Shown: positions 1-64,000 of the stretch, piece by piece | Layout of the letters: each line of letters begins with the position of its first letter | Position numbering within the stretch: the stretch's first letter is position 1 | Assembly: GCA_046346705.1 (NCBI GenBank) | Contig: JAXMHR010000014.1 | Location: 84,106-148,105, forward strand | DNA from: Verrucomicrobiota bacterium | GTDB taxonomy: Bacteria; Verrucomicrobiota; Verrucomicrobiia; Limisphaerales; UBA9464 | Reading direction: 5' to 3' | DNA: 64,000 bases | Position numbers and translations under genes: made by a program | Notes under the pieces: model-generated | Seen by the model: the letters and a program-made list of their open reading frames with translations, nothing else | Database searches by the model: none | Told to the model about the DNA's origin: nothing

Positions 1-2928
1 CTGCTGGCGGAGGCGACGGCCCACCGCCTCGGCCAATCCCTCGACCGGCGTGATCGGGCTCTGGATAGCCTTCGCCGCGCAGCCGCCATCGCGCCGTCCC
101 GGGAACTCCGCGACGAGGCCATCGCCGTCCTCGCCCTGCCGGAGTCCCGGCTCGAGGAGACGCTTGCCCTTGATCCCGGCATCCGCTCCTACGAGATGGA
201 CTGGGATCTCAAAAACTGCGCCCTCGGGCTGACCAACGGGGACGTGGTCATCCGGCGCCTGGTGGACGGATCGGAAGTCCGGCGACTTCGTCCCGCCGAC
301 GGCCCGGTTCCCGCAGAACAGGGCGTGCCGCTTCTGATGGATTTCTCCCACGACGGTCGTGAAATCACCGTCCGCTATGAACGCGGGGCCTTCGCCCTCT
401 GGGAAATAGAAACCGGACGCCTCCGCTTCCTCCGCGACGCCGACCGGGTGCGGCGCCCCGCCAGTCGGGCGCTGTTCAGTTCCGACGGACGCTTTGTGGT
501 CGCCCCCGTGTTTGTGCCGGACGGTTTCGCCGTGCTGGACGCGGAGACCGGACGGCAGGTGGCCAACTTCCCCGAAGTCACGTCGTTTCACCACGCCGCG
601 GTGCGACCCGGAGCGCATCAGTTCGCGGCCTACACCGAGGGGCGCATCCTGATCCTCGACTGGGATCTCGGAAAAGCCGTCGGTGAATTCGCCTTCCCGG
701 CCGGAGCGCGGAGGCTCGCGTGGAGTCCTGATGGACGGCTCCTCGCCGCGGGCGGGGATACCCTCGCCGTACGGGTGTGGAACGTGCCCGCGGGAACCTT
801 CCAGGATCTCCCTGGCCACCCGGAAATCATCTTCGATGTGCAGTTTGATCCGGACGGCCAGAAGCTCGCGACCATCGCCGCCGATGCGTCGACCCGCATC
901 TGGGATCTCCGCGAAGGCCGGCTCCTCGGACAAACCGGGGACCGCCGCCTCATCCGCTGGTCCACCGAGGGGCGCACCGGATGGAGCGTCCGTCGGAAAC
1001 ACCTCGAAGTCCGCCGCGAGATTCCCAATCCGCTCTTCACGCGCATCACGGGCGTGCCCGGGGAGGCCGACGGACTCACCATGGACCTCAGTGCCGACGG
1101 AAACTGGGCCATTTCGCGAACCGACGCCGGCGGGCTTCTGGCGTGGGATCTGACCCGGCAACGCGTGGGACCGATCCCGGGTCTGTCGGGCGTGAACTCC
1201 GCGTGTTTCGATCCCCGGGAGCTGCGCCTGTTTCTCGTCGGACCCCGGGGACTGGAATCGGTCGATCTGTCGGTGTCGGATCGCGACGGAACTCCGCGCC
1301 TGGAGGCCCACAGCCCGGTTCGCGTCCCCGGCAGTCCCGACTACGAACTGGACCTGGTCACGGTCTCGGCCGGCAGCCCCGCGGTCGCCATCGTCAAGCG
1401 ACTCGCGGGCGCCATCTGGGTGCAGGAGCGACCCGGCAACGCCGTACCGATTCAGGAGGTGCTCCACAGCAGCGTCCTCCACGAGTCCGGCAGCGCCCGG
1501 GGGACGGGCACCATCGGGCTCAGCCCCGACGGGACCTGGCTCGCGGTGGGCGCCGACGGAAACCTCGGCATCCACCTGTTCGATGCGCGGACCGGAAAGC
1601 CCCTGAGACGCATCGACGACGAGTCCGGAGGCGTCCAGTTCAGTCCGGACGGACGACGGTTCCTCGCGGCGACTCCGCAACATTGCCGGTTGTATCAGAC
1701 GGAAACATGGACCCCGATCTGGACGCATGCGGCGGAATCCCGGAGTTCCGGAGTCTCCGGTTCGGCGGCCTTGTCCCCCGTCGGCTCCCAAGTGGCGGTC
1801 GTGTCGTCCTCGCGAAGCGTGGATCTCCTCGACGGCGAAACCGGACGCAGTCTCGGACGACTGGAAGCGCCGGCCGCGTCCCCCATCAACCGGATTCGCT
1901 GGTCGGCCGACGGACAACACCTCGTGCTGTCCACGCGCGAGAACACCCTCGACCTCTGGAATCCCACCCTGCTTCGACGCGAACTGGTGTCCCTGAAGCT
2001 GGACGGGGATCTGCCGGCCGCCACAGCCCTCGCTCCGGTCTCGCTGGATCCTCCTCAGCCGCCCGGATTCCCGGGCTGGATCGCCCCCGTGACCCTGGCC
2101 ACCGCCGGCATCGTGTCGGGCATCGCCTTCCGTTCCCTCCGGCGTCATCGGCGCCTCATTGAGGAGTATGCCCGAGCCGAATCCCTCGCGACCCACCGCG
2201 AGCGCGAACTGCAGATGGAGCGCGAACTCAGCGAACTCAAGGGCCGCTTCGTCTCCATGGTCTCGCACGAGTTCCGCACACCGCTGGGCATCACCATGAG
2301 CGCGGTGGAACTGCTGGGGAACTACGCCGATCGCCTCACGCCGGAACGCCGTTCGGAACTGCTGGAGGACATCCGCGGTTCCACCCTTCGCATGGCCGGC
2401 TTGATGGAACAGGTGCTCCTCCTTGGCCGTGTCGAGTCTGGGCGACTGGATTTCCGTCCGTCCCCGCTGGATCTTCCGGACCTCCTGACCCGGCTCTCGG
2501 ACGAAATCATCTCGGCCACCCAGCACCGCTGTCCGATCCAGGTCCGGGTCGAACCCGGAATGCTCGCCGGAGCCCAGGGCGACGAATCGCTCCTGCGCCA
2601 CATCCTCTCCAATCTGCTGTCCAACGCGGTGAAATACTCCCCGGCCGGCGCCCCGGTGGAGTTGACCGCGGGACGCGATGGTGCGGACGCCGTCCTGCAA
2701 GTCCGGGACCGCGGGATCGGCATTCCCGAGGCGGATCGCGCCCGCCTTTTCGAGGCCTTTCACCGGGCGTCCAACGTCGGCCAAACGCCCGGCACGGGAC
2801 TCGGTCTCCTGATCGTGAAGCGCTGCGCCGGACTGCACCAAGGCACCCTTACCTTCGAATCAGTAGAGGGTACTGGAACGGTGTTCACCGTCCGCCTGCC
2901 GATGTTCGGGATGCCGGCGGCGGAGTAA
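1..2928 (+). CDS. WD40/beta-propeller repeat sensor histidine kinase; 5' end lies outside the window
   Basis: ORF track 196..2928 (910 aa). Translating the same frame from base 1 gives LLAEATAHRLGQSLDRRDRALDSLRRAAAIAPSRELRDEAIAVLALPE... with no stop, so the ORF is open to the left edge. WD40-like repeats (LAWSPDGRLLAAGGDTLAVRVWNV; LATIAADASTRIWDL; IRWSADGQHLVLSTRENTLDLWN). One TM helix (WIAPVTLATAGIVSGIAF). HisKA H-box SMVSHEFRTPL. HATPase_c boxes LLSNAVKYSP, DRGIGIP, GTGLGL. Confidence 0.85.
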   Translation: MLAEATAHRLGQSLDRRDRALDSLRRAAAIAPSRELRDEAIAVLALPESRLEETLALDPGIRSYEMDWDLKNCALGLTNGDVVIRRLVDGSEVRRLRPADGPVPAEQGVPLLMDFSHDGREITVRYERGAFALWEIETGRLRFLRDADRVRRPASRALFSSDGRFVVAPVFVPDGFAVLDAETGRQVANFPEVTSFHHAAVRPGAHQFAAYTEGRILILDWDLGKAVGEFAFPAGARRLAWSPDGRLLAAGGDTLAVRVWNVPAGTFQDLPGHPEIIFDVQFDPDGQKLATIAADASTRIWDLREGRLLGQTGDRRLIRWSTEGRTGWSVRRKHLEVRREIPNPLFTRITGVPGEADGLTMDLSADGNWAISRTDAGGLLAWDLTRQRVGPIPGLSGVNSACFDPRELRLFLVGPRGLESVDLSVSDRDGTPRLEAHSPVRVPGSPDYELDLVTVSAGSPAVAIVKRLAGAIWVQERPGNAVPIQEVLHSSVLHESGSARGTGTIGLSPDGTWLAVGADGNLGIHLFDARTGKPLRRIDDESGGVQFSPDGRRFLAATPQHCRLYQTETWTPIWTHAAESRSSGVSGSAALSPVGSQVAVVSSSRSVDLLDGETGRSLGRLEAPAASPINRIRWSADGQHLVLSTRENTLDLWNPTLLRRELVSLKLDGDLPAATALAPVSLDPPQPPGFPGWIAPVTLATAGIVSGIAFRSLRRHRRLIEEYARAESLATHRERELQMERELSELKGRFVSMVSHEFRTPLGITMSAVELLGNYADRLTPERRSELLEDIRGSTLRMAGLMEQVLLLGRVESGRLDFRPSPLDLPDLLTRLSDEIISATQHRCPIQVRVEPGMLAGAQGDESLLRHILSNLLSNAVKYSPAGAPVELTAGRDGADAVLQVRDRGIGIPEADRARLFEAFHRASNVGQTPGTGLGLLIVKRCAGLHQGTLTFESVEGTGTVFTVRLPMFGMPAAE

Positions 2929-3352
2929 TCCGTCCCGGCAACTGCACCCGCGCAGCCCCGCGAAGCATCGACTCCGTCACCAGCGTGTAGAGCCGCGACC
3001 ACGCGGCGCGAACCTCCAGGGTCAGTGCCGGCCCAAGGACATCCGCCAGCATCCCCTCCAATGCGGCGCCCACGACCGGATAGTGGTCGGGACGGACGCC
3101 GTACCCGGCATGCCGCTCCCCGAGTTCCGCGAGCAGTTCCTCGACAGCCCGAGTCCGGTCCAGCGACGCCATCAATGTCGCCAGGGTGTCCATGAAGCTG
3201 CGGGCCTGCAGCTCAATGTCGTCGCGAAACATCGCCCGGAGCGAAGGATCCAGCGCGAACAGACGCCGGTAGAAGATCAACGCCGCAACGTTCGCCTGCC
3301 GTTCCAGCAGGGCAAAACTCGTTCGCAGTCGATGGATCTCCTCCGTCGTCAC
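2885..3352 (-). CDS. single-domain globin (sensor-globin/bacterial haemoglobin-like)
   Basis: 155-aa ORF. Globin-type helices IFYRRLFALDPSLRAMFR and LGERHAGYGVRPDHYPVVGAALEGML (candidate proximal His). The 3' end overlaps the convergent HK gene by 44 nt. Confidence 0.7.
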   Translation of the reverse strand: MTTEEIHRLRTSFALLERQANVAALIFYRRLFALDPSLRAMFRDDIELQARSFMDTLATLMASLDRTRAVEELLAELGERHAGYGVRPDHYPVVGAALEGMLADVLGPALTLEVRAAWSRLYTLVTESMLRGAARVQLPGRITPPPASRTSAGGR

Positions 3353-3443
3353 TCATGCAACTTGTACCCAAACCTGCACCCCCGCATTCGGACTTTGGTC
3401 GGATGGCTTTTTTCCCGCCGATGCCCCAGGCTGGCGCCTCCCC

Positions 3444-4091
3444 GTGAAGCGCATCCTCATCATCGAAGACCAGGCGCCCATGCGCCGCAACCTGGCCCAA
3501 CTGCTCGAGCTCGAGGGCTACACCGTGTTGTCCGCCGACAACGGGCTGACCGGACTCGACCTCGCCCGGAAGGAGCAGCCCGACGTCATCCTGTGCGACG
3601 TGATGATGCCCGGACTCGATGGCCATGGCGTGATCCGCGCCCTGCGTGAGGACGCCACCACCACCCAGATCCCCTTCATCTTCCTCACCGCCCGCGGCGA
3701 CCGCACCGATGTGCGGACCGGCATGAACTATGGGGCGGACGACTATCTCACCAAGCCGGTGGTCCGGGATGATCTGCTGGCGGCCATTGAAACCCGCCTC
3801 GCGCGGGCCGCCGCGGTGCAGGCGGCGAACCACCACGGGGGCAACTTCAAACCCGATTTCAGTTCCGCCGCGCCATTGGAGTCCGTGCTGGGCCTCACGC
3901 CCCGCGAAGCCGAGGTGTTGCTCTGGACCGCCCAAGGCAAGAGCAACGGCGACATCGCCACCATCCTCGGCATGTCGGAGAAGACCGTGAAGCAGCATCT
4001 CGGCAGCGTCTTCCAGAAGCTCGGTGTCGAAGGCCGCACCGCCGCCACCCTCCGCGCCCTCGAAATCCTCGCCAACCTTCCCGGGAAGTAG
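3444..4091 (+). CDS. response regulator, NarL/FixJ (LuxR-HTH) family
   Basis: REC domain (RILIIEDQ..., DVILCDVMMPGLDG, YLTKP) plus C-terminal LuxR/GerE HTH (LTPREAEVLLWTAQGKSNGDIATILGMSEKTVKQHLGSVFQKLGV). GTG start. Confidence 0.9.
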   Translation: MKRILIIEDQAPMRRNLAQLLELEGYTVLSADNGLTGLDLARKEQPDVILCDVMMPGLDGHGVIRALREDATTTQIPFIFLTARGDRTDVRTGMNYGADDYLTKPVVRDDLLAAIETRLARAAAVQAANHHGGNFKPDFSSAAPLESVLGLTPREAEVLLWTAQGKSNGDIATILGMSEKTVKQHLGSVFQKLGVEGRTAATLRALEILANLPGK

Positions 4092-4197
4092 GGCCCAGAA
4101 GCCGACCCGTGGGTTTCCTTCGAAGAGTTGGTCCGGTGCCGGCAGTTGACAGGGCGGAGCGGGGAGGCGGACAGTCTTCAGACTCGATCCCCGCTGC

Positions 4198-7100
4198 ATG
4201 ATTCCGGTTTTGCCACGGTTCCTGTTTTCACGTCGATCGGCCCGCGTCGGCGGGGTCGTCCTCGCCGGGGCGCTGCTCCTCGGGCGCACGAGGGCGGCAT
4301 CGCAGGAGCGGGTGGATTTCAACCGCGACATCCGGCCGCTGCTCGCCGACCACTGTTACCAGTGCCACGGGCCCGATGCCGCCAAGCGCAAGGCTGGCCT
4401 CCGGCTCGATCAGCGGGAGGGCGCCCTCGCCAAATTGGAATCCGGCGCCGCCGCCATTGCCCCGGGCAATCCGGCCGCCTCGTCGTTGCTCCATCGAATC
4501 GAAAGCACGGACGACGAGGAACGCATGCCGCCGGCAAAGACCGGAAAGACCCTTTCCCCGGAACAGAGATCCCTGCTGAAGCGCTGGATCGCGGAGGGCG
4601 CGGAATGGAAACCGCACTGGGCCTACATTCCCCCGGTCCGTCCCGCGATCCCAACCATCACCCACACGAATTGGCCGCGGAATGACCTCGACCGGTTCGT
4701 GCTCGCGCGCCTGGAGAAGGAGGGCTTGGAACCGTCCCCGGAGGCGGATCGCCGGACCTTGGCGCGGCGCGTGTCGTTGGATCTGACCGGACTCCCCCCG
4801 ACTCCCGACGAAGTGGATGCGTTCTTGTCTGATCCCTCGGACGGCGCCTACGAGAAGCTCGTGGACCGGCTTCTGGCGGCTCCCGAATACGGTGAACGCA
4901 TGGCGGTTCCGTGGCTGGACCTGGCGCGGTTTGCGGACAGCGATGGCTATCACGCGGACGTGCCGCGCTCGATGTGGCAGTATCGCGACTGGGTGATCCG
5001 GGCCTTCAACCGGAACCAGCCCTTCGACCAGTTTGTGGTGGAACAGCTCGCCGGGGACCTCCTGCCGAACGCGACGCTCGACCAGCGCATTGCCACCGCC
5101 TTCAACCGAAACGGCATGTCCAGCACCGAGGGCGGCGCGGACCCCGACGAGTACATGAACAAGTACGTGACCGACCGGGTGAACACCTTCGGCACGGTCT
5201 TCCTCGGCTCGTCCGTCCAGTGCGCCGAATGCCACAACCACAAGTACGATCCCTTCACCCAGCGCGAGTACTACCAGCTCTACGACTTCTTCAATCGCAT
5301 CCCGGAGAAGGGACTCGACAGTGATCCGGCGCCGCCCTTCGTGAAAGTGCCCGCCCACGCCCACCCACCGGCGCTGGACGCGGCCCGGGCCGACGTCCGT
5401 GAACGTGCGGCCGCACTGGACGCCGTCCTCGCGGCGGCACGTCCTGACTGGGATCTGGAACAGCGCGCCTGGGAGGGCGAACTCACGGATGGAACTGGAT
5501 TTGGAAACGGACTGAAGCTCGGACCCTGGTCCCGCGTGGGACCCTTTGCCGCGGCGGAACCGAAGGCTGCGTTTGCCCGGGAGTTCGGTCCGGAGAAGGG
5601 CTTCGACCCGGCGGCGAAATTCCGGTCCGGCACCCAGTATCTCACCTGGACCCCGCAGCCGGACTGGAAGGACGGCGTGGTGGTGACGCTGCCGGAGGAT
5701 CTCGGGGCCACCTACCTGCGCCGGATCCTCACCGCCGACTCGGCCCGGACCGTGCCGTTCTACCTCGGCAGCGACGATGCCCTGCGCGTGTGGTTGAACG
5801 GAAAGGAACTCCTCGCCAAGGATGTCAACCGCGGGGCCGCCGCCAACCAGGACGAGGTAAAGGCCGAGCTTCGCGCCGGGGAGAATGAGCTGTTGCTCAA
5901 GGTGGTGAACTATGCCGCGGGCGCGGGATTCTATTTCTCCACGGATCGCGATGCCGAGGATGAAACGCGGAAGAAGCTTCGCGAACTGGCGCGCCTGCCC
6001 ACGACGGAGCGCACCGCAGACCAGGCCACCGCATTGCGCCGGGCCTTTCGCGAGACCCGGATCCCGGAGGTCCGCCAGCGCGCCGCCGAACTGGCCGTGG
6101 CGCGCAAACGGGAATCCGACGCCGACAAGGCCATCCCGACCCTGCGCATCATGGAGGAGATGGCGGAGCCCCGGGCGAGCCACATCCGGATCCGAGGTGA
6201 CTACCGCGCCAAGGGTGAACAGGTCACCGCCGGCGTGCCCGTGAGCTGTCTCCCGGCCGCGCGGTTCAACGGGCGCACTAACCGACTCGACCTCGCCCGA
6301 TGGCTGGTGGATCCCGGTCATCCGCTGACCGCGCGCGTCGCGGTGAACCGGTTCTGGGCACTGTTCTTCCCGAATCCGCTGGTGAAGACGGCGAATGAGT
6401 TCGGGACCAACGGCGAGCTGCCGTCGCATCCGGACCTGCTCGATTGGCTGGCCCGGGACTTCGCGGACGGCGGCTGGGACACGAAAGCGCTGCTGAAGAA
6501 GATCGTGATGAGCGCCACCTACCGGCAGACGTCCGCCGTGACGCCCGAACGCCTCGCGCGGGATCCGCAGAACCGACTGCTGGCGCGCGGACCCCGGTTC
6601 CGTCTGCCCGCCGAGATGATCCGTGACCAGGCCCTGGCGGTGAGCGGACTGCTTGTCCGCAAGACCGGCGGGCCGAGTGTGCGTCCGTACCAGCCGCCCG
6701 GCTTGTGGGAGGAGAAGATGTTCGCCGGAAACAAATACGAGGTCGGAACCGGGGACGAGCTGTACCGCCGCAGCCTCTACACCCTCTGGAAGCGCACGGT
6801 GCCCAATCCCACGCTCCAGACCTTCGACGCGCCCGACCGGGCGCTCTGCACGGTGCAGCGTCCCAACACCTGCACGCCGCTGCAGGCCTTCGTCACCCTC
6901 AACGACGTCACCTACGTCGAGGCCGCCCGCGTGTTTGCCCAGCGCATCCTCGGCGAGTCCCCCGCAGCCACCACACCGGCGCGACTGGAGTTCGCCATGA
7001 AGACGGCCCTGGGACGTCCGCCGTCGAAACGCGAGCAGCAGGTCCTCGCCGCGGTGCTGGACGATGTGCGCCGCGCCTATGTCGACGACGGGAAGTCTGC

Positions 7101-7224
7101 GGACGCCGTCACGCGCCTCGGCCGGGCCGACCGTCCCGGGAACGCCCCGGTGGCGGAGCTCGCCGCCTGGACGGGCGTGGCGAACGTGATTCTCAACCTC
7201 GATGAAACCGTGACGCGCGAGTAG
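4198..7224 (+). CDS. PSCyt1/DUF1549/DUF1553 family protein (planctomycete-type cytochrome c domain protein)
   Basis: 1008 aa. N-terminal hydrophobic signal, CYQCHGPD haem-c motif, DUF1549-like [17 protein letters not shown] and [15 protein letters not shown]1553-like C-terminal part. Central beta-sandwich-like insert ([18 protein letters not shown]...[17 protein letters not shown]). Stop lies 2 nt before the DUF1501 gene. Confidence 0.85.
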
Positions 7225-7226
7225 CC

Positions 7227-8672
7227 ATGAACCTCCTGGATTCCCTGCCCCAGCAACTCACCCGGCGGCACTTCTTCGGACACGGCGCGCGCGGCATCGG
7301 TGTCGCTGCTCTGGCCTCCCTGCTTCGTCCCTCCGCGGTTTCCGCCGACGCCCCGGTCACCGCGACCGCCGCCGGCGTGGTCCACCCGCTGCATCGCACC
7401 CCGAAGGCCAAACGCGTCATCTACCTGTTCCAGTCGGGCGCGCCCTCCCAGCTCGATCTCTACGACTACAAGCCGACGCTGATCGCGATGAACGGCAAGC
7501 CGATGCCGGAGAGTCTGACCAAAGGCCAGCGCATCGCGCAGCTCATGGGGCAGCCGCTGAATTGCGTCGGCACCAAGTTCGCCTTCAAACGGCACGGCCA
7601 GTCCGGCGCGGAAATTTCGGAACTGCTGCCGCACATCGGCTCCATTGCGGACGAGATCGCCATCATCCGGTCCATGCACACCGAGGCGATCAACCACGAC
7701 CCCGGGGTCACCCTGATGCAGACGGGACACCAGCAGGCGGGCCGCCCGGCGATGGGCGCCTGGGTTTCCTACGGACTGGGCAGCGAGAACCATCAACTGC
7801 CGGCGTTTGTCGTGCTGGCGTCGGGGTTCGGACAGGACCAGCCCCTGCTTACGCGCTACTGGGGCAGCGGCTTTCTTCCGACGAGCCATCAGGGCGTCGA
7901 ATTCCGGTCCGGCGCGGAACCCATCCTGTTCGTCAACAATCCGGACGGCATCACCCCGCAGATCCGACGACGCCTGATCGACGGCGCGCGGGACCTGAAT
8001 GCCCTGCATCTCGGCGCGGTGGGCGATCCGGAGATTGCCACGCGGATCGCGTCCTATGAGATGGCCTATCGCATGCAGTCCAGCGTGCCCGAGTTGATGG
8101 ACCTGTCGAAGGAACCGCGGCATGTGCTGGAGGAATACGGGGCCGAGCCGGGCAAATCGTCCTACGCCAACAACTGCCTGCTCGCGCGGCGCCTTGCCGA
8201 GCGCGATGTGCGGTTCATCCAACTCTATCACCGCGGCTGGGATCATCACAACAACCTGCCGGGCGACATTGCGAAGACGGCGCAGGCGGTGGACCGACCC
8301 ACGGCCGCGCTGATCCGGGATCTCAAGCAACGCGGATTGCTGGAGGACACTCTGGTGATCTGGGGCGGGGAGTTCGGCCGCACCCCGATGAACCAGGGCG
8401 ATACGGCCAACGGCAACTACGGACGCGATCACCACATGAAGGCGTTCTCGCTCTGGATGGCGGGCGGCGGCGTGCGCGGCGGGGTGACCCACGGGGCGAC
8501 GGACGATTTCGGGTACAACGCGGTGGAGGATCCGGTCCACGCCAATGATTTCCAGGCCACGATCCTGCACCTGCTGGGCATCGAGCACACGCAGTTCACC
8601 TATCGGTTCCAGGGCCGCGACTACCGGCTCACTGATATCGGCGGGGAAGTCGTGCGCAAGATTCTGGCCTGA
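7227..8672 (+). CDS. DUF1501 family protein (sulfatase-fold), Tat signal
   Basis: 481 aa. Twin-arginine signal LTRRHFFGHGARGIGVAAL. DUF1501 hallmarks WGGEFGRTP and GRDHH. Classic partner of the preceding PSCyt/DUF1553 gene. Confidence 0.85.
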   Translation: MNLLDSLPQQLTRRHFFGHGARGIGVAALASLLRPSAVSADAPVTATAAGVVHPLHRTPKAKRVIYLFQSGAPSQLDLYDYKPTLIAMNGKPMPESLTKGQRIAQLMGQPLNCVGTKFAFKRHGQSGAEISELLPHIGSIADEIAIIRSMHTEAINHDPGVTLMQTGHQQAGRPAMGAWVSYGLGSENHQLPAFVVLASGFGQDQPLLTRYWGSGFLPTSHQGVEFRSGAEPILFVNNPDGITPQIRRRLIDGARDLNALHLGAVGDPEIATRIASYEMAYRMQSSVPELMDLSKEPRHVLEEYGAEPGKSSYANNCLLARRLAERDVRFIQLYHRGWDHHNNLPGDIAKTAQAVDRPTAALIRDLKQRGLLEDTLVIWGGEFGRTPMNQGDTANGNYGRDHHMKAFSLWMAGGGVRGGVTHGATDDFGYNAVEDPVHANDFQATILHLLGIEHTQFTYRFQGRDYRLTDIGGEVVRKILA

Positions 8673-8902
8673 GCGAAGCCTCTTGGAGCGGGAGCGTTCT
8701 CCCGAGCGCGACTCGTGCTGGGTCGTCCCACACTTCGGGGCAACCCGACATACCGGGGGCTCTGCTCTCGAATTCTCCAAAAGTGTCTGTTTGGTACGGT
8801 CGACGTGCGGTCGCTCTGGATCCAAGTTCCCTGCCACTCATTGTGCGACACCTGCCCCGCGCCGTGTCACCGTCGATAACACGAAAGTCCGCCCTCGGCG
8901 CT

Positions 8903-10165
8903 TCAACGGGAACGGTGGGCGTCGACGCCGGACTGCAAGGCCTCCAGTTCCTGGCGTGCGATCGGGGCGTAGTCGTATTGTTCGACAAAGGTCCGTCCTT
9001 CGCGGGCCCGCTGGAGCCGGGCTTGGTCATTTCCTAGCCAATGCAGAACCCGCTCCGCGGCACGGGTGGTGTCCCCGAGGGGCACCAGATCCAGCTGTCC
9101 CGGGAAGACGTGGTCAAAGATGGGTAGATGCATCGCCACCACCGGCATTCCGAAGCCCAGGCATTCGGTCACCGAAAGCCCCCAGCCTTCCTCGCGGGAG
9201 AGGCTTAATCCGACCCTGCAGCGTTGCATCAGGCGGTTCTTTTCGGCGTCCGGAATACCGCCGGTGAACTGGATTGAATCCGCGAGTCCGGCGTCGGCAC
9301 AGCGCCGCTGAAGTTCCCCGCGGTCGGGTCCTTCACCGATGACGAGCAGCTGGGAACCGGGGCGGCGCGATCGCACCTCCTGCCAGAGCGCGGGGACGTC
9401 GAAGACCCCCTTGTGCCGGTGAACCCGTCCGAGCAGCACCGCGTCGAATTCCTTGGGTTCCTCCGCGCTGTAGGGAACCTCGGTGAAATCGAGTCCATAT
9501 CCGACGACCGCGGTGGGACGCGGTGTCAGTCCGAGTCGCTGCTCAAGCCTTGCGAAGTCCGCGGCGACCGGGGGCGTGCTGCATAGAATGACGTCCGCCC
9601 GGCGGTTCAGCAGCCGGACACTCCAGCGTTCGGAAAGGAGATACAGCTGGTCGAAAAATCCGGCCCGGCTCCCCTGGGCGTCGAGCACATGATGGACCTT
9701 GGCTGCGAAGGCGGCGCCAATTCTTCGGGCGATCCGTCGGGACGGGTAGGTCTCAAAAATCGCCTGGCAGCAGGCGTAGACCACGTCGTAATCCCGGGGA
9801 ATTCTCGCAGTGAACCCGGTGAACATTCTCCAGGCGTACGGGAAAAAGTAGCGCCACGTTTGTCCGAGATGTCCGGTCGCATCAAAGAGGTCGTCCGAGC
9901 TGATCAGCTTCGAGTGCGGATAAAGATCCCGGAACACCGGCCAGGCCGCCCGGGCCACGAAGAAATCCACCGTGTGCCCCTGGGCGACCCAGTGCCGGCA
10001 AACGCCGGCGAAATGGCGTTGGACACCCGAGACGGATTTCCCGTCCAGGGCGGTGTTGTAAACAATCAGGATGCGCACCCGCGGTGCACCATGCCGGGGG
10101 GATGGGGCCGGCTCAAGCCGGATGGATTCCGCCGCGACGTTTGACTCGGAGGGCCGGGTCGTCAC
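8903..10165 (-). CDS. glycosyltransferase, GT4 (GT-B fold) family
   Basis: 420 aa. C-terminal GT4 E-x7-E region SREEGWGLSVTECLGFGMPVVA, N-terminal RILIVYN. The start is uncertain: an in-frame GTG at 10078 is an alternative, because the annotated ATG leaves only 22 nt to the divergent gene. Confidence 0.8.
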   Translation of the reverse strand: MTTRPSESNVAAESIRLEPAPSPRHGAPRVRILIVYNTALDGKSVSGVQRHFAGVCRHWVAQGHTVDFFVARAAWPVFRDLYPHSKLISSDDLFDATGHLGQTWRYFFPYAWRMFTGFTARIPRDYDVVYACCQAIFETYPSRRIARRIGAAFAAKVHHVLDAQGSRAGFFDQLYLLSERWSVRLLNRRADVILCSTPPVAADFARLEQRLGLTPRPTAVVGYGLDFTEVPYSAEEPKEFDAVLLGRVHRHKGVFDVPALWQEVRSRRPGSQLLVIGEGPDRGELQRRCADAGLADSIQFTGGIPDAEKNRLMQRCRVGLSLSREEGWGLSVTECLGFGMPVVAMHLPIFDHVFPGQLDLVPLGDTTRAAERVLHWLGNDQARLQRAREGRTFVEQYDYAPIARQELEALQSGVDAHRSR

Positions 10166-10187
10166 AGTCCTTCGTCCTGCGCCTGGA

Positions 10188-10922
10188 ATGAAGCATCCCT
10201 ACCAAAACCTCTGGTCCCGCATCGCCTTCTGCGTGGAGCGAAACGGGGCCGCGGAGGTTTTCCTGATCCCGCTTCGCATGGCGGCGAGTCCGCTGCTCGT
10301 GCCCGTGCTCCCCCGGCATGGTTTTGTGTATGGCGGGCGGACTCTGACGCCGTTTTATCACCGGTACAATGTCACCTGGGCCAACGAGCGGATGCTGGAG
10401 ATCCCCATCGCCCGTTCCTTTCTGGAGGGGGTTTCACCGGATGAGGTTCTCGAGATCGGCAATGTGCTTTCCCATTACGATCCGGTCCGCCACGCAATCC
10501 TCGACAAATTTGAGCAGGCTCCCGGAGTGATCAATGAGGATGCGCTGACCTGGGAACCGGGCCGCGCCTTTGAACGGATCCTTTCCATTTCCACGTTTGA
10601 GCACATCGGATTCGACGACGACGACAAGGACCCCACCGGACAGCGGATCCTCGACGCCCTGCGTCGGACCCGTGGATTCCTGGCTCCGAAGGGTCGCCTC
10701 GTGATCACCGCGGCTTCGGGATACAATCCCGCGTTTGACGGCCTCGTCCGGGGAAACCGCTTTGGCTCGGACCGCTGCCAGCTCTACCACCGGTCGTCGC
10801 GGCTGGTCTGGGAGCCCTGTTCGGAGGAACGGTACCTGGGGACGCAGTACAATGCCCCGTACGCCTTTGGGAACGCGCTCGTCGTCGCTGAATTTGGACC
10901 CTTGCAAGGAACTGCCGCATGA
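10188..10922 (+). CDS. methyltransferase-fold-like protein (degenerate Gly loop), paralog of 11545..12258
   Basis: Start moved to MKHPYQNLW (ATG 10188) by alignment with the paralog. Shared blocks YN(V/M)TW..ERM(L/I)EIPI, VLEIGNVLSHY, ISISTFEHIGFDDD, GRL(V/I)IT...GYNP, YGNALVVAEFGP. Stop overlaps the next start (ATGA). Confidence 0.55.
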   Translation: MKHPYQNLWSRIAFCVERNGAAEVFLIPLRMAASPLLVPVLPRHGFVYGGRTLTPFYHRYNVTWANERMLEIPIARSFLEGVSPDEVLEIGNVLSHYDPVRHAILDKFEQAPGVINEDALTWEPGRAFERILSISTFEHIGFDDDDKDPTGQRILDALRRTRGFLAPKGRLVITAASGYNPAFDGLVRGNRFGSDRCQLYHRSSRLVWEPCSEERYLGTQYNAPYAFGNALVVAEFGPLQGTAA

Positions 10923-11518
10923 CCACACCCACTCCGGAGACTGCCCCGGATGCCCGCCGCCTCAACATCGGGTGCGGTCTCGACCTGCGTCCCGGCTGGG
11001 TCAATCTCGACATGGTCGATTACGGCGGGAATACCGTGTGCGATCTGAACCGGTATCCGTGGCCATTCCCGGACTCCCACTTTGATGAAGTCCTGGCGAG
11101 TCACATTCTGGAGCACATGGGGAATTTCAACTCCGTGATCACGGAGATCTGGCGGGTGTCCAAGCCGGGCGCGCTGGTCGTGGTCCGCGTCCCGTTTTTC
11201 CTCAGCACCAAGTACTACTCCGAGCCGGATCACCGCATCCCGTTCGGTATCCGGTCGTTTGACAATTACGAGGATTTCTCACACCGGCGGCTCCGGTTCT
11301 ACGAGCGGTGGAAGGCTGGTGACCGAACCAATTACGGTTCACCAGCTCGATACATCGTAGAAAGTAAGCGGTTTCACTTTTCGAATTTTAGAGTCCTGCG
11401 ATGGCTGGATCACTTTATCAATCTGGAGCCCGTCATTTATGAGCGGTTTCTGGCGACCTTGTTGACCCCAGAAGAGGTTTGGTTTCGGCTTCGGGTCGCG
11501 AAATCGCCCATCAGGTGA
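10919..11518 (+). CDS. class I SAM-dependent methyltransferase (Methyltransf_11/23-like)
   Basis: 199 aa. LNIGCGLDLRPGWVNLDM motif I, ASHILEHM, GALVVVRVP. 4-nt overlap with the upstream gene. The 3' third is visibly AT-richer. Confidence 0.75.
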   Translation: MTTPTPETAPDARRLNIGCGLDLRPGWVNLDMVDYGGNTVCDLNRYPWPFPDSHFDEVLASHILEHMGNFNSVITEIWRVSKPGALVVVRVPFFLSTKYYSEPDHRIPFGIRSFDNYEDFSHRRLRFYERWKAGDRTNYGSPARYIVESKRFHFSNFRVLRWLDHFINLEPVIYERFLATLLTPEEVWFRLRVAKSPIR

Positions 11519-11544
11519 TCTGTGAGCATCGGTTTTGCTTACTA

Positions 11545-12258
11545 TCAGGGGCCGAATTCAGCAACCACTAGGGCGTTTCCGTAGGGAAATTTAGATCGAT
11601 AGGGCGCGTTGAATGCGTCGTCGGAGTTGCACTCCCTCCATTCCCTCGCTGCGGTTCTGACCATGAAGTCCAGCCTTTCGGCTTCAAACAGCCCTTTCTG
11701 GACCGCGGAATCCAGCTCCGGATTGTAGCCTGTCGGAAATGTGATGATCAAACGCCCTGACTTGGTGAGGAGGGAACGGCAATGCTGGATGGCCGAGGCA
11801 ATTTTTGATCCGGAGGAGCCATCGTTATCGTCGTCGAAACCGATGTGCTCGAAGGTGGAAATTGAGATGATCAGGTCGAATTGATTCTTCGGATTGAAGC
11901 TCAGAATGTCTGAGTTGATGACGTTAGGAGCCTTTTCGTATTTGTCGACGATCGCGTGTTGAGTAGGTCCGTAGTGGGAAAGGACATTTCCGATCTCCAG
12001 GACTCGATCCGGTTCGTGCTGAGCCACGAGAGCTCTTCCGATGGGGATTTCGATCATTCGTTCCCCAACCCAAGTCATATTGTATTTCGCAAAGAACGTA
12101 TTGAAACGCTGACCGCGAAATTGGAATTGGGTCGGGGAAAGTTTCGGGATTATCCAGTCGGCGAAAATCAATCGGAGGGGTTTTAGGGCAACTTCGCGCA
12201 CGCCAAAGCGCTTAATGAACCAAACGATTCGGGCCACTTTCGTGCTGTAGAGGTTCAT
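11545..12258 (-). CDS. methyltransferase-fold-like protein, low-GC paralog of 10188..10922
   Basis: ORF track 11545..12459. Start moved to MNLYSTKVARIVW (ATG at 12258) because the upstream extension overlaps the neighbouring gene and is unmatched in the paralog. Same conserved blocks as 10188..10922. Confidence 0.55.
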   Translation of the reverse strand: MNLYSTKVARIVWFIKRFGVREVALKPLRLIFADWIIPKLSPTQFQFRGQRFNTFFAKYNMTWVGERMIEIPIGRALVAQHEPDRVLEIGNVLSHYGPTQHAIVDKYEKAPNVINSDILSFNPKNQFDLIISISTFEHIGFDDDNDGSSGSKIASAIQHCRSLLTKSGRLIITFPTGYNPELDSAVQKGLFEAERLDFMVRTAAREWRECNSDDAFNAPYRSKFPYGNALVVAEFGP

Positions 12259-12361
12259 TTTGTCTGGTCGCAGGGTTGCAGCATGATGGTCCGGTTCGCG
12301 AGACGAAAATGCTGCCGAAGGAGAACCTTCGGCAGCATTACGAGTGGTATGCAGAGGAGAT

Positions 12362-13666
12362 TTAGGGCAGTTGAACGAGTCGGAACAGTCTGGTGCCCTT
12401 ATCCCGGGTGCTGACGAGTATCGTGCCTTCAGCGCCGCTTCCGACGAAGGGGTCTCCATATGGCTTCCAAGAGGATCCCGCGAGGTCCTCGCGCCATTCG
12501 ACCTGAAGCCGTTTTCCAGCGACTGTTTGCCACACCAACTCGATTGCGGGTACTGCTTGGATGGGGTGGGTGATTGGATCTGCGAAGCCGTCGAGTTCCC
12601 AAATCCGGGGGGCGCTCCAGAATCTGACGCCGGTATCCACGAATTCAGCGCGATACTCCCGGGCGATAGGACCTGCGACCGTCGATGAGAGAATCAGTCG
12701 GGTATCGAAGTCCTCGAATGTATACGGATGGCTCGGAGAGAAGTCATAGAGCACCGTGTCGAAGGTTTGAGACCCCTGCGATTTTGCGAGAAGTCGAAAG
12801 CGGTCAAACTCCCGGCCATTGAGGAAGGTTGGGCCGTCCCCTTGGGCACGAAGATAGATGGATCGAACTCGAACAGGTTCCTTAGTGGCCCATTCAATGA
12901 AGTGAACGTAGCCGGCAGAGTGGCCATCTTCGAATGTGAAGGTCGTCATCCCGTCTGCGTTGGGAAACAGTCCGCCAAACATATTTTCAGGACGGAACGT
13001 AGCATCAGCCTGGCCGCTGATACCTGTAATGGTCGTTCCCTGACTAAGGTCCCATAGATCGCCTTTAGATCCGAAATCATAGGGTGGGCCAAACCCGTCG
13101 AGTTCCCAAATTCGAGGAGCACTCCAATATCTCACACCGGTGTCCACGAACTCTGCCCTGAACTCCTGCGCGACGACTGGAGGGAACTGGGCAGCCAAGA
13201 CGAGGCGGGTCGAAAAGTCGGTGAAGGAGAACGGATGCGTCGGGGTGTACTCGTAAAGCAGGATATCGAAATTCGTCGAACCGATAGACTTTGCGAAGAG
13301 CCGGAATTTGTCGAATTCGCGGCCGTTCAAATAAATCGGGCCGTCGCCTTGGCTTCTCAGCTCGAACGAAGCTACCCCAACGGGCGCGGCAGTCTTCCAT
13401 TCGATGAAGTGGACGTACCCTGCCGGTCTCCCGTCCTCAAAGGTAAAACTGTGCCGACCGTCTGCATTGGGGAAGGTGCCTCCGAAGGCATTTTCGGGAC
13501 GAAATGACAAATCAGCCTGTCCGCTGATTTTTGTGATCACCGTTCCTTGACTTACATCCCAGAGATCTGTTTTGGATCCAAAATCCAAATCATCGGTTTG
13601 TGCCGACAGGATTGATGCTCCGGAAAGCAAGAAAGCTAACCAGGAACAATTTTTAAAAAGATTCAT
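12362..13666 (-). CDS. secreted protein with two tandem ~167-aa domains plus a C-terminal FFR-type module; function unknown
   Basis: Start moved to MNLFKNCSWLAFLLSGASILSAQ (signal peptide, ATG at 13666). Repeat 1 is at nt 13088-13588 and repeat 2 at nt 12581-13078. C-terminal IELVWQTVAGKRLQVEW...SSWKP...TRLFRLVQLP. Confidence 0.7.
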   Translation of the reverse strand: MNLFKNCSWLAFLLSGASILSAQTDDLDFGSKTDLWDVSQGTVITKISGQADLSFRPENAFGGTFPNADGRHSFTFEDGRPAGYVHFIEWKTAAPVGVASFELRSQGDGPIYLNGREFDKFRLFAKSIGSTNFDILLYEYTPTHPFSFTDFSTRLVLAAQFPPVVAQEFRAEFVDTGVRYWSAPRIWELDGFGPPYDFGSKGDLWDLSQGTTITGISGQADATFRPENMFGGLFPNADGMTTFTFEDGHSAGYVHFIEWATKEPVRVRSIYLRAQGDGPTFLNGREFDRFRLLAKSQGSQTFDTVLYDFSPSHPYTFEDFDTRLILSSTVAGPIAREYRAEFVDTGVRFWSAPRIWELDGFADPITHPIQAVPAIELVWQTVAGKRLQVEWREDLAGSSWKPYGDPFVGSGAEGTILVSTRDKGTRLFRLVQLP

Positions 13667-13769
13667 CAGGTGATCAGGTGAAGGTTTGGTACTGCTTGAG
13701 TTTGTAGCTGTCTGGCTACGTGGGACGTTGACGGTTGTCAAGATTGATTCAGTTCCGGCGTTTCATCTT

Positions 13770-14588
13770 TCAGTGTTGTATTGGATTTTTCTGCTTCAAT
13801 GTCTTCTTGAACGCTGCGAGTCCTCCGAACAGCAATCCATAAACAAACCCGCAGAGGTGGACGAGGACGTCGGAGTTCTCGTTGGTCCCGGTCATGAGGA
13901 AGAGCAGGGCGCCTGTGCCGAGGCTGCTGAGGATGACGCGCGTTCCGCGGCGTCCCGCGGTCCAGAGGGGGATGGATTGGGCCGCAATCATTCCCAGGGC
14001 GCCCATGACCATGCCGGAGGCGCCGAGGCCGACGTAGGGTTCCGGACGGAGCATCATGGCCGTCAGGTTGGCCAGGGTGCCGGAGAGGAATGCGCCCGCG
14101 AGGGCGGTGACCGCCCCGAACCGCGCCATGGCCAGTCCGAGGAAAACGACGCCGAGGGCCACATTGGATGCAAGGTGTCCGAAGTCGCGATGCAGCCAGG
14201 TCGCGGTGAAGGCGCGCCACCACTCCCCCTGGCGGACGGCCCGGGTGTCGAACAAGCCCTGTTCGAAGGCATCCTGAACCAGAAACACCCCGGAAACCGC
14301 GAGGGCCCAGAACAGGGCGCGGGCGTCGTAGAGCAATTCGGATCCGGGAAGTTCGCGGTGCCATCCGATCCCCCGGTTCTCCCGTCGATACTGGGCGATG
14401 GCGGCCTCGGCGCGGGCCTGGTCGGCGGGTTCGACGTGGAGCAGCCAGGCGCCCTCGGGCTCCCGGTCGAGCTGGACCCCGATGCCCTGGCTGGCCAGCA
14501 CGAGCGACCAATCCATGGCCTGCCGTTCGGTCCGCGCGGGAATCGTGGCCAAGGTCTGTTCCGCCTCGATCACCCGCCGAACCTTCAT
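13770..14588 (-). CDS. rhomboid family intramembrane serine protease
   Basis: 272 aa. WRAFTATWLHRDFGHLASN (rhomboid HxxxN region), catalytic GASGMVMGALG, later His in VLVHLCGFVYG. Multiple TM helices. Confidence 0.8.
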   Translation of the reverse strand: MKVRRVIEAEQTLATIPARTERQAMDWSLVLASQGIGVQLDREPEGAWLLHVEPADQARAEAAIAQYRRENRGIGWHRELPGSELLYDARALFWALAVSGVFLVQDAFEQGLFDTRAVRQGEWWRAFTATWLHRDFGHLASNVALGVVFLGLAMARFGAVTALAGAFLSGTLANLTAMMLRPEPYVGLGASGMVMGALGMIAAQSIPLWTAGRRGTRVILSSLGTGALLFLMTGTNENSDVLVHLCGFVYGLLFGGLAAFKKTLKQKNPIQH

Positions 14589-14722
14589 GGGCGGGGAGAA
14601 ACGTGCAAATGAAGTCTTGGGGCGGGTCCGGTGATTCCGGGGAATGATCTCCGGGGTTCGGCGGATCGGTCCGCAAGAATTCCGCTTGGCGTTCCCGGAG
14701 ACTGTGCTAGTCAGGAGGCGCC

Positions 14723-15454
14723 ATGCAGACTTCCAATCCTGTCTTTCGAAACGATCCCTTTACCAAGGCCCCGGCGATCGGCGCCGCGATGACTGTCGGT
14801 GGCTCGGTGTGGAAGACCTTTTTCCTTCTGATGCTCGCGGTGGTGACCGCATCGGCCACCTGGGTGATTTATGCGAGCGGGCAGAATCTGGCGATTCCCG
14901 CCGCCGTGGGTGCTGCGTTTCTCGGCTTCATTCTGGCCATGGTCATCAGTTTTAAGCCGACCTGGGCCGCCGTGCTGGCGCCGGTGTACGCGCTGGTGGA
15001 AGGCGTTTTCCTCGGGGGAATCACGGCCATCATGAATCAACGGTATCCCGGAATCGCCCTGGCGGCGGCCGGTGGAACCGTAGCCACGCTCGCGGCCCTG
15101 CTCTTCGCCTACCAATCCGGACTGATCCGCGCGACCGACAATTTCAAGCGCGGGGTCATTGCCGCCACCCTGGGCATCGCCCTGTTCTACATGGTCGCCA
15201 TGGTGCTCCAATTGTTTCATGTCCAGATCCCGGGCGTCTTTGGCTCGGGATTGATTGGCATTGGATTCAGCGTTTTCGTGGTGGCGATCGCCGCGCTGAA
15301 CCTGGTTCTTGATTTCGACCGGATTGAACAGGGTGCCCGCGAAGGTGCCCCGAAGTACATGGAGTGGTACGCGGCGTTCGGGTTGATGGTCACCCTGGTG
15401 TGGCTGTACATCGAGATCCTGCGCCTGCTGGCCAAGCTGTCGGATCGCCGGTAA
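14723..15454 (+). CDS. Bax inhibitor-1/YccA-like membrane protein
   Basis: 243 aa. MQTSNPVFRN N-terminus typical of the BaxI_1-type family. About 6-7 TM helices. C-terminal charged tail. Confidence 0.65.
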   Translation: MQTSNPVFRNDPFTKAPAIGAAMTVGGSVWKTFFLLMLAVVTASATWVIYASGQNLAIPAAVGAAFLGFILAMVISFKPTWAAVLAPVYALVEGVFLGGITAIMNQRYPGIALAAAGGTVATLAALLFAYQSGLIRATDNFKRGVIAATLGIALFYMVAMVLQLFHVQIPGVFGSGLIGIGFSVFVVAIAALNLVLDFDRIEQGAREGAPKYMEWYAAFGLMVTLVWLYIEILRLLAKLSDRR

Positions 15455-15525
15455 TTGAGGACCGCGTATTCCTGACGTCCGGTTTCCCCGCAAATCCTTC
15501 AATCCCCACCTTAGGGAGGTTCCCC

Positions 15526-16230
15526 ATGATCCAGCCCCTGTTGAATCTGATTCCCGGCCGAAAGGCCCTGTGCGGAATTGCCGTCACGACACTGCCGCTG
15601 CTGGCCCAGGCCCAGATCCCGAATTACTTCGCGCCGGGAGGCGGGGACCGCGCGGGTTCCTGGGAGACTTATGTCGCGCTGGGAGGCATGTCTCCCCGGG
15701 GCATCAACTATCAGAACGTCGGGGGCACCGGCGACAACGTGGATGTGTCGGTGGACACGTTTTTCCGCGGTGGCGTGGGCGTGGGCTACAACATCAACCA
15801 GTTCTGGAACGTCAACTTTGAGCTCACCGTGGGCGCCCCGAATTTTCAGGCCACCGGGTCTGTTCTCGGGGATACGGTCAGTGACACCGTGTACATCGGC
15901 ACGGGAAAACTGAACCTCGACTGGAACATCCTTCCGGGAAACATCACCCCGCTGGTGACCGGCGGCGTGGGCTTCGTGACGCTGACGGTGAACGATCCCA
16001 ACAGCGGCATTGTGTGTTACCCCGACTATTGGTGGGGGACCGTGTGTTACGAACAGACCAAGACGGAGGCGGCCTTTACCTGGAATGTGGGCGCGGGTCT
16101 CCGGGCCAACTTCAAGTACGGCATCTTCGTGAAGGCCGTAGCGGGGGTGGAATGGTGGCTGCTGGACGGAGCCAATGGCGTCCCGTACTCGATCTTCGGA
16201 ACCCTGGCGGTTGGGATGAGCTTCAAGTGA
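15526..16230 (+). CDS. outer-membrane beta-barrel protein (OmpW/opacity-porin-like)
   Basis: Start moved to MIQPLLNLIPGRKALCGIAVTTLPLLAQAQ (ATG 15526, GGGAGG 8 nt upstream). Alternating beta-strand pattern. C-terminal aromatic (…LAVGMSFK). Confidence 0.65.
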   Translation: MIQPLLNLIPGRKALCGIAVTTLPLLAQAQIPNYFAPGGGDRAGSWETYVALGGMSPRGINYQNVGGTGDNVDVSVDTFFRGGVGVGYNINQFWNVNFELTVGAPNFQATGSVLGDTVSDTVYIGTGKLNLDWNILPGNITPLVTGGVGFVTLTVNDPNSGIVCYPDYWWGTVCYEQTKTEAAFTWNVGAGLRANFKYGIFVKAVAGVEWWLLDGANGVPYSIFGTLAVGMSFK

Positions 16231-16254
16231 GGGGGAGACGCAGGGTTGTCCGCG

Positions 16255-17565
16255 TCAGAAAACCCTTTCGGGAACTTCGACACGGTCGCCCGGTTGCAGG
16301 TCGAAGCGTTGAGCCATGGCTTGGTCCAGACCGACTTCAAGGGTCTTGCCATCGCGGTGGACACGAATCCGGTTTCGGGCGGCGTTTCGCGTAAGATCAC
16401 CGCTGCGGGCGATCAATTCGACCAGGTCCATGGTTCGGCCCACGGGAATGGCGATCATCCCCGGGCGCCCCACGGCCCCGATGACGGCGACGGCATTCGT
16501 GCCATTCGCGTAGGTCGGATCGGCGGTTCCGGCCACAGAACTTCCGGGACCCTGCGTTTTCGGGACGGGTTCCAGGAGCACGTCCCTCAAGTGAAGACCT
16601 GCAAGCTGGCGCTTCAGGGCGAGGAGTTCCCGGCGTGCAGTGAGAACGGCTTCCGTTCCCACGATGCCCTGCGACTTCAATTCCTCGAGTCGTTTGACCT
16701 GGAGTTCCGCGATGTCGATTTCCTGGCGCAAGTAGTCCTCCGGAGTTCCCCGGACGGTTTCGGCGGCGGACTCCAGATCTGACATGGATTTCTCCTCCTG
16801 CTTTCGCTGCAGGGCGAGCACCTGGAGACGCCGTTCCTGTCGTTCCATTTCCCGATTGAGCGACGCGGTGCGAAGTTCGAGCGACTGAAGGATCCCCTGG
16901 ATCTCCTGCTGCAGTTGGTGTTGAAGCGTCTTCAGGACGGCCTCCTCCTTGACGCGGTCCGGGTGCTGCGGTCCGAAGTCGTTGCGCAGCGTGGCGAGCC
17001 GGATCTCCGACAGGTGATATTCCGTCCGGAGGCGGTTCAGTTCCGGGGTTGGGTTGGCGGCAGCCAGTGCGCCGGACGCGTCGGCATCGGAAGTTGCGGA
17101 CAATGCGTTGGTGGCCAGAGTCCGGAGAGCGTCCAGTTCCGAAGATCGGTTCCTCAGCGACTGTAGTTCCGCGAGGGCCCGGTCGTGATCCCCCTGGAGT
17201 CGTGACAGGCCCGTGGAGGTGGAGTCCAGCGCGGAATCCCTGGAGAGGGTGATTGCCGTCAGGTTGGTCCATTCGCTGAAATCCCGGCGCAGTCTGCGAT
17301 AGCCGATGGCCGCCTCGTTGGTGCGGCCGAGACGTCGTTGAGCCTCCGCCAATCGGAACAGGGCGGTGGCCATGACACCCCGTTCCTCGTCGCCCAGTCG
17401 GACGGCTTCGGCATAGGCGTCCGCCGCCGCAACGAGATCGCGTTGAGCTTCCTCAGCCAGCAGTCCCCGCTGAAGGGCCTCGTGGATGGGGTCGGAGGCG
17501 TGGACGAAGGGAGCGGTCAGCAACAGCGCGGCGAGCGCGGCTGGATGTGGGACGTGTAGATTCAT
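16255..17565 (-). CDS. exported TPR/coiled-coil protein with C-terminal SLBB (beta-grasp) domain
   Basis: 436 aa. Signal peptide MNLHVPHPAALAALLLTAPFVHA. Long heptad-rich middle. C-terminal SLBB-like VAVIGAVGRPGMIAIPVGRTMDLVELIARSGDLT...LQPGDRVEVPERVF, as in polysaccharide-export proteins. Confidence 0.6.
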   Translation of the reverse strand: MNLHVPHPAALAALLLTAPFVHASDPIHEALQRGLLAEEAQRDLVAAADAYAEAVRLGDEERGVMATALFRLAEAQRRLGRTNEAAIGYRRLRRDFSEWTNLTAITLSRDSALDSTSTGLSRLQGDHDRALAELQSLRNRSSELDALRTLATNALSATSDADASGALAAANPTPELNRLRTEYHLSEIRLATLRNDFGPQHPDRVKEEAVLKTLQHQLQQEIQGILQSLELRTASLNREMERQERRLQVLALQRKQEEKSMSDLESAAETVRGTPEDYLRQEIDIAELQVKRLEELKSQGIVGTEAVLTARRELLALKRQLAGLHLRDVLLEPVPKTQGPGSSVAGTADPTYANGTNAVAVIGAVGRPGMIAIPVGRTMDLVELIARSGDLTRNAARNRIRVHRDGKTLEVGLDQAMAQRFDLQPGDRVEVPERVF

Positions 17566-17614
17566 ATCGGAGTCCAGTTCACCTGGGTTTGCGAATCCGG
17601 TTGTCAGGAAGGTG

Positions 17615-18325
17615 TCAAATTGCGGTGCCGATGCCTTCGGGTGCCCATTCCAGTTTGTAGCCCACCCCGTGCACCGTTTTGAGAAAGCGCGGATTCTCGG
17701 GATCGGGCTCCAACTTCGCCCGGAGTCCGGACATGTGAGTATCCACGGTGCGTGTGGTGGGAAAGGCGCCGACGCCCCAAACCACGTCGAGAAACCGTTC
17801 CCGGGTCACCGGCGATCCGGGGGTCGCCGCCAGCAGTCGAAGCATGGCGAATTCCTTCGCGGTCAGGTGCACGGTTCCCGACGGGCCCTGCGCCTCCATG
17901 CGGACGAAATCAATCCCGACGTCACCCAGTTGGAGGCGGTGCGCGGGTGTTCCCTGCGGTCCCGGGGTCCGGCGCAGCAGGGCGCGGGTGCGAGCGAGCA
18001 GTTCCTCCCCGCTGAAGGGTTTGACCAGATAGTCGTCGGCTCCGGAATCCAGTCCGCGGACGCGGTCCGTCACGAGCCCCTTGGCTGTCAGCATGAGGAT
18101 CGGAGTGGAACGCCCGAGCCGGCGCAATTCGGCGGCCAGCGCAAAGCCGTCCAGCCGGGGCATCATGACATCGAGCAGGATCAAATCGGGTTGTTGCTCC
18201 AGGGCGCGGGACAATCCCGTCTCGCCATCGGATGCCGTGAGGATGCGATGGCCCTCCCGTTCGAGGAGGTCGGTGAGGGCGGTTCGCAGGGCGAACTCGT
18301 CTTCGATGATGAGGATGCGCGGCAT
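17615..18325 (-). CDS. response regulator, OmpR/PhoB family
   Basis: 236 aa. REC (RILIIEDE, DLILLDVMMPRLDG, YLVKPF) plus winged-helix trans_reg_C (LTAKEFAMLRLL...VHGVGYKLE). Confidence 0.9.
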   Translation of the reverse strand: MPRILIIEDEFALRTALTDLLEREGHRILTASDGETGLSRALEQQPDLILLDVMMPRLDGFALAAELRRLGRSTPILMLTAKGLVTDRVRGLDSGADDYLVKPFSGEELLARTRALLRRTPGPQGTPAHRLQLGDVGIDFVRMEAQGPSGTVHLTAKEFAMLRLLAATPGSPVTRERFLDVVWGVGAFPTTRTVDTHMSGLRAKLEPDPENPRFLKTVHGVGYKLEWAPEGIGTAI

Positions 18326-18351
18326 GTCGGAGGGGGGGGGCGCGGCGGGAT

Positions 18352-20658
18352 TCAGGGATTCTCCGGAAGTTCCAGGAGGAAGGTGGCTCCGCGTCCCGGA
18401 GAACTCTCCACCCGAACCCTCCCGTGATGGCTCTCGGCGATCTGGCGCACGAGGGTGAGTCCGAGTCCGATCCCCTGGGTTTCGCGACGCAGTTCGGATC
18501 CGCGACGATGGAACCGCTCGAAGATGCGCTCCTGCTCTTCGCCGGGAATTCCCGGACCCTGATCGCGGACCCCGATCCGGAATGCGCGGGGCGCTCCGGG
18601 CAGGGCTTCCAGGAACACGGTGACCGTGGCGCCGTTTGGCGAATGTTTCAGGGCATTGTCGATGAGATTGACGAGGGCTTGCTGGACCGCACCGCCGTCC
18701 CAGTTCGCGGACTCCGAATCCCCGGTCGGGGCTTTGGGAAGCCGGACCTCCAGGACGACCGAGCGTTCCCGGGCGATGGGTTCGAGCAGATGCGTTGTTT
18801 CCCCGACCAGGCGGCGGACGTCCGTGGGAGAAAACTCATACCGGGTCCGGCCCTGTTCGAGTCGGGCGAAGTCGAGCACGTTTTCCACGAGGGTGCCGAG
18901 GCGCCGGGTTTCCCGGACGATCAGGCGCGCGTACTCCCGGCGTTTGTCCTCCCCCGTCAGCCGGTCTTCCGCCAATCCCTCCGCCAGGAGACGCATGCTG
19001 GCGAGTGGCGCCCGAAGTTCGTGGGAAACGCTGGAGACGAAATTGGATTGTTCGCGGTTGAGATCCAGCTGCCGGCGGAAGGCGCGCTGGGCCTGCCGGA
19101 CACCGATGCCCGCGACGCCTGCAGTCGTGAGGATCAGGCCGCCGAAAACCCACTGGCGCTGTCGATGGGCCGCGAACAGTGCCGCGGGATCCGTCAGCAC
19201 CGCCTCCACCGTGAACCGGGGTCCGAGCGTGCCGATGCCGGAGGCCGCGTCCGGAGCCAACTCCCCGGTGACCGACGACAGGACGGTTGCAGAGGATGCT
19301 GGGACCGCCCAGGCGGCGCCTGGCAGATCGAGGGTCCGTCCTTCGAGGTTGAAGCAGAGCGAAACGCCGGTTGGAAGTCCGGGTACCCGCCGCCGTGCGG
19401 TTGCGTCCGCACCCCAGTCCATTTCCGTGGCGCGTCGGAACAGCGCACCCAGCAGAGGGCCTGGCACCGCGCGCACCGAGAGGCGAGCCGTGTGGATCCC
19501 AGGGGAAGTTTCCGGTGGGGACTCCGGTTCGGCGGGCTCGAGGATTTTGGCCAGGGCCAGCCATTCCTGTCCCGCGGCGGAGATCCAGAAATGGGTTGGG
19601 GTCCGGGGCGAGGCGGTGATTTCGGATTGGATCCGCGCGGCGATTTCGCGTCGGCGCTGGGCGCCCTGCCAATGGTCCCGCAGGCGCACCAGGGCGTCCC
19701 GGGCACCCGTGGTGTCCGGGTCGGGCACCCTGCGTTCCGCCGCGTCGAGCAGCCAGGGTGTCAGGAGGGATGGTTGGAGGAGGACAAGTTCCGAGAGCAC
19801 CGAGAACTCTGCGGCATTCAACGGAGTGAGGGGATTCCGGAGCTGTTCTTCGGCGAGCGCCACGGCTCCCAGGGGAAGTCCGGTGGACGTCACGACCCGG
19901 GATCGGATGGCTTCGGAAGCCAGTTCCAGCAGGGCTGAACGGTGGGAGTTTGTGGTCGCGGAGGGAGTGGCGATCCGCAGGAGGGCGAGTCGGCAGTGGA
20001 ATTCCACGGCCTGCTTCAGCGCGGGATCGGGCGCGTTTTCCAGGAGCGGAGGAGGGTTGGTGGAAGCGGATTCTAGGGTTGGGCTGGGCAACGGATCTTG
20101 AATCCGTTCCCAGGCCTCGAATTGGTCCGGGGAGAGGTTGCGAAACCAATCGGGAGGAACCGGGACTGCCGAACACGGGGCCGGCCGCACCAGGACGCCG
20201 TGGACGTCCCATTGGATTCCGACGGGCAGGAGTTCGCCGGACGGAATTGCGTATCGTGTTTCGATGAGGATCCGCGGGTCCGTGTCGGTGCGGGGAGTCG
20301 GAGTCCAGGGAACCCGTTCGGTTCCATTGGTGCCGAGGCCGACCCTGAGATCGCCGGCGGTGACCGCCAGGGCCAACTCCGTTGGGATGGCCCGGGAGAG
20401 TCGGGTGGCGATCCGGCTGGTGACCTCCGCGGCGCGTTGACGGGCTTCCGACTCGACGGCGGCCCGGTCGCTGGAAAGCGCCGCCATGCCGCCCAGGGCC
20501 AGGGCGGCGACGGGGAGGAGAATCAGGGACAGCTGCAGCCGGGGGGACCGAGGCGATCGTGTTTCGTGCGGGACGCCAGGGAATCGCCGCCTGCGAATCC
20601 CCGCCCAAAGGCGGGTGAGCCGGGCACCGGGGCGGTTTGTGGCGCTCGTCGTCGGCAT
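18352..20658 (-). CDS. sensor histidine kinase with large extracytoplasmic domain
   Basis: 768 aa. Two TM segments flank a ~430-aa domain. HisKA H-box SSVSHELRAPL. HATPase_c boxes LIDNALKHSP, DQGPGIP, GIGLGL. Sits 26 nt upstream of the OmpR-type RR. Confidence 0.85.
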   Translation of the reverse strand: MPTTSATNRPGARLTRLWAGIRRRRFPGVPHETRSPRSPRLQLSLILLPVAALALGGMAALSSDRAAVESEARQRAAEVTSRIATRLSRAIPTELALAVTAGDLRVGLGTNGTERVPWTPTPRTDTDPRILIETRYAIPSGELLPVGIQWDVHGVLVRPAPCSAVPVPPDWFRNLSPDQFEAWERIQDPLPSPTLESASTNPPPLLENAPDPALKQAVEFHCRLALLRIATPSATTNSHRSALLELASEAIRSRVVTSTGLPLGAVALAEEQLRNPLTPLNAAEFSVLSELVLLQPSLLTPWLLDAAERRVPDPDTTGARDALVRLRDHWQGAQRRREIAARIQSEITASPRTPTHFWISAAGQEWLALAKILEPAEPESPPETSPGIHTARLSVRAVPGPLLGALFRRATEMDWGADATARRRVPGLPTGVSLCFNLEGRTLDLPGAAWAVPASSATVLSSVTGELAPDAASGIGTLGPRFTVEAVLTDPAALFAAHRQRQWVFGGLILTTAGVAGIGVRQAQRAFRRQLDLNREQSNFVSSVSHELRAPLASMRLLAEGLAEDRLTGEDKRREYARLIVRETRRLGTLVENVLDFARLEQGRTRYEFSPTDVRRLVGETTHLLEPIARERSVVLEVRLPKAPTGDSESANWDGGAVQQALVNLIDNALKHSPNGATVTVFLEALPGAPRAFRIGVRDQGPGIPGEEQERIFERFHRRGSELRRETQGIGLGLTLVRQIAESHHGRVRVESSPGRGATFLLELPENP

Positions 20659-20854
20659 GGCTTGGCCCTCGTTCGTAGCGCACCCTTGCCGAAGACGGCA
20701 GGGGAATTGTCAGGGAAATGTAATCTGCGCCTTTCCCGGGTCGTTGGAGTCGATGGGCGGCTTCCGGGCCTCGTGTCGGGAATGCTCCACGCCGGAGGCT
20801 TGCCTCGTCCGGTTCACCGCCTACGCTGGCCGCACTTCACCACCGGACGAACCC

Positions 20855-21859
20855 ATGACCATCGAGGAACAGATCGCGCAGTTTCGGGAAGCCTATGCCA
20901 CCGTCCTGAACGAAATCGGGCGCGTGGTGGTGGGCCAGCAATCCATCGTGGAGGGCACGCTCCAGGCCATTTTTGCCGGCGGCCACGTGTTGTTGGAAGG
21001 GGTGCCGGGACTTGGAAAGACGTTGCTGGTCCGCACGCTCGGCGAGGTTTTGGATCTGAGTTTTAATCGCATTCAGTTCACGCCGGATCTGATGCCGGCC
21101 GACATCCTCGGAACCAACCTGGTGGTCGAAACTCCGGAGGGGCGGCGTGAATTCCAGTTTCAAAAGGGGCCGGTGTTTGCGCATTTGTTGCTCGCAGACG
21201 AGATCAACCGGGCGACGCCGAAGACCCAGTCGGCCATGCTGGAGGCGATGCAAGAGAAGCAGGTGACCGCGGGCGGGGAGATCCGGCGCCTGGAGGAGCC
21301 GTTCTTCGTGCTGGCCACGCAGAATCCGATCGATCAGGAGGGCACCTATCCGCTTCCCGAAGCGCAGCTCGACCGTTTCTTTTTCAAGCTGGTGGTGGGA
21401 TACCCGACCGCCGCGGAAATGACCGAGGTCCTGAACCGCACGACCGAGGGCGACAAGGTGACCCCGGCCAAGGTGCTGGGTGGTGCGGGCCTGCGCACAC
21501 TCCAACGCCTGGTCCGACAGGTGCCGGTGGCCACCCATGTTAAGGATTATGCCGTTCGGCTCGTGCTCGCGACGCATCCCAAGACGGAGACCGCGGCGCC
21601 GATCACCAACCAGTATCTCAAGTTTGGCAGCAGCCCGCGCGGCGCCCAGGTGCTCCTGCTGGCGTCCAAGGTCCGGGCTCTGACCCAGGGCCGGTTCAAT
21701 GTCAGCTTTGACGACATCCAGTCCGTGGTCCTCCCGGCGCTGCGGCACCGTCTGATTCCGAACTTCGAGGCCGAGGCGGAGGGGATTACCACCGACCAGA
21801 TTCTCACGCAGATTCTTCGGGACGTGCCCCGCGACGCCGGACTTGCGGCAGCAGCGTGA
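20855..21859 (+). CDS. MoxR-like AAA+ ATPase
   Basis: ORF track 20486..21859. Start moved to MTIEEQIAQFREAY (ATG 20855). Walker A EGVPGLGKT, Walker B LLADEINRATPKTQSAMLEAMQE, FFVLATQNPIDQEGTYPLPEAQLDRF. Confidence 0.9.
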   Translation: MTIEEQIAQFREAYATVLNEIGRVVVGQQSIVEGTLQAIFAGGHVLLEGVPGLGKTLLVRTLGEVLDLSFNRIQFTPDLMPADILGTNLVVETPEGRREFQFQKGPVFAHLLLADEINRATPKTQSAMLEAMQEKQVTAGGEIRRLEEPFFVLATQNPIDQEGTYPLPEAQLDRFFFKLVVGYPTAAEMTEVLNRTTEGDKVTPAKVLGGAGLRTLQRLVRQVPVATHVKDYAVRLVLATHPKTETAAPITNQYLKFGSSPRGAQVLLLASKVRALTQGRFNVSFDDIQSVVLPALRHRLIPNFEAEAEGITTDQILTQILRDVPRDAGLAAAA

Positions 21860-21894
21860 GGGGAACCGTGTGAAGAAGGGACAACGAACGATCC

Positions 21895-21988
21895 GTTAGT
21901 AGTGCAGGCTTCAGCCTGTTCCGCGGGTGAGGGGGTGGAGTGGGTGGGGAAGCAGGCTAATGCCTGGACTACGAACCGGACTACGAAC
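21895..21988. repeat. nested-hairpin intergenic repeat, copy A (inverted orientation, partly decayed)
   Basis: Arms GTTAGTAGTGCAGGCTTCAGCCTG (21895-21918) and CAGGCTAATGCCTGGACTACGAAC (21953-21976). 34-nt spacer. GGACTACGAAC is directly repeated at 21966-21976 and 21978-21988. Confidence 0.8.
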
Positions 21989-22073
21989 GGTTCGGCATGG
22001 AGGGGAGCGTCCCTCTGGAACCATCCCAAATAGCTGTTGCGGAGGGGGGGGCGCTGACTATTCTGGGCATCCA

Positions 22074-22262
22074 ATGAGCGTCCTGAAGTACGTCAAGGCG
22101 GTTGCGCTGTCATTGTTGCTGCTCGCCGTATTGACCGGATGCGGCGGCATACAGGGGAGCAAGGGATTCTCCCCCGCCTCCTTTTTGATCCCGGGCATGG
22201 ATCTTCATGCCGGATCCGCCACCCCTTCGCTCCCTCCTTCGGAACTCACCCCTGCCCGCTAA
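22074..22262 (+). CDS. small putative lipoprotein (62 aa)
   Basis: MSVLKYVKAVALSLLLLAVLTGCGG: signal peptide with lipobox LTGC. Ends 6 nt before the radical SAM gene. No family recognised, so coding status is not proven. Confidence 0.45.
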   Translation: MSVLKYVKAVALSLLLLAVLTGCGGIQGSKGFSPASFLIPGMDLHAGSATPSLPPSELTPAR

Positions 22263-22268
22263 TTCAAC

Positions 22269-23696
22269 ATGCGATTCCCTCTCGCGCTGACGTTAAAGAT
22301 TGCCAAGCACATCACGAAGAACCGGCTGAAGGGCACCTCCAAGTTTGCGATGGTGCTGCAGTTGGAGCCGCTTCATACCTGCAATCTCACGTGCACGGGG
22401 TGCGGACGCATCCGGGAGTATTCCACCAGTTTGAAGGATTTGGTTCCGCTCGAGCAGTGTCTCGCAGCGGCGGCGGAGTGTGATGCCCCGATGGTGTCCG
22501 TCTGCGGTGGGGAACCCCTGATTTACCCGAAGATTGAGGAATTGGTGGCAGGGCTTCGGGCCCAGGGGCGGATCATCTACATCTGCACCAACGGCGTCTT
22601 CATGCGGAAGAAGATGCGTGAGCATCTGGCGGCGACGTACGGCCCGGCTGTCGAGCCGACGGTGGCGCGCCTGTTGTCCGAAGGATTGATCACCGAGAAG
22701 GAGGCTGAGCAGATCCGCAATCCCGACGAGGCGGCCCGGAAGAAGGTGACCATGGGCCCCACGAAGTGGATGTACTGGAATGTCCATGTGGACGGATTGG
22801 AATACACCCACGACCTCATCGTGGAGCGCGAGGGCGTGTTCAAGGAGTGCGTGCTGGCCATCCGGATGGCCAAGATCGTCGGCTACCAGGTGGCCACGAA
22901 CACCACGGTGTACAAGGAGACCAATCCGGCGGAACTCGAGCAGATGTTCCAGTTCCTCAGTTCGCTGGAAGTGGACGGACACACCATTTCTCCGGGATAC
23001 GATTACGATGCGGCAAAGAAGGACATGGTGAAGCGGTTGGGCCGGGACCCGAAGGATTTCTTCCTGACCCGGGATCTGGTCCGCGAGAAGTTCAAGGACA
23101 TCCGCCGATGGGGTGAGCAGTTCACGCTGTTTGGAACGCCGGTGTATCTGGAGTTCCTGGCGGGTCGCCGCGAACTGCCCTGTTCCGCCTGGGCGATCCC
23201 CACGTACAACGTCCGCGGCTGGAAGGCTCCGTGTTATGTCATGACCGAGGGACACTACGGCAGCTACCAGGAGGTGCTGAACAAGGTGGACTGGGAGAAG
23301 TACGGCACGAAGGACGGCGTGGCGCTGAATCCGAAGTGCGAAAACTGCATGATGCACAGCGGCTATGAGCCGTCGGGTGCGTTGAGCACCAAGCTCGGCG
23401 ACACCTGGGTCAACATGAAGTTCAACTTCGGTTCCAAGCCGAAGCCCTATCCGGCCTCCGCCGAGCTGACGAAGGCGGCCTACAACGGCGCCACCATCGG
23501 CAAGGGCCATCTCGCCGAGGCCAAGGCGGCCGTGAACCGCGAGTTGTCCGGAGCCAAGTCGGCCTATCAGCGCAACGGCGATGATCATACTCACGACCAC
23601 AGCGCCGGCGCCGACTCCTGCGGAAGCTCCCCGGAGCGTGATGCGCTGCTCGCCAAGGTGCGGGATGCAAAATCGGCTGAAGTGAAGGCCAGTTAG
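22269..23696 (+). CDS. radical SAM protein, HpnH-like (adenosylhopane-synthase family architecture with DUF3463-type C-terminal half)
   Basis: 475 aa. LEPLHTCNLTCTGCGRI (CxxxCxxC), GGEPL, ICTNG, VHVDG, VDGHTISPGYDY, FLEFLAGRRELPCSAW, GWKAPCYVM, KCENCMMHSGYE. Extra segment between ICTNG and VHVDG, and a ~90-aa C-terminal tail. Confidence 0.7.
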   Translation: MRFPLALTLKIAKHITKNRLKGTSKFAMVLQLEPLHTCNLTCTGCGRIREYSTSLKDLVPLEQCLAAAAECDAPMVSVCGGEPLIYPKIEELVAGLRAQGRIIYICTNGVFMRKKMREHLAATYGPAVEPTVARLLSEGLITEKEAEQIRNPDEAARKKVTMGPTKWMYWNVHVDGLEYTHDLIVEREGVFKECVLAIRMAKIVGYQVATNTTVYKETNPAELEQMFQFLSSLEVDGHTISPGYDYDAAKKDMVKRLGRDPKDFFLTRDLVREKFKDIRRWGEQFTLFGTPVYLEFLAGRRELPCSAWAIPTYNVRGWKAPCYVMTEGHYGSYQEVLNKVDWEKYGTKDGVALNPKCENCMMHSGYEPSGALSTKLGDTWVNMKFNFGSKPKPYPASAELTKAAYNGATIGKGHLAEAKAAVNRELSGAKSAYQRNGDDHTHDHSAGADSCGSSPERDALLAKVRDAKSAEVKAS

Positions 23697-23739
23697 GTTT
23701 TTGCGATCCGGATTCGGGCCCAGAAGGGTTCCCAGCGCA

Positions 23740-23769
23740 GGACCGGCGGAAGCCGGTCCTTTGCATTTT
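23740..23769 (+). terminator. rho-independent terminator candidate
   Basis: GGACCGGC-GGAA-GCCGGTCC is a perfect 8-bp stem with a tetraloop, followed by TTTGCATTTT. Begins 44 nt after the radical SAM stop. Confidence 0.55.
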
Positions 23770-23785
23770 CAGGCTCGAAGGGACT

Positions 23786-26533
23786 TTGTCATCTTCGCGA
23801 ATGGCCTCCCGGTTGCTACACTCCAGCATGGCCCGGCGGTGTCTTCCAATTCTAGGCCGTGCGCTGAGCGCGGGATTGACCTCCCTCGCGGCGCTGGCTG
23901 CCGAACCGGCGTCGTTTCGCCTCCCGGCGCTGGTCCGGTTTGTTCCCGAGGCACCGACTCCGGTTTCGGCAGCCCTGGCTCGGGCCGCAGCTCCGTCTGA
24001 ATCCACGATCCAGGCCCATCCTGCGGACGCGCCGGACGAACTGTGGGAATTCACCGATCGCGTCGCCTTGCAGGTCGATGCCTCCGTGTCGGTCGATTCC
24101 CTTCTGGAGGGGACTTCGCTGGTTTTGGACCGGACAATCCGGCCGGGATTATTCGTCCTGCAGGCTCCCAGTGCGTCGGAGGCCTGGCGCGTGGCTTCAG
24201 AATGGGCGGGTCGTGCCGGTGTGGTTTCGGTACACCCCGTGGTGCATCCGCCATGGGAGGTGCAGGATGCCTATGCGGCGGCGCCCAATGACGAATTCTT
24301 TCGGGCGCAGGCCCGGGGTGTTCCCGGTCAGTGGTATCTGGAAAACCGGGATCCGGAAACCGGGACCCGAATGGGAGCGGACATCAACGTCCGTCCCGCC
24401 TGGGCCATCACCCGCGGTGGAGGCGTCACGGTGGGGGTCGCGGATACCGGCGTGCAACTCACGCATCCCGACCTGCTGACTGCGACGTCTGGCAGGCCGC
24501 ATTTCAATTTCGATCTCGGAACTTCGGACGGGCGAAACATCCGGACGGACAACCTGGGGGCGCATGGGACCTCGGCGGCCGGATTGATCGCGGCCACGGC
24601 CAACAACGGATTGGGGATGAGTGGAATTGCCCCGGAGGCGGGGGTCGCCAGCTGGGTGATCTACAACCCCCGCGGGCAGATCGTGACCGACGAGAAACTT
24701 GGGGATGTCTTCCGACACGCCGGCGACCGGGTTGCCGTGCAGAGCCACAGTTGGGCACCCCCCGGACGTCGTCAGGTCGGGCCCTCGGTGCTTGAAGATG
24801 CGGGCATCCAGGATGCCTGGACCCTGGGGCGGGGTGGACTCGGAACGGTCATTGTGCGGAGTGCGGGCAACGACCGGGCGCGCGGGGCGCAGGCGGGGGA
24901 TGATGGATTTGCCGATGACCCGAGGGCGATCTGCGTGGGCGCCGTTCGCAACGATGGCAGTCCCGCCGGATATTCCGAGCCCGGCGCATGCGTCCTGGTG
25001 GCCGCCCCAGCGGGCGAACAGGATCAGGGCGGGCTTTTCACGACGGATCTTCAGGGGCCGGAGGGTGGGAACTTCATCAGCTATTTCCCGCCTGATGAGT
25101 ATTTGTCCGACTACCGCTGGGGCGCGCTGGGATTCTCCGGAACTTCCGCCGCAACTCCCGTCGTCGCGGGAGTGGCTGCCCTGGTGCTCTCGGTGAATCC
25201 GGGTCTTTCCGCACGCGACGTGCAGCAGGTGCTCCTGCTAAGCGCGCGACATTGGTATTCGACGGATCCGGGACTGGCCCGGAATCGGGCCGGTTTGACC
25301 TTCAGCCACAACCTGGGATTTGGAGTCGTGGATGCCGGTGCCGCGGTGCAACTGGCCCGCCACTGGTCCAACCGTCCCGCTGCCATCGAAGTGACGGCGG
25401 AGTCGCCGGGATCCGCGACGGAGATCCCTGATGCCGGGCTGCGTGTGGAACTGGAGGCGGAAACCGCGGGGGGGGAACCCCTGGTGATTTCCGGTCTTCC
25501 GGGGACGGGCATTCATCCGGAGTCGGCGACGGATTGGCTGCCCCTGGTCGATCTCGGGCTGGCGTTGACCGATCCGCCGCAACGGATCGACGGTCACGGG
25601 GCGCTGATTGAACGCGGGCAGGTCAATTATTCCGAGAAACTGGCCCGCGCTGCGGCGGCAGGGGCGGCGTTCGCGGTCGTCTATAATGCGGCCGCCGAAG
25701 TAATCCCCGATGGCAGTTGCCCGGGGGGCGAGCAGTTGTGTGTCCTCGCGGGAACGGATTACTCGCCGATTCCGGCCCTCTTCGTCCGCCGTTCCGCTGG
25801 GTTGGCGCTGCGCGACGCGATCACGACCGGTCCATCCCGTCGGGCCCGACTGCACCTCGCATCGGCGGTGCGAACCTTTGAGATCAGCCAGGACCTGCAG
25901 TGTGAGCACGTGGGTGTCCGCCTGCGGACGGATCACTCCGGACGCGGCGATCTCCGCGTGACGCTGCGCTCGCCATCCGGAACGGTCAGCGTCCTTCAGC
26001 GATACAATGCCGATACCAATGCGGGCCCTGCCGACTGGACCTACTGGAGCACACAGCATTTCTTCGAGCCGTCGGCCGGGACTTGGGAGCTGCGGGTGAC
26101 GGACGAGGCGGAATTGGAGGGGCGCGGCCAGGTGCTGGGAGCGACCCTCCGCGTGCAGGGAGTGCCGATTTTGGATTCCGACCATGATGGGTTGGAGGAC
26201 TCCTGGGAACGACTGCACTTCGGTGATCTGAACCAGGGACCGGCGGAGGATCCGGATGGGGACGGAGCCAGCAATCTCCTTGAGTCACTGACGGGAGGGG
26301 ATCCGCGTGTGGACGAGCGTTCGGCGGCGCCCGACGTGGGCTTTTTCAATGACCACGTGGTGCGGGTGAGCTGGCCCGGGGTAAGCGGAAGCGCCCATCA
26401 GGTGGAGGCCGGATCCTCCGTTGGGGATTGGAAGTCGGTGACCCGGGTCGAGGACCATTTTCCGGTGTCCGATGTCCTGGTGCCCGCGCCATCAGATGCT
26501 GGCGGATTCTTCCGGGTCACTCCGGCGCTGTAA
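23786..26533 (+). CDS. exported subtilisin-family (S8) protease of kexin/proprotein-convertase type with P-domain
   Basis: 915 aa. Catalytic triad contexts VGVADTGVQLTHPDL (Asp), HGTSAAGLIAA (His), GTSAATPVVAGVAALV (Ser). P-domain-like CEHVGVRLRTDHSGRGDLRVTLRSPSGT. Ca-binding DSDHDGLEDSWE / DPDGDGASNLLE. C-terminal FFR-type module. The start could be ATG 23801. Confidence 0.85.
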   Translation: MSSSRMASRLLHSSMARRCLPILGRALSAGLTSLAALAAEPASFRLPALVRFVPEAPTPVSAALARAAAPSESTIQAHPADAPDELWEFTDRVALQVDASVSVDSLLEGTSLVLDRTIRPGLFVLQAPSASEAWRVASEWAGRAGVVSVHPVVHPPWEVQDAYAAAPNDEFFRAQARGVPGQWYLENRDPETGTRMGADINVRPAWAITRGGGVTVGVADTGVQLTHPDLLTATSGRPHFNFDLGTSDGRNIRTDNLGAHGTSAAGLIAATANNGLGMSGIAPEAGVASWVIYNPRGQIVTDEKLGDVFRHAGDRVAVQSHSWAPPGRRQVGPSVLEDAGIQDAWTLGRGGLGTVIVRSAGNDRARGAQAGDDGFADDPRAICVGAVRNDGSPAGYSEPGACVLVAAPAGEQDQGGLFTTDLQGPEGGNFISYFPPDEYLSDYRWGALGFSGTSAATPVVAGVAALVLSVNPGLSARDVQQVLLLSARHWYSTDPGLARNRAGLTFSHNLGFGVVDAGAAVQLARHWSNRPAAIEVTAESPGSATEIPDAGLRVELEAETAGGEPLVISGLPGTGIHPESATDWLPLVDLGLALTDPPQRIDGHGALIERGQVNYSEKLARAAAAGAAFAVVYNAAAEVIPDGSCPGGEQLCVLAGTDYSPIPALFVRRSAGLALRDAITTGPSRRARLHLASAVRTFEISQDLQCEHVGVRLRTDHSGRGDLRVTLRSPSGTVSVLQRYNADTNAGPADWTYWSTQHFFEPSAGTWELRVTDEAELEGRGQVLGATLRVQGVPILDSDHDGLEDSWERLHFGDLNQGPAEDPDGDGASNLLESLTGGDPRVDERSAAPDVGFFNDHVVRVSWPGVSGSAHQVEAGSSVGDWKSVTRVEDHFPVSDVLVPAPSDAGGFFRVTPAL

Positions 26534-27260
26534 TGGTGAAACCGGTGTTGGAGGGAGGCGAAAGGACCCGCCAATCGCCCTCCGGAAGATTCCCCAGTTC
26601 GTAGGCACCAAACCGGGTGCGGTGGAGTCGAACCACGTGGGCGCCCTGGCTGGCGAACATTCGTTTGACCTGGTGATAGCGCCCCTCGGTGAGTTCCAAC
26701 CGCGCCTCCCGCGTGCCCAGAATCTCCAGCCGGGCCGGAAGGCAGGGTGTACTCTCCCCCACAAGCATGAGGGTTCCCGCGGCGAACTGTGGAATCCAGT
26801 CCGGATCCAAATCGCGATCCACGGTCACTTCATAAACCTTCGCCACGTGATGACGTGGGGACGTCCAGCGATGGATCAGTTCACCGGAGTCCGTCAGCAG
26901 GAGGAGTCCGGTGGTGTCCTTGTCCAGTCGGCCCACGGAATGGACGGGCGGGTTGCGTTGAAGCCAGCGGGCGGGGATCCGGTCGTAAACGGAGGGACCC
27001 TCCTTGGGGTCGTGGGAGCAGACGAGCCCGGCGGGTTTGTGATAGAGCGCGAGGATTCCTCCGGGATGTTCCACGCCCTCCCCGTCGATGCGCACGCGGG
27101 CGGGCAAGGCGCGATGGGCGGGATCCCGAACTGCAACGCCATCCACAGTGACGCGTCCTGCGCGCAGCCACGGACGAGCTTCACTGCGGCTGCAATAGCC
27201 GTAGCGCGAGAGGAGTTGGTCGAGACGGAGCGGTCGGGAGTCGTCGGGCATGGGGCGCAC
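26517..27260 (-). CDS. pseudouridine synthase, RsuA/RluB/E/F family (S4 domain + catalytic domain)
   Basis: 247 aa. S4-like N-terminus (LRLDQLLSRYGYCSRSEARPWLRAGRVTVDG). Catalytic HSVGRLDKDTTGLLLLT. EGRYHQVKRMF. Confidence 0.85.
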   Translation of the reverse strand: MRPMPDDSRPLRLDQLLSRYGYCSRSEARPWLRAGRVTVDGVAVRDPAHRALPARVRIDGEGVEHPGGILALYHKPAGLVCSHDPKEGPSVYDRIPARWLQRNPPVHSVGRLDKDTTGLLLLTDSGELIHRWTSPRHHVAKVYEVTVDRDLDPDWIPQFAAGTLMLVGESTPCLPARLEILGTREARLELTEGRYHQVKRMFASQGAHVVRLHRTRFGAYELGNLPEGDWRVLSPPSNTGFTITAPE

Positions 27261-27269
27261 CGGCGTCCG

Positions 27270-28346
27270 CTATAGCGTGAGCCGTCGCAGAAGATATCCC
27301 AGGAGTCCGGTCAGGGGCAGGGTAAGCACCCAGGCCCAGAGGATGCGTTCGACCACGTTGAGCTTGAGCGCGCTGAAGCGTTTGGCGCAGCCGACGCCCA
27401 TGATGCTGGTCGTGATGGCGTGCGTGGTGGAGACCGGCATTCCGTAGTGGGCGGCGACCATCAATACGGTGGCGCCCGCGGACTCCGCAGCGAATCCGTT
27501 CACCGGCTGAAGCTTCACCATCTTGTGGCCCATGGTCTTGATGATGCGCCAGCCGCCCGCTGCCGTACCGGCCGCCATGGTCAGCGCGCAAATGACCTTG
27601 ATCCAGGCGGCGATGACCTCCTTGCCGCCGTGGTCCACCATGGGATGGCGGAGAAATCCGAGCCATTCGGGGATGGCTTCAAGACTGCCATCCTTGGCCC
27701 CCGCGGCGAGGGCGAGGGCGATGATGCCCATGGTCTTCTGAGCGTCATTTGAACCGTGGGCGAATCCCATGTACCCGGCGCTGGCGAGCTGCGCCTTGCC
27801 GAACACGGAGTTCACGGTGTGGGGAAGCCAGTTTCGGAGGAGCAGGTACAGCAGCGTCATCACCAGCAATCCGAGAAGGAACCCCGCCAGGGGCGAGCTG
27901 ACCATGGGGATCACCACCTTGTAGAGCAGGCCGTCGTTCTTGTACCAGGGGCCGTCCTTCACCTTGGACCAGATCAGCGCGTTCCAGTTGCCGTTGGCCG
28001 AGGCGAGGGTGGCGCCGCAGAGGCCCCCGATGAGGGCGTGGCTGGAGCTGCTTGGAAGGCCGAACCACCAGGTGACGAGGTTCCAGACAATGCCGCCGAG
28101 GAGGGCGCAGATAATCGTGGAGCTCGTCACGAAATGGGAGTCCACCAAGCCTGACGAAACGGTCTTGGCGACCGCGTTGCCGGCGAGCGCCCCGATCAGA
28201 TTGGTGGAAGCCGCCAGAAGCACCGCCATTCTTGGCGTCAGGACCTTGGTGGAGACGACCGTGGCGATCGAATTGGCGGTGTCATGAAATCCGTTGATGT
28301 ACTCGAACACCAGGGCGACCACGATGACGGTGAAGAGCAGCGTCAT
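27270..28346 (-). CDS. pitA: inorganic phosphate transporter, PiT (PHO4) family
   Basis: 358 aa. FEYINGFHDTANSIATVV and FAHGSNDAQKTMGII PiT signature repeats. About 10 TM helices. Confidence 0.9.
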   Translation of the reverse strand: MTLLFTVIVVALVFEYINGFHDTANSIATVVSTKVLTPRMAVLLAASTNLIGALAGNAVAKTVSSGLVDSHFVTSSTIICALLGGIVWNLVTWWFGLPSSSSHALIGGLCGATLASANGNWNALIWSKVKDGPWYKNDGLLYKVVIPMVSSPLAGFLLGLLVMTLLYLLLRNWLPHTVNSVFGKAQLASAGYMGFAHGSNDAQKTMGIIALALAAGAKDGSLEAIPEWLGFLRHPMVDHGGKEVIAAWIKVICALTMAAGTAAGGWRIIKTMGHKMVKLQPVNGFAAESAGATVLMVAAHYGMPVSTTHAITTSIMGVGCAKRFSALKLNVVERILWAWVLTLPLTGLLGYLLRRLTL

Positions 28347-28354
28347 GACCGGCC

Positions 28355-28987
28355 TCAGGAGTTTTTCAGGACGATGTAGAAGATCACGTTGCCGGCGTCG
28401 CGGCAGCGGTCGATCACCTTTTCCAGGAGGTCGTAAAGATCCTTGAGAACGATGACCGCCACGGGTTCGAACCGGCCGGAATACAATTCGCGGAGCAGTT
28501 CGACCATGACCTTGTCGGCCTCGCCCTCGAGGTATTGCAGGCGGTCATTCTGCTCCTTCACCCCTTCCAGGCCCGGGTTGTTGCGGAGCCCGCGGATCAT
28601 TTCCAACACGGTCTGCGTGGCTTCATCGAGCAACTGGAGCTGGCGGGAGAAATTGGCGCCCTTGAGCCGGTCCGGCGCCAGCAGCAGGCGCTCGCAGAAC
28701 TTCTCCAGGGTTTTCGGGATCTTGTAGAGTGCGGTGCTCAGGGCATCGATGTCCTCCCGTTCGAGGGGAGTGACGAAGGTGCGGGTCACCAGGGTCCGGA
28801 TATCCTCGGTGATCCGTTTGTCCTTTTTTCGAAGCAGCGCGAAGTCGTCGAGAGATCCCGCGCCCTTGGACGGGGATTCGAGGGTGGCTTTGACGAGCGC
28901 GACACTTTCGCGCGCCTCGGTGGCCGATTTTTCCAGCAGGTCAAAAAACTCGTCGTTGCGACCCAACAGGCGTTGCAGGGAAAACAT
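28355..28987 (-). CDS. DUF47/PhoU-like phosphate-transport regulator (Pit accessory protein)
   Basis: ORF track 28355..29971. Only the C-terminal 210 aa, from MFSLQRLLGRNDEFFDLLEKS (ATG at 28987), look like a protein. Four-helix DUF47 pattern. Sits 8 nt upstream of pit. Confidence 0.85.
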   Translation of the reverse strand: MFSLQRLLGRNDEFFDLLEKSATEARESVALVKATLESPSKGAGSLDDFALLRKKDKRITEDIRTLVTRTFVTPLEREDIDALSTALYKIPKTLEKFCERLLLAPDRLKGANFSRQLQLLDEATQTVLEMIRGLRNNPGLEGVKEQNDRLQYLEGEADKVMVELLRELYSGRFEPVAVIVLKDLYDLLEKVIDRCRDAGNVIFYIVLKNS

Positions 28988-29098
28988 GGCGCAGGTTTGG
29001 TAGCGGAAATCCGGGACCGTGGCGCGAAAAATCTCGGTTGGGTTCCGCTGCATTGGGATCGCCGGCGGGCTCCGGTTCCCGCAGGTTGGGCGGGGTCG

Positions 29099-30076
29099 AT
29101 GAGGGTGGTTGTCTATTCGGATTTTCATTACGCGGGGGCCGCGGAAAGGTCCCGGCGCGGATTCGAGGCGCGGGCGATCGGAAACCCCGTGCTGCGGGGG
29201 CTGGCCCTGGCGTGGCGCCACTGGATCTGGCTTCGGGATCCGATGGCGCACAATCACCGGCTGGACGCGTTGCTGGCCGCCAACCCGGCACCGGACCTCG
29301 CCGTGGTCAACGGGGATTTTACGGTGGATTCCGCCTTTGTGGGCGTCAGTGATGACGCCGCCCTGGCAAGCGCTGCCGAGGTGCTGGGACGACTCCGCGC
29401 AGCCTACGGACCCCGCCTTTTGGCCACCATCGGGGACCACGAACTCGGCAAGCAGAGCCTGTTTGGAGGCGCCGGGGGGCTGAGGTTGGAAAGCTGGCAC
29501 CGGTGCGCGGAAGCGTTGGCGCTGGAGGCGGTCTGGAGGAGGGACTTCGGTCCGTGGTCCCTGGTGGGGATTGCGTCCACGCCCGTGGCCCTCCCGGTGT
29601 TTTCGCCCGAGATGTTGCCGTCCGAACGGTCCGATTGGGAATCCGTGGGCCGGAATGTCCGGGAACAGGTGCGTGCGGTCCTCGATTCGATTGCGTCGGA
29701 CCGCCGAATCGTGCTGTTGGTGCATGACCCAAGCGCGCTGCCGTTCCTTGCGCGTGAGGCCTGTGTTGTTGACCGGCTGCCGCAGGTGGCGCAGACGATC
29801 GTCGGGCACCTCCATACGCCCTCCTTGTTCCGCCTGGCGCAGGGGCTCGCCGGGATGCCCCGGATCGGGTTCCTCGGTAACACCGTCCGGCGCTATTCCT
29901 CCGCACTCCGGGAAGCCCGGGTTTGGCGCGATTTCCGGACCGTGCTTTGCCCGTCTCCTGCCGGAATTCAACTGCTGAAGGACGGTGGCTGGCTGGAACT
30001 GGACCTGCCTTTGGACTCAGCGGAGTCCGGGTTGCAGATCCGGCGCCACCGGCTTCCGTGGGATCCGCAGGGGTGA
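29099..30076 (+). CDS. metallophosphoesterase (calcineurin-like)
   Basis: ORF track 28535..30076. Start moved to MRVVVYSDFHY (ATG 29099). Motifs SDFH, NGDFT, GDHE, LLVHDP, GHLHTP. Confidence 0.75.
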   Translation: MRVVVYSDFHYAGAAERSRRGFEARAIGNPVLRGLALAWRHWIWLRDPMAHNHRLDALLAANPAPDLAVVNGDFTVDSAFVGVSDDAALASAAEVLGRLRAAYGPRLLATIGDHELGKQSLFGGAGGLRLESWHRCAEALALEAVWRRDFGPWSLVGIASTPVALPVFSPEMLPSERSDWESVGRNVREQVRAVLDSIASDRRIVLLVHDPSALPFLAREACVVDRLPQVAQTIVGHLHTPSLFRLAQGLAGMPRIGFLGNTVRRYSSALREARVWRDFRTVLCPSPAGIQLLKDGGWLELDLPLDSAESGLQIRRHRLPWDPQG

Positions 30077-30080
30077 ATTG

Positions 30081-32612
30081 TTACTCCCCGGAACCGTTGG
30101 ACGGAGCCTCGGGCGCAGAGTCGGGGGAGGCAGGGGTCTTGGATGGCTGCTGGCCTATGGAGTCCAGATGCCGTTCCGCCGCGCGATTCAGCTTGTCCCG
30201 CTCCTGTTTGAAGTCGGCTTCCAGCATTCGGATTTGAGGGGAGTCCTGCTGGTATTGCTTGGTGAGCTCGGCCGCGGACTGCGGGTTGGGCAGCACGGTG
30301 GGGCGCATCAGGATCATCAGTTCCGTGCGGGACTTGTCCACCGTGGTGGACCGGAACAGGGCGCCGAGGAGCGGGATGTCCTTGAGCAGCGGCACGCCGG
30401 ACTTGGTGTTCCCCTTGGAGGCGCGGATGTAGCCGCCGAGCAGGACTGATTGTCCGGTCTGGACGGAGATCGTCGAGGTGGCCTGGCGCTTGTTGGTCAC
30501 GGGAGCGTTTTGGGCGGTCTCGATGCCGCCGTTGTTGGGGGCGATTTCCTCAATCGTCTGCTCCACCTCCATCACCACCAGTCCGTCCGAGGTGATGTAG
30601 GGCAGGACGTTCAGTCCCACGCCGACATTCTGTCGGTCGTAGAAGGTGCTGGTGCCCACCAGGCCGACGCCATTGTTGTAGCCGCCCTGCACGAACGGCA
30701 CGGTCTGACCGGCGAAGAAGTTGGCCGGCGTCGCGTGCGACGTGATGATGCGCGGGCGTTGGAGGATGTTCACGTTGCCGTCCGAAGCCAGCGCCTTGAC
30801 GATCACGTCGATATCCTGGTTGAAGCGGAGCAGGTAGTTGAGTCCGCCGCCGGTGGGAATCGTCGGGAAGATGTTGGTGAGCGAGTTAAAGCCGTTGAGA
30901 TTGTCCATCGTGCCGCCGCCCCCGACGGTGTCGTTGAACTGCTTGTACTTCTGGCGCGCACTGACGCCGTAGGAAAGGCCGGAGGTGAGTCCCACCTCCA
31001 TGATGACGCCTTCGATCAGGACCTGAGCGAGGAGGGTGTCCACCTTCTCGATGATCTTCCGGAGCTGCGCCATGTCCTTCCGGCTTGCGTAGATGATGAG
31101 GGAGTTGGAGCGGGGATCGGGGGTGATGCTGGCCTCGCCGGAGAGCGGTTGCGCGGGATTCTGCTGGGCGCCGGCGCGGTTGGCGTTATTGAGGCGTCCC
31201 TGGAAGGTGTTGGCTCCCCCGGAGGTGCCCGTGGGCCGGGGCGTGGCGACCTGCTGGGGCAGGAGCGGTTCGGTTCCTTCGGATTGGCCGTAGTATTGTC
31301 CGGAACTGCGGCTCCCGTACGAACTGCCCATCGAGCTTCCGAGTCCGCTTCGACCCAACCCGCTGCCCAGGCCCCCTCCGAGTCCTCCGCCCAGGCCGCC
31401 TCCGAGGCCCCCATTGCGCCGTCCGGTGGACGCCGGGAGCGCGCCGCCGCCGCCGCCACTGATGACGCTGCTCAGGGTCTGGTACAGTTCCTCGACCTTC
31501 CCGAATTTGATCGGGAACACCTCAAAGATGTATTCCTGCTCCACCTCGACATCGATCTTCTTCAGGACCTCCAGCATGCGCTTCACGTTGATGGCATAGT
31601 CGCGCAGGATGAGGGTCTTGGTGGATTCGAGGGCCACGATGCCATTCTGGTTCTTGGCGAATTGCTTCAGGGTCTCCGCGGCTTCCAGGACCGGCACGTG
31701 CTCCACCTTGATGACGTGGGTGACGAACTGGCTGGCTTCCGCGTAGTCCTCCACCTTCTTGTTGGCGAATGCGGCGCCCTCCTGCAGGGCCTGGGCGGTG
31801 GGCACGGCGAGCACGGCCTTCTCGCCGGTGGGAATCATGGTGATTCCATTCAGGGCGAGGATGGTGTCGTACATTTGAAGCCGTTCGTCGGGCGTGAGGG
31901 TCGTGGCGGGCTTGAAATTGATCTGCGTGGTCGTGGGAAGATTCGAGGCGCGAAGGACCGTGCGCTTGGAAATGGTGGAGTATTCGTCGAGGAACTGCTC
32001 CAACGGCATGTTCTTGAAATTGATGACATCCGTGGCGTCCGCGGTGTCGGTTCCGGCCGGATTGGGTGTCCGGACCGCATTTGTTGCCGAACCGGCGGCC
32101 CCCGCGGTGGAACCCCCGGGATTAAACGGAGGGAGATTCATGCCCACGGGACGTCCGGCCGGCCTCGGGAGATTGAAGCGGGCGGCGTTGGTGGCCGCGG
32201 CGCCGGAAGCGGGGCGCGGCGGGGGCCCGAGGGGATTGACCGGAGTCGGGGTTGTGGGACCTGGAACCGGAACCACCGGCGCCGCGGTCCCTGCAGGCGC
32301 GGTCACAGGCGGGGCGGCCGTGGTGGGAGGCGTCGTGGTCCCCGGTGCGGGAATGGTGGCCGGGGGAACGGCGTTGGGAGGGATTCGGGTGGGATTGTTC
32401 GGGCCTGCGGTGGCGGGAGGCGGGACGGCCTGGGTGGGGTCCACCCCGGGGGCGTCGACCTCCGGGACCGCGGTGACCGCCGGATCCACGACGATGTGTT
32501 CCACGACGGGCGCATCGTCGGGCTTGCCGGGCTCCGAAAGCGCGAAATCCTGGGCGAGGGCGCCGGAGGCCGCCAGCCAGAGCGCAAGAAGGGAAGGCAC
32601 GAGAGGTTTCAC
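30081..32612 (-). CDS. gspD: secretin (GspD/PilQ family)
   Basis: 843 aa. Signal peptide MKPLVPSLLALWLAASGALA. Pro/Thr/Ala-rich N-terminal region and repeated N-domains. Secretin core with GVPLLKDIPLLGALFRS and ELMILMRPTVL. Confidence 0.85.
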   Translation of the reverse strand: MKPLVPSLLALWLAASGALAQDFALSEPGKPDDAPVVEHIVVDPAVTAVPEVDAPGVDPTQAVPPPATAGPNNPTRIPPNAVPPATIPAPGTTTPPTTAAPPVTAPAGTAAPVVPVPGPTTPTPVNPLGPPPRPASGAAATNAARFNLPRPAGRPVGMNLPPFNPGGSTAGAAGSATNAVRTPNPAGTDTADATDVINFKNMPLEQFLDEYSTISKRTVLRASNLPTTTQINFKPATTLTPDERLQMYDTILALNGITMIPTGEKAVLAVPTAQALQEGAAFANKKVEDYAEASQFVTHVIKVEHVPVLEAAETLKQFAKNQNGIVALESTKTLILRDYAINVKRMLEVLKKIDVEVEQEYIFEVFPIKFGKVEELYQTLSSVISGGGGGALPASTGRRNGGLGGGLGGGLGGGLGSGLGRSGLGSSMGSSYGSRSSGQYYGQSEGTEPLLPQQVATPRPTGTSGGANTFQGRLNNANRAGAQQNPAQPLSGEASITPDPRSNSLIIYASRKDMAQLRKIIEKVDTLLAQVLIEGVIMEVGLTSGLSYGVSARQKYKQFNDTVGGGGTMDNLNGFNSLTNIFPTIPTGGGLNYLLRFNQDIDVIVKALASDGNVNILQRPRIITSHATPANFFAGQTVPFVQGGYNNGVGLVGTSTFYDRQNVGVGLNVLPYITSDGLVVMEVEQTIEEIAPNNGGIETAQNAPVTNKRQATSTISVQTGQSVLLGGYIRASKGNTKSGVPLLKDIPLLGALFRSTTVDKSRTELMILMRPTVLPNPQSAAELTKQYQQDSPQIRMLEADFKQERDKLNRAAERHLDSIGQQPSKTPASPDSAPEAPSNGSGE

Positions 32613-32618
32613 AGCGGT

Positions 32619-33284
32619 CTATTTTTTCGGTGGAGTGGCGCCGGAATTGGTGGGCGACGCTCCTTTGGGTTGAACGGCGGCGGGACGGGAAGGTTTCGCG
32701 GAGGCGGGCGCGGCAGGGGGCGCCTTGGGCTTTTTTTGGTAGCTGGCGACGATCGTCAGCGTGGTTTGAAGCTTCGTCTGGCTCGCGTCGAGCCGGAGGC
32801 GGGAGATGTCCCGGACGCGGATGAGGGAATTCCCCGCTCCCAGGGAGTGGAGAAAGTTGACGAGTTCCGGTTCGCTGGCCGTGACCTCGGCCGTCATCTG
32901 GTTCTCCTCAAAAAAGGCGTTGGTCTGGCCGGTCCGTGCGCTGGTGGCGATCGGACGAATGTTCCCGACCGTGACCCCGTATTCGGCCGCCTTGGACTGG
33001 ATCATCGACTGCAGCCGGTTGGCCTGTTCCTCCTGGGGGACCTCCGCGCCGGCCAGTTGCAGTTCCTTGAGCTGCTTCTCGTAGCCGCCCTTGTTCCGGA
33101 TCTCCTTCTCGTACTTCAACTGGTTCGCCGTCAGCTTCTCAATGTCCAGCTGGACCTCCTTCCAGCGTCCGAAGAAGGGCCAGACGATCCAGTAGTTGAC
33201 CACGACCGCCAGCACGACCAGTCCGACGAGCAGCCAGCGCCGCTCCGTGGGCTGGAGATTGAGCTTGTCGAGCCACTTCATCAT
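32619..33284 (-). CDS. PilO/GspM-like bitopic assembly protein
   Basis: 221 aa. N-terminal TM (RRWLLVGLVVLAVVVNYWIV), coiled coil, small periplasmic domain, Pro/Ala/Lys-rich tail. ATGA overlap with the upstream gene. Ends 6 nt before the secretin gene. Confidence 0.5.
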   Translation of the reverse strand: MMKWLDKLNLQPTERRWLLVGLVVLAVVVNYWIVWPFFGRWKEVQLDIEKLTANQLKYEKEIRNKGGYEKQLKELQLAGAEVPQEEQANRLQSMIQSKAAEYGVTVGNIRPIATSARTGQTNAFFEENQMTAEVTASEPELVNFLHSLGAGNSLIRVRDISRLRLDASQTKLQTTLTIVASYQKKPKAPPAAPASAKPSRPAAVQPKGASPTNSGATPPKK

Positions 33285-34663
33285 GGCGTGTCGCTCCTCC
33301 GGAGTTCGGCCTCGAAATTCCAGGTGGTGATGTTGGCGCCGGGACGGGTGTCGAACTGGGTCGCCTTCACGTTGGAGAAGAGGGGCTGGCCACCCGCCTG
33401 GGACTTCTTGAGCTCGGAATTAAACTTGGTGATGTCCGCCGTGCTGTCCGGCGGGACCGTGCCCCGCAGCGCGAGGGTGTGCCCCTTTTGGAAATCCAGC
33501 TGGGTCAGGGTCGCCGAGGCAGGCAGCAGGTCCACCGCCGCCTTCCAGGCGTCGAGGGCGGCAAACTTCAGGGCCACCTGCTCCTGGAGGACTCCCACCT
33601 GGGCCCGGAGCTGCAGGCTGTTGGTGTAGGTGATCCCCATCGAGGAGACCTCGGACCGGAGGTTGTCCCGCTGCAGCGTCCGGATGTTGAGCGCGATGAG
33701 AAACGCGAACACGAACACCACGTAGGCCACGGCCAGCGCCCCCAGTCCGCCCATCCACAGGCGGTCCATCGCCTTCTGACGCTGGGTGCTGGTCCATTCC
33801 GCAGGGACCAGCGGGGTCGCGGGGGCCTTCAGGAAGTGGGTGCAGCTGGCCAGCGCGAGGAGGGGCAGGGGCGACGGGGTTTCCCGCTGGACGGGATGGC
33901 CGGACCATGCGCTGAGAATCGGCTCCATTTCGCCGGCGAGGATGGGATCTGCGACGATGTGGACCGGCGGGACGCTGGTGAACCAACCGTCCATTTCACC
34001 CGCCCAGGCGATCTGGCCGAGCTGCGAGGCGAGCGCCGGCGCGCCGTTGGGTCCCGGAGCGACCGACAACAGGGTGACGTCGCGCCAGACGCCGCCGAGG
34101 AACCACCCGGCGAGGCCGTAGCGCTTATCCCCCGAGGATTCGAAGATCAGCCAGAGTCCATCCCCGGACGGCTGGAGCGCCTGCCACGCCCGGACCAGCG
34201 GCAGGTCGATCTGGTCCGGAACAAATCCGGCAGCCGCCTGTTCGTTGAGAAACTCTTCGACACTGGACCGTGAGGCCAGGGTGACGAGGGCCGTTTGCTG
34301 CTGGCCGTCCGGATGCATCACGCCGACCGCGGTCCAGGTGATCTGGTTGACCGGGAGAGGGGAAATGCGATCCAGCTGAAATTCCACCAACGCCTGGATC
34401 TCGGCGGGGTCTCCGGAGGGCAGTTGGATCGCTCGGACGAAGGCGCCCTCGGTGGGCAGCCAGGCCACGCGCAGGCAGGGCTGGAAAATCGACTGCCAAT
34501 CCCGCGTCTGGAGCCGCTTGGGCAGCGGCTTGCCCGCGTCGAGCCGGAGTTCCCCCGCGGGTTTCACCCGGTTCCGGGCCACCTCAAACTGCCATACCCG
34601 GCGTCCGATGGGCGACGACGAGAGGACGACTCCCGACTGAAATCGCTGCGAACGCGCCTTCAT
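33281..34663 (-). CDS. PilM-PilN fusion / GspL-like assembly protein
   Basis: 460 aa. ~300-aa cytoplasmic domain, one TM (LWMGGLGALAVAYVVFVFAFLIALNI), ~125-aa PilN-like periplasmic domain. ATGA overlaps at both ends. Confidence 0.5.
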   Translation of the reverse strand: MKARSQRFQSGVVLSSSPIGRRVWQFEVARNRVKPAGELRLDAGKPLPKRLQTRDWQSIFQPCLRVAWLPTEGAFVRAIQLPSGDPAEIQALVEFQLDRISPLPVNQITWTAVGVMHPDGQQQTALVTLASRSSVEEFLNEQAAAGFVPDQIDLPLVRAWQALQPSGDGLWLIFESSGDKRYGLAGWFLGGVWRDVTLLSVAPGPNGAPALASQLGQIAWAGEMDGWFTSVPPVHIVADPILAGEMEPILSAWSGHPVQRETPSPLPLLALASCTHFLKAPATPLVPAEWTSTQRQKAMDRLWMGGLGALAVAYVVFVFAFLIALNIRTLQRDNLRSEVSSMGITYTNSLQLRAQVGVLQEQVALKFAALDAWKAAVDLLPASATLTQLDFQKGHTLALRGTVPPDSTADITKFNSELKKSQAGGQPLFSNVKATQFDTRPGANITTWNFEAELRRSDTP

Positions 34664-36402
34664 GATTTCGCCCTCCCGGGGTCCGACATGAGGCTGCGGA
34701 CATGTTCCTCAGTCTGCGTGACGCGGAGCACCTCCTCCAGGGTGGTGACCCCAGCCTTGACCTTGCGCCAGCCGTCCTCGCGGAGCGTGCGCATTCCCTG
34801 GGCCTTGGCCGCCTGGGCGATGTCGGAGGCCGGGGCCCGGTTCATGACCAGGGGCCGGATGGCCTCGCCGACCACCAGCAATTCATGGATGCCCGTGCGT
34901 CCCTGGTACCCCAGTTGGCGGCATTCTTCACATCCGACGCCCTTGAGGAAGGTCGTGGAGGCGATTTCGTGTTCCGGGAATCCGATGCGCACCAGGTAGT
35001 CGTGATCCACCTTTTGCGGCACCTTGCAGTGCGGGCAGATGGTCCGGACGAGGCGTTGCGCCATCACCGCCTCGACCGAGGACGCGACGAGGAAGGGCTC
35101 GATGCCCATGTCGATGAGCCGGGTGAAGGCGCTCGGGGCGTCGTTGGTGTGCAGCGTGCTGAAGACGAGGTGGCCCGTGAGGGACGCCCGGATCGCGATC
35201 TCGGCCGTTTCGAGGTCGCGAACCTCGCCGACCATGATCACGTTGGGATCCTGACGCAGGATGTGTCGCAGCCCGACGGCAAACGTCAGGCCGATCTCGC
35301 TGCGCACCGGGATCTGGTTGATGCCCTTGAGCTCGTACTCCACCGGCTCCTCGATGGTGATGATGCGCTTGGTGACCGAGTTGATGGTCGAGAGGAAGGC
35401 GTAGAGGGTCGTCGATTTGCCGGATCCGGTCGGGCCGGTGACCAGGAAAATTCCGTGCGGTTTGACGATGATCTCACGGATGGCCTCGTCCTCGTCGTGT
35501 GCGAATCCGAGCTTCTCGAGTCCGAAGAAGATCTTGCCGCGGGTCAGCAGGCGCAGCGACACCGACTCCCCCCAGACCGTGGGAACGGTCGAGACGCGGA
35601 TGTCGATTTCCTCGCCCTTGATGCGGACGTTGATGCGGCCGTCCTGGGGGAGCCGCTTCTCGGCGATGTTCATTCCCGCCATGACCTTGATGCGGGAAAT
35701 GAGCGCCGCCTGGTACCGCTTGATCTGCGGGGGCAGCGGCGTCTGGTGGAGAATGCCGTCGATGCGGTACCGGATCCGGAGTTCGTCCTCGGACGGTTCG
35801 AAGTGAATGTCCGTCGCCCGTTCCTTGAACGCCTCCCAGACCACTTGGTTGACGAACTTGATGACGCTGGCGTCCTGATCGTCCCCGGTGATTTCCCGGT
35901 CGTCGCCGACGATGAGCTCCATCGGCTCATCCTCGGACATTTCATCGAGGGTTTCGGCGCCGACGCCGTAATACTTTTTCAGCGCCTTCTCGATGTCGTT
36001 GCGGGTGGACAGGACGTACTGGACCGGGCCCCGGGCGTCGAACTGCACGGCCGCCTGCATGGCCGGGTCGAAAGGGTTATGGGTGGCCACCTGCAGGGCG
36101 CCGGCCTCCTCGCGGATCGGGAGGGCCGAGAACTGGAAGGCGACCTTGGTGGAAACCCGCTTCCGAATCTCCGTGTCGATAGAAAGCCGGCTGATTTCGA
36201 CGTACGGCCAGTCGAGGGCCTGCGCGAGCTTCTGCAGGAACTGCTCCTCGGAAATCCCGGATTCCCGGGCGAAGAAGGCCAGCTGGCTTTCGGTGCCGCC
36301 ACCCTCCACGGCGGACCTCCACGCCGCCGTCCAGTCACGGAACTGGGCGGGAGTGATCAGTCCCGCCCGTTCTAGGATTCCCTGAAGTGACCGGTATGCC
36401 AT
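34660..36402 (-). CDS. gspE: type II secretion / type IV pilus assembly ATPase (GspE/PilB family)
   Basis: Start moved to MAYRSLQGILERAGLITPAQF (ATG at 36402). T2SSE_N-like N-terminus. Walker A GPTGSGKSTTLY, IITIEEPVEY, Walker B VIMVGEVRD. Tetracysteine CPHC...CEEC. Confidence 0.9.
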   Translation of the reverse strand: MAYRSLQGILERAGLITPAQFRDWTAAWRSAVEGGGTESQLAFFARESGISEEQFLQKLAQALDWPYVEISRLSIDTEIRKRVSTKVAFQFSALPIREEAGALQVATHNPFDPAMQAAVQFDARGPVQYVLSTRNDIEKALKKYYGVGAETLDEMSEDEPMELIVGDDREITGDDQDASVIKFVNQVVWEAFKERATDIHFEPSEDELRIRYRIDGILHQTPLPPQIKRYQAALISRIKVMAGMNIAEKRLPQDGRINVRIKGEEIDIRVSTVPTVWGESVSLRLLTRGKIFFGLEKLGFAHDEDEAIREIIVKPHGIFLVTGPTGSGKSTTLYAFLSTINSVTKRIITIEEPVEYELKGINQIPVRSEIGLTFAVGLRHILRQDPNVIMVGEVRDLETAEIAIRASLTGHLVFSTLHTNDAPSAFTRLIDMGIEPFLVASSVEAVMAQRLVRTICPHCKVPQKVDHDYLVRIGFPEHEIASTTFLKGVGCEECRQLGYQGRTGIHELLVVGEAIRPLVMNRAPASDIAQAAKAQGMRTLREDGWRKVKAGVTTLEEVLRVTQTEEHVRSLMSDPGRAKS

Positions 36403-36652
36403 GCAAGTGGTGAACTCCGGCAGATTCAACGGCCTCCGTCCGGAAAAGTTGCGCGCAGTAAACGGGGAAGTGGAGTCCGGGACAAGTGAGTACCTCCGTG
36501 GCGGGGTCGAAAACTTTGGGGATCAGCGTGTGGACGGACCCGGGCCGTGGACGAAGTCGGCTGCCGCCCGGGGGTTTGGGATGGACGGCCGGGGGGCCAT
36601 TCGGCACAACTCCGTGCAAGCATCCTTTATTGCACTTCACTTTCCCCAAGCC

Positions 36653-37249
36653 ATGAGTGAACCGGACAGCTCCCAGACGCTCTTTTGGACGAAGCGTTGG
36701 GAACAGGGAAAGATTCCGTGGGATTGCGGAGGGATTCCACCGACCTTGGTGGCGTTCCTGGGACGGGTCCCGGGTCCGACCCGGGTCCTGATCCCGGGAT
36801 GCGGATCAGGCTACGAGGTGCGGGCGTTTCACGAGGTGGGACATGACGTCAGCGCGATCGAGTTCTCCGCTCCGGCGGTCGCGCATGCGCGCGAGGTTTT
36901 GGGGCCGCTGGGAGACCGGGTGATCCACGGAAACTTCTTCAAGCATGACTTCGCCGGGAATCGCTACGGACTCGTGTACGAGCGCGGTTTCCTGTGCTCA
37001 CTCCCCCCCGAGCGCTGGACCGATTATGCCGCTCGAATGGCAGCCCTGATTCCGCCCGGGGGAAAACTGGCCGGATTGTTCCTTTATGGACACGAGCCCG
37101 AGCCGCCTCCGTTTCCCCTGACTGACGAGATTGCTGCGGAGTTGCTGGGCCGGTCCTTCCGTCGGGTGTATTCCGAGTCCGTCGAGGATTCCGTCCCGGT
37201 GTACAAGGGACTGGAGCGCTGGCAGGAGTGGGAACGGCTCCCGGGCTGA
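36653..37249 (+). CDS. thiopurine S-methyltransferase (TPMT) family SAM-dependent methyltransferase
   Basis: ORF track 36401..37249. Start moved to MSEPDSSQTLFWTKRWEQGKIPWD (ATG 36653). VLIPGCGSGYEVRAFHEVGHDVSAIEFS. Confidence 0.75.
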   Translation: MSEPDSSQTLFWTKRWEQGKIPWDCGGIPPTLVAFLGRVPGPTRVLIPGCGSGYEVRAFHEVGHDVSAIEFSAPAVAHAREVLGPLGDRVIHGNFFKHDFAGNRYGLVYERGFLCSLPPERWTDYAARMAALIPPGGKLAGLFLYGHEPEPPPFPLTDEIAAELLGRSFRRVYSESVEDSVPVYKGLERWQEWERLPG

Positions 37250-37283
37250 CCCGCGGTGTCCTGAATCGCCCAACGGAACTGGG

Positions 37284-38207
37284 TCATGCCCGCGGGTGGA
37301 ATTCCTCGTGGACCTCGCGGAGGCGACGTCCGGCGACGTGGGTGTAGATCTCCGTGGTGCTGATGCGGGCGTGTCCGAGCATTTCCTGGATCACGCGAAG
37401 ATCCGCCCCGTGTTCCAGGAGGTGGGTGGCAAAACTGTGGCGCAACATGTGGGGGGTCACATTTCGCGCGATGCCGGCGCGGCGTGCGCAGGCCTTCACG
37501 CGGAGCCACAGGGTGACCGGGGCGAAGGCCGAACCCCGCCGGGTCAGGAAGACATTGGCTGGGGATCGCGGCCGCACCAGTTGGGGGCGCCCTGAGTCGA
37601 GGTAGCGCTGAAGGGCTTCCACGGCCTTTGCGCCCACCGGGACCACGCGTTCCTTGTTCCCCTTGCCGATGACGCTCAGGAATCCGGCGTCCAGATGCAG
37701 TTGTTCGAGGCGGATTCCCCGCAGTTCGGCCAGGCGCAATCCGCTGGCGTATGCCAGTTCCAGGACCGCGTGGTCGCAGAGGGCGGAGGGTGTCGCCTGG
37801 GTGCCGGGTGGTTCCAGAAGCCGGCGGATTTCGTCGTCGCCCAGCGCCTTGGGCAGCGTTTTCCACCGTCGGGGCAGGGTGAGGTTTTCCGAGGGGTTCG
37901 GAGACACAAAACCCTCGCTCTCGGCGAATCGGAAAAAGGCGCGCAGTGCGGCTACGTGCAGGTAAAGACTGGCGGAGCTGAGCCGGGAGGGTTTGTCGGA
38001 CGGAGCGAGGGACGGGCGCGTCCGCTGATGCTCCAGAAAGGCCATCAGGTCCGAGAACTTCACGTCCCTCCACTGATTGAGGCACCGGGGGCCGGACCAT
38101 TCCACGAACTGGCCCAGCAGGTGCGCATAGGTCCGCTGGGTGTGCTCCGCCTGTCCGCGCTCATGGCGGAGATGGACCAGAAATTCCTCGACCAGCGGGG
38201 CTAACAC
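37284..38207 (-). CDS. site-specific tyrosine recombinase, XerC/XerD type
   Basis: C-terminal catalytic region HMLRHSFATHLLEHGADLRVIQEMLGHARISTTEIYTHV...HPRA. N-terminal SAM-like domain LVEEFLVHLRHERGQAEHTQRTY. Start uncertain: I chose the in-frame GTG at 38207, because the longer ORF overlaps the upstream gene. Confidence 0.8.
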   Translation of the reverse strand: MLAPLVEEFLVHLRHERGQAEHTQRTYAHLLGQFVEWSGPRCLNQWRDVKFSDLMAFLEHQRTRPSLAPSDKPSRLSSASLYLHVAALRAFFRFAESEGFVSPNPSENLTLPRRWKTLPKALGDDEIRRLLEPPGTQATPSALCDHAVLELAYASGLRLAELRGIRLEQLHLDAGFLSVIGKGNKERVVPVGAKAVEALQRYLDSGRPQLVRPRSPANVFLTRRGSAFAPVTLWLRVKACARRAGIARNVTPHMLRHSFATHLLEHGADLRVIQEMLGHARISTTEIYTHVAGRRLREVHEEFHPRA

Positions 38208-38263
38208 GACGTCATCAAAGCCGGGAACGGCCGCGTCCGGTATAAGAATTCCCGGAGTCCTGA

Positions 38264-39481
38264 TCAGGGGGCCTCGGGATCGCCTGCGGCCACCCACTCG
38301 ATATTGAATGCGGCGTGTCGGATGGACTCGCCCGCCGGGGTGGAGAGGCTGTAGGTGGCGTGCAGGAGGCCGTCCCGTGTCTGGATCAGGCTGGGGTAGG
38401 CGAAGCTTTCCTTTTCGGCGGGATCCTTCTCGAGGTGGCGCCGCCGCTTCCACGTGAACCCCTCGTCGTCGCTCAGCCAGACGGCGAGGGAATGGCGCCC
38501 GGATTCCGTGTCATTGCCGATAAACGCCCAGGTTCCGTCCCTCAACGAGATTACTTCCGCGCCGGAACCGGGATTGGGAATGGCGCTGTCCACGACGGCG
38601 CTCCAGGTTTCGCCGCGGTCGGTCGAGGTGGCGGTCATCAGACGCTTCGGGGGCGGTCCGTTGTCCCGCATGAAGGTGACCAGGGCGCCATCCCGTCGGC
38701 GGAGGAGACTGGGCTGAATGTTGCCGCCACCTATCAGCGGCGCACTGGGATGCCAGTGGTCTCCATCGTCGTCCGTGATTGCCATCAGGGAGAACGAGAA
38801 GCCGTCGTGGTACACGCCTAGGACCAGGCGGCCGTCCACGGCGAGCGGATGCGCCCGCGGCATCCAACCCAGGCGCTGGTAAAGTTCGTTCGTCGCGTGG
38901 GACTGCATGGCGACGAGGTATTCGGAAACTTCCTGTTTCGTGGTGGCATCCCAGGTCGCTTCCGCCGCCCGGCGCTCCAGGTCCGGAAGGACCCGGGCGA
39001 TTCCCTGGGTGAATTCCGGGCCGGGAGTCAGGTGCAGCACCTCGCTCCGGTCCCAGCGCGGGGGCGTCCGGTTCTCCCAATCGGAGCTGACGCGGAACTT
39101 GAGCAGGGCACCCTCCCAGTGATGGTCCAGAATCGTGGGGTAGAACAACCAGAGGCGTCCCCGGGAGTCCACGTGTAGCGCGGGATTGCAGTCGGGGTAG
39201 CCGGGGGTGTCGGCGAGTGTGAATCGGGGGGTCCAGTCGCGTCCCCCCTCCGGCAGGCGCGCCGCCTGGACGAGCACGTCATCCGACTTGCGCTCTCCGG
39301 AGCCATGGAACCAGGCGGCGAAGAGGCCCCCGCCCGGTGCCTCCACGACGCATGAGCCGTGATTGTGCCACTTCTCCGGAGGAAACAGATCCTCCGCATG
39401 GTGGAAGGGCGCCGCCCCCGCAGTCGTCCCCAACAGGAACACCGACAGGATTGCCGGCGGGAGGACGACGCGGCCGGGCAT
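38264..39481 (-). CDS. exported BNR/Asp-box repeat protein (sialidase-fold)
   Basis: 405 aa. Signal peptide. Asp-box motifs ITDDDGDHW, STDRGETWS, SDDEGFTWK. Confidence 0.7.
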   Translation of the reverse strand: MPGRVVLPPAILSVFLLGTTAGAAPFHHAEDLFPPEKWHNHGSCVVEAPGGGLFAAWFHGSGERKSDDVLVQAARLPEGGRDWTPRFTLADTPGYPDCNPALHVDSRGRLWLFYPTILDHHWEGALLKFRVSSDWENRTPPRWDRSEVLHLTPGPEFTQGIARVLPDLERRAAEATWDATTKQEVSEYLVAMQSHATNELYQRLGWMPRAHPLAVDGRLVLGVYHDGFSFSLMAITDDDGDHWHPSAPLIGGGNIQPSLLRRRDGALVTFMRDNGPPPKRLMTATSTDRGETWSAVVDSAIPNPGSGAEVISLRDGTWAFIGNDTESGRHSLAVWLSDDEGFTWKRRRHLEKDPAEKESFAYPSLIQTRDGLLHATYSLSTPAGESIRHAAFNIEWVAAGDPEAP

Positions 39482-39485
39482 GGGA

Positions 39486-40838
39486 TCAGCGAAGCAGCAG
39501 CTTCTCGAGATACCCGACCGTCTGTCGCACCTGGGGATCCACCTCCATGCGGTTCTTCACAGCGCGCACGGCGTGCAACACCGTGCCGTGGTCGCGTCCG
39601 CCGAAGGCATCCCCGATGGAACTCAGCGAACTCTCGGTCAGGGTCCGGCAAAGAAACATGGCCACCTGACGGGGGAAGGCGATGTTCTCCGGACGGCGCT
39701 TGCTGGTCATGTCGGCGAGCCGGATGTCGTAGTGCTCGGCCACCCGCTTCTGAATCACCTCAAATGTGATGGCACGGCGGCTCTCCTCCTGGAGGATCTC
39801 GCGGAGCAGGTTTTCAACGTCGTCGAGTCGCACCGGACGTCCGGTGAGCTGGGTGAAGCTGGCCACGCGGACGAGCGCGCCTTCGAGGCGTCGCACGTTG
39901 GTGCGGATGCGATCCGCGAGGAACTGGACGATTTTGTCGTCGAGTTGGATGCCGAGTACGGCCGCCTTTTGACGGAGGATGGCGAGGCGCGTTTCGACGT
40001 CGGGCGGCTGGAGATCGGCGGTCAGACCCCATTCAAAGCGGGAGATCAGCCGTTGTTCGAGTCCGGGAATCTCGCTGGGCAGTTTGTCGCAGGTCAGGAC
40101 GATCTGCTTCCGTGCCTCGTGGAGTGTGTTGAAGGTGTGAAAAAATTCCTCCTGGATGCGTTCCTTGCCACTCAGGAACTGGATGTCATCCACGAGAAGG
40201 CAGTCCACCTGGCGATACCGGCGCCGGAACTTGGCCAGGGAGTTGTTCTGCAGGCCGTCGATGAACTCGTTGGTGAAGCGTTCGCAGCTCAGGTAGGCCA
40301 CCTTGGCGTTCTTGCGATGACTCAGGACTTCCTGGCCGATGGCGTTGAGAAGATGGGTCTTTCCGAGCCCGACGCCGCCAAACAGAAAGAGCGGATTGTA
40401 GGAACGCCCGGGATTTTGCGCGACGGCGATCGCCGCACTGTGGGCCATCTGGCTGTTGCTGCCGACCACGAACGTGGAAAACGTGTTGCTCGGATTGAAC
40501 GACGCCTCGACGGGGCGGCCGGCTACGGTGACCACACGCGGTTCCTCGCGGACCGGTGCGGGTGCGGGCCGGGCGGGAACGCTGGACAGGACTCCGACGA
40601 CAAACTCGATCTGGACCGGACGGACCGCCGTGCGGCTGGCCACCGAACGCAGGAGATCGAGATAATTATCGGTCAGCCACATCGCACAAAAGTCGTCGCG
40701 GACCTCCAACTTGAGGCGGTCACCCTCGAGGGAGACCGCGCGGATGGGCTCAAACCAAAGCTGATAAATGTCCGGTTTCAGGAGGCCTTGCAGGTGCTCC
40801 TGGACATTGGTCCAAAGGGTTTCGGCGGTGACGGGCAT
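39486..40838 (-). CDS. dnaA: chromosomal replication initiator protein DnaA
   Basis: Walker A GGVGLGKTHLLNAIG, LLVDDIQFLSGKERIQEEFFHTFN, C-terminal DNA-binding domain IAFPRQVAMFLCRTLT..SLSSIGDAFGGRDHGTVLHA. Start taken as ATG 40838 (MPVTAETLW). An upstream in-frame GTG at 40889 is the ORF-track start. Confidence 0.95.
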   Translation of the reverse strand: MPVTAETLWTNVQEHLQGLLKPDIYQLWFEPIRAVSLEGDRLKLEVRDDFCAMWLTDNYLDLLRSVASRTAVRPVQIEFVVGVLSSVPARPAPAPVREEPRVVTVAGRPVEASFNPSNTFSTFVVGSNSQMAHSAAIAVAQNPGRSYNPLFLFGGVGLGKTHLLNAIGQEVLSHRKNAKVAYLSCERFTNEFIDGLQNNSLAKFRRRYRQVDCLLVDDIQFLSGKERIQEEFFHTFNTLHEARKQIVLTCDKLPSEIPGLEQRLISRFEWGLTADLQPPDVETRLAILRQKAAVLGIQLDDKIVQFLADRIRTNVRRLEGALVRVASFTQLTGRPVRLDDVENLLREILQEESRRAITFEVIQKRVAEHYDIRLADMTSKRRPENIAFPRQVAMFLCRTLTESSLSSIGDAFGGRDHGTVLHAVRAVKNRMEVDPQVRQTVGYLEKLLLR

Positions 40839-40881
40839 TCTGGGTGGCTGGAAAGGGCGTTCCGGGGGAGAAAATCTGGGT

Positions 40882-40903
40882 TTATTCACGCCCCAAATTC
40901 ACA
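40882..40903 (+). promoter_or_regulatory. pair of DnaA-box-like 9-mers upstream of dnaA
   Basis: TTATTCACG (40882-40890) and AAATTCACA (40895-40903), compared with the consensus TTATCCACA. They lie 44-65 nt upstream of the ATG at 40838. Confidence 0.4.
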
Positions 40904-41164
40904 GGGCTGTGACGCGTCGCCGAACTGCGCAACTTCTGAGTTCTCAACGGAATAGGCGAAACCAAATCCAGGAACCCGATTGAACCCTTCCTGAAACTAT
41001 CCATCGCATAACTCATTGTATATGAATGGATTATTTGATTCATTCTTGAGCGGTTTCAGGAAATGGGAACTAGGGCCGGATTGGCGAGATGGCGCGACGA
41101 CGGCTGGCTTGTAGAGTGTCGAGCCTCGGCAAACTAGACGAAATTATTACGAGTTCTGCCCAAG

Positions 41165-41173
41165 TTATTCACA
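41165..41173 (+). promoter_or_regulatory. DnaA-box-like 9-mer
   Basis: TTATTCACA has one mismatch to the TTATCCACA consensus. It has the same TTCACAGGG context as the box at 40895. Confidence 0.45.
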
Positions 41174-41261
41174 GGGGGTAAATCTCCCCGTTTTTGGCCG
41201 GAAAATGGAGAGTTGCCGACGGTAAACGGCCCCTGGGCCGGCGGCGGTTCCTGGGAACAGT

Positions 41262-41630
<369 letters not shown>

Positions 41631-41765
41631 CTAACGCGCCGGCCCGAATGAAGTAAACGCCTTTTTGGACTGCAATAATCAGGTTCTCCCCTTGACGAAA
41701 CGGGTCCGCCTTTGTGCAGGCCTCATCCCCGCTTGCGGGGTGCGGGTTCCGGGGAATCCTGCCGA

Positions 41766-42404
41766 ATGATCCGTCCGGTTTTCCCAGTTCTCACCGTGAG
41801 CGTGGTCCTCACTGCCCTCGTGGCCGGCGGGTGCCAGGTGACCCGCGCGGGGTACGCGAGTGCACCGTACCGGGTGCTCCAGCAATCCGGCGATGTGGAG
41901 ATCCGGTCCTATCCCCCGTTGCGACTGGCGGAGACGTCCACCGGGGGCGACGACTTCATGCGGTTGTTCCGATACATCTCCAAGGGCAATGCCTCGGAGA
42001 CCAAGATTGCCATGACGACGCCGGTTTTGATGACGGATCTGGGAACGACCCAGGGTCGGATGGCGTTTGTCCTGCCCGAGGATCTGAACGCGCCCCCGGC
42101 TCCCTCGGTTCCCGGGGTGGAGCTGAGGACCACGGAGGCGACCACGGTGGCGGTCCTGCGCTTCCGCGGAGGACAACAGGGACCCGATGGCGAGGCCGCC
42201 CGGAAACTGACCTCTTGGATGGCCCGCGAGGGAATTCCGGCTGAAGGCGGCCCGGTGTTTGCCTACTACGATCCGCCCTGGATTCCCGGATTCCTCTGTC
42301 GGAATGAGGTCATGATCCGCACGTCCTGGCCCGCACCGGTTGTCTCATCGTCAACAGATTCCGGTCACCGTGCCGAAGCCGGACGGCCTGCGGACGCGCG
42401 GTAG
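41766..42404 (+). CDS. SOUL haem-binding family lipoprotein
   Basis: ORF track 41712..42404. Start moved to MIRPVFPVLTVSVVLTALVAGGC (lipobox). YRVLQQSGDVEIRSYPP, IAMTTPVLM, FAYYDPPW are typical of the SOUL/HBP fold. Confidence 0.7.
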   Translation: MIRPVFPVLTVSVVLTALVAGGCQVTRAGYASAPYRVLQQSGDVEIRSYPPLRLAETSTGGDDFMRLFRYISKGNASETKIAMTTPVLMTDLGTTQGRMAFVLPEDLNAPPAPSVPGVELRTTEATTVAVLRFRGGQQGPDGEAARKLTSWMAREGIPAEGGPVFAYYDPPWIPGFLCRNEVMIRTSWPAPVVSSSTDSGHRAEAGRPADAR

Positions 42405-43867
42405 TAGGTCGGGCCCGCAACGGATGCCGGGGGTAGGGGTACGGCGAAACCGCCCACGGGGGCCGTATTGGTCCTGACCGGGGTCCAGTGAAACAGGTCG
42501 GTCGAAGACTCCAGCGCCGTCTCGCCTCCAATGAATCCGTGGACCCGCAGGGTCGGCGTGGACGAGTCCGGATTCTCCATTTGGAGGCGGGGAAGGGAAT
42601 CCACGGGAAGCAGGAAGTTCGCAAAGACGTAGTCACCGATCCGGCCGCCGGACTTTTTCCCCTCCACATTGTCGAAGGCAAAATGGATGCCTCCGTAGAT
42701 CCGGCTCATCCCCACCTCGTCCGCGCATGCGGCGACACTTTCGTAGGTGCGAAGGACTCCGGGTAGGGTGTCGGAGCGCGCCGTGAAATGGAGGGCGTCG
42801 GTTCCAAAAAACTGGGTCAGCACCTGGGCGCTCGCCTTGCTGAACGAGCTGTGCCCGCTGGTGTAGGCCGGGAAGGGTGGGGAGACCAGAAAGTGTTCCC
42901 AGGACGGGTCCGGATCGGTTAGCGGATTCCCGTCTTCGGCGGCCCGTTGAATGGCGGTGATCGGACGCCAGAGATTCCACCGGTACTTGGTGTCCCAGCA
43001 GACAATCGCCGCATCGGCCTGCGCGAGTCCGATCAGCGCCAGGAGTCGGGCGGTTTCGGGTACCTTGAGCCCGCGATCCCGCGCCAGGGTGACGGCGATC
43101 TCATGCCAGTGACCGGGTGGCATCGCCGTGTAGCTGAAGTCCGACCAAAAGGACGCGATCTCGGTCTGCTCCGGGGTGCGCTCCCGGCTGTGCTTTCCCC
43201 CCAGTCGCTTCACCTCGTTCAAGGCGTCCGCGTACTCGCGGCTGTCCAGCGCGGGCGGCGGACCGGGCCGGAATGCCTCGACGGAGGGAATGCAGAAGGT
43301 TCGGACCCGTCCCCAATGCGGGGTCAGCGGGGGACGGAAAAACGGCGCGGTCCGGCGCCACTGTCCGGGAGCGTCGCTCGGAATGTAGGGGATCTCGGTG
43401 TTGGACCCGTCGGAACCGCGTTCGGACAACAGGCGCTTCGCCGCCTCGCGTCCCGCGTCCAGTCCCTGGTTCACGGCGTCGTTGGTCCGAAGGGCGCTGC
43501 GCTGGGAGGCGAAAAGTTCCTCGGTGCGCGCCCGGAAGCCCGGGTAAAGGGACAGCATCACCTCGTGTCCGGCCGCAATGGCTGCGGCATCGATGTGGGC
43601 GTTCGGTGACACGGTGACCTGCACCCGGTAGGGCTGGTGGGTGCGGACGATGGAGTTGACGGCGTCATGTGTCGCCGCGCCGAGGATCGCGAGGTTCCGG
43701 CTGCTGAGCGTCGGATTGGTCGTGTCCGTGCGGATCGCGTCCAGCATCAGCATGCACCAATCCGCGACGGGGTTTCCCTGGGCGGCGACCGTGAGGCTTG
43801 CGCACCACACCGCGAGAAGGGTGTGTGCGATTCCACGCACGGGACTCAGGGGTCCGGAACGGTTCAT
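42365..43867 (-). CDS. exported PAP2 / vanadium-haloperoxidase-like enzyme with C-terminal FFR-type module
   Basis: Start moved to MNRSGPLSPVRGIAHTLLAVWCASLTVAAQG (ATG 43867), giving an ATGA overlap with the upstream stop. Tripartite PAP2 motif KYRWNLWRP / YTSGHS / SRIYGGIHFAFD. C-terminal ...STDLFHWTPV...GPTYYRA. Confidence 0.75.
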   Translation of the reverse strand: MNRSGPLSPVRGIAHTLLAVWCASLTVAAQGNPVADWCMLMLDAIRTDTTNPTLSSRNLAILGAATHDAVNSIVRTHQPYRVQVTVSPNAHIDAAAIAAGHEVMLSLYPGFRARTEELFASQRSALRTNDAVNQGLDAGREAAKRLLSERGSDGSNTEIPYIPSDAPGQWRRTAPFFRPPLTPHWGRVRTFCIPSVEAFRPGPPPALDSREYADALNEVKRLGGKHSRERTPEQTEIASFWSDFSYTAMPPGHWHEIAVTLARDRGLKVPETARLLALIGLAQADAAIVCWDTKYRWNLWRPITAIQRAAEDGNPLTDPDPSWEHFLVSPPFPAYTSGHSSFSKASAQVLTQFFGTDALHFTARSDTLPGVLRTYESVAACADEVGMSRIYGGIHFAFDNVEGKKSGGRIGDYVFANFLLPVDSLPRLQMENPDSSTPTLRVHGFIGGETALESSTDLFHWTPVRTNTAPVGGFAVPLPPASVAGPTYYRASAGRPASAR

Positions 43868-44799
43868 GGGTTCCGGTATTCCCTGTGGCACGCGGTGCAC
43901 GTCCGGCCGAGGTCACGTAAGGCCGCTTCACGGACTTCGGCGTCACTGGATGCCACGACCTCCTTCAGATGGTGTGCGGCCGCTTCGGCTTCCCCCAGCC
44001 GGGTGCGGTATCCGGCGGGTTTGGCACCCGGGGCGGGCTGGCGACTCCATTCCCGGAGTTGTTCCCAAAGCAGGACCGCCTCCTCGGAAGGCGCGGTTGT
44101 CTTCCGCTCCAGCGCGGTTCGGATTCGGTCGAGGTGGGCGTCGAGTTCCACCATCACGGCGACTTCGGACGTCGTGACGTTCACCTCCGGAAGCGGCCCG
44201 ATGCGATCCAACTCGGCCGCCGACGGCAGGGTGAAATTTCGGACCGCCCGGTGGAGTCCCGGGTAGTCGGACGACGTTCCCGCCTGTCGAAGAAACGCGC
44301 GGGCGTCGTCCGGAGTCCATGTTCCGGAGGCCATGGCCACGATGGCGGCGGCGGTGGGACCCCGATGGAGTCCGTGGTGGCAATGCACGTAGATCCCTCC
44401 GTTGGTTTCCCCCGTGGCGACCCGCACCAGTTCCACGACGCGGTTGGACGGAATGCCGTCGTATCCAAACGGGAGATGAAGGTAGCGGAGTCCCTGCCGG
44501 TGCGCCGCCTCCAGGTCCGGGCGGGTGCCGTCCACGCTGAGCACGACCCGGATTCCCAGGCGGTGCAATTCGGCGAAGGCGTCGTCGCCCGCCGGCTGGG
44601 CTCCCGACCAGAGCCGGGGGGAAATCTGGAAACAGTGGGGCAACCGGTCCGAAGCGAGCGGTCGCGCCGGGGATCCGGGTCCGGGGTCCTGGGCCACGGC
44701 CAGTAATGCGGCAAGCGCCGTGGCGAGGGCGAGGATCCTCGCATGTCGGGAGGCTCCCGGGCGGCGAGTCGCCGAAGATGATGGCAGGTCCGCTCCCAT
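43864..44799 (-). CDS. exported PTP-fold (DUF442/DSP-like) phosphatase fused to a cytochrome c-prime-like haem domain
   Basis: ORF track 43864..44946. Start moved to MGADLPSSSATRRPGASRHARILALATALAALLAVA (ATG 44799). Active-site loop VHCHHGLHRG (HCxxGxxR). Helical C-terminal ~120 aa ends in CTACHREYRNP, a CxxCH a few residues from the C-terminus as in class II c-type cytochromes. Confidence 0.65.
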   Translation of the reverse strand: MGADLPSSSATRRPGASRHARILALATALAALLAVAQDPGPGSPARPLASDRLPHCFQISPRLWSGAQPAGDDAFAELHRLGIRVVLSVDGTRPDLEAAHRQGLRYLHLPFGYDGIPSNRVVELVRVATGETNGGIYVHCHHGLHRGPTAAAIVAMASGTWTPDDARAFLRQAGTSSDYPGLHRAVRNFTLPSAAELDRIGPLPEVNVTTSEVAVMVELDAHLDRIRTALERKTTAPSEEAVLLWEQLREWSRQPAPGAKPAGYRTRLGEAEAAAHHLKEVVASSDAEVREAALRDLGRTCTACHREYRNP

Positions 44800-44946
44800 G
44801 GTGCCGACCCGGGGAACATGCCGGCGGGGTCGCCGATGGGGAAACGATTTCGCGGGACGACGAATGATGTGGACTCCGGATCGTGAAACGAAAAACCCGC
44901 TAGCCCGGGGCGCGGGGTGGCGGGGGATCGATCCGGAGCGAAGCAA

Positions 44947-45417
44947 TTACTTCGCGGGTTTCTCCTTCGGCTCAGGAGCGGCTCCGCCGGCGTCGGGCGT
45001 CGGACGGGGACGGCGGCCTTCGCGCATCTTCTGCCACTTCGCGAACTGGTCTGCGGTCAGAATCGACTTGGCCGTTGCGGCGAAGGAATCCCGCAGCTCG
45101 CGCATCTTGGCGGTCCGCTGTTCCGGGTTCAGGCTGGCGTCGTCGCGCACGGCGCGCACTTTGTCCGCCTGATCCTTCTGGGCGGCCCGGAGCTTGTCGC
45201 GCTGGTCGTCGGTCAGTCCGAGTTCGGCCATGGCGGCATCCCGGCGTGCCCGGGCTCCCTCGGCAGCCTCCGGGGGCGGCTTCTGCTTCGGCTTCTCGGC
45301 GGACGGCGCGGGCGTCGGCTTCGGGGCCGGATCCTCGGCCCGAAGGCCGACGGGGATCAGAACAAGTGCGGCCAGCGTCAGGGACGCGGCACGGGAAAGA
45401 GAACGTTTTGAATTCAT
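44947..45417 (-). CDS. periplasmic Spy/CpxP-like (LTxxQ motif) protein
   Basis: 156 aa. Signal peptide. Two LTxxQ motifs (LTDDQRDKL, LTADQFAKW). Lys/Pro-rich ends. Confidence 0.5.
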   Translation of the reverse strand: MNSKRSLSRAASLTLAALVLIPVGLRAEDPAPKPTPAPSAEKPKQKPPPEAAEGARARRDAAMAELGLTDDQRDKLRAAQKDQADKVRAVRDDASLNPEQRTAKMRELRDSFAATAKSILTADQFAKWQKMREGRRPRPTPDAGGAAPEPKEKPAK

Positions 45418-45564
45418 AGTTCGCCGATAATGACGGCGGGCGGTGTCGGAAGGTTACATCCGGCTTTCCCAGGGGAGGATTCCTCCCGGCAACTGGACAA
45501 TTCCGGAGACAATCTATGGCAAAATTCCGCAAGCCCTGCCCGGCCGCCGCGCTATAGTTCGGGT

Positions 45565-46416
45565 GTGGTTTACGCGGTTTCATTCCCCCGTCGGCGCCGC
45601 AGTTCTGGGTTCACGCTCCTGGAACTGCTCGTCGTCGTCGGGATCATCGCCATTCTTGCCGGGCTCCTTCTGCCCGCCCTGGGCAAGGCCAAGTCCCAGG
45701 CCCGAAAAGTGAACGAGATGTCGTCCGCCCATCAGATCATGCTGGCCTGGACGATGTATGCCGACGATCACGGGGAGCGCGTGCTGAAGGGATACCGCCA
45801 CTTTGCACCGGGCGAGGAACTGCCCGTGGACAACATCGGCAAACCTGTGCCGCATCCCATCAACTGCCGCTACCCGTGGCGCCTCGCACCGTGGCTGGGG
45901 AAGAGCTTTGCCACGATGTACGCCAACGAGAACCGTCCGTTGTTGGAACAATTCCAGCATATGTCCGATCCGTTCATCGGTACCTACGCTGCCAGCGTGT
46001 TTCCCTCGCTGGGGATCAATGCGACCTTTGTGGGGGGGGATGATCTGGAACTGCCCCCGGAGCCCCGTGCCTTCGAGCGGTTCGGGCCTTTTTGTGTCCT
46101 CAAGACCTCGGACGCCCGGCGCCCCAGCGACCTGATGGTCTTCACCTCCGCCCGGGGGCCGTTTGAAGGCAAGGTCGTCAACGGGTTCTATTTGGTGAAG
46201 TCCCCGTACTTCATGGCGCGGCGCTGGTCGGAGGATTTCCATCCAGGGGACGGCCCCGAAGCCTGGGGGCATGTCCACCCGCGGTATTCCAATCGGGCGT
46301 TGGCCAGCATGGTGGACGGCCATGTCGAAGCCCTGGACCGACGCGAGTTGGAGGATATGCGCCATTGGGCCAATCAGGCGGACCGGCCCGACTGGACGCT
46401 TCAGCGGGTGAAGTAA
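45565..46416 (+). CDS. prepilin-type N-terminal cleavage/methylation domain protein (pseudopilin-like, DUF1559/H-x9-DG-like)
   Basis: GFTLLELLVVVGIIAILAGLLLPALGKAK class III signal. C-terminal ...ASMVDGHVEAL. There is no ATG before the signal, so the start was set at the in-frame GTG 45565 (low certainty). ORF track 45430..46416. Confidence 0.75.
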   Translation: MVYAVSFPRRRRSSGFTLLELLVVVGIIAILAGLLLPALGKAKSQARKVNEMSSAHQIMLAWTMYADDHGERVLKGYRHFAPGEELPVDNIGKPVPHPINCRYPWRLAPWLGKSFATMYANENRPLLEQFQHMSDPFIGTYAASVFPSLGINATFVGGDDLELPPEPRAFERFGPFCVLKTSDARRPSDLMVFTSARGPFEGKVVNGFYLVKSPYFMARRWSEDFHPGDGPEAWGHVHPRYSNRALASMVDGHVEALDRRELEDMRHWANQADRPDWTLQRVK

Positions 46417-46441
46417 CCGGGCGCGCCGGCGGGCGAACTGT

Positions 46442-46528
46442 TTGTAGTCCAGCCTTCAGGCTGATCCCCCTCCGTCTTTCTGCCGTCCTCGCGTCCCTGA
46501 AGAACAGGCTGAAGCCTGCACTACAAAC
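46442..46528. repeat. nested-hairpin intergenic repeat, copy B
   Basis: Arms TTGTAGTCCAGCCTTCAGGCTG (46442-46463) and CAGGCTGAAGCCTGCACTACAAAC (46505-46528). 41-nt spacer. Confidence 0.85.
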
Positions 46529-46549
46529 GCTTCAATCCCGACCCGCTCG

Positions 46550-46572
46550 TTCGTAGTCCAGCCTTCAGGCTG
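46550..46572. repeat. solo left arm of the same repeat
   Basis: TTCGTAGTCCAGCCTTCAGGCTG with no recognisable right arm downstream. Confidence 0.75.
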
Positions 46573-46654
46573 CCCCGCCATTGCGGTTGCGGGAACCCGG
46601 GATAGCGTGGCAGGCCGGGAGGGTTCCCGGAGGTCACCGTCAATTCCCCTGCAC

Positions 46655-47113
46655 ATGCCCGTTCACGTTCTCCAGCGCACGCAGCTCGTTTCCGCAACCC
46701 TGGCCCAGGCGTGGGCGTTCTTTTCAGACCCGCGGAATCTGCAGCGCATCACGCCCGCGTCCCTGGACTTCAAGATTCTCAGTGACCTCCCGGACCGCAT
46801 GTATGCCGGAATGATGATCCGCTACCGGGTGCGTCCGCTGCTGGGGATTCCGGTAACGTGGGTGACCGAGATCACGCACGTCGAGGAAGGGCGCCGGTTT
46901 GTGGATGAACAGCGCGTGGGGCCGTACCGGATGTGGCATCACGAGCACGAGTTTCGGGACGTCGGCGGCGGGAAGGTGGAGATCCGCGACCAGGTCACCT
47001 ACCAGCTCCCCTTCAGTTGGCTGGCGGAGCCGGTGCACGGGGTCTTGGTCCAGCCTAGACTGGACGAGATCTTTGCGTTCCGGACGAAGGCGGTGGGCGA
47101 AATTTTCCCTTAG
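46655..47113 (+). CDS. SRPBCC (START/Bet v1-like) superfamily protein
   Basis: ORF track 46607..47113. Start moved to MPVHVLQRTQLV (ATG 46655). FFSDPRNLQRITP, GPYRMWHHEHEF are typical of the SRPBCC subfamily often fused to YfcH-type epimerases. Confidence 0.65.
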   Translation: MPVHVLQRTQLVSATLAQAWAFFSDPRNLQRITPASLDFKILSDLPDRMYAGMMIRYRVRPLLGIPVTWVTEITHVEEGRRFVDEQRVGPYRMWHHEHEFRDVGGGKVEIRDQVTYQLPFSWLAEPVHGVLVQPRLDEIFAFRTKAVGEIFP

Positions 47114-47290
47114 TCGTGAGCTTCGACGAAGCCGATTCGGTCCGGTGATTTGCAGTCGGCCTGAACGAAGTCCCCTTTCTCCCTGAGGGGGATTCCTCCC
47201 GATTGGAGTCTTCCCGAGGATTTTGGTCGAGCGTGGCGGGGATTCTTGGCAACGTCTGCGGAACGCCCGTTCCACAATGGTTTGCCGCCC

Positions 47291-48379
47291 ATGAACCCGA
47301 TGCCATCGATTCCGCTGCCTTCCGCTCCCGCGTCACCCCGAGTTCGTTCCGCCCTGTTCGTGCGGTGGACCAGTGCCCTGCTGGCCGCGCTTCTATTGTC
47401 GAGTTGCAAACCCGACTCCGGTGCGGCCGGCTCCGGCGCCGCCCAGCCTTCAGGGAAAAAGAAGATCGCGTTCGTCAGCAACGGCGTCGCCTCGTTCTGG
47501 ACCATCGCCGCCGCGGGAGTGAAGGCCGCCGGGGAGAAGGTTGGCGTGGACACCACGACGCTCATGCCGGTGGAGGGCATCAGCGACCAGAAGCGGATCA
47601 TCGAGGACCTGCTCACCCGCGGCATCGATGGTATCGCGGTCAGCCCGATTGATCCCGCGAACCAGACCGAGCTGCTCAACCGCGTCGCCCAGCGCACCGG
47701 TTTGGTGACCGCGGATTCCGATGCGCCGGACAGCGACCGCGCCGTGTACATCGGCATGGACAACTACCAGGCGGGCCGGCTCTGCGGTGACCTCGTGCGC
47801 GAGGCCATGCCCAAGGGCGGCACCGTGATGTTGTTCATTGGACGCCTCGAGCAGGACAACGCCAAGCGCCGCCGCCAGGGCGTCATCGACGCGATTCTGG
47901 GACGTCCCTCCAACCCGGGAAACTTTGATCCCCCGTCCGCAGTGATCGAAGGCAATGGCTTCAAGATTCTGGGCACGCTCACCGACCAGTTCGACCGGGC
48001 CAAGGGCAAGGCGAACGCCGAGGATGCACTGGCCAAGTATCCGGACCTCGGCTGCATGGTGGGACTCTTCGCCTACAATCCGCCGCTCATGCTGGAGGCC
48101 CTCGCCCAGGCCAACAAACTGGGGAAGGTTCAGGTGGTGGCCTTCGACGAGGACGACGCGACGCTGGCCGGGATCCAGAAGGGAACCGTCCACGGCACGG
48201 TCGTCCAAAACCCCTACATGTACGGATACAAGTCGGTGGAAATCCTGTCCGAACTGGCCAAGGGCAACAAATCCGTGATTCCCGCCGGGAAGTTCATCGA
48301 CATTCCGGCGCGCCAGATCCGGAGGGGCGACGTCGACGCGTTCTGGGCCGAACTCAAGGTCCGGACCGGCGCGAAATGA
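47291..48379 (+). CDS. sugar ABC transporter periplasmic binding protein (RbsB-like, Peripla_BP_4)
   Basis: Start moved to MNPMPSIPL (ATG 47291). Signal with SSCK lipobox-like site. KKKIAFVSNGVASFWT, GIDGIAVSPID, VVAFDEDDATLAGIQKGTVHGTVVQNPY. Confidence 0.85.
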   Translation: MNPMPSIPLPSAPASPRVRSALFVRWTSALLAALLLSSCKPDSGAAGSGAAQPSGKKKIAFVSNGVASFWTIAAAGVKAAGEKVGVDTTTLMPVEGISDQKRIIEDLLTRGIDGIAVSPIDPANQTELLNRVAQRTGLVTADSDAPDSDRAVYIGMDNYQAGRLCGDLVREAMPKGGTVMLFIGRLEQDNAKRRRQGVIDAILGRPSNPGNFDPPSAVIEGNGFKILGTLTDQFDRAKGKANAEDALAKYPDLGCMVGLFAYNPPLMLEALAQANKLGKVQVVAFDEDDATLAGIQKGTVHGTVVQNPYMYGYKSVEILSELAKGNKSVIPAGKFIDIPARQIRRGDVDAFWAELKVRTGAK

Positions 48380-48392
48380 GTGCGGTCCGGCG

Positions 48393-49886
48393 ATGACGGC
48401 GCCCCTGCTTCAGGCCGAGGGATTGACCAAGTCGTATCCGGGCGTCCGCGCGCTCCGGGGCGTCGGACTCTCCGTGCGGTCCGGCGAGGTGTTGGCCGTC
48501 ATCGGCGAAAACGGCGCGGGCAAGAGCACGTTCATGAAGATCCTGGCCGGGGTCCAGCAGCCCGATTCCGGCGGGATCCACGTCTCGGGTGCGTCGGTCC
48601 GAATGCGCTCGGTGCAGGAGGCGCAGGCGCTCGGCATCGCCCTGATCCATCAGGAGCTGAACCTCGCCGAGAATCTGGACGTGGCGGACAACCTGTTCCT
48701 CGGACGCGAGCGCCTTCGCCACGGATTGATCGACACCCGTCGTCAGCACGCCGAGGCGCGCCGGCACCTCGGGATGGTGGGGCTCGACGTCGAACCGTCG
48801 GTGCCCGTGGGCACCCTCAGCCTGGGACAGCGCCAGTTGGTGGAGATTGCCAAAGCCCTGTCGGTCGATGCCCGGGTGGTGATCTTCGACGAACCGACTT
48901 CGAGCCTGTCGAGTGGCGAGGCGGCCAATTTGTTCCGTGTGATCCGGGATCTGCGCTCCCGCGGCGTTGCTGTGATCTACATCTCCCACCGGTTGGGTGA
49001 GGTGAAGGAACTGGCGGACCGCGTGGTGGTCCTGCGCGATGGCGAGAATGCCGGGGAACTGGCGCGCGAGGAGATCGGCCACGCCGCCATGGTGCGCCTG
49101 ATGGTGGGACGGGACCTGTCCCAATTCTACGCCCACGAGTCCCTGGCCCCGGGCCGGCCCCTGTTGGAGGTGGAGGGGCTTCGGACCGCGGCGCATCCGC
49201 GCCATGCCCTGCAGTTTCGCGTGCACGCCGGCGAGATTGTCGGCGTCGCGGGCCTCGTCGGTGCGGGGCGCACGGAAATGCTCGAAGCGCTTTTCGGAGT
49301 GACGCCCGCGGTCGGGGGCGTGGTGCGGGTGGACGGCGTGGAGTCGCGTCCGGAATCCCCCCAGGATGCCATCCGCGCCGGACTCGCCCTGGTCCCCGAG
49401 GACCGCAAGCGCCAGGGCGTCATTTTGGAAATGGCGGTGCGCGAGAACGTGAGCCTCGCGGCCCTGCGCCAGGATTCCCCGCGCGGATTCCTGAACCGAC
49501 TTTGGGAGAACTCGCTCGCCGCGGAGACCATCCGGAACCTGCGGGTCAAGACGCCCTCGCCGCTCCAGTCCGTGCAGTTTCTCTCGGGCGGCAACCAGCA
49601 GAAGGTCGTGCTGGGAAAATGGCTGGCGTTGAAACCGAAGGTGCTGCTGATGGACGAGCCCACCCGGGGCATCGACGTCGGCGCGAAGCATGAGATTTAT
49701 CGCCTGATGGAGGATCTCGCCCGGGAGGGCGTGGCCATTTTGTTTGTGTCCAGTGAACTCGAGGAGGTCCTCGGCCTCTCGGACCGCGTCCTCGTGCTGC
49801 ACGAGGGCCGGATCACCGGGGAACTGCCCCGCTCGGCCCTCAGTGAGGAGGCCGTGCTCCACCTTGCGACGAATACCTCCGCCTGA
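48393..49886 (+). CDS. sugar ABC transporter ATP-binding protein (duplicated ABC domains, RbsA/MglA-like)
   Basis: 497 aa. Walker A GENGAGKST, signature LSLGQRQ, second-domain signature LSGGNQQK, Walker B LLMDEPTRGID. Confidence 0.9.
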   Translation: MTAPLLQAEGLTKSYPGVRALRGVGLSVRSGEVLAVIGENGAGKSTFMKILAGVQQPDSGGIHVSGASVRMRSVQEAQALGIALIHQELNLAENLDVADNLFLGRERLRHGLIDTRRQHAEARRHLGMVGLDVEPSVPVGTLSLGQRQLVEIAKALSVDARVVIFDEPTSSLSSGEAANLFRVIRDLRSRGVAVIYISHRLGEVKELADRVVVLRDGENAGELAREEIGHAAMVRLMVGRDLSQFYAHESLAPGRPLLEVEGLRTAAHPRHALQFRVHAGEIVGVAGLVGAGRTEMLEALFGVTPAVGGVVRVDGVESRPESPQDAIRAGLALVPEDRKRQGVILEMAVRENVSLAALRQDSPRGFLNRLWENSLAAETIRNLRVKTPSPLQSVQFLSGGNQQKVVLGKWLALKPKVLLMDEPTRGIDVGAKHEIYRLMEDLAREGVAILFVSSELEEVLGLSDRVLVLHEGRITGELPRSALSEEAVLHLATNTSA

Positions 49887-49909
49887 ACCCGCGTCGCCCT
49901 GCCTCCACC

Positions 49910-50890
49910 ATGAGAAAAATCCTCGGCATCACCGCACTGCTGGTCGTCGTGTGCGTGCTGACCGCCCTCGCCAGCCCGAGCTTCCTGAGCGGCTACAATC
50001 TCGAGAACCTGATCCGTCGGACCGCGCTGTTCGGCATCATCAGCATCGGCGTCGCCTTTGTGATCGTGACGGGCGGCATTGATCTCTCCATCGGCTCGGT
50101 GGTGTGCCTCGTCGGCTGCGGTGTCCCGTGGCTCCTGACCGTGCACGGGTGGCCGGTGCCGGCCGCGCTCGCGGCGGCGGCGGTGGTCTCGGTGGGCATC
50201 GGACTCTTTCACGGACTCCTAATCACGCGGCTCGGCCTGCCGCCGTTCGTGGTGACGCTGTGCGGCCTGCTGCTGTACCGCGGCATTGCGCGCGGGTTCA
50301 CCCGCGACCAGACGGTGGGATTTGGCGCCGGCTACAAGGGGCTCCGCGTCCTGGCCACGGGCGAGATTCCGCTGCCGTTCGTTTCGGGATTTTCCGTGCC
50401 GTCCCCGTGGCTTTTCCTCATTGCCGTGGCGGTGCTGGCCTCGGTGTTCCTCAACCGGACGATTTACGGACGCTACCTTCTGGCCCTCGGCAGCAACGAA
50501 CAGGCGGCGCGCTACAGCGGCATCAACACGGGTCGGATGACCGTGCTGGCTTATGTGATCAGCTCATCGCTGGCCGGACTCGGTGGATTGCTGTTCGTCC
50601 TGGATGTGAACTCCGCGCAGCCCGTGGACTTTGGAAATTTCTACGAGCTGTACGCGATTGCCGCGGCCGTGCTCGGGGGATGCAGCCTTCGTGGCGGCGA
50701 GGGAACCATTCTCGGAGTCATCGTGGGGGCGGCCCTGATGCAGGTGTTGCGCAACATGATCACGCTGGTCACCACCCACAATAACGTGGAGTTCGCCATC
50801 ATCGGCGCGGTGATTCTGGCCGGGGTGATTGCCGACGAGGTGGTGCGGCGCCTGGCGCTGCGCCGCAAGGCCGCGCGCGAGGCGGCGTAG
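49910..50890 (+). CDS. sugar ABC transporter permease (RbsC-like, BPD_transp_2)
   Basis: 326 aa. TGGIDLSIGS motif. About 9-10 TM helices. Confidence 0.9.
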   Translation: MRKILGITALLVVVCVLTALASPSFLSGYNLENLIRRTALFGIISIGVAFVIVTGGIDLSIGSVVCLVGCGVPWLLTVHGWPVPAALAAAAVVSVGIGLFHGLLITRLGLPPFVVTLCGLLLYRGIARGFTRDQTVGFGAGYKGLRVLATGEIPLPFVSGFSVPSPWLFLIAVAVLASVFLNRTIYGRYLLALGSNEQAARYSGINTGRMTVLAYVISSSLAGLGGLLFVLDVNSAQPVDFGNFYELYAIAAAVLGGCSLRGGEGTILGVIVGAALMQVLRNMITLVTTHNNVEFAIIGAVILAGVIADEVVRRLALRRKAAREAA

Positions 50891-50941
50891 GGTTCTGTCT
50901 TCGGCATGGCGGGGGGGCATCGGGGCACGACGAGCGGTCGT

Positions 50942-51035
50942 TGGTAGTCCAGCCTTCAGGCTGTCTTCGCTCCCCAAACGGAAGAACGCCGTCATCGTTT
51001 GGAGTCCGGGACAGGCTAAAGCCTGCACTACGAAC
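50942..51035. repeat. nested-hairpin intergenic repeat, copy C
   Basis: Arms TGGTAGTCCAGCCTTCAGGCTG (50942-50963) and CAGGCTAAAGCCTGCACTACGAAC (51012-51035). 48-nt spacer. Confidence 0.85.
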
Positions 51036-51092
51036 CGGGGCGCGCTGAACTTTGGCATTTGGAGGCGGGCCGACCCCGCGTACCCTGAGGCC

Positions 51093-52625
51093 ATGGCGTT
51101 TGAATCGTTCGGCGACTGGATCCGGCAACTCGAGGAGGCCGGGGAGTTGAGGCGGATCCGCGAGCCGGTGGCCACGGAACTCGAAATCACCGCCATCGCC
51201 GACCGTGAGATGAAGCGTCCGGGCGGCGGCCAGGCGCTGCTGTTCGAGAAACCCACGGTGAATGGCGTGGTTTCCCCGTTCCCGGTCGCCATCAATACGC
51301 TGGGATCCTGGAGCCGGATGGCGCGGAGCATGGGATCCGAGTCCGTGGACACCGTCGCCGCGGAACTGGGCGCGCTGGTCAAGGCGAAGCCCCCCTCCGA
51401 CCTCCGCGAGGCGCTGCGGTTGTTGTCCCTCGGACTCGACCTCCGATTCGCGCGTCCCCGGACGGTGTCGCGCGGTGCCTGCCAGGACATCGTTCATCGC
51501 TTCGACGCTCCGGCGACGCGCACCGAACCCTGGCCGGCGGCTCCGGTGATTTCCGAGAATTCCCCGACGCCGGCGATTGCTTCGCCCACCCTGCTCAACC
51601 TGCCCATCCTGCACTGCTGGCCGCTGGATGGCGGACGCTTTCTCACACTGCCCTGCGTGGTGACGCAGGACCCGGACACCGGCGACCGGAACCTCGGCAT
51701 GTACCGGGTGCAGATCTATGACGATCGCACCACCGGACTGCACTGGCAGTTGCAGAAGGTCGCCGCACGTCATGGGCGGCGGTACTACGAGGCCGGACGG
51801 CGCATGCCCGTGGCCATCTTTCTCGGGGGCGATCCGGTCTTTCCCTTTGCCGCCACCGCACCGCTGCCGGATGGGCTCGATGAATTCCTGCTCGCCGGAT
51901 ACCTGCGGAAGAAATCCATCGAGCTGGTGAAATGCGTGACAAACGAACTCCAGGTTCCCGCCAACGCCGATTTCGTCATCGAGGGCTATGTGGACCCGAA
52001 GGAGCCGCTGCGCGATGAGGGACCGTTCGGGGATCACACCGGGTATTACACGCTGCCCGAGCCGTATCCGGTGTTTCACATCACGGCCATCACTCACCGG
52101 CACGATGCCGTGTATCCGGCGACCATCGTGGGTCGGCCTCCGATGGAGGATTTCTACATCGGGGCCGCGTCGGTGAAGCTCTTCCTGCCGATCTTCCGGA
52201 TGAACTTCCCGGAGATTGTGGACATCGCCCTGCCCGCCGAGGGCGTGTTTCACAACCTCGTCGTCGTGAGCATCCGGAAGACGTATCCGATGCAGGCTTA
52301 CAAGATCATGCACGGCCTTTGGGGCATGGGGCAGATGATGTTCACCAAGTACATCATCGTCGTGGATGCCGGGGTGGACGTGCACAACACGAGCGAGGTG
52401 CTCTTCCATCTGTGCGCCAACACGGATCCGCAGCGGGACAGTGAGTTTGCCCGGGGTCCTGCCGATGTCCTCGATCACGCCACCAGCGAGATTGCAGTCG
52501 GAAGCAAGCTGGGCATCGACGCCACGAAGAAACTCCCCGGAGAGGGCTTCCGACGTCCGTGGCCCCCGCTCATTCGCATGGATCCGGCGGTGGAGGATCG
52601 ACTTCGGTCTTTGGGAAAGCTTTGA
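51093..52625 (+). CDS. UbiD family (prenylated-FMN dependent) decarboxylase
   Basis: ORF track 50829..52625. Start moved to MAFESFGDWIRQLEEAGELRRI (ATG 51093). LLFEKP, NLGMYRVQI, EGPFGDHTGYY, MFTKYIIVVD. Confidence 0.85.
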   Translation: MAFESFGDWIRQLEEAGELRRIREPVATELEITAIADREMKRPGGGQALLFEKPTVNGVVSPFPVAINTLGSWSRMARSMGSESVDTVAAELGALVKAKPPSDLREALRLLSLGLDLRFARPRTVSRGACQDIVHRFDAPATRTEPWPAAPVISENSPTPAIASPTLLNLPILHCWPLDGGRFLTLPCVVTQDPDTGDRNLGMYRVQIYDDRTTGLHWQLQKVAARHGRRYYEAGRRMPVAIFLGGDPVFPFAATAPLPDGLDEFLLAGYLRKKSIELVKCVTNELQVPANADFVIEGYVDPKEPLRDEGPFGDHTGYYTLPEPYPVFHITAITHRHDAVYPATIVGRPPMEDFYIGAASVKLFLPIFRMNFPEIVDIALPAEGVFHNLVVVSIRKTYPMQAYKIMHGLWGMGQMMFTKYIIVVDAGVDVHNTSEVLFHLCANTDPQRDSEFARGPADVLDHATSEIAVGSKLGIDATKKLPGEGFRRPWPPLIRMDPAVEDRLRSLGKL

Positions 52626-54166
52626 TGCGGGTCGCTCCCGTGATGAACACATCTTCGAAGCTTTTCCGCGCCGCTCTGGTTTGGGCGACCGCTACGACTG
52701 CCCTGCTGCATGGCGTCGGGGCGACCCGGACTGTAGCCAACCTCGGGGACGGTCTGGATTCGGGAACGCTTCGGGCGACAATTGCCAAATCCCAGCCGGG
52801 GGACGTGATCGTCTTCGCCAAGGGGCTTCACGGGACGATCACACTGGCGGAGGGAGGGGAACTGCGCATCGACAAGGATCTCACACTGCGCGGTCCTGGA
52901 GCCGGACTCCTGACGGTGAAGGGGAATGGAGTTTCGCGCGTCCTCGTGATCACCAACGCGACCGTGAATCTGTCCGGGCTGACTCTCTCCGGAGGGCATT
53001 TGGTAGGGGCCAACGGACTCGAGCGGGTAGCGGGCGAGGCGGTCTTCGGTGCTGGACTCCTGAACCTGCATTCGGTCGCCGGTTACGTGGTCACGGTGAC
53101 CGATTGCGTGTTCCGCCAGAACTCGGCCGAAGGGGGCGATGGAGGTGGGACTCCGTTTGGAAATGGAGGAATCGGAGGGGGTGCCTATGGCGGTGCCCTG
53201 TTCAACAACGCGGTCCTCCATCTGGGCGGTTGCAGTTTCATTGAGAATTCCGTGACGGGAGGCGTCGGTGGCGCGGGGAATTTCGTGGGCGGAACGGGAG
53301 GACATGCCATCGGAGCTGCGATTTGCAGCACAGGCATTCTCGAAATGAAGAACTGCACGCTGGCGAACTCGCATGCGACCGGAGGACGCGGGGGTGGGGT
53401 GCCTTCCAACCTGCTGACCGTCCCGGGTGCGGGCGGGAATGCGGAAGGGGGCGGAGTCTATTCATCCGGCCAGCTCGCCATTCAGTCCTGCACCGTGTCG
53501 GGCGCCGTGTTGACGGGAGGGTTGGGGGGAGCTGGGGGAGTGTCGGATGGAGTTTCCGGCGGATCGTTTGGGGGCGGGATCCGGGTCGGGGATGGCTCCG
53601 CGGAGATCGGAAACACCCTGGTCGCCGGGAATACGGGCCAGGATGCCCCGGAGGTCTCGGGAACATTCGTTTCCCGCGGATTCAATCTGGTCGGTGCGGT
53701 GGACGGGTCCACCGGCTTTACTCAGACGACGGACCAGAAGGGCACCGTGCTGACTCCGCTCAATCCTCGATTGGGTCCGCTCGATGATCATCTCGGACCT
53801 ACCCCCACCTATTCGCTCCTGGCCGACAGTCCGGCCGTCGATCGGGGCTTCGCCTTTGGTGAATCCGTGGACCAGCGCGGGGCACCCCGTCCCTCGGACG
53901 TCGCTTCCATTCCGAATGTCGGGGACGGCACGGACATTGGCGCGCACGAATGGGTCCAGCCGCACCTCGCCATCTCCGCCATTCCCGGTTCCGTGGTCGT
54001 GTCGTGGTCAATCTTCACGCCGGGCCAGACGTTGTGGTCTGGTCCGGGGTTGACCGGAACGGGATGGGCCCCGGTGTCCGGTGTCCCGGCGAAGGTTGGA
54101 AGTGGGTACTGGGTCACCAACGTTCCTCCGTCCGGAACCGCCTTTTTCCGCCTGGTGGGACCTTGA
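52625..54166 (+). CDS. exported right-handed beta-helix repeat protein (Pmp/choice-of-anchor-Q-like) with C-terminal FFR-type module
   Basis: ORF track 52559..54166. Start moved to MRVAPVMNTSSKLFRAALVWATATTALL (ATG 52625, TGATG overlap with the UbiD-family stop). Repeated GGA(I/L/V)...N..(L/V) turns. C-terminal VVVSWS...GWAPVSG...GTAFFRLVGP. Confidence 0.65.
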   Translation: MRVAPVMNTSSKLFRAALVWATATTALLHGVGATRTVANLGDGLDSGTLRATIAKSQPGDVIVFAKGLHGTITLAEGGELRIDKDLTLRGPGAGLLTVKGNGVSRVLVITNATVNLSGLTLSGGHLVGANGLERVAGEAVFGAGLLNLHSVAGYVVTVTDCVFRQNSAEGGDGGGTPFGNGGIGGGAYGGALFNNAVLHLGGCSFIENSVTGGVGGAGNFVGGTGGHAIGAAICSTGILEMKNCTLANSHATGGRGGGVPSNLLTVPGAGGNAEGGGVYSSGQLAIQSCTVSGAVLTGGLGGAGGVSDGVSGGSFGGGIRVGDGSAEIGNTLVAGNTGQDAPEVSGTFVSRGFNLVGAVDGSTGFTQTTDQKGTVLTPLNPRLGPLDDHLGPTPTYSLLADSPAVDRGFAFGESVDQRGAPRPSDVASIPNVGDGTDIGAHEWVQPHLAISAIPGSVVVSWSIFTPGQTLWSGPGLTGTGWAPVSGVPAKVGSGYWVTNVPPSGTAFFRLVGP

Positions 54167-54210
54167 AGGAGGTCTGCGCTGGAGCCTGGGGACGGTTCTC
54201 CGTTCCCGGG

Positions 54211-55332
54211 TCAGGCGGATTGCGGGAATTCCACGCTGAAGGTCGCGCCCCGTCCGGGTTCGCTTTCGCACCAGACCCGGCCGTTCATGGCCTCCACCAT
54301 TTTCTTCACGATGGACAATCCCAGGCCGGTCGCGTGCTCGCCTCCGGTGGGCTTGGCGCTCAAGCGGGCGAACTTTCCAAACAGCCGCTTCTGATCCTCG
54401 GCGCTCAACCCCGGACCTTCATCCCGCACGTCGCAGCGAACGCGACCCGACTCGTGGCGCACGCGCACGAGGATGTCCTTGCCCGGAGGCGAGTATTTGA
54501 CGGCGTTGGACACGAGATTTTCCAGGACCTGCACCATCATGTTGGGATCCGCGACGACGGACACCGGACCCGTCTCCCCTTCCAGTCGCAGCGTTTGCTG
54601 CTTGGCCGCGGCCCGCGGTCGCTGAGTCTCGACCACGGACGCCACGAGCGAGGTCATCTCGGTGGGCTCCAGTTGGAGCCGCATCTCGCCTCGCTCGATG
54701 CGATTGGCGTCGAGAAGATTTTGAACCATCTCGGCCATGCGCTTCGCGGTTTCCCGGATGCGCTCGCCATGGCCTTCCAATTCCCGGTGCGCGAGTGCCT
54801 GGGCGTCCTCGACGACCATTTCGGCATACCCCTGGATGGCGCCGAGCGGGTTGCGAAGGTCGTGGGCGGCGATGCCCATGAATTCGTTCTTCTCCTCGTT
54901 CATTTCCCGCAGGCGTTCGCGCGCCTGGCGGAGTTCGATGTGGGTTTGCACGCGCGCGAGCAGCTCCGGCGGATTGAAGGGCTTGGTGACGTAATCCACC
55001 GCCCCCACCTCAAAACCGCGGACGAGGTGCTCCATCTCATTGCTGGCCGTGAGGAAAATGACCGGGATCTGCCGGGTGGCGTCCTCCGCCTTCAACCGGC
55101 GGCAGACCTCGAGGCCGTCCATCTCCGGCATCATCAGGTCGAGCAGGATCAGATCGGGAATCTGGGCGCGCACCCGCTCCAGCGCCTGGGCGCCGCTCGT
55201 GGTGGGCATGACTTCGTATCCGGCGTTCCGGAGCATGGTACCCACCACCTGGAGATTCTTGGTGATGTCGTCCACGACGAGGACCCGAGGCTTGGGTCCG
55301 GGTCCGGCTCCGGGCGGGGAAGCGGGGTTCAT
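54211..55332 (-). CDS. REC-HisKA-HATPase hybrid histidine kinase
   Basis: ORF track 54211..55467. Start moved to MNPASPPGAG (ATG 55332, ATGA overlap with the upstream stop). REC (VLVVDD, DLILLDLMMPEMDG, YVTKPF), H-box IAAHDLRNPL, LVSNAVKYSP, DEGPGL, GLGLSI. Confidence 0.85.
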   Translation of the reverse strand: MNPASPPGAGPGPKPRVLVVDDITKNLQVVGTMLRNAGYEVMPTTSGAQALERVRAQIPDLILLDLMMPEMDGLEVCRRLKAEDATRQIPVIFLTASNEMEHLVRGFEVGAVDYVTKPFNPPELLARVQTHIELRQARERLREMNEEKNEFMGIAAHDLRNPLGAIQGYAEMVVEDAQALAHRELEGHGERIRETAKRMAEMVQNLLDANRIERGEMRLQLEPTEMTSLVASVVETQRPRAAAKQQTLRLEGETGPVSVVADPNMMVQVLENLVSNAVKYSPPGKDILVRVRHESGRVRCDVRDEGPGLSAEDQKRLFGKFARLSAKPTGGEHATGLGLSIVKKMVEAMNGRVWCESEPGRGATFSVEFPQSA

Positions 55333-58300
55333 GAATGGGAGATGCTGGAACCGTGGACCGCGCGAACCATGTCGGGGAATCGCGCGAGGGTTTGGGGCAG
55401 ATGATCCAAATCGAAGTCCTGCGCCTGGCGTTCCAGGGTGTCGGCGTAGGCGGCCAGTTCCGTCCACTGCCCCGCCTCGGCGAGGGTCTTGAGCTTCGCT
55501 GCGAAGCCTTCGATCTCGACGATGGCCATGGTTTGGGTGAGGCGTGGCCAGGTGCCGGATTCCTCCGCCTTTAATTGGGTCAGCAGCTCCGGCCGACGCG
55601 CCGCAACCTCCGCCGCGACCTCGGTCGTCCCGGAAGCGGGTGCTTGCGGAGTCTGGACTGCGGAAGCTTCTGAAGGCCGCGCTGAAGCCGGCTTCAGAAA
55701 CCGCTTCAACTCCGCAATGAGTTCGGCGCGGTTGAAGGGCTTGCGGATGAATCCGTCGCAGACCTTGCGCGCCCGGGCCTCCTCTTCGCGAAATGAGGAC
55801 GCGGTGATGGCGATGACCGGAATGTTTCGAAGTGCTTCGTTGGCCTTGATCCGCTGGGTTGCCTGGTAGCCGTCCAGCTCGGGCATCCGCATGTCCATCA
55901 GGACGACACTCGGCCGATGCGTCTCCGCCAGGGTCACCGCTTCCCGACCATTCACGGCCAGGAGGATCGTGTGGCCCGTGCCTTCGAAGTACCCGGTGAG
56001 CAGTTCTCGATTCAGCGCGACATCATCGGCGACGAGAATCGTTGCCGGGGCGAACTGGGTGAAGTCGCCCTCGCCTCCCGTGGCGACGGCATCCGACTCG
56101 GCGAGCTGGGTGATCTCCACGCGCGGGAACGTAAACCGGAACGTGCTTCCCTGGCCGGGTTCGCTCTCCACAGTGATGCGACCATGCATCATTTCGGTGA
56201 GCCGCTTGGTGATGGTGAGGCCGAGCCCGGTGCCGCCGAACTTGCGGGTGCTCTGCCCGGCCACCTGGGAGAAGGCCCCGAAAATATGCTCCCGTTGCTC
56301 CTTCGGAATTCCGATGCCGGTGTCCGCTACTTCAAGGATGAGGTTGACGTGGTTTTCGTCCTCCGTGGCGCTGCCTTCCGGAACGCCGTCGCACACGTAG
56401 TCCGCCCGGGCGCGGATTTTAACCTGCCCCTTCTCGGTGAACTTCAGCGCATTGCCCACCACGTTGAACAGGACCTGGCGTAGGCGCACTTCGTCGAGCA
56501 TCAATCCGCGCGGGAGTTTCGGATCCATCTCCACCAGAAGCTGGATTCCCTTCTCGGAGGCCTTGATGGAGAAGAGGCGCTGAATCTCGTCCACGAGCCG
56601 CGGAACGCAGACCGGCTCGTATTGCAGTTCCAGCTTGCCCGCCTCGATCTTGGACAGGTCCAGGATGTCATTGATCAGGGCGAGCAGGGTGCGTCCGCTG
56701 GAGGAAATCGCGTCGAGATAGTTGCGGTCCTTGGACGCCGCCATCTGGGTGCGGAGCAGTTCGGAGAATCCGAGGATCGCGTTCATCGGCGTGCGGATCT
56801 CGTGGCTCATGTTCGCCAGGAATTCGCTCTTCGCCGCGTTGGCGGCTTCCGCCTGGGCGCGGGCGCTGTCGGCGGCGGCCCGCGCCGCCTCCAATTGCGC
56901 GTTCTTTGCCTCGATCTCCGCCCGGGCCTGTTCGGCCGCCTTGCGGGCGTCATGTTCCTCACGCAGCAATTGTTCCCGGAGCTGCTCCGCCTCGCGCTTT
57001 CGGCGGAGGACGAGTGAGCGGGCCACGAAGGCCCAGCCCACGAGACCCAGCGCCAGTCCGCCGCCCGGCACGGTGATGAAGGCGTTGGCGAACCAGGGGG
57101 CGACCACACTGAGGGTCACCCGCGCCGGTTCGGAATAGTTCAGGTCGCGGTCGATTTCCTGGACGAAGAAGGTGTAGTCGCCCGGGGTTTTGGGATTCCA
57201 GTCGAACTGCGTCGCGAGCGTCGGCTCACGCCAGGCCGCGTCCCGTTTTGCTGGTGCGGTCTCGGCCTTCCCCGGCACCACGGCGCATCGGTACAACCGC
57301 CGCGAGGGCTGCGTTCTGAAATCCACGGCATCGTAGCGGAACCCGACCAGTTGTCCGGACGTGATCGGGGGAATCTTCTCCGCGCTGGTGCGCTCCTGGT
57401 CGGTCTTCACCGTCAACCGCGGCCGGGGCTGCGGTCTTCGATGGGGACGGTAGCAACAGACCCCTTTGGTCGTACCGATCCAATAGGCGTCGTCCCGGCC
57501 TTGGGTGACGGTCATCACAAACAACTCGGGCAGGCCGTCCCCGTCATCGAGCCACGACCAGGAGATCCCGTCATAGCGGAACAATCCGGAGTCCGTGGCA
57601 AACCACAGCACGTCGTCGCGGTCCCGGAGAATCTGGAAAACGGTTCCTCGCGGCACGGTGCGGTCCGAGGTGCCTTCCAGTACCGAAAAGTTTGTTCCGT
57701 CGTACCGGGCGAGCCCCGCCGAAGTGCCGATGTAGAGCCTTCCGTCCTTCCCTTCCTGGAAACACCAAACCGAGTCGGACGGCAGGCCGCCCGCCGTCGT
57801 TGCGGCTGAAAAATGTCGGACCTCAGTTCCCCGAACTTGGGACAGTCCGTCCGGACGATAACGTCCCGCGGTCCAGAGGACGCCATGGGAATCCCCATAG
57901 ATCGTTGTGACCCAGTTCGAGAGTCCTGGAATCTTTTCGACCGTTGCCTTCCCAGCCCAGAGGTCATCCAGGTTTACCCGGTGCAGCCCCCTCTCGATCT
58001 TCCCGATCCAGAGCGTGCTCTTGGCATCAATGTGGAAGCCCCAGTTCGGTCCCGGAAACAAGGATGACGCATCGGGTGGTTGGAGATAGGGGGAGTGGTC
58101 GGGTCCTGCCTTCTTGGGAGAGTGGTAATAGATTCCCCCCAGGGAGGGTTCCCCGCCCAGCCATAGCCCTCCGTCTTTGTCGGGCAGGAGGGCGTACACC
58201 TCCGTTTTGTCGAATCCGTCGGACCGGGCATCGACGATGTGCCGTTCCCCCGGCGCGAACGGTCCCGGTTTCAAACGGGCCAGGTAGCCGGCGCCGTAGT

Positions 58301-60680
58301 CCCCGGAAAACCAGAGCGTACCGTCCAGGGTTGCGGCGCTGCGAAACGTCGAGTCGCTGGGCAGACCATCCGCTTTACCGAAATTCACGAAGGTGTCCTC
58401 TTCGTATCGGAAAAGCCCGGAGATCGTGGCAATCCACAGGGCTCCGTCGGGTCCGGTACAGATCCGGGTCGCTGCGGTGGTCGAGGACAGGGCGTCCTTT
58501 CTCCCTCCGATCCGGGTGAAGGTATGGAGGATCGGATCGAACCGGGTCACCCCTCCGGCACTGTCTCCGATCCATAGGATCCCCTTGGGATCGGAATGGA
58601 TGGTCGAAACGAAGAGTTCGATGGCGCTTTCCTGAGACGAATAGGCAACTCCGCTCTCGAGGGGGAGAAGAAACTCGAGTCCCTGTCCAGCGTACCGGGC
58701 GATGGGAGCCCCGCGGACCGTTGGGTTCGAAATCCATAGGGCACCGTTGGCGGCTGCTTCGATTGAAGATCCGCGGATCGCCTTCCGCTCGACATCGGCA
58801 GCTTCCACCACGGAATTCCCTTCGACCCGCCACAAACCCTCTTCCGGAGTGGAAGTCCACACTCGGCCTTTGGGATCCACTCCGAGGGTTTGATAAAAGG
58901 GGCGCGAGCCAATCTCGGATGGGGGAAGTCCCAGGATGCCTTCAAATCTGCCATCAGTGAAGCGGGACAACCCGTGTTGGGTTCTGAACCAGAGCGTGCC
59001 GTCCGGCGTGGAGGCAATGGCGGAGACAGGTCCTGCCGTGAGGCCATCGGTTCCGCTGGGGAAGTTTTTAAATGCCTGAGTGATGGGATCCAAACGAGAG
59101 ACCCCTTTTAGGGTTCCAATCCAAAGCGCGCCATCCGGACCGGGATGGATGGAGGTCACTCGCTTGTCCATGAGGCCATCGCGTTCCGAAAAGTTGATGA
59201 ACCTTGAACCGTCGAAATGGGAGAGTCCGGACGGCGTGGCGAGCCAAAGGGTCCCATCAGCGGAAAAGCACAGATCGCCAATTTGATTGGCCGGCAATCC
59301 ATTGCCGGTGGTGTAGCGGCGCCAGCGGCCCTTGCGGAACGGCGCGATCTGGAAGTCCGCCGTCCGGGTTTGACCAGCCTCCACGTGCAGGATCTCGCCC
59401 TGATGGTATTCCAGTTGTCCTTCCGGAACGTGGATTCGAACCCGGTAATCCCCGGGACGGAGATTCAGAAGGCGAAATACGGCGGTCCCGTTGGTGAATG
59501 TGGTCAGGGCGGTGGCCGCGAGTCCGGGGGTCGCCAGACGTCCCGCCGCCCGGGGCGGTGCGTCGGCCCGCACAGCTTGCACCAGCACCTCGGGGAACGG
59601 GGATCCATCGAAGGCCATGACTTTGCCCTCGATGCTCACGGCACGGACGAGGGTGGCGTTCACCTCCCGGCTCCCGCCGCCGGGGCACGTGACGCCCGAG
59701 ACCCAGGTCCCGAGATCCCCCGCGGTCGCCTGAATATCGAAGGCGCTTTGGTTCCGCTCGGGGCGGATCGCCTTCAGAAAGGTGCCGTCCGCAAGGGTGG
59801 ATGCGTGCGCCAACTCGGCTTCCTGACGCAGCAGCCGGACCGTTCCGTTGGGCAGGGGCTTCCCGGCTTCATCTTGAAGACGTCCGAAGATGACCGCGGG
59901 GCGACCCAGGGTGGCGGGGGTAGGCAGGGACGCCTCGGCGATCCGGGCGTTGCCGACGAGCTTACCATGGTGGGCTCCGGGAGAGAGGTCCCTCACCACA
60001 CCGTTGTTCATCGAGTCGAATGTCCATAATCCCGCAAGCCCCGGCTCATTGCCGGTCAGCCGGCGGAACAGGTCCGCATTGATCTCCGATTCGGTCCGCG
60101 CGCGGTTCCAGATCCGGATTTCGTCCATCGCCCCGGAAAATTTGGTCGGCGTGTCATTGGTGGTGACCGTCTGGCCGAGGTAATTGCGGGTGCCGTTTCG
60201 AAATCCGGAAAAGCTGCCGGGGTAGGGGTTGGTGCCGACGAGGACCCCATTGTAGTAGAGGCGCATCCCGCCTTTGCCCGAGACAGCCGCGATGTGGCAC
60301 CACTCGTTGGTGCGGAGGACATCCTCCACATCCACCCAATGCAGGTCGGCCAAGTTTCCGGAGGGATCGGCCACCACGAAGCGAAGGGTCCCCGTGCCGT
60401 GCTCCGCAAACACCGACATGTCGCCCAGGGCGCCGCCATAGTTGAACAGCCGCTTTTCGGCCCCGGCAAAACTGTCCCATCGGACCCATCCTTCCACCGT
60501 CGCCTCCTCGAAGGTGTTGAACAGGTTCGGAGGCAGCTCCACGAAGGCCCCGTTGCCCTCGAGTTCCAGGACGCGGTTGGCAGGAGCGGCAGGCTGGGCG
60601 CGGAGGAGTTGAAGCGGAACCAGCAACAGGAGCGCCAGGAGAGCGAGTGGCCGAACCGAATTTCTTCCCGTGGGCTGCAT
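55329..60680 (-). CDS. giant hybrid sensor kinase: LamG-like + CarboxypepD_reg-like + two-component-regulator propeller repeats + Y_Y_Y + TM + HisKA/HATPase + REC + HPt-like
   Basis: 1783 aa. Signal peptide. LamG-type MDEIRIWNRARTESEI. Many Reg_prop-type repeats (…G.LW(I/F)(A/G)T..GL.R(F/Y)D). TM FITVPGGGLALGLVGWAFVA. H-box ANMSHEIRTPMNAILG. FNVVGNALKFT, DTGIGIP, GTGLGL. REC (ILVADD, VVLMDMRMPELDG, FIRKPF). C-terminal helical HPt-like segment. Confidence 0.85.
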   Translation of the reverse strand: MQPTGRNSVRPLALLALLLLVPLQLLRAQPAAPANRVLELEGNGAFVELPPNLFNTFEEATVEGWVRWDSFAGAEKRLFNYGGALGDMSVFAEHGTGTLRFVVADPSGNLADLHWVDVEDVLRTNEWCHIAAVSGKGGMRLYYNGVLVGTNPYPGSFSGFRNGTRNYLGQTVTTNDTPTKFSGAMDEIRIWNRARTESEINADLFRRLTGNEPGLAGLWTFDSMNNGVVRDLSPGAHHGKLVGNARIAEASLPTPATLGRPAVIFGRLQDEAGKPLPNGTVRLLRQEAELAHASTLADGTFLKAIRPERNQSAFDIQATAGDLGTWVSGVTCPGGGSREVNATLVRAVSIEGKVMAFDGSPFPEVLVQAVRADAPPRAAGRLATPGLAATALTTFTNGTAVFRLLNLRPGDYRVRIHVPEGQLEYHQGEILHVEAGQTRTADFQIAPFRKGRWRRYTTGNGLPANQIGDLCFSADGTLWLATPSGLSHFDGSRFINFSERDGLMDKRVTSIHPGPDGALWIGTLKGVSRLDPITQAFKNFPSGTDGLTAGPVSAIASTPDGTLWFRTQHGLSRFTDGRFEGILGLPPSEIGSRPFYQTLGVDPKGRVWTSTPEEGLWRVEGNSVVEAADVERKAIRGSSIEAAANGALWISNPTVRGAPIARYAGQGLEFLLPLESGVAYSSQESAIELFVSTIHSDPKGILWIGDSAGGVTRFDPILHTFTRIGGRKDALSSTTAATRICTGPDGALWIATISGLFRYEEDTFVNFGKADGLPSDSTFRSAATLDGTLWFSGDYGAGYLARLKPGPFAPGERHIVDARSDGFDKTEVYALLPDKDGGLWLGGEPSLGGIYYHSPKKAGPDHSPYLQPPDASSLFPGPNWGFHIDAKSTLWIGKIERGLHRVNLDDLWAGKATVEKIPGLSNWVTTIYGDSHGVLWTAGRYRPDGLSQVRGTEVRHFSAATTAGGLPSDSVWCFQEGKDGRLYIGTSAGLARYDGTNFSVLEGTSDRTVPRGTVFQILRDRDDVLWFATDSGLFRYDGISWSWLDDGDGLPELFVMTVTQGRDDAYWIGTTKGVCCYRPHRRPQPRPRLTVKTDQERTSAEKIPPITSGQLVGFRYDAVDFRTQPSRRLYRCAVVPGKAETAPAKRDAAWREPTLATQFDWNPKTPGDYTFFVQEIDRDLNYSEPARVTLSVVAPWFANAFITVPGGGLALGLVGWAFVARSLVLRRKREAEQLREQLLREEHDARKAAEQARAEIEAKNAQLEAARAAADSARAQAEAANAAKSEFLANMSHEIRTPMNAILGFSELLRTQMAASKDRNYLDAISSSGRTLLALINDILDLSKIEAGKLELQYEPVCVPRLVDEIQRLFSIKASEKGIQLLVEMDPKLPRGLMLDEVRLRQVLFNVVGNALKFTEKGQVKIRARADYVCDGVPEGSATEDENHVNLILEVADTGIGIPKEQREHIFGAFSQVAGQSTRKFGGTGLGLTITKRLTEMMHGRITVESEPGQGSTFRFTFPRVEITQLAESDAVATGGEGDFTQFAPATILVADDVALNRELLTGYFEGTGHTILLAVNGREAVTLAETHRPSVVLMDMRMPELDGYQATQRIKANEALRNIPVIAITASSFREEEARARKVCDGFIRKPFNRAELIAELKRFLKPASARPSEASAVQTPQAPASGTTEVAAEVAARRPELLTQLKAEESGTWPRLTQTMAIVEIEGFAAKLKTLAEAGQWTELAAYADTLERQAQDFDLDHLPQTLARFPDMVRAVHGSSISHS

Positions 60681-60743
60681 TGGGTGCAGTCAACCACTGG
60701 AGGCCCCGGGGGGAAAGCGGAACCACCCTTTGGACAGGGAGCG

Positions 60744-61658
60744 TCAGCGCGACAGACGGCTGCCCTTCCATTCCAGTCCCGGACGATCAACCCGGAAGCT
60801 CACGATCCGCTTCTCCTTCGCCTCGGTGACGTACACGGTGCGCCCGTCGGGTCCGCCGAAGCAAAGGTTGCTGGGGTGCTCCCCGAGCACGTCGATGTCG
60901 CGCAGCACCTCGCCGGTCGGCGACACCTTGGCCACCGTGCCCTTGCCTGGACGCGTGATGTAGAGATTTCCATCGACGTCACACCGCATGCCGTCGAAGC
61001 CGTGATCGGGAAACGTCTTCAGGAGACGGCGGTTTCGGAGACTTCCGTCCGGAGCCACTTCGAAGACCCATAGGCGGCGTTGTACGCTCTCGTTGACGTA
61101 CACGGTGCGTCCGTCGGGACTGACCTCGATGCCGTTGGTGGTGCCCAGGTCGGACGCCTCCCGGTGCGTGCCACCCTCACGGTCGATTCGCCAGACCTGG
61201 CCCGTGCCGGTCTTCCAGTTCGGATCGCTGGCGTACAACGTGCCATCCGGAGCCATGGCGAGGTCGTTGGGCTGGTTCATGGCGGGATTGTGGGCAAACA
61301 CGGTGACCTCCCGGGTTCCCGGCAGGACGCGCAGCACGTTGTGTCCGGTATAGTCGGCGATGAACATCGAGCCATCCGCGCCGAAGCGAATCCCATTGCC
61401 CGCACTGCCCTCGGGCAGCGTGAGGAAGACCTCCACGGCCCCCTTCGGCGTCATCCGGGCGATGTTTCGGATGTCCTGATAACTGACGCAGTACAGGTCC
61501 CCCTTGCGATCGCAGGCGGGCCCCTCAATCCCCCCGGTGAACCCGCCACTGGTCACCGGAGTTGCCACGAACAAAACCTCCGGCGACGCCGCCCTCGCAA
61601 CGAGAGCAGATGCGAGTGCCAGGACGAGGACCCAGGACGCCGACGCGGGGAAGATCAT
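60744..61658 (-). CDS. SMP-30/gluconolactonase/LRE-like six-bladed propeller protein, exported
   Basis: 304 aa. Signal peptide. PNDLAMAPDGTLYASD, TNGIEVSPDGRTVYV, DGMRCDVDGNLY, PSNLCFGGPDGRTVYVT. Confidence 0.8.
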   Translation of the reverse strand: MIFPASASWVLVLALASALVARAASPEVLFVATPVTSGGFTGGIEGPACDRKGDLYCVSYQDIRNIARMTPKGAVEVFLTLPEGSAGNGIRFGADGSMFIADYTGHNVLRVLPGTREVTVFAHNPAMNQPNDLAMAPDGTLYASDPNWKTGTGQVWRIDREGGTHREASDLGTTNGIEVSPDGRTVYVNESVQRRLWVFEVAPDGSLRNRRLLKTFPDHGFDGMRCDVDGNLYITRPGKGTVAKVSPTGEVLRDIDVLGEHPSNLCFGGPDGRTVYVTEAKEKRIVSFRVDRPGLEWKGSRLSR

Positions 61659-62015
61659 GGGGAGGGTTTAGTCTATTGCGGTAAGGAAGGGGAGGGAGGA
61701 AGTGAATCGAAGGGCGGTATTCAGATTGGGAAGGTTTGAACGATAGTTCCGCGCCGATGCGTATCCCAAAGGGACACGTTCCAGGTTACGATGGGATCTT
61801 CTCTCAAAACGTGGTGTGTCACCCCGCCTTTCGAAAACGCGGAGATGAGAAATGGGTCCGACACTTTTCCTCAAACTGAAAACCTGGTGGATGGAGGAGA
61901 ACGGTGATCTGACCAATCCATCGCCTTCGATGACCTTCCCGGGCTTCCTAGCGGACGCTTCTATCGATATTGTCGGTGGAAGGGCAGGCGCGCCCCAGTC
62001 GGAGGGCGCCCCACA

Positions 62016-62101
62016 TTCGTAGTCCAGCCTTTAGGCTGTCCGAACTCCTGACCCCTACTCCCGGCGCGGGAATACAACAGGCTGGAGCCTGCACTACGAA
62101 C
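62016..62101. repeat. nested-hairpin intergenic repeat, copy D
   Basis: Arms TTCGTAGTCCAGCCTTTAGGCTG (62016-62038) and CAGGCTGGAGCCTGCACTACGAAC (62078-62101). 39-nt spacer. Confidence 0.85.
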
Positions 62102-62192
62102 GGAATCCGTGTCCAAATCGTCAAGAATTTGACCTTTGACGCGTGGACGGACCTGGATAGTCTTTCCGTTCACGTTTCAAGCGTGGATTTGC

Positions 62193-62957
62193 ATGGATAA
62201 GGAACGAAAACTGATTATTGCGGGCAACTGGAAGTGCAACAAGACCGTTGCCGAGTCCCTCGCGCTGGTGGCGGACCTCCGCCGCGAGCTCGCTGCCGTC
62301 AAGGAAGTGGACGTGGTGGTTTGCCCCGCCTTCACCGCCCTCGAATCGGTGTCCAAGGCCATTCTCGACTCCAATATCCGGTTGGGCGCGCAGAACATGG
62401 GCGACAACGGCTACGGGGCCTTCACCGGGGAGATCGCTCCCGGCATGCTCAAGGAGTTTTCAGTCGGCTACGTCATTTTGGGCCACAGCGAGCGCCGCCA
62501 GTTCCAGAAGGAGTCGGACGCCCTGATCGCCCGCAAGGCCGCCGCCGCCCACGCGGCCAACCTGATTCCCATCGTCTGCGTCGGTGAAACCCTCGCGGAG
62601 CGCGAAGCCGGCATCACCAACCCGGTGGTGGAAACCCAGCTCAAGGGTTCCCTGGCCGGGCTCAGCGCGGAACAGGTGGAGCGCACGGTGATCGCTTACG
62701 AGCCCGTCTGGGCCATCGGAACTGGCAAGACCGCGACAAGCGCCCAGGCGCAGGAGGTGCATGCCTTCATCCGCGGAGTCCTGGTCGGTCTTCACGGGGA
62801 GGCCGTGGCGCGCCGGGTGCGAATCCAGTATGGCGGCAGTGTAAAGCCCAACAATGCCCGCGAACTCATGTCGCAGCCCGACGTGGACGGCGCCCTGGTG
62901 GGCGGCGCGAGCCTCGAAGTCCGCAGCTTTGCGGACATCGTCAAGAATTCGATCTGA
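62193..62957 (+). CDS. tpiA: triosephosphate isomerase
   Basis: ORF track 62136..62957. Start moved to MDKERKLIIAGNWKCNKT (ATG 62193). VILGHSERR, IAYEPVWAIGTGKTAT, GGSVKPNNA, DGALVGGASL. Confidence 0.95.
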   Translation: MDKERKLIIAGNWKCNKTVAESLALVADLRRELAAVKEVDVVVCPAFTALESVSKAILDSNIRLGAQNMGDNGYGAFTGEIAPGMLKEFSVGYVILGHSERRQFQKESDALIARKAAAAHAANLIPIVCVGETLAEREAGITNPVVETQLKGSLAGLSAEQVERTVIAYEPVWAIGTGKTATSAQAQEVHAFIRGVLVGLHGEAVARRVRIQYGGSVKPNNARELMSQPDVDGALVGGASLEVRSFADIVKNSI

Positions 62958-62984
62958 TCCAAGACCCTCTTACCGTTTCCGTTT

Positions 62985-63407
62985 ATGTCGCTGGCCATTA
63001 GTCTTCTCACGTTCGTGCTCGTGCTGCTCTGCCTGCTGCTCGGGCTGCTCATCCTGATCCAGCTCCCGAAGAAGGAGGCCGGACTGGGCCAGGCCTTCGG
63101 TGGCGCGACAACCGAGGCGCTCTTCGGGGCCGGCTCCGGGAATGCGCTCACCAAGATGACCAAGTACAGCGCCGGCATTTTCCTCGCGTTGTGCGTGATG
63201 CTCGCCTGGATGAACGCGCACCTTGCCAAGACCCGCAATTCCGGCGTTGAGAAGGCGATCCGCGCCAAGGTGTCCGCCGCGGCCCCGGCCGCCGTTCCTC
63301 CCGCCGCCACCAGCGCCGTGGCCCCGTTGAAGATTGCCCCCAGCACGGCTCCCGTGGTGACGCCACCCGCGGCGACCCCGCCGGCCCCCGCTCCTGCCAA
63401 GCCCTGA
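62985..63407 (+). CDS. secG: preprotein translocase subunit SecG (with long Ala/Pro-rich C-terminal tail)
   Basis: 140 aa. TM1 LLTFVLVLLCLLLGLLILIQ, loop LPKKEAGLGQAFGG...EALFGAGSGNALTKMTKY, TM2. Canonical position directly after tpiA. Confidence 0.85.
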   Translation: MSLAISLLTFVLVLLCLLLGLLILIQLPKKEAGLGQAFGGATTEALFGAGSGNALTKMTKYSAGIFLALCVMLAWMNAHLAKTRNSGVEKAIRAKVSAAAPAAVPPAATSAVAPLKIAPSTAPVVTPPAATPPAPAPAKP

Positions 63408-63538
63408 CAGGTTGGGTTCACCCCCGCCGTCCTTGAAGGGGGGGCTTCTCATGGACATCGTCCGGTGTGCTCGGCGCCTCGTCAGCCCATCGGACCGCTT
63501 CCTCCAAGCGGATCTCCACGGTTCTGCGGTGCGTTAGA

Positions 63539-64000
63539 GTGCCGTGGAATGGGCATCTGCCTTCCCTGGTTCTTTGCTTGGGACTCGGTCTCGCCGCTCT
63601 GTTGACGGGGTGCCGTCCGGATCGCCGCGCCGACCTGGTCATTCATAACGGGGCCGAGCCTGAGACGATCGATCCGCAGGTGCTGACCGGACAAGCCGAC
63701 GGTCGCGTGGGCGCTGCCTTGTTTGAGGGACTCACCCGCTACGATCCTGCCACGGGCCGGGCGATTCCCGGACTGGCATCCTCGTGGAACGTTTCGCCCG
63801 ACGGACGACGCTACGCGTTTCACCTCCGCACCAATGCCGCGTTCTCCACCGGGGAACCCATCACGGCGGAAGATGTGGTCTGGTCGTGGCGCCGCGCAGT
63901 GAATCCGCTCACCGCAGCGGACTACAGTGGTTTCTTTTACTACGTGAAGGGAGGCGAAGCCCTGGCCACCGGCGCCTCCACCAACCTCGCGAGCCTCGGC
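63539..64000 (+). CDS. ABC transporter substrate-binding lipoprotein, family 5 (OppA/DppA-like); 3' end outside the window
   Basis: Not in the ORF track because it runs off the window. My translation from GTG 63539 gives (M)PWNGHLPSLVLCLGLGLAALLTGCRPDRRADLVIHNGAEPETIDPQVLTGQADGRVGAALFEGLTRYDP...WSWRRAVNP. Lipobox LLTGC plus SBP_bac_5 N-terminal pattern. Confidence 0.8.
   Translation, partial: MPWNGHLPSLVLCLGLGLAALLTGCRPDRRADLVIHNGAEPETIDPQVLTGQADGRVGAALFEGLTRYDPATGRAIPGLASSWNVSPDGRRYAFHLRTNAAFSTGEPITAEDVVWSWRRAVNPLTAADYSGFFYYVKGGEALATGASTNLASLG

Follow-up and report, generated by a model that had tools for sequence, protein, structure and literature searches.

What kind of event, if any, leaves about 2.5 kb of AT-rich DNA in a verrucomicrobial window of 64 kb (the whole stretch of DNA analysed here), with one of its edges inside a methyltransferase gene? 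The original prediction placed this low-GC island at 11300-13800 and read it as a horizontally acquired or recombined cassette whose junction had created or replaced the 3' end of a resident gene. The model we propose keeps the cassette and the recombination, makes the block an old one, and moves the altered gene end to the opposite flank.

A low-GC block of two genes

The low-GC stretch is confirmed as real. The island has a G+C content of 52.5%, against 64.9 ± 1.8% in the other 2.5-kb windows (z ~ -6.8), whose minimum is 0.600 (mean 0.649, sd 0.018), and the 2.5-kb window with the lowest G+C begins at 11301. A two-breakpoint likelihood fit over 8-17 kb delimits the segment 11191-13850, with a G+C of 0.527 inside and 0.635 outside (2dLL 91.5). 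The raw tetranucleotide distance of the island is the maximum of the 64-kb window (z +9.4); its GC-normalised dinucleotide signature is unremarkable (z 0.8, rank 46/247) and host-like. At third codon positions, the two island genes, parB (GC3 0.63) and the tandem-domain gene (GC3 0.59), have the lowest values of the window, their neighbours lying at 0.72-0.85 and the whole-window mean, from an approximate ORF set, at 0.78 ± 0.06. The predicted island is therefore a strong outlier for G+C and GC3, and its sliding-window deviation, tetranucleotides included, falls outside the range of the remaining windows. Besides parB, the tandem-domain gene and their spacers, it takes in a shortened rhomboid tail and, in the methyltransferase gene MT11, the synonymous sites of the final ~65 codons. 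The genes called within it by the original prediction were correct.

The product of parB (11545..12258, minus strand; G+C 0.515), a low-GC accessory gene for which independent annotations give the same 237-aa protein, is in its structural model an atypical protein with a class I methyltransferase fold: the AlphaFold model (pLDDT 90.4) retrieves SAM-dependent methyltransferases with Foldseek (E ~1e-6), and the sole Pfam match lies below threshold. It had been described as a methyltransferase-like paralogue, which it is, with the correction that its relative is parA (44% amino acid identity) and not MT11. The methyltransferase-like gene parA (10188..10922, plus strand) is the resident paralogue of normal G+C (GC3 0.74); it has no match in Pfam or NCBIfam, its stop codon overlaps the start of MT11 (ATGA), and its orthologue in the sister species (L001) is 92% identical. 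In both parA and parB the glycine-rich SAM loop is degenerate, reading LEIGNVLSHY with a single glycine, a motif invariant in 63 homologues.

The tandem-domain gene (12362..13666, minus strand; G+C 0.543) encodes a secreted protein of 434 aa which, according to its model (pLDDT 86.5), would consist of a signal peptide, two galactose-binding-like (CBM32/discoidin-fold) domains and a small C-terminal beta-sandwich. The two domains are 69% identical to each other and belong to a family of their own, with ~589 clusters at 50% identity; the protein has no Pfam or NCBIfam match, and Foldseek relates it to allantoicase, ZmpB CBM32-1/2 and neuropilin b1b2 at E 1e-9 to 3e-11. On the minus strand, an inverted repeat (I10, 12308..12339) that forms a perfect 14-bp hairpin and leads into a T-rich run looks like a terminator for this gene; it is not listed by the consensus terminator scan.

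The two edges of the island

The left flank of the island is MT11 (10919..11518, plus strand), a small class I methyltransferase that matches Pfam Methyltransf_11 with 32.5 bits (cut-off 21.2) and is highly conserved, with 65-92% amino acid identity over ~60 loci. Its G+C sits 3-6 points under that of its locus in nearly all genomes, with a GC12 of ~0.48. Within the gene, GC3 changes near nt 11315, from 0.81 at codons 1-132 to 0.55 at codons 133-199 (Fisher p = 0.003 when the codons are split 140/59), and GC12 is unchanged across the drop at codon ~133. The boundary foreseen within the methyltransferase gene thus exists as a compositional edge, seen at third codon positions only: in the 3' portion (11315..11518, plus strand) the synonymous sites alone are AT-shifted, which would mark the left recombination junction. 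Whether or not a genome has the island, the C-terminal third of its MT11 is the sequence conserved in the family. The junction neither made nor replaced the encoded end of the protein, which is the native one, and therefore no novel protein end was created.

The GC3 of the MT11 3' part is 0.55-0.60 with the island here, against 0.90-0.94 in the empty-site genomes. Among 57 orthologues, the present window and the sister species rank first and second for the 5'-to-3' drop, all four orthologues with a tandem/parB cassette downstream lie in the top six, and the 3' drop is absent from the orthologues without the cassette. The drop begins at codon ~133 here and at codon ~93 in L003 and spans the whole visible gene in L002, and the endpoints of the junction therefore differ between lineages. 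The third-position identities of MT11 to all distant relatives are near saturation, so that the 5' and 3' parts of the gene yield no usable phylogenetic discordance.

The right flank is the resident gene of a rhomboid-family intramembrane protease (13770..14588, minus strand; GC3 0.82; Pfam Rhomboid 62.1 bits). As originally proposed, its last codons, ~14 in number, lie inside the island; they form an AT-rich, non-conserved replacement tail (13770..13811, minus strand; G+C 0.33), taken as the right junction. The rhomboid proteins of the present window and of the sister species stop ~20 residues before all other orthologues and have tails unlike theirs; the part lost is the last hydrophobic helix, and the gene has an ~80-nt deletion relative to L002/L003. 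To judge from these sequences, the flanking gene whose end really changed is the rhomboid gene rather than MT11. The spacer between it and the tandem-domain gene (13667..13769) has a G+C of 0.49, is AT-richer than its surroundings and is poorly conserved, the 200-nt bin that holds it (13600-13799) showing the lowest identity to the sister species (0.695) in the island and its immediate flanks.

Variable content and age of the slot

Comparison of the orthologous locus among Verrucomicrobiota finds the slot between MT11 and the rhomboid gene empty, differently filled or occupied by the module. The two flanking genes adjoin directly (rhomboid> <MT11) in L012/L013, and the slot is apparently empty, as judged from hit coordinates only, in L055, L061, L070 and L085. 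The order is rhomboid>tandem>parB><MT11 in the present window and in L001-L003, and rhomboid>parB><MT11 in L031, where the tandem-domain homologue lies across MT11 from the slot. A replacement is seen in L007, a single MAG contig ending just beyond the alternative gene: it shares 89.8% nucleotide identity with the island-bearing L002 over the rhomboid gene, homology ends ~110 nt before the stop codon, and the slot then holds a different convergent gene for a 600-aa secreted protein, with a G+C of 0.55 against 0.64-0.68 in the flanks. These comparisons support the view that the island is accessory DNA occupying a slot of variable content, with a conserved gene on each side.

The same two-gene module occurs in at least five other genomic contexts (L062 and L071 among them), where it is usually AT-richer than its host, as in L034 (GC3 0.58-0.60 vs 0.72-0.78) and L121 (G+C 0.55 vs ~0.59-0.65 in adjoining genes); in L032 a parB-like gene stands alone, alongside GT4 and LamG genes, at a G+C of 0.53-0.55 vs 0.62-0.75. 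In L031 the module genes have a GC3 of ~0.8 in a 0.88 host, and therefore need not be AT-rich.

In the sister-species MAG the block is collinear and has the same edges, with 83-85% nucleotide identity and no indels at the edges. Against it, the island genes have dS values of 0.91 and 1.13 and the flanking genes values of 0.56-1.12; the dN/dS values of 0.058 for parB and 0.057 for the tandem-domain gene indicate that both are under strong purifying selection. The block is present in at least 10 conspecific assemblies, and the slot shows no polymorphism in the species or between it and its sister. A dS of ~1 shows the block to be old, and to have existed with exactly these edges in the common ancestor of the two species. 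Its sharing by both makes it ordinary biology, genome mosaicism of a common sort rather than a recent insertion of foreign DNA.

A proposed model of exchange through the flanking genes

We lean towards a model in which homologous recombination within the genes on either side exchanged a small accessory cassette, seen today as the low-GC stretch. The slot between the convergently oriented MT11 and rhomboid genes would be recombination-prone, and the cassette would consist of two functionally linked genes, one for the secreted protein with tandem CBM32/discoidin-like jelly-rolls and the other parB, whose paralogue parA would be co-transcribed with MT11. The block would have been installed or last exchanged by crossovers within the 3' ends of both flanking genes, an exchange that would have given the last ~65 codons of MT11 an AT-richer, still homologous sequence; the truncated rhomboid tail would have arisen later. 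The donor DNA would have been drawn from a pool of AT-richer copies of the module in the same phylum, and the low G+C would be the usual AT bias of exchanged accessory DNA, still unameliorated. We infer recombination from composition and a single replacement at genus level rather than from discordant trees. The acquired or recombined cassette of the original prediction would thus survive as an accessory block in a variable slot, not as a recent arrival nor as the gift of a lower-GC clade.

A long-resident block, inherited vertically and kept AT-rich by a local process with no import behind its composition, is in our view a rather unlikely but serious alternative; candidate processes would be selection or GC-biased gene conversion acting less strongly on accessory genes of low expression, against a general AT-biased mutation pressure. 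The synteny and the GC dip are common to the present window and L001-L003, the dinucleotide signature is host-like, and the identity ranks of parB, the tandem-domain gene, MT11 and the rhomboid gene across L001, L002, L003 and L031 are mutually congruent, which would fit long vertical residence equally well. The persistence of low GC3 in both sister species through ~1 synonymous substitution per site is awkward for simple amelioration. Polarised substitutions, at sites too few to be decisive, point to an equilibrium GC3 of 0.68-0.76 in the tandem-domain gene and of 0.48-0.56 in parB, the latter in keeping with residence, and reviews allow that acquired or accessory genes may owe their AT-richness to processes acting after acquisition rather than to the donor (PMC4462595). 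Against residence, a gene-specific process should end at gene boundaries, whereas the edge lies ~200 nt inside the conserved and presumably co-expressed MT11, at different codons in different lineages and with no counterpart in the cassette-free orthologues; the wholesale replacement at the same site in the near relative L007 and the higher GC3 of the same genes in L031 likewise favour exchange.

We give little credence to the dip being a by-product of proteins rich in F, Y, N, K and I, with no evolutionary event behind it. GC1 and GC2 are indeed below those of neighbouring genes in parB (0.52 and 0.40) and in MT11 (0.57 and 0.43), and the general G+C deficit of MT11 would agree; but GC3, which is free of amino-acid constraint, is the window minimum for both island genes, the spacers are AT-rich too, and genomes lacking the cassette encode the same MT11 residues with a GC3 >0.9. 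The MT11 GC3 comparisons across orthologues largely refute this explanation.

Recent acquisition from a distant lower-GC clade, by a mobile element or illegitimate insertion fusing a new 3' end onto MT11, is very improbable. The large G+C, GC3 and tetranucleotide deviations would suit it, as would the occurrence of par-family genes on viral contigs, but the viral homologues are just 32-40% identical, one short 46% fragment apart. The block and its edges are shared with the sister species at dS ~1, the block is fixed in the conspecific assemblies, and the MT11 C-terminus is native. As already remarked in the original prediction, the edges bear no mobility signals: the whole 64-kb window is devoid of tRNA genes, the genes between 8.9 and 17.6 kb include neither an integrase nor a transposase, and the island is not bounded by direct repeats. 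The best matches of the island proteins are the same verrucomicrobial, syntenic loci that carry the flank orthologues, with no sign of a different, lower-GC clade.

An assembly or binning chimera of two organisms' DNA, which the original prediction wished to see excluded, might be suspected in a window taken from a metagenome-assembled genome, at a locus near which many assemblies break. It is refuted to the point of negligible probability by four independent assemblies from different runs that match the window at 100% identity over 9362-15071 or parts of that range, across both junctions, by further runs with the same gene order, and by the collinear MAG of the sister species.

The island resembles classical genomic islands and islets in its atypical composition and its patchy distribution at deeper taxonomic levels; it differs from tRNA-associated, integrase-borne islands in lacking their tRNA, integrase and direct repeats over the ranges given above, and from classical islands in having edges within genes, in homologous sequence. 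As to its proteins, parA and parB share the predicted Rossmann-like fold of class I SAM-dependent methyltransferases of the Methyltransf_11/12 type, among which MT11 passes the Pfam threshold, but depart from them in their SAM loop and, in the case of parB, in a Pfam match that stays below threshold. The tandem-domain protein has only 9-17% sequence identity to CBM32 and F5/8 type C domains, and is like Clostridium perfringens ZmpB CBM32-1/2 and neuropilin b1b2 in its predicted fold and two-domain arrangement.

The nearest parallel may be found in surface loci exchanged via conserved flanks, such as the Salmonella and E. coli O-antigen clusters between galF and gnd, with their shared rml genes, and the pneumococcal cps locus between dexB and aliA. 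Unlike O-antigen-type loci, the cassette has two genes only, for secreted lectin-like and methyltransferase-fold proteins and not for a glycan polymerisation pathway, its slot is not seen to vary within the species or between the sister species, and its recombination is read without tree discordance. As in these loci, conserved genes bracket a slot whose content varies between relatives and has a lower G+C than the genome, neither integrase nor tRNA plays a part, and glycosyltransferase, methyltransferase and polysaccharide-export-type genes (GT4, SLBB) lie nearby. In Salmonella, O-antigen clusters are of low G+C, the G+C of the shared rml genes at their flanks forms a gradient towards the O-antigen-specific genes, and the exchange is attributed to homologous recombination in the shared end genes (PMC3715488); MT11, like rml, is a shared flanking gene whose composition shifts towards the variable part.

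A low-GC block between MT11 and the rhomboid gene

Over positions 11300-13800 the G+C content falls to 52.5%, against a mean of 64.9% (sd 1.8, minimum 60.0) for the other 2.5-kb windows of the 64 kb (z -6.8), and the 2.5-kb window of lowest G+C starts at 11301. A two-breakpoint likelihood fit over 8-17 kb sets the limits of the island at 11191-13850, with a G+C of 0.527 inside and 0.635 outside, in agreement with the original prediction of a low-GC island of about 2.5 kb. The island has the highest raw tetranucleotide distance in the window (z +9.4) but its GC-normalised dinucleotide signature is ordinary (z 0.8), so that the island deviates in G+C and not in signature. GC3 (third-position G+C) is 0.63 in parB and 0.59 in the tandem-domain gene, compared with 0.72-0.85 in the neighbours and 0.78 ± 0.06 as the average over an approximate gene set for the whole window. 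By sliding-window GC, GC3 and tetranucleotide deviation alike, the island is thus a strong outlier.

The genes of the region are those of a GT4 glycosyltransferase (8903-10165, - strand), parA (10188-10922, +; without family match), whose stop overlaps the start of the small methyltransferase gene MT11 (10919-11518, +; Methyltransf_11), parB (11545-12258, -), the tandem-domain secreted protein (12362-13666, -), the rhomboid protease (13770-14588, -), and BaxI-like (14723-15454, +), OMP beta-barrel (15526-16230, +) and SLBB/TPR (16255-17565, -) proteins. The methyltransferase-like paralogue announced at 11545-12258, parB, is indeed a paralogue, but of parA (44% identical) and not of MT11; parA and parB form an inverted pair on either side of MT11. 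The parB start is the ATG at 12258 (237 aa) in all homologues and in independent gene calls. A perfect 14-bp hairpin lies at 12308-12339, 3' of the tandem-domain gene; the mechanical parB ORF has 67 more codons upstream (304 aa; window 12259-12459), and this added stretch runs over the hairpin into the 3' end of the tandem-domain gene.

No tRNA or tmRNA was found in the 64-kb window by ARAGORN, no recombinase (integrase, transposase or other mobility gene) among the scanned genes of 8.9-17.6 kb, and no att-like pair of direct repeats bracketing 11.2-13.9 kb, the only long repeats at the locus being the internal domain duplication and the inverted parA/parB paralogues. These searches agree with the lack of integrase, tRNA and direct repeats first noticed at the edges, and they rule out a tRNA-, integrase- or repeat-bounded island. 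The consensus promoter and terminator scan gave no signal above shuffled expectation.

Elsewhere in the window, dnaA (Bac_DnaA, DnaA_N, DnaA_C; 39486-40889, -) lies beside the second-deepest GC dip (0.583, 41-42 kb), with a P-II gene at 41262-41600, and the region 40500-42000 is a candidate replication-origin region. The cumulative GC skew has its minimum at about 7500-10500, just left of the island and away from dnaA; over 1-8 kb the skew is below zero, and from about 11 kb on it is positive. At 4198-8672, a DUF1501 gene comes after a PSCyt1/PSCyt2/PSD1 (DUF1549/DUF1553) gene, a combination characteristic of Planctomycetes and Verrucomicrobia, in agreement with the taxonomic assignment.

Age of the block and nature of its junctions

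The window belongs to the MAG of an uncultured Verrucomicrobiota. Four independent assemblies, made from other runs, match it at 100% identity over 9362-15071 or sub-ranges and span both edges, the gene order of the block is the same in further runs, and the MAG of a sister species (L001, GCA_016793645.1) is collinear, which rules out an assembly chimera at either edge. The block is common to L001 and to at least ten conspecific assemblies. The alignment of L001 with the window runs collinearly through 9.6-17.6 kb (nucleotide identity about 83-85%) and is free of indels where the island begins and ends, and L001 shows the same dip in G+C; dS between the two is 0.91 for parB, 1.13 for the tandem-domain gene and 0.56-1.12 for seven flanking genes. 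The block is therefore older than the split of the two species, and a recent horizontal acquisition is not compatible with a block whose edges are shared at a dS of up to 1.13. For both island genes dN/dS is about 0.06, which argues that their proteins are functional and under constraint.

The left boundary does fall inside the methyltransferase gene. MT11 is 65-92% identical at the amino acid level across about 60 loci, and its C-terminal third is conserved family sequence in every orthologue, island-less ones included. In four successive codon bins its GC3 is 0.77, 0.83, 0.76 and 0.58 in the window and 0.83, 0.81, 0.76 and 0.58 in L001; the change point lies at about codon 133 (near nt 11315), where GC3 passes from 0.81 to 0.55 (Fisher p = 0.003 for a 140/59-codon split), while GC12, the first- and second-position G+C, is constant along the gene. 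Over the same 3' part the island-less orthologues have a GC3 of 0.90-0.94, and since the same residues are thus encoded at high GC3 when the cassette is missing, amino-acid composition is ruled out as the cause of the drop and a protein-composition artefact is contradicted. Among 57 MT11 orthologues the 5'-to-3' drop is largest in the window and L001, and two loci which also have the cassette downstream (L062 and L071) are among the next four; the drop begins at about codon 93 in L003, and MT11 is AT-shifted over the whole visible gene in L002, two relatives with the complete cassette. The fall of GC3 without change of GC12, the conserved C-terminus and the lineage-specific endpoints make the left edge a synonymous-site mosaic within a conserved gene, such as a homologous crossover would leave. 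The proposal that the junction had created or replaced the 3' end of MT11 has to be abandoned: this end is native sequence in which only synonymous sites differ. In the comparison of the 5' and 3' parts of MT11, the third-site identities are saturated and driven by shared GC3 and yield no informative discordance, synonymous sites being saturated against all relatives but L001.

The gene with an altered end is the rhomboid gene. Its orthologues are 44-94% identical, and the proteins of the window and L001 end about 20 residues before all the others, with short, unrelated tails and without the last hydrophobic (predicted transmembrane) helix (13770-13811; L001:3776-3817); in the DNA alignment, about 80 nt are deleted at the 3' end relative to L002 and L003. 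The last 14 codons, at a G+C of 0.33, belong to the island as had been proposed. With a dN/dS of 0.066 for the complete gene, the shortened protease is probably still functional. Its match is to the general Rhomboid model of Pfam only, the score against the rhombosortase model TIGR03902 (51.8 bits) lying below the trusted cut-off of 84.

Contents of the slot and the proteins encoded there

In relatives, the interval between MT11 and the rhomboid gene (the slot) is empty or occupied by parB only, by another gene or by the cassette. L002 and L003 (rhomboid 62-65% identical at the amino acid level) have the rhomboid, tandem-domain and parB genes followed by the convergent MT11, and their block is AT-rich too (0.47-0.52). 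L031 (rhomboid 59%) has parB alone between the rhomboid gene and the convergent MT11, with a tandem-domain homologue (41% identical) on the far side of MT11, and its cassette genes have a GC3 of about 0.8 in a host of about 0.88. In L012 and L013 (rhomboid 49%, MT11 80-81%), rhomboid and MT11 are convergent and directly adjacent, the slot being empty after a check of its ORFs; match coordinates indicate the same adjacency in L055, L061, L070 and L085. The most telling comparison for slot exchange is that of L007 with L002, whose DNA is 89.8% identical over the rhomboid gene until 110 nt before the stop, after which homology ceases. The slot of L007 contains a different convergent gene (L007:10890-12692, -; G+C 0.55 against 0.64-0.68 in its flanks) for a 600-aa secreted protein with a CHB_HEX_C_1 domain. 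As judged from the alignment, this is a same-site replacement between near relatives with its breakpoint in the rhomboid 3' end.

The 600-aa protein has its own internal tandem repeat (about 190 aa, twice), a chitobiase/Fn3-associated domain, a thrombospondin-like acidic motif and a C-terminal beta-sandwich that by eye, though without BLAST support, resembles that of the tandem-domain protein. MT11 is directly preceded or followed, in about 30 metagenome loci, by a third class I methyltransferase (about 232 aa, start MILPQLLWRF...; for example L037:8593-9300, L012:11654-12352 and L047:8596-9297); this methyltransferase is missing from the window and from every tandem/parB locus. L011 (JBIKWS010000575.1, 3.5 kb), from a 'Cyanophyceae cyanobacterium' MAG, has the same rhomboid match statistics as the Verrucomicrobiales locus L012 and is probably a mis-binned verrucomicrobial contig.

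The tandem-domain protein (434 aa) was rightly described as secreted and duplicated: its N-terminus is signal-peptide-like, and two domains of about 170 aa (aa 26-195 and 196-365), 69% identical, precede a C-terminal beta-sandwich of about 70 aa. Its predicted model (pLDDT 86.5) matches in Foldseek allantoicase, C. perfringens ZmpB CBM32-1/2 and neuropilin b1b2 (E 3e-11 to 1e-9), with a TMt of 0.65-0.84 against single CBM32 modules, so the predicted fold is a galactose-binding-like jelly roll. Pfam and NCBIfam gave no match at E <= 0.01, F5_F8_type_C included, and the PDB sequence search none of meaning for this protein or for parB; of these comparisons, only that of the folds gave information. 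With the CBM32 and F5/8 type C proteins it shares the fold but not the sequence family, and carbohydrate binding is putative. One domain alone retrieves 589 clusters at 50% identity from 1.84 billion representatives. This discoidin-like 'DLWD...ELDGF' domain occurs in 1-5 copies in proteins of about 120 to about 2,500 aa, and some homologues have PEP-CTERM, Ig or LamG domains. It defines a family without Pfam or NCBIfam model, of which some single-domain forms end in PEP-CTERM anchors.

The predicted model of parB (pLDDT 90.4) matches SAM-dependent methyltransferases (E about 1e-6, TM 0.35-0.42), which points to a class I, Rossmann-like fold. Unlike those enzymes, parB lacks the glycine-rich motif I (E/DxGxGxG), having instead the degenerate yet invariant LEIGNVLSHY, and it reaches no family HMM threshold (Methyltransf_12 18.4 bits, cut-off 30; no NCBIfam match).

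A par-family gene and a discoidin-like protein gene are neighbours in unrelated contexts (L034, L062, L071, L121), with MT11 adjacent in the first three; L032 has only a parB-like gene, beside GT4 and LamG genes. As a rule the module has a lower G+C than its host (L121, L034, L032, L002), being near host G+C in L031 and L122. A donor lineage with the module at its own low G+C was looked for and none was identified, which leaves a lower-GC donor clade without a candidate. Par-family genes also occur on 13 viral contigs, nine of which have an MT11-like gene no more than about 1.5 kb away; this proximity suggests a par/MT11 enzyme pair that is found in phages as well. The viral par proteins (IMG/VR; L123, L124-L128, L130, L133; contig G+C 0.44-0.67) are 32-40% identical to parB, apart from one short fragment at 46%, and the tandem-domain protein has a single match in the viral collection (39%), so that a phage origin of the cassette is unsupported. 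In L127, a run of methyltransferase-like genes and a glycosyltransferase lies near a head-tail adaptor gene. We infer that par and MT11 would cooperate as a putative methyltransferase pair and that the secreted lectin-like protein would act on the same surface structure, the substrate being putative.

Origin of the cassette and known counterparts

The model we favour, and hold to be rather probable, is that the island is a cassette of two accessory genes, occupying a slot whose content is exchanged through homologous recombination within the 3' ends of the conserved flanking genes. The cassette would have been put in place before the sister-species split and would be maintained by selection, its AT-richness being the usual state of exchanged accessory DNA. 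Of the 'horizontally acquired or recombined cassette' first proposed, the recombined accessory cassette is retained, as an old one from within the phylum which gave MT11 no new end.

The main alternative, in our opinion rather unlikely, is a vertically inherited block that a local process keeps AT-rich: it would explain why identity ranks are congruent, why the dinucleotide signature is host-like and why low GC3 has persisted through a dS of about 1, and the AT-richness of acquired genes may develop after acquisition (PMC4462595), but it does not account for edges that are intragenic and lineage-specific, nor for the L002/L007 replacement. Polarised W>S versus S>W substitutions, which bear on ongoing amelioration, offered few polarisable sites. 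A broader and doubtful reading joins a dedicated swap site 3' of the rhomboid gene, an undescribed discoidin-like/par/MT11 functional module and a phage-borne par/MT11 pair. Verrucomicrobiota may then trade alternative AT-rich cassettes, each with a different secreted lectin-like surface protein, and a possible role of the module would be to methylate the surface glycan bound by this protein, or the protein itself. Recent foreign transfer is contradicted by the collinear L001, the native MT11 C-terminus and dS.

These observations are a caution for parametric calls of horizontal transfer: a 7-sigma GC dip with an intragenic edge mimics fresh foreign DNA, but is here an old, selected and species-fixed accessory block whose 'junction' would be a homologous allele seen only at synonymous sites. 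They also flag two modest leads in Verrucomicrobiota, namely a small variable slot beside a rhomboid protease and a recurrent uncharacterised module that groups an atypical protein of methyltransferase fold and a small, conserved methyltransferase with a secreted protein carrying two discoidin-like domains; this module may be linked to cell-surface variation.

The island does not challenge current understanding and is a fresh instance of a well-known type of genome mosaic. With the classical integrase/tRNA genomic islands it shares the deviating base composition (G+C and tetranucleotide), but not the tRNA adjacency, the mobility gene or the flanking direct repeats. Cassettes of the O-antigen/capsule-locus type have conserved flanks on both sides, here MT11 and the rhomboid gene, alternative or empty contents at one site, as seen at this slot in relatives, and breakpoints or mosaics inside the flanks, here at MT11 codon ~133 and in the rhomboid 3' end (L002/L007). 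Among described systems, the nearest is the O-antigen cluster of Salmonella, which is also of low G+C: its shared rml genes show a GC gradient toward the variable genes, and recombination in the end genes that the clusters share is considered the cause of exchange (PMC3715488).

Follow-up and report, generated by a model that had tools for sequence, protein, structure and literature searches.

Gene arrangement at the locus

Within the window, the whole stretch of 64,000 nt of verrucomicrobial DNA that was analysed, four genes follow each other on the minus strand from position 36402 to 30081. They encode a GspE/PilB-family ATPase (E), a GspL-like protein (L), a GspM/PilO-like protein (M) and a GspD-type secretin (D) (Table 1). 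The start codon of L overlaps the stop codon of E in an ATGA at 34660-34663, the start of M overlaps the stop of L in the same way at 33281-33284, and the junction between M and the secretin gene reads TAG-ACCGCT-GTG, a gap of 6 nt. Direct reading of the sequence and the ORF list agree on this layout, as described in the first-pass annotation. The two overlaps and the short gap suggest that the four genes are read as a single transcript; a consensus scan found no terminator within the operon beyond chance. There is no space for a further ORF in the cassette, and all four frames show a GC3 of 0.84-0.87 vs a GC2 of 0.42-0.49, the coding signature of a genome with 65% G+C.

The ATG at 36402, previously taken as the start of the ATPase gene, is plausible but unproven, since the automatic ORF (34660-36429, minus strand) begins with a TTG at 36429. 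In a near-identical strain, gene callers picked a shorter product of 549 aa. The boundaries proposed for the operon were borne out. Upstream lies a divergent TPMT-family methyltransferase gene (Pfam E 7.5e-29), whose real start is likely near 36651, and downstream a convergent metallophosphoesterase gene ends at 30076. The region between the ATPase and methyltransferase genes presumably holds the promoter of the four-gene operon; a consensus scan of it found no sigma-70-like site.

Table 1 Genes, protein domains and motifs of the cassette and other features of the window.
Feature	Residues (aa)	Position (nt)	Strand	Remarks
GspE/PilB-family ATPase gene (E)		34660-36402	minus	580 aa from in-frame ATG at 36402
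E, MshEN/GSPII-type N-terminal domain	64-148	35959-36213	minus	
E, T2SSE catalytic domain	175-560	34723-35880	minus	
E, Walker A GPTGSGKST	323-331			
E, CPHC...CEEC tetracysteine	456-459 and 491-494			
GspL-like gene (L)		33281-34663	minus	460 aa
L, cytoplasmic actin-like domain	1 to about 285	33809-34663	minus	
L, TM helix	302-327	33683-33760	minus	
L, periplasmic coiled coil and ferredoxin-like domain	328-460			
L, ferredoxin-like part	385-454	33302-33511	minus	
GspM/PilO-like gene (M)		32619-33284	minus	221 aa
M, TM helix	17-38	33171-33236	minus	
M, ferredoxin-like domain	84-183	32736-33035	minus	
M, disordered Pro/Ala/Lys-rich tail	184-221			
GspD-type secretin gene (D)		30081-32612	minus	843 aa, GTG start
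D, signal peptide	1-20			
D, Pro/Ala/Thr-rich linker	24-190	32043-32543	minus	
D, N0	197-265	31818-32024	minus	
D, N0-N1-N2 region	185-391			
D, Gly-rich insert	386-442	31287-31457	minus	
D, pore domain	607-774	30291-30794	minus	
Intergenic region, ATPase gene/divergent methyltransferase gene		36403-36650		about 250 bp
Orphan prepilin-type protein		45565-46416	plus	283 aa; class III signal peptide, then unannotated globular domain

Assignment of the four proteins

As a reference for the Xanthomonas-type (Xps) type II secretion system (T2SS) we used the annotated cluster on the Comamonas odontotermitis plasmid NZ_CP083452.1, which has the gene order gspE-F-G-H-I-J-K-"PilN domain protein" (L)-gspM-hyp-gspD. 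The best plasmid match of E is the GspE heading that operon (44% identity over 97% of the length). In Pfam, E matches T2SSE (E 2.3e-138) and MshEN (E 1.8e-16). It is not clearly a GspE, PilB being equally close: the NCBIfam models score 606.8 bits for GspE (cutoff 630) and 593.6 bits for PilB (cutoff 676), and among solved structures PilB reaches 451 bits over the full length and GspE 412 bits over the catalytic part. The joint GspE/PilB name given in the first-pass annotation fits. Across 80 loci, E is 63-98% identical (median 76%).

The secretin is of the GspD type. Pfam assigned Secretin (E 2e-44), Secretin_N (E 1.3e-20) and GspD N0 (E 3.3e-4) only, with no AMIN domain. NCBIfam models gave 326 bits for GspD (cutoff 351) vs 161 for PilQ and 141 for MshL, and the PDB comparison 158 bits for GspD (5wln) and 92 bits for PilQ. 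Residues 185-391 align with crystal constructs of GspD N0-N2 (E 5e-12). Identity to the Comamonas GspD is 27%, and the Gly-rich insert aligns with a Gly/Ser-rich insert there.

M is likewise a bitopic assembly-platform protein, of the GspM/PilO-like kind. Its Pfam matches are T2SSM_b (22.0 bits, cutoff 21.7) and T2SSM (E 1.2e-3), and the XpsM-type GspM model of NCBIfam is matched with E 5.7e-12 (45.7 bits, under the cutoff of 60). Among 24 family members, 21 match T2SSM, nine T2SSM_b and six PilO; many members carry the name PilO or PilN in the JGI annotation. An AF2 model (pLDDT 78) has an alpha-beta-beta-alpha-beta-beta core, a coiled coil lies between the TM helix and the ferredoxin-like domain, and Foldseek matched the model to PilO (3jc8_Oa, E 2.5e-6; 2rjz, E 4.6e-5) as well as to Amuc_1100. 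An hhalign comparison of the M family with the Comamonas GspM found nothing.

The 460-aa protein L is a GspL-like, PilM-PilN fusion-like bitopic protein of the assembly platform. No Pfam or NCBIfam family model matched it. Its AF2 model (pLDDT 84) shows an actin-like fold on the cytoplasmic side, a single membrane helix, and a coiled coil with a ferredoxin-like domain; Foldseek aligned it with PilM (2ych, E 8e-12), the cytoplasmic domain of EpsL (1yf5, E 9e-10), PulL (5tkw) and the GspE-GspL complex (4pht), with E about 1e-9 for the EpsL, PulL and GspL cytoplasmic domains. The family profile of L matched PilM among PDB sequences (E 3.9e-5) and the Comamonas Xps-type GspL in hhalign (E 4.7e-5); with that GspL as the phmmer query, 36 members of the L family were matched (best E 2e-6). 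The family comprises 3003 representatives at 50% identity (E<=1e-3) and occurs in 517 GTDB species genomes. The earlier calls for L, M and the secretin, made from the sequence alone, are upheld by these searches.

Several observations count against a T2SS assignment: the NCBIfam equivalog scores of E, D and M all lie under their cutoffs, E is no nearer to GspE than to PilB, the profile comparison of M with the Comamonas GspM was negative, and the nearest structural neighbours of L and M, PilM and PilO, lean towards type IV pili (T4P).

Conservation of the gene order

We fetched 84 related loci, 80 from GTDB genomes and four from contig look-ups, and a further 80 metagenome loci representing a divergent marine and soil subfamily, giving a total of 164 Verrucomicrobiota loci. 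In 71 of the 84 fetched loci, all four genes recur in this order on a single strand. Of the remaining 13, ten run into a contig end, two carry a weak M that is still recovered by BLASTP, and one (L071) genuinely lacks E. Among the 74 informative loci, whose flanks are unrelated, 73 keep the order E-L-M-D. All 80 metagenome loci have it too, as far as the contigs extend; members of that divergent subfamily share only 21-28% identity with each other. Such persistence amid unrelated flanks and deep divergence indicates functional constraint. The layout is old, recurs in hundreds of Verrucomicrobia and is fixed in much of the Verrucomicrobiota, namely in Limisphaerales, Pedosphaera-type lineages and the divergent marine subfamily. 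The exception, L071, has L-M-D with E absent within 10 kb, which shows that components of the cassette can be unlinked.

The loss of the F-K block and of N/C relative to the reference operon would also fit a decaying, functionless remnant of a once complete T2SS operon. This explanation is extremely improbable and effectively refuted by the conservation data: the four genes are kept in >150 loci, with L, M and D down to 28-36% identity, and a single locus lacks one of them. In the window, moreover, the four frames are intact, each with a strong coding GC3 bias, and the start/stop overlaps are kept.

Absence of filament-building genes from the cassette

The platform protein, the prepilin peptidase and the pilins had been placed outside the operon, and wider searches agree. 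Among about 44 window ORFs scanned against Pfam, we found neither a T2SSF (platform) nor an A24 peptidase domain, and no PilT. An HMM built from three diverse GspF proteins gave nothing at E<=10 in the 1.31 Mb made up of the window and the 84 loci. In another 0.66 Mb it gave no match at E<=1; in near-identical strains, GspF is also absent from about 6-9 kb past each window end. Up to about 10 kb from each copy, and ~6-9 kb past the window ends, no relative of GspJ, GspK or GspN and no prepilin peptidase was found. Searches of the loci and flanks of cassette-bearing genomes located no gene for a GspF, GspG-K or peptidase partner, and a GspC or PilP connector between platform and secretin is not encoded in the cassette.

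The only pilin-like gene of the window, as previously noted, is the one at 45565-46416, whose product is alone among the window proteins in having the N-terminal methylation motif of prepilins (Pfam N_methyl, E 1e-7). Its similarity to GspG and other pilins is confined to the first 56 aa. The family is large (2162 matches at E<=1e-3), and in other genomes relatives of the gene stand alone in unrelated contexts without secretion genes. The protein probably does not belong to the cassette as a dedicated component, though it would rely on a prepilin peptidase and an assembly apparatus of the same kind. Several further prepilin-type orphans are scattered in the flanks of the fetched loci, with no other pilin-like genes nearby. 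The presence of prepilin-type genes in the window and these flanks leads us to expect a processing and assembly apparatus elsewhere in the genome.

The first-pass annotation left the choice between a machine split across the genome and a reduced variant, and this framing proved apt; the evidence appears to favour a split. A reduced machine would be a minimal envelope-spanning device of a new type, made up of the ATPase, L, M and the secretin and lacking GspF and perhaps a pseudopilus too. That F is missing from the ~10 kb around the cassette in all 164 loci is consistent with it, as are the compact, translationally coupled and autonomous cassette with its variable flanks and the divergence of L and M, large enough to escape all curated models. 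A verrucomicrobial genome report, the only literature account of such a T2SS found, also names GspD, E, G and O, not F (PMC8636102). Local absence, however, is uninformative on the remainder of a 5-8 Mb genome, the prepilin-type genes of the same genomes imply that assembly machinery is present, and E retains in full the catalytic and Zn-binding features of ATPases that assemble filaments. Split layouts are also familiar, and to our knowledge every characterised type IV filament system requires a platform protein. We therefore regard a reduced machine as very improbable. The word "minimal" fits the locus only and is unsupported for the machine.

Relation to known secretion and pilus systems

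The cassette and the Xps-type reference share several features: the GSPII/MshEN-type N-terminal domain of E, with its identity extending over the full length, the fused bitopic L detected by the Comamonas sequence, an M best matching the XpsM-type model, a secretin with N0-N3 and an equally placed Gly-rich insert, and the relative order E...L-M...D. They differ in that neither the F-G-H-I-J-K block nor the small gene separating M from D occurs here or in any related locus, that L and M of the cassette are too divergent for Pfam/NCBIfam thresholds, and that its secretin has a 167-aa Pro/Ala/Thr-rich N-terminal linker. The secretin scores and GspD-like N0-N1-N2, the matches of M to the XpsM-type model and Pfam T2SSM, and the single fused polypeptide of L, as in GspL, detected by an Xps-type GspL, all argue for a T2SS rather than a T4P flavour; so does the gene order, as E-F-G-H-I-J-K-L-M-hyp-D minus F-K and hyp equals E-L-M-D.

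We conclude that the cassette probably represents the ATPase E, the bitopic scaffold proteins L and M of the inner membrane and the outer-membrane secretin D of an Xps-flavour T2SS-type machine, with the filament-building parts supplied in trans. The machine is likely split, in a gene layout typical of the lineage, and not of a new kind. E-L-M-D would then be what an operon of the order E-F-G-H-I-J-K-L-M-(N)-D left behind when its F-K block, together with N/C, relocated. By analogy with known systems, an E hexamer would dock via its N-terminal domain onto the actin-like cytoplasmic domain of L, and L and M would pair by way of their membrane helices and, in the periplasm, their coiled coils and ferredoxin-like domains, forming the cage of the assembly platform. 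D would serve as a gated multimeric pore whose N0-N3 rings extend down into the periplasm. The builders of the piston filament, namely the polytopic GspF, the prepilin peptidase and both major and minor pseudopilins, would come from one or more other loci, and the output would be protein secretion.

Scattered T2SS genes have a precedent in Legionella pneumophila, where the Lsp genes of a working system occupy five loci (lspC, lspDE, lspFGHIJK, lspLM and pilD). There, D and E lie together, L and M lie together and F-K form a separate block, whereas the cassette joins E, L, M and D in one operon. T4aP genes, too, are routinely split across loci.

Alternatively, the cassette could be the core of a T4aP-like machine, with PilB, PilO, a secretin and a fused PilM-PilN, that makes a pilus instead of secreting proteins. 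Its surface filament would serve in adhesion, DNA uptake or motility and might consist of the abundant orphan prepilin-type proteins. We consider this unlikely. The T4aP alignment/motor subcomplex (PilB and PilM-PilN-PilO-PilP-PilQ) resembles the cassette in the folds of L and M, the ATPase family and the position of the genes beside the secretin gene without platform protein and pilins. The full-length match of E to PilB with its MshEN/PilB-type N-terminal domain, PilM and PilO as top structural matches, the PilO matches and names in the M family, and the common, scattered prepilin-type genes point in the same direction. In the cassette, however, PilM and PilN are fused, as in GspL, and L is found by a GspL query; PilP is missing, the ATPase gene lies inside the operon, and the secretin is GspD-type, not PilQ-type, with half the score for PilQ. 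Furthermore, the M family matches GspM models more often than PilO, the gene order agrees with a T2SS operon, and the orphan prepilin gene shows no synteny with the four genes.

A pili-associated cluster of Akkermansia muciniphila, Amuc_1098-Amuc_1102, likewise encodes a secretin together with an FtsA/PilM-like protein and Amuc_1100, which has a PilO fold (PMC5332112), and lends the pilus reading some support. It is verrucomicrobial and lacks a platform protein like the cassette, whose M model matches Amuc_1100 structures. Nevertheless, the two are different modules: the Akkermansia cluster has no ATPase gene, and on the Amuc_1098 family model, whose cutoff is 750, the cassette secretin scores 45.9 bits.

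Within the PVC superphylum, the chlamydial T2SS is also classed as incomplete or "generic" by standard models, with GspD, E, F and G reported without GspL/M and minor pseudopilins (PMC6668835). It is the mirror image of the cassette, having F and G by D/E and no recognisable L/M.

Arrangement of the E-L-M-D cassette

Four open reading frames, all with the GC3 bias of genuine genes, span positions 36402 to 30081 on the minus strand and encode a GspE/PilB-family ATPase (E), a GspL-like protein of 460 aa (L), a GspM/PilO-like protein of 221 aa (M) and a GspD-type secretin of 843 aa (D). Direct reading of the sequence bore out the junctions described in the first-pass annotation, namely two ATGA overlaps at 34660-34663 and 33281-33284 and a 6-nt gap (ACCGCT) that precedes the GTG start of D. 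The ORF and domain annotation agreed with its boundaries as well: a divergent TPMT-type methyltransferase gene lies on one side of the cassette and a convergent metallophosphoesterase gene on the other. The order PAP2, SOUL, P-II, DnaA, BNR, integrase, TPMT, cassette, phosphoesterase and PhoU-like gene is syntenic in close strains. The G+C content of the window is 65%. Scans for promoters and terminators yielded results at chance level only.

Features of the cassette and of the remainder of the window
Feature	Position	Strand	Remark
PSCyt1/PSCyt2/PSD1 protein (1008 aa), then DUF1501 protein (481 aa)	4198-8672	+	
Low-G+C island	10071-13741		G+C 0.54-0.58 vs ~0.65 elsewhere
Paralogous gene 1	10071-10922	+	in low-G+C island
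Small ORF	10919-11518	+	in low-G+C island
Paralogous gene 2	11545-12459	-	in low-G+C island
Secreted protein (459 aa)	12362-13741	-	in low-G+C island; two tandem copies of an unrecognised domain
Radical-SAM/DUF3463 protein, then 915-aa subtilase	22269-26533	+	subtilase with PA and proprotein-convertase P domains
D, secretin	30081-32612	-	cassette
Gly-rich insert of D (57 aa)	31287-31457		between N domains
Linker of D (167 aa)	32043-32543		after signal peptide
M, GspM/PilO-like	32619-33284	-	cassette
Ferredoxin-like domain of M	32736-33035		predicted
L, GspL-like	33281-34663	-	cassette
E, ATPase	34660-36402	-	cassette
Residues 4-20 of E	36343-36393		RSLQGILERAGLITPAQ
dnaA	39486-40889	-	3 kb from cassette
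P-II gene	41262-41600	-	adjoins dnaA
Orphan prepilin-type protein (283 aa)	45565-46416	+	only pilin-like gene of the window
Response-regulator/histidine-kinase gene	54211-55467		separate; next after hybrid sensor kinase
Hybrid sensor kinase (1783 aa)	55329-60680	-	laminin-G, carboxypeptidase-regulatory-like, Reg_prop propeller repeats, Y_Y_Y

The ATPase and the secretin

With 580 aa, E is a member of the GspE/PilB family of ATPases, matching Pfam T2SSE (E-value 2e-138) and containing an MshEN domain, the Walker A motif GPTGSGKST and a tetracysteine zinc site of the CxxC...CxxC type (CPHC and CEEC). Its NCBIfam scores fall slightly under the cutoff for GspE (606.8 bits; cutoff 630.25) as well as for PilB (593.6 bits; cutoff 675.65), and among solved structures the match to PilB spans the whole protein, whereas that to GspE is limited to the catalytic part. 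The best plasmid relative, 44% identical over 97% of the length, heads the annotated gsp operon of Comamonas, an Xps-type type II secretion system (T2SS) cluster (NZ_CP083452.1). The true start codon of E is uncertain, with 36402, 36429 and an internal GTG as candidates. Residues 4-20 lie outside the Pfam MshEN match (aa 64-148); they may resemble the c-di-GMP-binding MshEN motif RLGxxLLxxGxIxxxQL with its first positions substituted.

In D, Pfam reported N0, Secretin_N and Secretin domains but no AMIN domain. The NCBIfam score was 326 bits for GspD (cutoff 351) vs 161 bits for PilQ (cutoff 284), the best PDB scores were 158 bits for GspD vs 92 for PilQ, and residues 185-391 aligned with GspD N0-N1-N2 constructs (E-value 5e-12). 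By these matches D is a secretin of the GspD kind, as in T2SS. It has two unusual features, the linker that follows the signal peptide (25% Pro, 18% Ala and 13% Thr) and the Gly-rich insert between N domains; for the latter, the Comamonas GspD has a Gly/Ser-rich counterpart in the alignment.

L and M represent divergent GspL-like and GspM-like families

L did not match any Pfam or NCBIfam family model. An AlphaFold (AF2) model from a 33-sequence alignment (pLDDT 84) predicted two N-terminal RNase-H-like lobes (aa 1 to ~285), a very long single helix (288-378) holding the sole hydrophobic segment (302-327), and a C-terminal, ferredoxin-like beta-beta-alpha-beta-beta domain. In Foldseek searches the N-terminal domain matched PilM (E-value 8e-12), FtsA and the cytoplasmic domains of EpsL, PulL and GspL (E-values ~1e-9, TM-score ~0.55 on the target). 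At the sequence level, the family profile matched Thermus PilM in the PDB (E-value 3.9e-5), hhalign aligned the same motif with the Xps-type GspL of Comamonas (E-value 4.7e-5), and a plain phmmer search with that GspL found 36 family members (best E-value 2e-6). The homology is weak but direct, and together with the predicted fold it points to L as a GspL, a bitopic protein with an actin-like cytoplasmic and a ferredoxin-like periplasmic part. Its earlier description as PilM-PilN-like (GspL-like) is thus supported by fold, hhalign and phmmer.

Relatives of L occur in 517 GTDB species genomes and are almost confined to Verrucomicrobiota; the closest, from a Verrucomicrobiales MAG, is 93% identical. 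A library clustered at 50% identity contained 3003 representatives at an E-value ≤1e-3 and 292 at ≤1e-30, and the best 150 of the 3003, all close relatives, included no bridge to canonical GspL. Some members are 560-670 aa long owing to an N-terminal extension of 110-200 aa (representatives P0121, P0122, P0125, P0127, P0130 and P0131, and positions 10001-11842 of locus L004). A Pfam scan of P0121, P0125 and P0127 returned zero matches; the extension is either a genuine added domain or the product of mis-called starts.

M scored just above the cutoff of Pfam T2SSM_b and matched the NCBIfam XpsM-type GspM with an E-value of 5.7e-12. Across its family, 21 of 24 members matched T2SSM, nine T2SSM_b and six PilO. 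The predicted structure (pLDDT 78) has a membrane helix, a coiled coil and a ferredoxin-like domain and matches PilO structures and Akkermansia Amuc_1100. Because the family profile gave only a borderline PilO match to PDB sequences (E-value 0.07) and hhalign against one Comamonas GspM was negative, the identity of M rests on the family-wide Pfam and NCBIfam matches and the predicted fold. These argue for M as the small bitopic, GspM-type partner of L and agree with its first designation as PilO/GspM-like. An identical protein (100%) is the hypothetical protein U1G08_16265 of a Verrucomicrobiota MAG.

The predicted fold of M, in its ferredoxin-like domain, fits crystal structures of Amuc_1100 about as well as the PilO core. 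This widely studied, "pili-like" outer-membrane protein of Akkermansia may therefore have a PilO/GspM fold and belong to a sister module. The Akkermansia Amuc_1098-1102 locus itself is a different module; D scores 45.9 bits over 72 C-terminal residues against a cutoff of 750 for the Amuc_1098-family secretin (NCBIfam NF042912).

The gene order is conserved

We fetched 84 related loci, each with up to 10 kb of flank. In 71 of them, E-L-M-D lie in this order on one strand; ten others are truncated by contig ends, and in two M is too weak for tblastn but was seen by BLASTP. The one exception, L071, carries L-M-D but lacks E within 10 kb; its ATPase gene must be located elsewhere or have been lost. 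Because E is unlinked there, linkage is not obligatory in the verrucomicrobial lineage. This locus (positions 1-14564; JBGAGW010000007.1, a Limisphaerales MAG) carries genes for a lactonase, a Ser/Thr kinase-WD40 protein and a response regulator upstream.

As far as the contigs reach, the order is also the same in 80 additional loci from metagenomes, which were retrieved with a 3-member alignment of a divergent subfamily that is largely marine. Bearers of the cassette include the Limisphaerales chromosome OZ260084.1 (7.89 Mb, cassette near 7.10-7.12 Mb), OY760937.1 (5.78 Mb) and Limisphaera sp. VF-2 (NZ_JBMVQY01). Identity to the window proteins is 63-98% for E and as low as 28-36% for L, M and D. 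As the order is conserved across that divergence, the arrangement is old and under selection, and we regard a dead remnant as extremely improbable. Clustering of all flank ORFs yielded no recurrent neighbour family, and the flanks vary between loci.

Some cassette contigs belong to MAGs labelled Kapaibacterium, Limnocylindria, Haliangiales, Methylomirabilota, Bifidobacteriaceae or lake-derived "Akkermansia muciniphila" (L014, L023, L025, L035, L039, L054, L070, L081). Mis-binning or mislabelling seems a likelier cause of these cases than horizontal transfer. In a plasmid collection, the search of which supplied the reference T2SS clusters, no PVC plasmid carried a relative.

Platform protein, peptidase and pseudopilins are not linked to the cassette

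An HMM for the platform protein GspF was built from three annotated proteins (Comamonas, Indioceanicola and Candidatus Manganitrophus). It found nothing at an E-value ≤10 in six-frame translations of the window and the 84 loci (1.31 Mb) and nothing at ≤1 in the 80 metagenome loci (0.66 Mb), which brings the whole set to 164 loci and 1.97 Mb. A hydropathy screen of the locus ORFs for a GspF-like topology turned up only an Lgt-like protein. Contigs of near-identical strains (≤22 kb), reaching ~6-9 kb beyond both window ends, added neither secretion genes nor a GspF.

Queries for the A24 prepilin peptidase (GspO/PilD), GspJ and GspK had zero matches in the window or any fetched locus, in line with the earlier claim of an operon without platform protein, peptidase and pilins. 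With GspG, GspH and GspI, matches were confined to the N-terminal signal of scattered prepilin-type proteins (225-297 aa), and neither the window nor the fetched loci showed a protein of GspG size. A query with the small gene that separates M from D in Comamonas was likewise negative in the searched loci. No GspC/XpsN connector, which would link the platform to the secretin N0 domain, is present at the cassette, where the overlapping junctions and the gap of 6 nt offer no space for its gene; it could be encoded elsewhere.

The orphan prepilin-type protein has a C-terminal domain that no model recognised. Its family is well conserved and very large, with 2162 matches, of which the 120 listed are 55-94% identical. 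Because the homologues stand alone in other genomes, in differing, unrelated contexts across Verrucomicrobiota, its 9-kb spacing from the cassette is coincidental, and we rejected the gene as a route to GspF.

Relation to known systems and proposed working

The Comamonas operon has the order gspE, F, G, H, I, J, K, a "PilN domain-containing protein" (its GspL), gspM, a small hypothetical gene and gspD. When F to K and the small gene are removed, E-L-M-D remains in the same relative order, and we read the cassette as an Xps-type operon minus a separated platform/pseudopilin block. T2SS genes can be dispersed: those of Legionella lie in five places (lspDE, lspF-K, lspLM, lspC and pilD). In our view, the cassette probably belongs to a T2SS-type machine that is split across the genome.

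By analogy with characterised systems, L would tether an E hexamer to the membrane through its actin-like domain, L and M would heterodimerise via their helices and ferredoxin-like domains, and a D multimer would form the outer-membrane gate. GspF, the pseudopilins and the peptidase, whose existence and location we infer, would be supplied from elsewhere in the genome. As a speculation, the long flexible linker of D or the Pro-rich tail of M might take the connector role.

The output could be protein secretion, for which the GspD type of the secretin, the GspM type of M and the order of the operon speak. A pilus-type function, with a surface filament as output, would fit the PilB-like N-terminus of E and the structural neighbours PilM and PilO. 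Type IVa pili, however, have a PilQ-type secretin with AMIN domains, which D is not, and separate PilM, PilN and PilO plus the lipoprotein PilP encoded with PilQ; here a single protein of 460 aa combines the M-like and N-like parts, and a fourth small gene is lacking. We therefore consider a pilus unlikely. No gene for a PilT-like retraction ATPase was found among the window ORFs scanned.

The lack of a GspF match in the 164 loci would also agree with a truly platform-less machine, a reading to which we give little credence beside the split T2SS. Similarly improbable is a self-contained GspF-less machine, or one whose pseudopilins were swapped for the large, highly conserved family of 280-aa orphan prepilin-type proteins; if true, either would add a new branch to the type IV filament superfamily. 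Should whole genomes prove to be without GspF, the finding would be far more important.

Significance for secretion in Verrucomicrobiota

In soil, lakes and the sea, Verrucomicrobiota count among the major degraders of polysaccharides, and they rely on exported enzymes; to our knowledge, their secretion machinery is almost unstudied. A full-text literature search for a verrucomicrobial T2SS or the cassette found no description of E-L-M-D. For one verrucomicrobial genome, the published list of T2SS components stops at GspD, E, G and O (PMC8636102), and a 2019 survey of type IV filament systems notes that the Chlamydiae T2SS is classed as "generic" because GspL/M and minor pilins escape detection (PMC6668835). 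In a milder reading, the L and M families may be the "missing" GspL/M of secretion systems of the PVC superphylum, Chlamydiae included. In public annotation L, and usually M, is named "hypothetical", and because L is unmodelled, TXSScan and KEGG modules would probably score these T2SS as incomplete, as for Chlamydiae.

While the kinds of all parts are known, the fixed E-L-M-D packaging and the two divergent, unmodelled families are new. Recognition of the cassette provides two new family definitions, the GspL-like one with ~3000 clusters at 50% identity and its GspM-like partner, and a simple marker locus. The cassette is also a natural example of selection keeping motor, scaffold and pore together, apart from the platform/filament block.

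Other features of the window

Close strains share the neighbourhood of dnaA and the P-II gene. The window shows no enrichment of DnaA-box-like 9-mers (3 found vs 3.7 expected), and its cumulative GC skew is lowest near 6-8 kb (by 0.01 lower at 8 kb than at 10 kb) rather than at dnaA. Nothing relevant emerged when the window was scanned for Rfam families, tRNAs and DnaA boxes.

The 915-aa subtilase is a plausible exported enzyme and hence a possible substrate of a secretion system. The PSCyt1/PSCyt2/PSD1 and DUF1501 pair is typical of Planctomycetes and Verrucomicrobia. The low-G+C island may have been horizontally acquired. The first of its paralogous genes had zero matches in Pfam and NCBIfam, and the two share the motifs VLEIGNVLSHY and ISISTFEHIGFDDD.

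Follow-up and report, generated by a model that had tools for sequence, protein, structure and literature searches.

The repeats in a 64,000-nucleotide stretch of Verrucomicrobiota DNA (hereafter the window) are probably GTAG-tagged REPs, arranged in REPIN/BIME-like head-out doublets that were amplified and lost in tandem. The class "REP/BIME-like" had been proposed by an earlier reading made from the sequence only, and this assignment is correct with regard to the GTAG tag, the GC-rich palindrome, the extragenic location, the head-out doublets and the tandem clusters of alternating stem variants. The hairpin of each arm is kept by compensatory stem changes, nearly all of them between Watson-Crick pairs. 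The sole unusual point is that almost one and the same 24-base unit is found in several distant phyla.

Arm anatomy and doublet structure

The pattern GTAGTSCAGSCTNNAGSCTG, searched with up to two mismatches as the sequence-only reading had suggested, yields exactly nine matches in the window, all at four intergenic sites (match starts and strands: 21899+, 21953-, 46444+, 46505-, 46553+, 50944+, 51012-, 62019+ and 62078-), compared with a chance expectation of 0.00 from shuffled sequences. The bare hairpin pattern CAGSCTNNAGSCTG returns the identical nine sites, with 0.5 expected. Each arm comprises 24 nt, i.e., the head GTTNGTAGT, one free base and a GC-rich stem of 5-6 bp with a TTYA loop, and the unit can be written as GTTNGTAGT-S-CAGSC-TTYA-GSCTG. 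The tag GTAG is unpaired and conserved, with GTAGT at the beginning of all nine arms. The arms of about 20-24 nt reported earlier are real, but their outer limit had been drawn 4 nt short, as GTTN-GTAGT is present in eight of the nine arms; across all loci, GTT occupies the three bases before the variable N upstream of GTAG in 215 of 250 generalised arms. The stem is a perfect 6 bp in six window arms and 5 bp in two, and the right arm of copy D has six Watson-Crick pairs and a CC centre. The 2-nt centres are as originally listed (left TC, TC, TC and TT; right GA, AA and GG).

The two stem variants, CAGCC and CAGGC, face head-outward with 34-48 nt between the arms, resulting in doublets of 82-96 nt (Table 1), and the four spacers are mutually unrelated inside the window. 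Copy A had been described as a plain copy in opposite orientation, which it is not: its plus-strand arm carries the CAGGC stem and its minus-strand arm is a hybrid, having C after GTAGT yet a degenerate stem of the CAGGC type. The ACAACGAAC preceding copy A resembles what would be left at the end of an adjacent arm that has been lost. A tail duplication similar to that of copy A is present at a cyanobacterial locus.

Table 1. Coordinates of arms, spacers and associated features at the four sites of the window
Feature	Position	Strand	Description
Tail-like remnant ACAACGAAC	21881..21889	+	5 nt ahead of copy A; flank resembles inter-unit junctions at other loci
Copy A arm 1	21895..21918	+	GTTA-GTAGT-G-CAGGC-TTCA-GCCTG; CAGGC-stem REP unit, left-hand head
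Copy A spacer	21919..21952	.	34 nt, G-rich, unlike the other window spacers
Copy A arm 2	21953..21976	-	GTTC-GTAGT-C-CAGGC-ATTA-GCCTG; hybrid, degenerate, 5-bp stem
Duplicated tail ACTACGAAC	21980..21988	+	GGACTACGAAC present twice, at 21966-21976 and 21978-21988
Copy B left arm	46440..46463	+	GTTT-GTAGT-C-CAGCC-TTCA-GGCTG; CAGCC-stem REP unit
Copy B spacer	46464..46504	.	41 nt; relatives of the spacer at further loci of a related MAG
Copy B right arm	46505..46528	-	GTTT-GTAGT-G-CAGGC-TTCA-GCCTG
Inter-unit linker of the small tandem array at site B	46529..46548	.	Conserved in relatives
"Solo" left arm, site B	46549..46572	+	GTTC-GTAGT-C-CAGCC-TTCA-GGCTG; terminal arm of the array
Copy C left arm	50940..50963	+	GTTG-GTAGT-C-CAGCC-TTCA-GGCTG
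Copy C spacer	50964..51011	.	48 nt, with an internal stem of its own
Copy C right arm	51012..51035	-	GTTC-GTAGT-G-CAGGC-TTTA-GCCTG; same in four independent assemblies
Copy D left arm	62015..62038	+	ATTC-GTAGT-C-CAGCC-TTTA-GGCTG; ATT for GTT at the head start
Copy D spacer	62039..62077	.	39 nt
Copy D right arm	62078..62101	-	GTTC-GTAGT-G-CAGGC-TCCA-GCCTG

Covariation and folding of the hairpins

Covariation was assessed on partner arms that the search pattern had left unconstrained (n = 65; 53 unique), in which at least 13 different stems are in use. All five positions form Watson-Crick pairs in 36 of the 53 unique partner arms, compared with 3 of 508 control sites, and over the 65 arms 92.8% of the stem cells are paired, with 60 double-change cells. 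The covariation score amounts to 0.422, a value reached in none of 500 shuffles (0.117 after shuffling), and pairing drops to 18-57% when the register is slid. The claim that the local stems are held by compensatory change is borne out on this wider and unbiased set. G-U pairs are nearly absent from the 362 paired cells; that nearly all pairs are of the Watson-Crick type fits a constraint acting on DNA, where each strand has to fold.

The reciprocal C/G swaps between left and right arms, which had been taken as the mark of selection on structure, are present, but within the window they represent two coexisting subfamily variants combined as heterodimers and not independent compensatory events. 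Stems are unlike in 58 of 61 HH dimers, i.e., these are heterodimers, and since doublets keep their two arms distinct, a long hairpin between them is always mismatched. For each window doublet, the minimum-energy prediction is a single long imperfect hairpin with three 1x1 mismatches, with fold z-scores of -3.75 to -4.02 for RNA and -2.1 to -5.5 for DNA. The outer ends, proposed to pair across the spacer, can do so in this whole-doublet fold, but no covariation for long-range pairing was detected over the 61 dimers; the N of GTTN agrees between partner arms in 23 of them and the base after GTAGT in only 15.

Genomic setting of the doublets

By Pfam, copies A, B and C start 36, 24 and 50 nt past the stop codons of a MoxR gene, an N_methyl pilin-like gene and an ABC permease gene, respectively, and copy D occupies the gap that separates a divergent SGL lactonase gene from tpiA, about 93 nt upstream of the probable start codon of tpiA, the ATG at 62194. 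The Pfam calls agree with the initial placement of three copies just 3' of gene ends and of copy D 5' of tpiA, and also with the statement that no arm lies in a supported CDS, which holds for all arms of the window. Every arm cluster is likewise intergenic at two further loci with gene calls (L192 and L098); a 60-aa gene call that overlaps the arms of L098 is probably spurious. Flanking genes share the same strand at eight of nine sites in gene-called sequence. An all-against-all comparison of the ORFs of 94 arm-bearing loci revealed no gene that is recurrently found beside the arms and gave only PVC families that are abundant anyway, e.g., pilin-like proteins. The gene dnaA is located at 39.5-40.9 kb and separates copy A from copies B-D. 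As to arm orientation in relation to replication direction (n = 4 sites), the GC skew changes its sign near 9 kb and not at dnaA.

Tandem arrays and copy-number change among relatives

The HH dimers found across loci have spacers mainly of 20-60 nt and occur in clusters, among them a tandem array of seven units of about 90 nt with alternating plus and minus arms (L078). Linkers measure 4-20 nt and differ between arrays. Arms also occur singly and, at two loci (L040 and L052), in direct head-to-tail runs with gaps of 8-13 nt. Site B holds 1.5 units in the window and in L192 and 3.5 units at the orthologous site of a related MAG (L047). The plus-strand arm that had been called solo does exist, but it is not solo and ends this tandem array. 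Site C has one doublet in the window versus two in L192, which comes from a relative with about 95% UbiD identity, so that close relatives carry 1, 2 or 3.5 units per site.

The spacers had been regarded as unrelated, which is true within the window; however, the arm-spacer-arm-linker unit of copy B, including spacer and linker, recurs with 70-85% identity at five other, non-orthologous loci of the related MAG JAEUHD01, in which at least about 38 8-kb blocks bear arms. No empty orthologous site was recovered among the relatives, those with about 95% UbiD identity being all filled and the one with 88% showing no synteny, and the changes observed are therefore changes in tandem copy number only and not insertions.

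Distribution across phyla and search for a RAYT transposase

Near-identical 24-nt units were found in MAGs of Verrucomicrobiota, Lentisphaerota, Kiritimatiellota, Planctomycetota, Hydrogenedentota, KSB1, Nitrospiraceae and cyanobacteria. Besides the head GTTNGTAGT and the TTYA loop, the CAGSC stem is often identical across at least eight bacterial phyla. No RAYT flanked by these arms was found by regex and two HMMs in the 64-kb window or in about 0.65 Mb around the 94 arm-bearing loci. A Y1 transposase-like gene near an arm, a member of a 343-aa family, was found at one locus only (L032); it was rejected as mobiliser because P0003 and P0009, which are related to it, have another repeat, AAGGGACAGGACRTCTAT, at their flanks. 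Conversely, 84 RAYT loci were scanned, 80 of them from a metagenome scan with a RAYT alignment and four obtained via protein look-up, and none carries an arm of the window type. GTAG-headed perfect hairpins are present at 61 of these 84 loci and serve as positive control for the class; many of them are located at the flanks of the gene, where two stem variants with TTYA loops often alternate (e.g., L142 and L160). The O. terrae RAYT sequence (PMC3733652), used as query, led to Verrucomicrobial REPtrons that bear other REPs, such as GTAGGGCCTGAGCTTGCTCAGGC.

An arm common to at least eight phyla, yet about 100 arm-bearing loci without an adjacent RAYT, leads to two readings: a REP/RAYT system that moves horizontally between phyla, or an orphan REP family that has no dedicated transposase and is kept by some conserved activity of the host which recognises the GTAG hairpin. 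Taken together, this pair is considered unlikely. The sharing of near-identical arms between distant phyla is atypical of REPIN-RAYT systems, which are described as lineage-specific and inherited vertically (10.1101/2022.05.22.493013). Horizontal transfer of REP/RAYT across phyla, if true, would run against the view that REPIN-RAYT partnerships are bound to lineages and passed on strictly vertically. If such transfer is behind the cross-phylum sharing, it would bear on the origin and persistence of these elements; otherwise the repeats are ordinary.

Alternative explanations

The size of 82-96 nt, the inverted ends, the intergenic position of several copies and the scattering of the composite unit in the related genome would also suit a MITE-type element bounded by a pair of terminal inverted repeats. 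We regard this as highly improbable, as all four copies are without a target-site duplication (no direct repeat is present in the bases flanking any of them), the lone arms and direct runs with short gaps are unlike a TIR pair, every arm forms a covarying hairpin of its own that bears the conserved GTAG tag, and neither a gene family nor a transposase with such ends recurs beside the arms. It is also quite improbable that the repeats are a cis-acting RNA element under selection (for instance a stabiliser of 3' ends, an attenuator or a terminator of atypical form), whose conservation would reflect RNA function and not mobility. The start of three of the four window copies 24-50 nt past a stop codon, the same-strand neighbours at most sites, the strong predicted RNA folds (z about -4) and the covarying stems are consistent with such an element, but no U-tract follows any arm, the terminator scan of 45000-52000 is without a site at the arms, copy D sits in a divergent promoter region and the number of units at the same site varies among close relatives. 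Furthermore, the near-absence of G-U pairs is unexpected under a constraint on RNA only. The comparison with Rfam proposed in the sequence-only reading matched no curated RNA family: in Rfam 15 the window has no match at the gathering score, the segment 46380-46640 has none at E up to 10, and 18 arm-bearing loci gave tRNAs only. A role in RNA could be a secondary effect of REPs and does not constitute an alternative identity.

The conserved head and loop next to variable stems correspond to the pattern of a hairpin or palindrome recognised by a protein, which might be a host DNA-binding protein (a nucleoid-structuring factor, gyrase, an IHF-like protein or a regulator) with sites spread by recombination only and no dedicated transposase. 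The outcome of the RAYT search in the loci covered agrees with this, and the published CGTC REP superfamily also is without a dedicated transposase (PMC3733652). On the other hand, RAYTs of the systems studied use the GTAG tag for recognition (PMC3479197, PMC8266576), the dispersal of near-identical units to many unrelated loci and into distant phyla is difficult to account for unless some activity mobilises them, and the loci show no link to a candidate binding protein. Host-protein sites are thus very unlikely to be the identity of the repeats.

Several further identities were rejected. An intrinsic (Rho-independent) terminator does not fit the tails, which read ACTACRAAC followed by G/C-rich sequence, and a scan of 45000-52000 was silent at the arms. 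In integron attC sites, RYYYAAC is the left-hand and GTTRRRY the right-hand motif; by inspection, the arms have GTT at the left and AAC at the right, and the arrays are without cassettes. A CRISPR-like array is rejected because the arms alternate in orientation and the "spacers" are conserved within one array. Viral contigs gave no arm matches, which indicates that the arms are not phage-borne, and a literature search by arm sequence returned unrelated primer matches only.

Proposed mechanism and significance

Under the preferred identity as GTAG-tagged REPs, a RAYT-type HUH Y1 transposase encoded elsewhere in the genome would recognise the arms as single-stranded DNA hairpins via their GTAG head, and its cutting and rejoining of arms would disperse them without target duplications; as no RAYT flanked by the arms was found, mobilisation by a RAYT is what we infer by analogy. 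Recombination or replication slippage between arms could account for tandem growth and shrinkage. Doublets co-transcribed at gene 3' ends would fold into stable stem-loops, which may protect or punctuate mRNAs, though not as intrinsic terminators.

Annotation of the repeats as REPs clears spurious read-through ORFs (peptides such as VRSPAFRL and QPEGWTTN), and REPs account for breaks in the assemblies of Verrucomicrobial MAGs and for the varying lengths of their intergenic regions. An uncultured Verrucomicrobiales lineage, and apparently several more environmental phyla, join the hosts in which GTAG-tagged REPs occur.

Comparison with known repeat systems

The subterminal hairpins of IS200/IS605 elements are likewise short, read as single-stranded DNA by HUH Y1 transposases and without target duplication; in contrast, the window arms enclose no transposase gene and the element is far below IS length. 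Bacterial MITEs (Correia/NEMIS, RUP and Nezha) resemble the doublets in their length of about 100 nt, inverted ends, intergenic location and folding when transcribed, but differ in that the window copies are without target-site duplication and the arms are autonomous hairpins that also occur single and in direct tandem.

Classic REPINs transpose as whole units with a conserved spacer. The REPINs of Pseudomonas fluorescens and others likewise consist of two inverted REPs with a short spacer, form one long imperfect hairpin (predicted here for the doublets), are dispersed in many intergenic copies and have singlets resembling doublet remnants (Bertels and Rainey, 2011; PMC3116915). They differ in that no cognate RAYT was found here in the searched loci, in that the four window spacers are dissimilar, and in their vertical inheritance within lineages as opposed to an arm found in several phyla. 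BIMEs are defined by linker motifs and by binding of IHF, gyrase or Pol I. In the E. coli BIMEs, with TnpA-REP, REPs of two types take turns in inverted orientation, the number of units differs among tandem clusters and a GTAG head lies 5' of the hairpin, as is the case here (Ton-Hoang et al., 2012, PMC3333891; Messing et al., 2012, PMC3479197). However, the sequences are others and the window hairpin is far simpler (5-6 bp, no bulges).

GTAG-tagged REPs are stem-loop units of 20-40 bp, usually present in more than 100 copies per genome and forming HH or TT dimers. The GTAG-tagged superfamily comprises 24 GTAG families, including those of Opitutus terrae, Rhodopirellula baltica and cyanobacteria, and is characterised by the GTAG tag, stems of 6-9 bp, "TY" loops, subfamilies with alternative complementary stem residues, HH dimers with spacers of 20-100 bp, a preference for heterodimers and clusters of reiterated dimers (Di Nocera, De Gregorio and Rocco, 2013; PMC3733652). 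The window arm differs in its longer head (9 nt) and in HH spacers that vary, conserved HH spacers being the published rule of thumb (PMC3733652); the intragenic O. terrae REP peptides (VGPALAAG and GTGVPPV) also differ from those that the window arm would encode. Judged on the described features of the superfamily, the likeness encompasses the unpaired end tag GTAG on a short GC-rich stem-loop with very short "TY" loops, the alternative-stem subfamilies, the HH heterodimers with spacers in the published range, the dimer clusters, the location mostly between co-directional genes and the presence in the PVC superphylum and in cyanobacteria.

Nine arms at four sites

The pattern GTAGTSCAGSCTNNAGSCTG, searched with up to two mismatches, has exactly nine matches in the 64 kb window, against a chance expectation of zero (100 dinucleotide-preserving shuffles of the window). 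The bare hairpin pattern returns the same nine sites versus 0.5 expected, and the families were recovered independently by a repeat finder. The matches form four inverted-repeat doublets, copies A to D, and one further arm next to copy B (see table), as a sequence-only reading had claimed, except that the arms reach four bases further out than stated there. The full arm reads GTTN-GTAGT-S-CAGSC-TTYA-GSCTG, with GTT present in eight of nine arms. It occurs in two variants, from the head GTAGT-C-CAGCC-TTYA-GGCTG and GTAGT-G-CAGGC-TTYA-GCCTG, which differ by one flipped stem base pair and by the base following GTAGT. Copies B, C and D carry the CAGCC variant left on the plus strand and the CAGGC variant right on the minus strand, so that the heads point outward. 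Copy A consists of one CAGGC arm and one degenerate hybrid arm. Fragments of the tail alone flank it, ACAACGAAC at 21881-21889 and another ACTACGAAC at 21980-21988, and the whole looks like the decayed remnant of a larger cluster. The spacers of copies A to D measure 34, 41, 48 and 39 nt and show no mutual similarity, in agreement with the range of 34-48 nt and the unrelatedness described earlier. Scanning the window for any GTAG-headed perfect hairpin yielded only the CAGSC-stem family and a few isolated unrelated hairpins.

Two copies of the arm tail ACTACGAAC lie 2-3 nt from each other in copy A (21966-21988) and in the cyanobacterial locus L054 (~1490-1520, minus), and locus L005 has a partial head duplication (GTAGTGCAGG...GTAGTGCAGGC). 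These duplications may have been left by cutting and rejoining of the arms, or by slippage at their ends.

Gene neighbourhood

The placement of the arms is strictly intergenic, none of the nine window arms lying within a Pfam-supported gene. Copy A begins 36 nt, copy B 24 nt and copy C 50 nt past a stop codon, and copy D is placed between two divergent genes; both the location of three copies 3' of gene ends and the absence of arms from supported coding sequences had been proposed before. No gene family was found to recur beside the arms.

Repeat copies and neighbouring genes in the window
Feature	Position	Strand	Arm matches	Basis
MoxR-type AAA ATPase	20486-21859			Pfam
Copy A	21895-21976		21899+ and 21953-	pattern GTAGTSCAGSCTNNAGSCTG
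Radical SAM protein	22269-23696			Pfam
N_methyl pilin-like protein	45430-46416			Pfam
Copy B	46440-46528		46444+ and 46505-	pattern GTAGTSCAGSCTNNAGSCTG
'Solo arm'	46549-46572		46553+	pattern GTAGTSCAGSCTNNAGSCTG
Polyketide-cyclase-fold protein	46607-47113			Pfam
ABC permease	49910-50890			Pfam
Copy C	50940-51035		50944+ and 51012-	pattern GTAGTSCAGSCTNNAGSCTG
UbiD	51093-52625			Pfam
SGL lactonase	60744-61658	minus		Pfam
Copy D	62015-62101		62019+ and 62078-	pattern GTAGTSCAGSCTNNAGSCTG
Triosephosphate isomerase	from ~62194			Pfam

Further features of the window are recorded here. The dnaA gene (39486-40889, minus) is adjoined by P-II and SOUL genes, likewise in the relatives L193 and L195, and the GC skew switches sign near 9 kb, not at dnaA. 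About 8 kb between the UbiD and SGL lactonase genes (52559-60680) are absent from the relatives L192-L195 (~95% UbiD identity), in which these genes are adjacent; the segment contains a 535-aa ORF without Pfam match, a hybrid histidine kinase/response regulator (54211-55467, minus) and a 1783-aa Reg_prop/Y_Y_Y hybrid sensor kinase (55329-60680, minus). The region 10000-14700 may be a foreign island: its GC content is 0.56 compared with 0.64 overall, and it holds four ORFs of 283-459 aa without Pfam match, a 72-nt inverted repeat (10569-10640/11809-11880) and an 82-nt direct repeat (12585-12666/13092-13173).

Compensatory changes in the stems

As arms found by a pattern are constrained by it, the stems were analyzed in partner arms, which were not pattern-selected: downstream of each matched arm, up to 140 nt away, the first ACTAC was located and the 16 nt preceding it were taken. 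Of 53 unique 16-nt sequences, 36 have a TNAA loop and form all five Watson-Crick pairs in the expected register, and ten more form four of five; at control ACTAC sites elsewhere in the same loci, five pairs occur at only 3 of 508. The partner stems are of at least 13 kinds, including CAGGC, CAGCC, CAAGC, CGGCC, CGCAC, CCGTC, CGGGC, ACGAC, CCACC, CCGGC, CGCCC, CACGC and CCGCC. A formal count over 65 distinct 25-nt partner arms (same sites, tail included) showed 92.8% of cells paired, five of six pairs changed on both sides and 60 double-change cells versus 17 in shuffles, and the covariation score of 0.422 (0.117 shuffled) was reached in 0 of 500 shuffles; slid registers lower pairing to 18-57%. 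The hairpin units hence combine a conserved head (GTTNGTAGT), TTYA loop and tail with variable, covarying stems, bearing out the earlier suggestion of selection on structure. This is the pattern expected for a hairpin read by a protein. Nearly all stem pairs are Watson-Crick and G-U is rare, which is more in keeping with a constraint acting on DNA, with both strands required to fold, than with one on RNA only.

Doublets and tandem arrays

The loci yielded 61 head-out doublets, whose spacers are mostly 20-60 nt long. The two arms of a doublet are kept different from each other, their stems differing in 58 of 61. The N of GTTN is identical in both arms in only 23/61 doublets and the base after GTAGT in only 15/61, so that inter-arm pairing has no covariation support. 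Each window doublet is nonetheless predicted to fold, at minimum energy, into a single long hairpin interrupted by three 1x1 mismatches (z-scores -3.75 to -4.02 as RNA, -2.1 to -5.5 as DNA); the idea that the outer ends pair across the spacer thus agrees with the predicted fold but is not supported by covariation.

Locus L078 contains seven tandem units of ~90 nt each with a conserved spacer. The site orthologous to copy B has 3.5 units in JAEUHD01, a related Verrucomicrobiales MAG, and 1.5 units in the window and L192; the arm formerly read as solitary is present, but it is the last arm of the copy B tandem array. At site C a relative with 95% identical UbiD has two doublets and the window one, the second looking like a duplicate with an internal deletion. 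Tandem units are gained and lost between close relatives. The arm-spacer-arm-linker unit of copy B is repeated with 70-85% identity at five other JAEUHD01 loci, so composite units were dispersed and not only duplicated in place.

Distribution in other genomes

A GTDB scan (one genome per species) with the 24-nt pattern GTTNGTAGTSCAGSCTNNAGSCTG, by which the scan is biased, gave at least 94 matching blocks, about 2 being estimated by chance. Among the matches listed, ~38 blocks belong to 'Verrucomicrobiales bacterium new MAG-8' (JAEUHD01), 14 to a second Verrucomicrobiota MAG, several each to Victivallales and Lentisphaeraceae, Kiritimatiellia, Hydrogenedentota and KSB1, and fewer to Phycisphaerales/Planctomycetota, a Nitrospiraceae MAG and a Coleofasciculaceae cyanobacterium. 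Mis-binning could produce such cross-phylum matches; it is unlikely because flank composition fits each host, cyanobacterial loci being rich in GCGATCGC and KSB1 loci AT-rich. The window stems from a relative of JAEUHD01, as 46440-50001 is 87% identical to its contig L047, and four independent short-read assemblies contain the same strain, copy C being identical in all of them. The 24-nt pattern had no match in 2.9 million viral contigs. Across many phyla the 24-nt unit is near-identical and no RAYT was seen close to it; this might be the one feature notable to a specialist.

Several loci show additional arrangements. In L004 (Kiritimatiellia), L045 (Verrucomicrobia UBA2281) and L073 (Spartobacteria) the arm lies inside a longer conserved element, ATACCAGACCC-GTTCGTAGTCCAGCCTTCAGGCTGG-ATCCTTGCACCGAATCGCAGATGCGCCCG, and three copies in L017 have ~90 nt in common; these may be larger composite repeats that incorporated a REP. 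The cyanobacterial copies (L019 4640-4700, L030 1060-1130, L054 1480-1550 minus) are compact: within ~55 nt two hairpins lie side by side, bounded by GTTTGTAGT and ACTACNAAC, and a shared CTTTAYSTTKRCTGTACTAG follows ~10-20 nt further on. In the close relative L192, a REP cluster (arms at 10774-10953 and 13625-13997) is immediately preceded by the gene of a group II intron reverse transcriptase (RVT_1 + GIIM, 9431-10666); downstream of SGL, this region and the window differ. In the related Verrucomicrobial contig L098 a doublet plus extra arm (20683-20802) lies just upstream of jetA of a JetABCD (Wadjet) defence operon (13660-20584).

Alternative identities and the transposase

No Rfam match was obtained for the repeats. 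Intrinsic terminators are not indicated either: the arms lack a following U-tract, and a scan for terminators gave no site at them. In an integron attC site the AAC and GTT boxes are placed the other way round. CRISPR is ruled out, since successive arms alternate in orientation and, within an array, are separated by conserved sequence. No direct repeats flank the window copies, i.e., there is no target-site duplication.

In studied systems, GTAG-headed repetitive extragenic palindromes (REPs) flank the gene of a REP-associated Y1 HUH transposase (RAYT) and are cut by its product. We collected 84 RAYT loci: scanning metagenomes with an alignment of Verrucomicrobial RAYTs gave 80, and protein look-up added four. 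As positive control, 61 of them contain perfect GTAG-headed hairpins, many flanking the gene, often in two alternating stem variants with TTYA loops (e.g., GTAGGAGCGGCTTTAGCCGC and GTAGGAGGGGCTTTAGCCCC in L142, GTAGCCGGCATCGTTGATGCCGG and GTAGCCGGGATCGATGATCCCGG in L160); the window architecture is thus usual for RAYT-associated REPs. The window-type arm occurs at 0/84 of these loci, and no RAYT gene was found in the window or in ~0.65 Mb around 94 arm-bearing loci among the matches listed. Since RAYTs are typically single-copy, their absence near arms is uninformative. By analogy, we infer a link between the arm family and a RAYT.

The sole Y1 transposase-like gene near an arm, in L032, reaches the Pfam Y1_Tnp threshold but not the NCBIfam RAYT cut-off. 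Its relatives, a family of 343-aa proteins, have a different repeat at their flanks. This family is common in Verrucomicrobiota (L032 27-1001 in JAEUHD010000252, L095-L103, L098 10001-11032), has direct copies of AAGGGACAGGAC(A/G)TCTAT on both sides instead of GTAG hairpins, a motif absent from the window, and resembles the long 'TIRYT' proteins of Di Nocera et al. (2013). In L032 the last ~100 nt of the gene and ~260 nt downstream are tandemly duplicated almost exactly (~898-1258, ~1256-1616).

Proposed mechanism and comparison with known REPs

By analogy with REP/RAYT and IS200/IS605 systems, a Y1 HUH transposase encoded elsewhere would recognise the single-stranded hairpin and its GTAG head and disperse arms without target duplication, and arrays would grow or shrink via recombination or slippage. 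Transcribed doublets would form stable stem-loops that may influence mRNA 3'-end fate.

The window repeats are genuine and constitute an additional family of a well-described REP class, in line with the earlier REP/BIME-like reading. Di Nocera et al. (2013; PMC3733652) define the superfamily by an unpaired GTAG tag. Most stems are 6-9 bp long, the loops are very short and often fit 'TY', and subfamilies carry alternative stem residues that remain complementary. HH (head-out) dimers have their GTAG termini outside, usually 20-100 bp apart, and reiterated dimers form clusters. All of these features, together with the preference for heterodimers described in that paper, are also seen in the present repeats. 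The authors had no explanation for this preference and suggested that heterodimers may persist since SbcCD-type nucleases remove long perfect palindromes. Within the PVC superphylum the paper found GTAG REPs in Rhodopirellula baltica and in a 'highly enriched' Opitutus terrae; cyanobacteria have them as well, and some families are shared by evolutionarily distant organisms. The arm family is probably not among the O. terrae families, since the peptides listed there for intragenic O. terrae REPs differ from the window arm's would-be peptides. The doublets have their counterpart in REPINs (PMC3116915) and the alternating clusters in the BIMEs of E. coli (PMC3333891).
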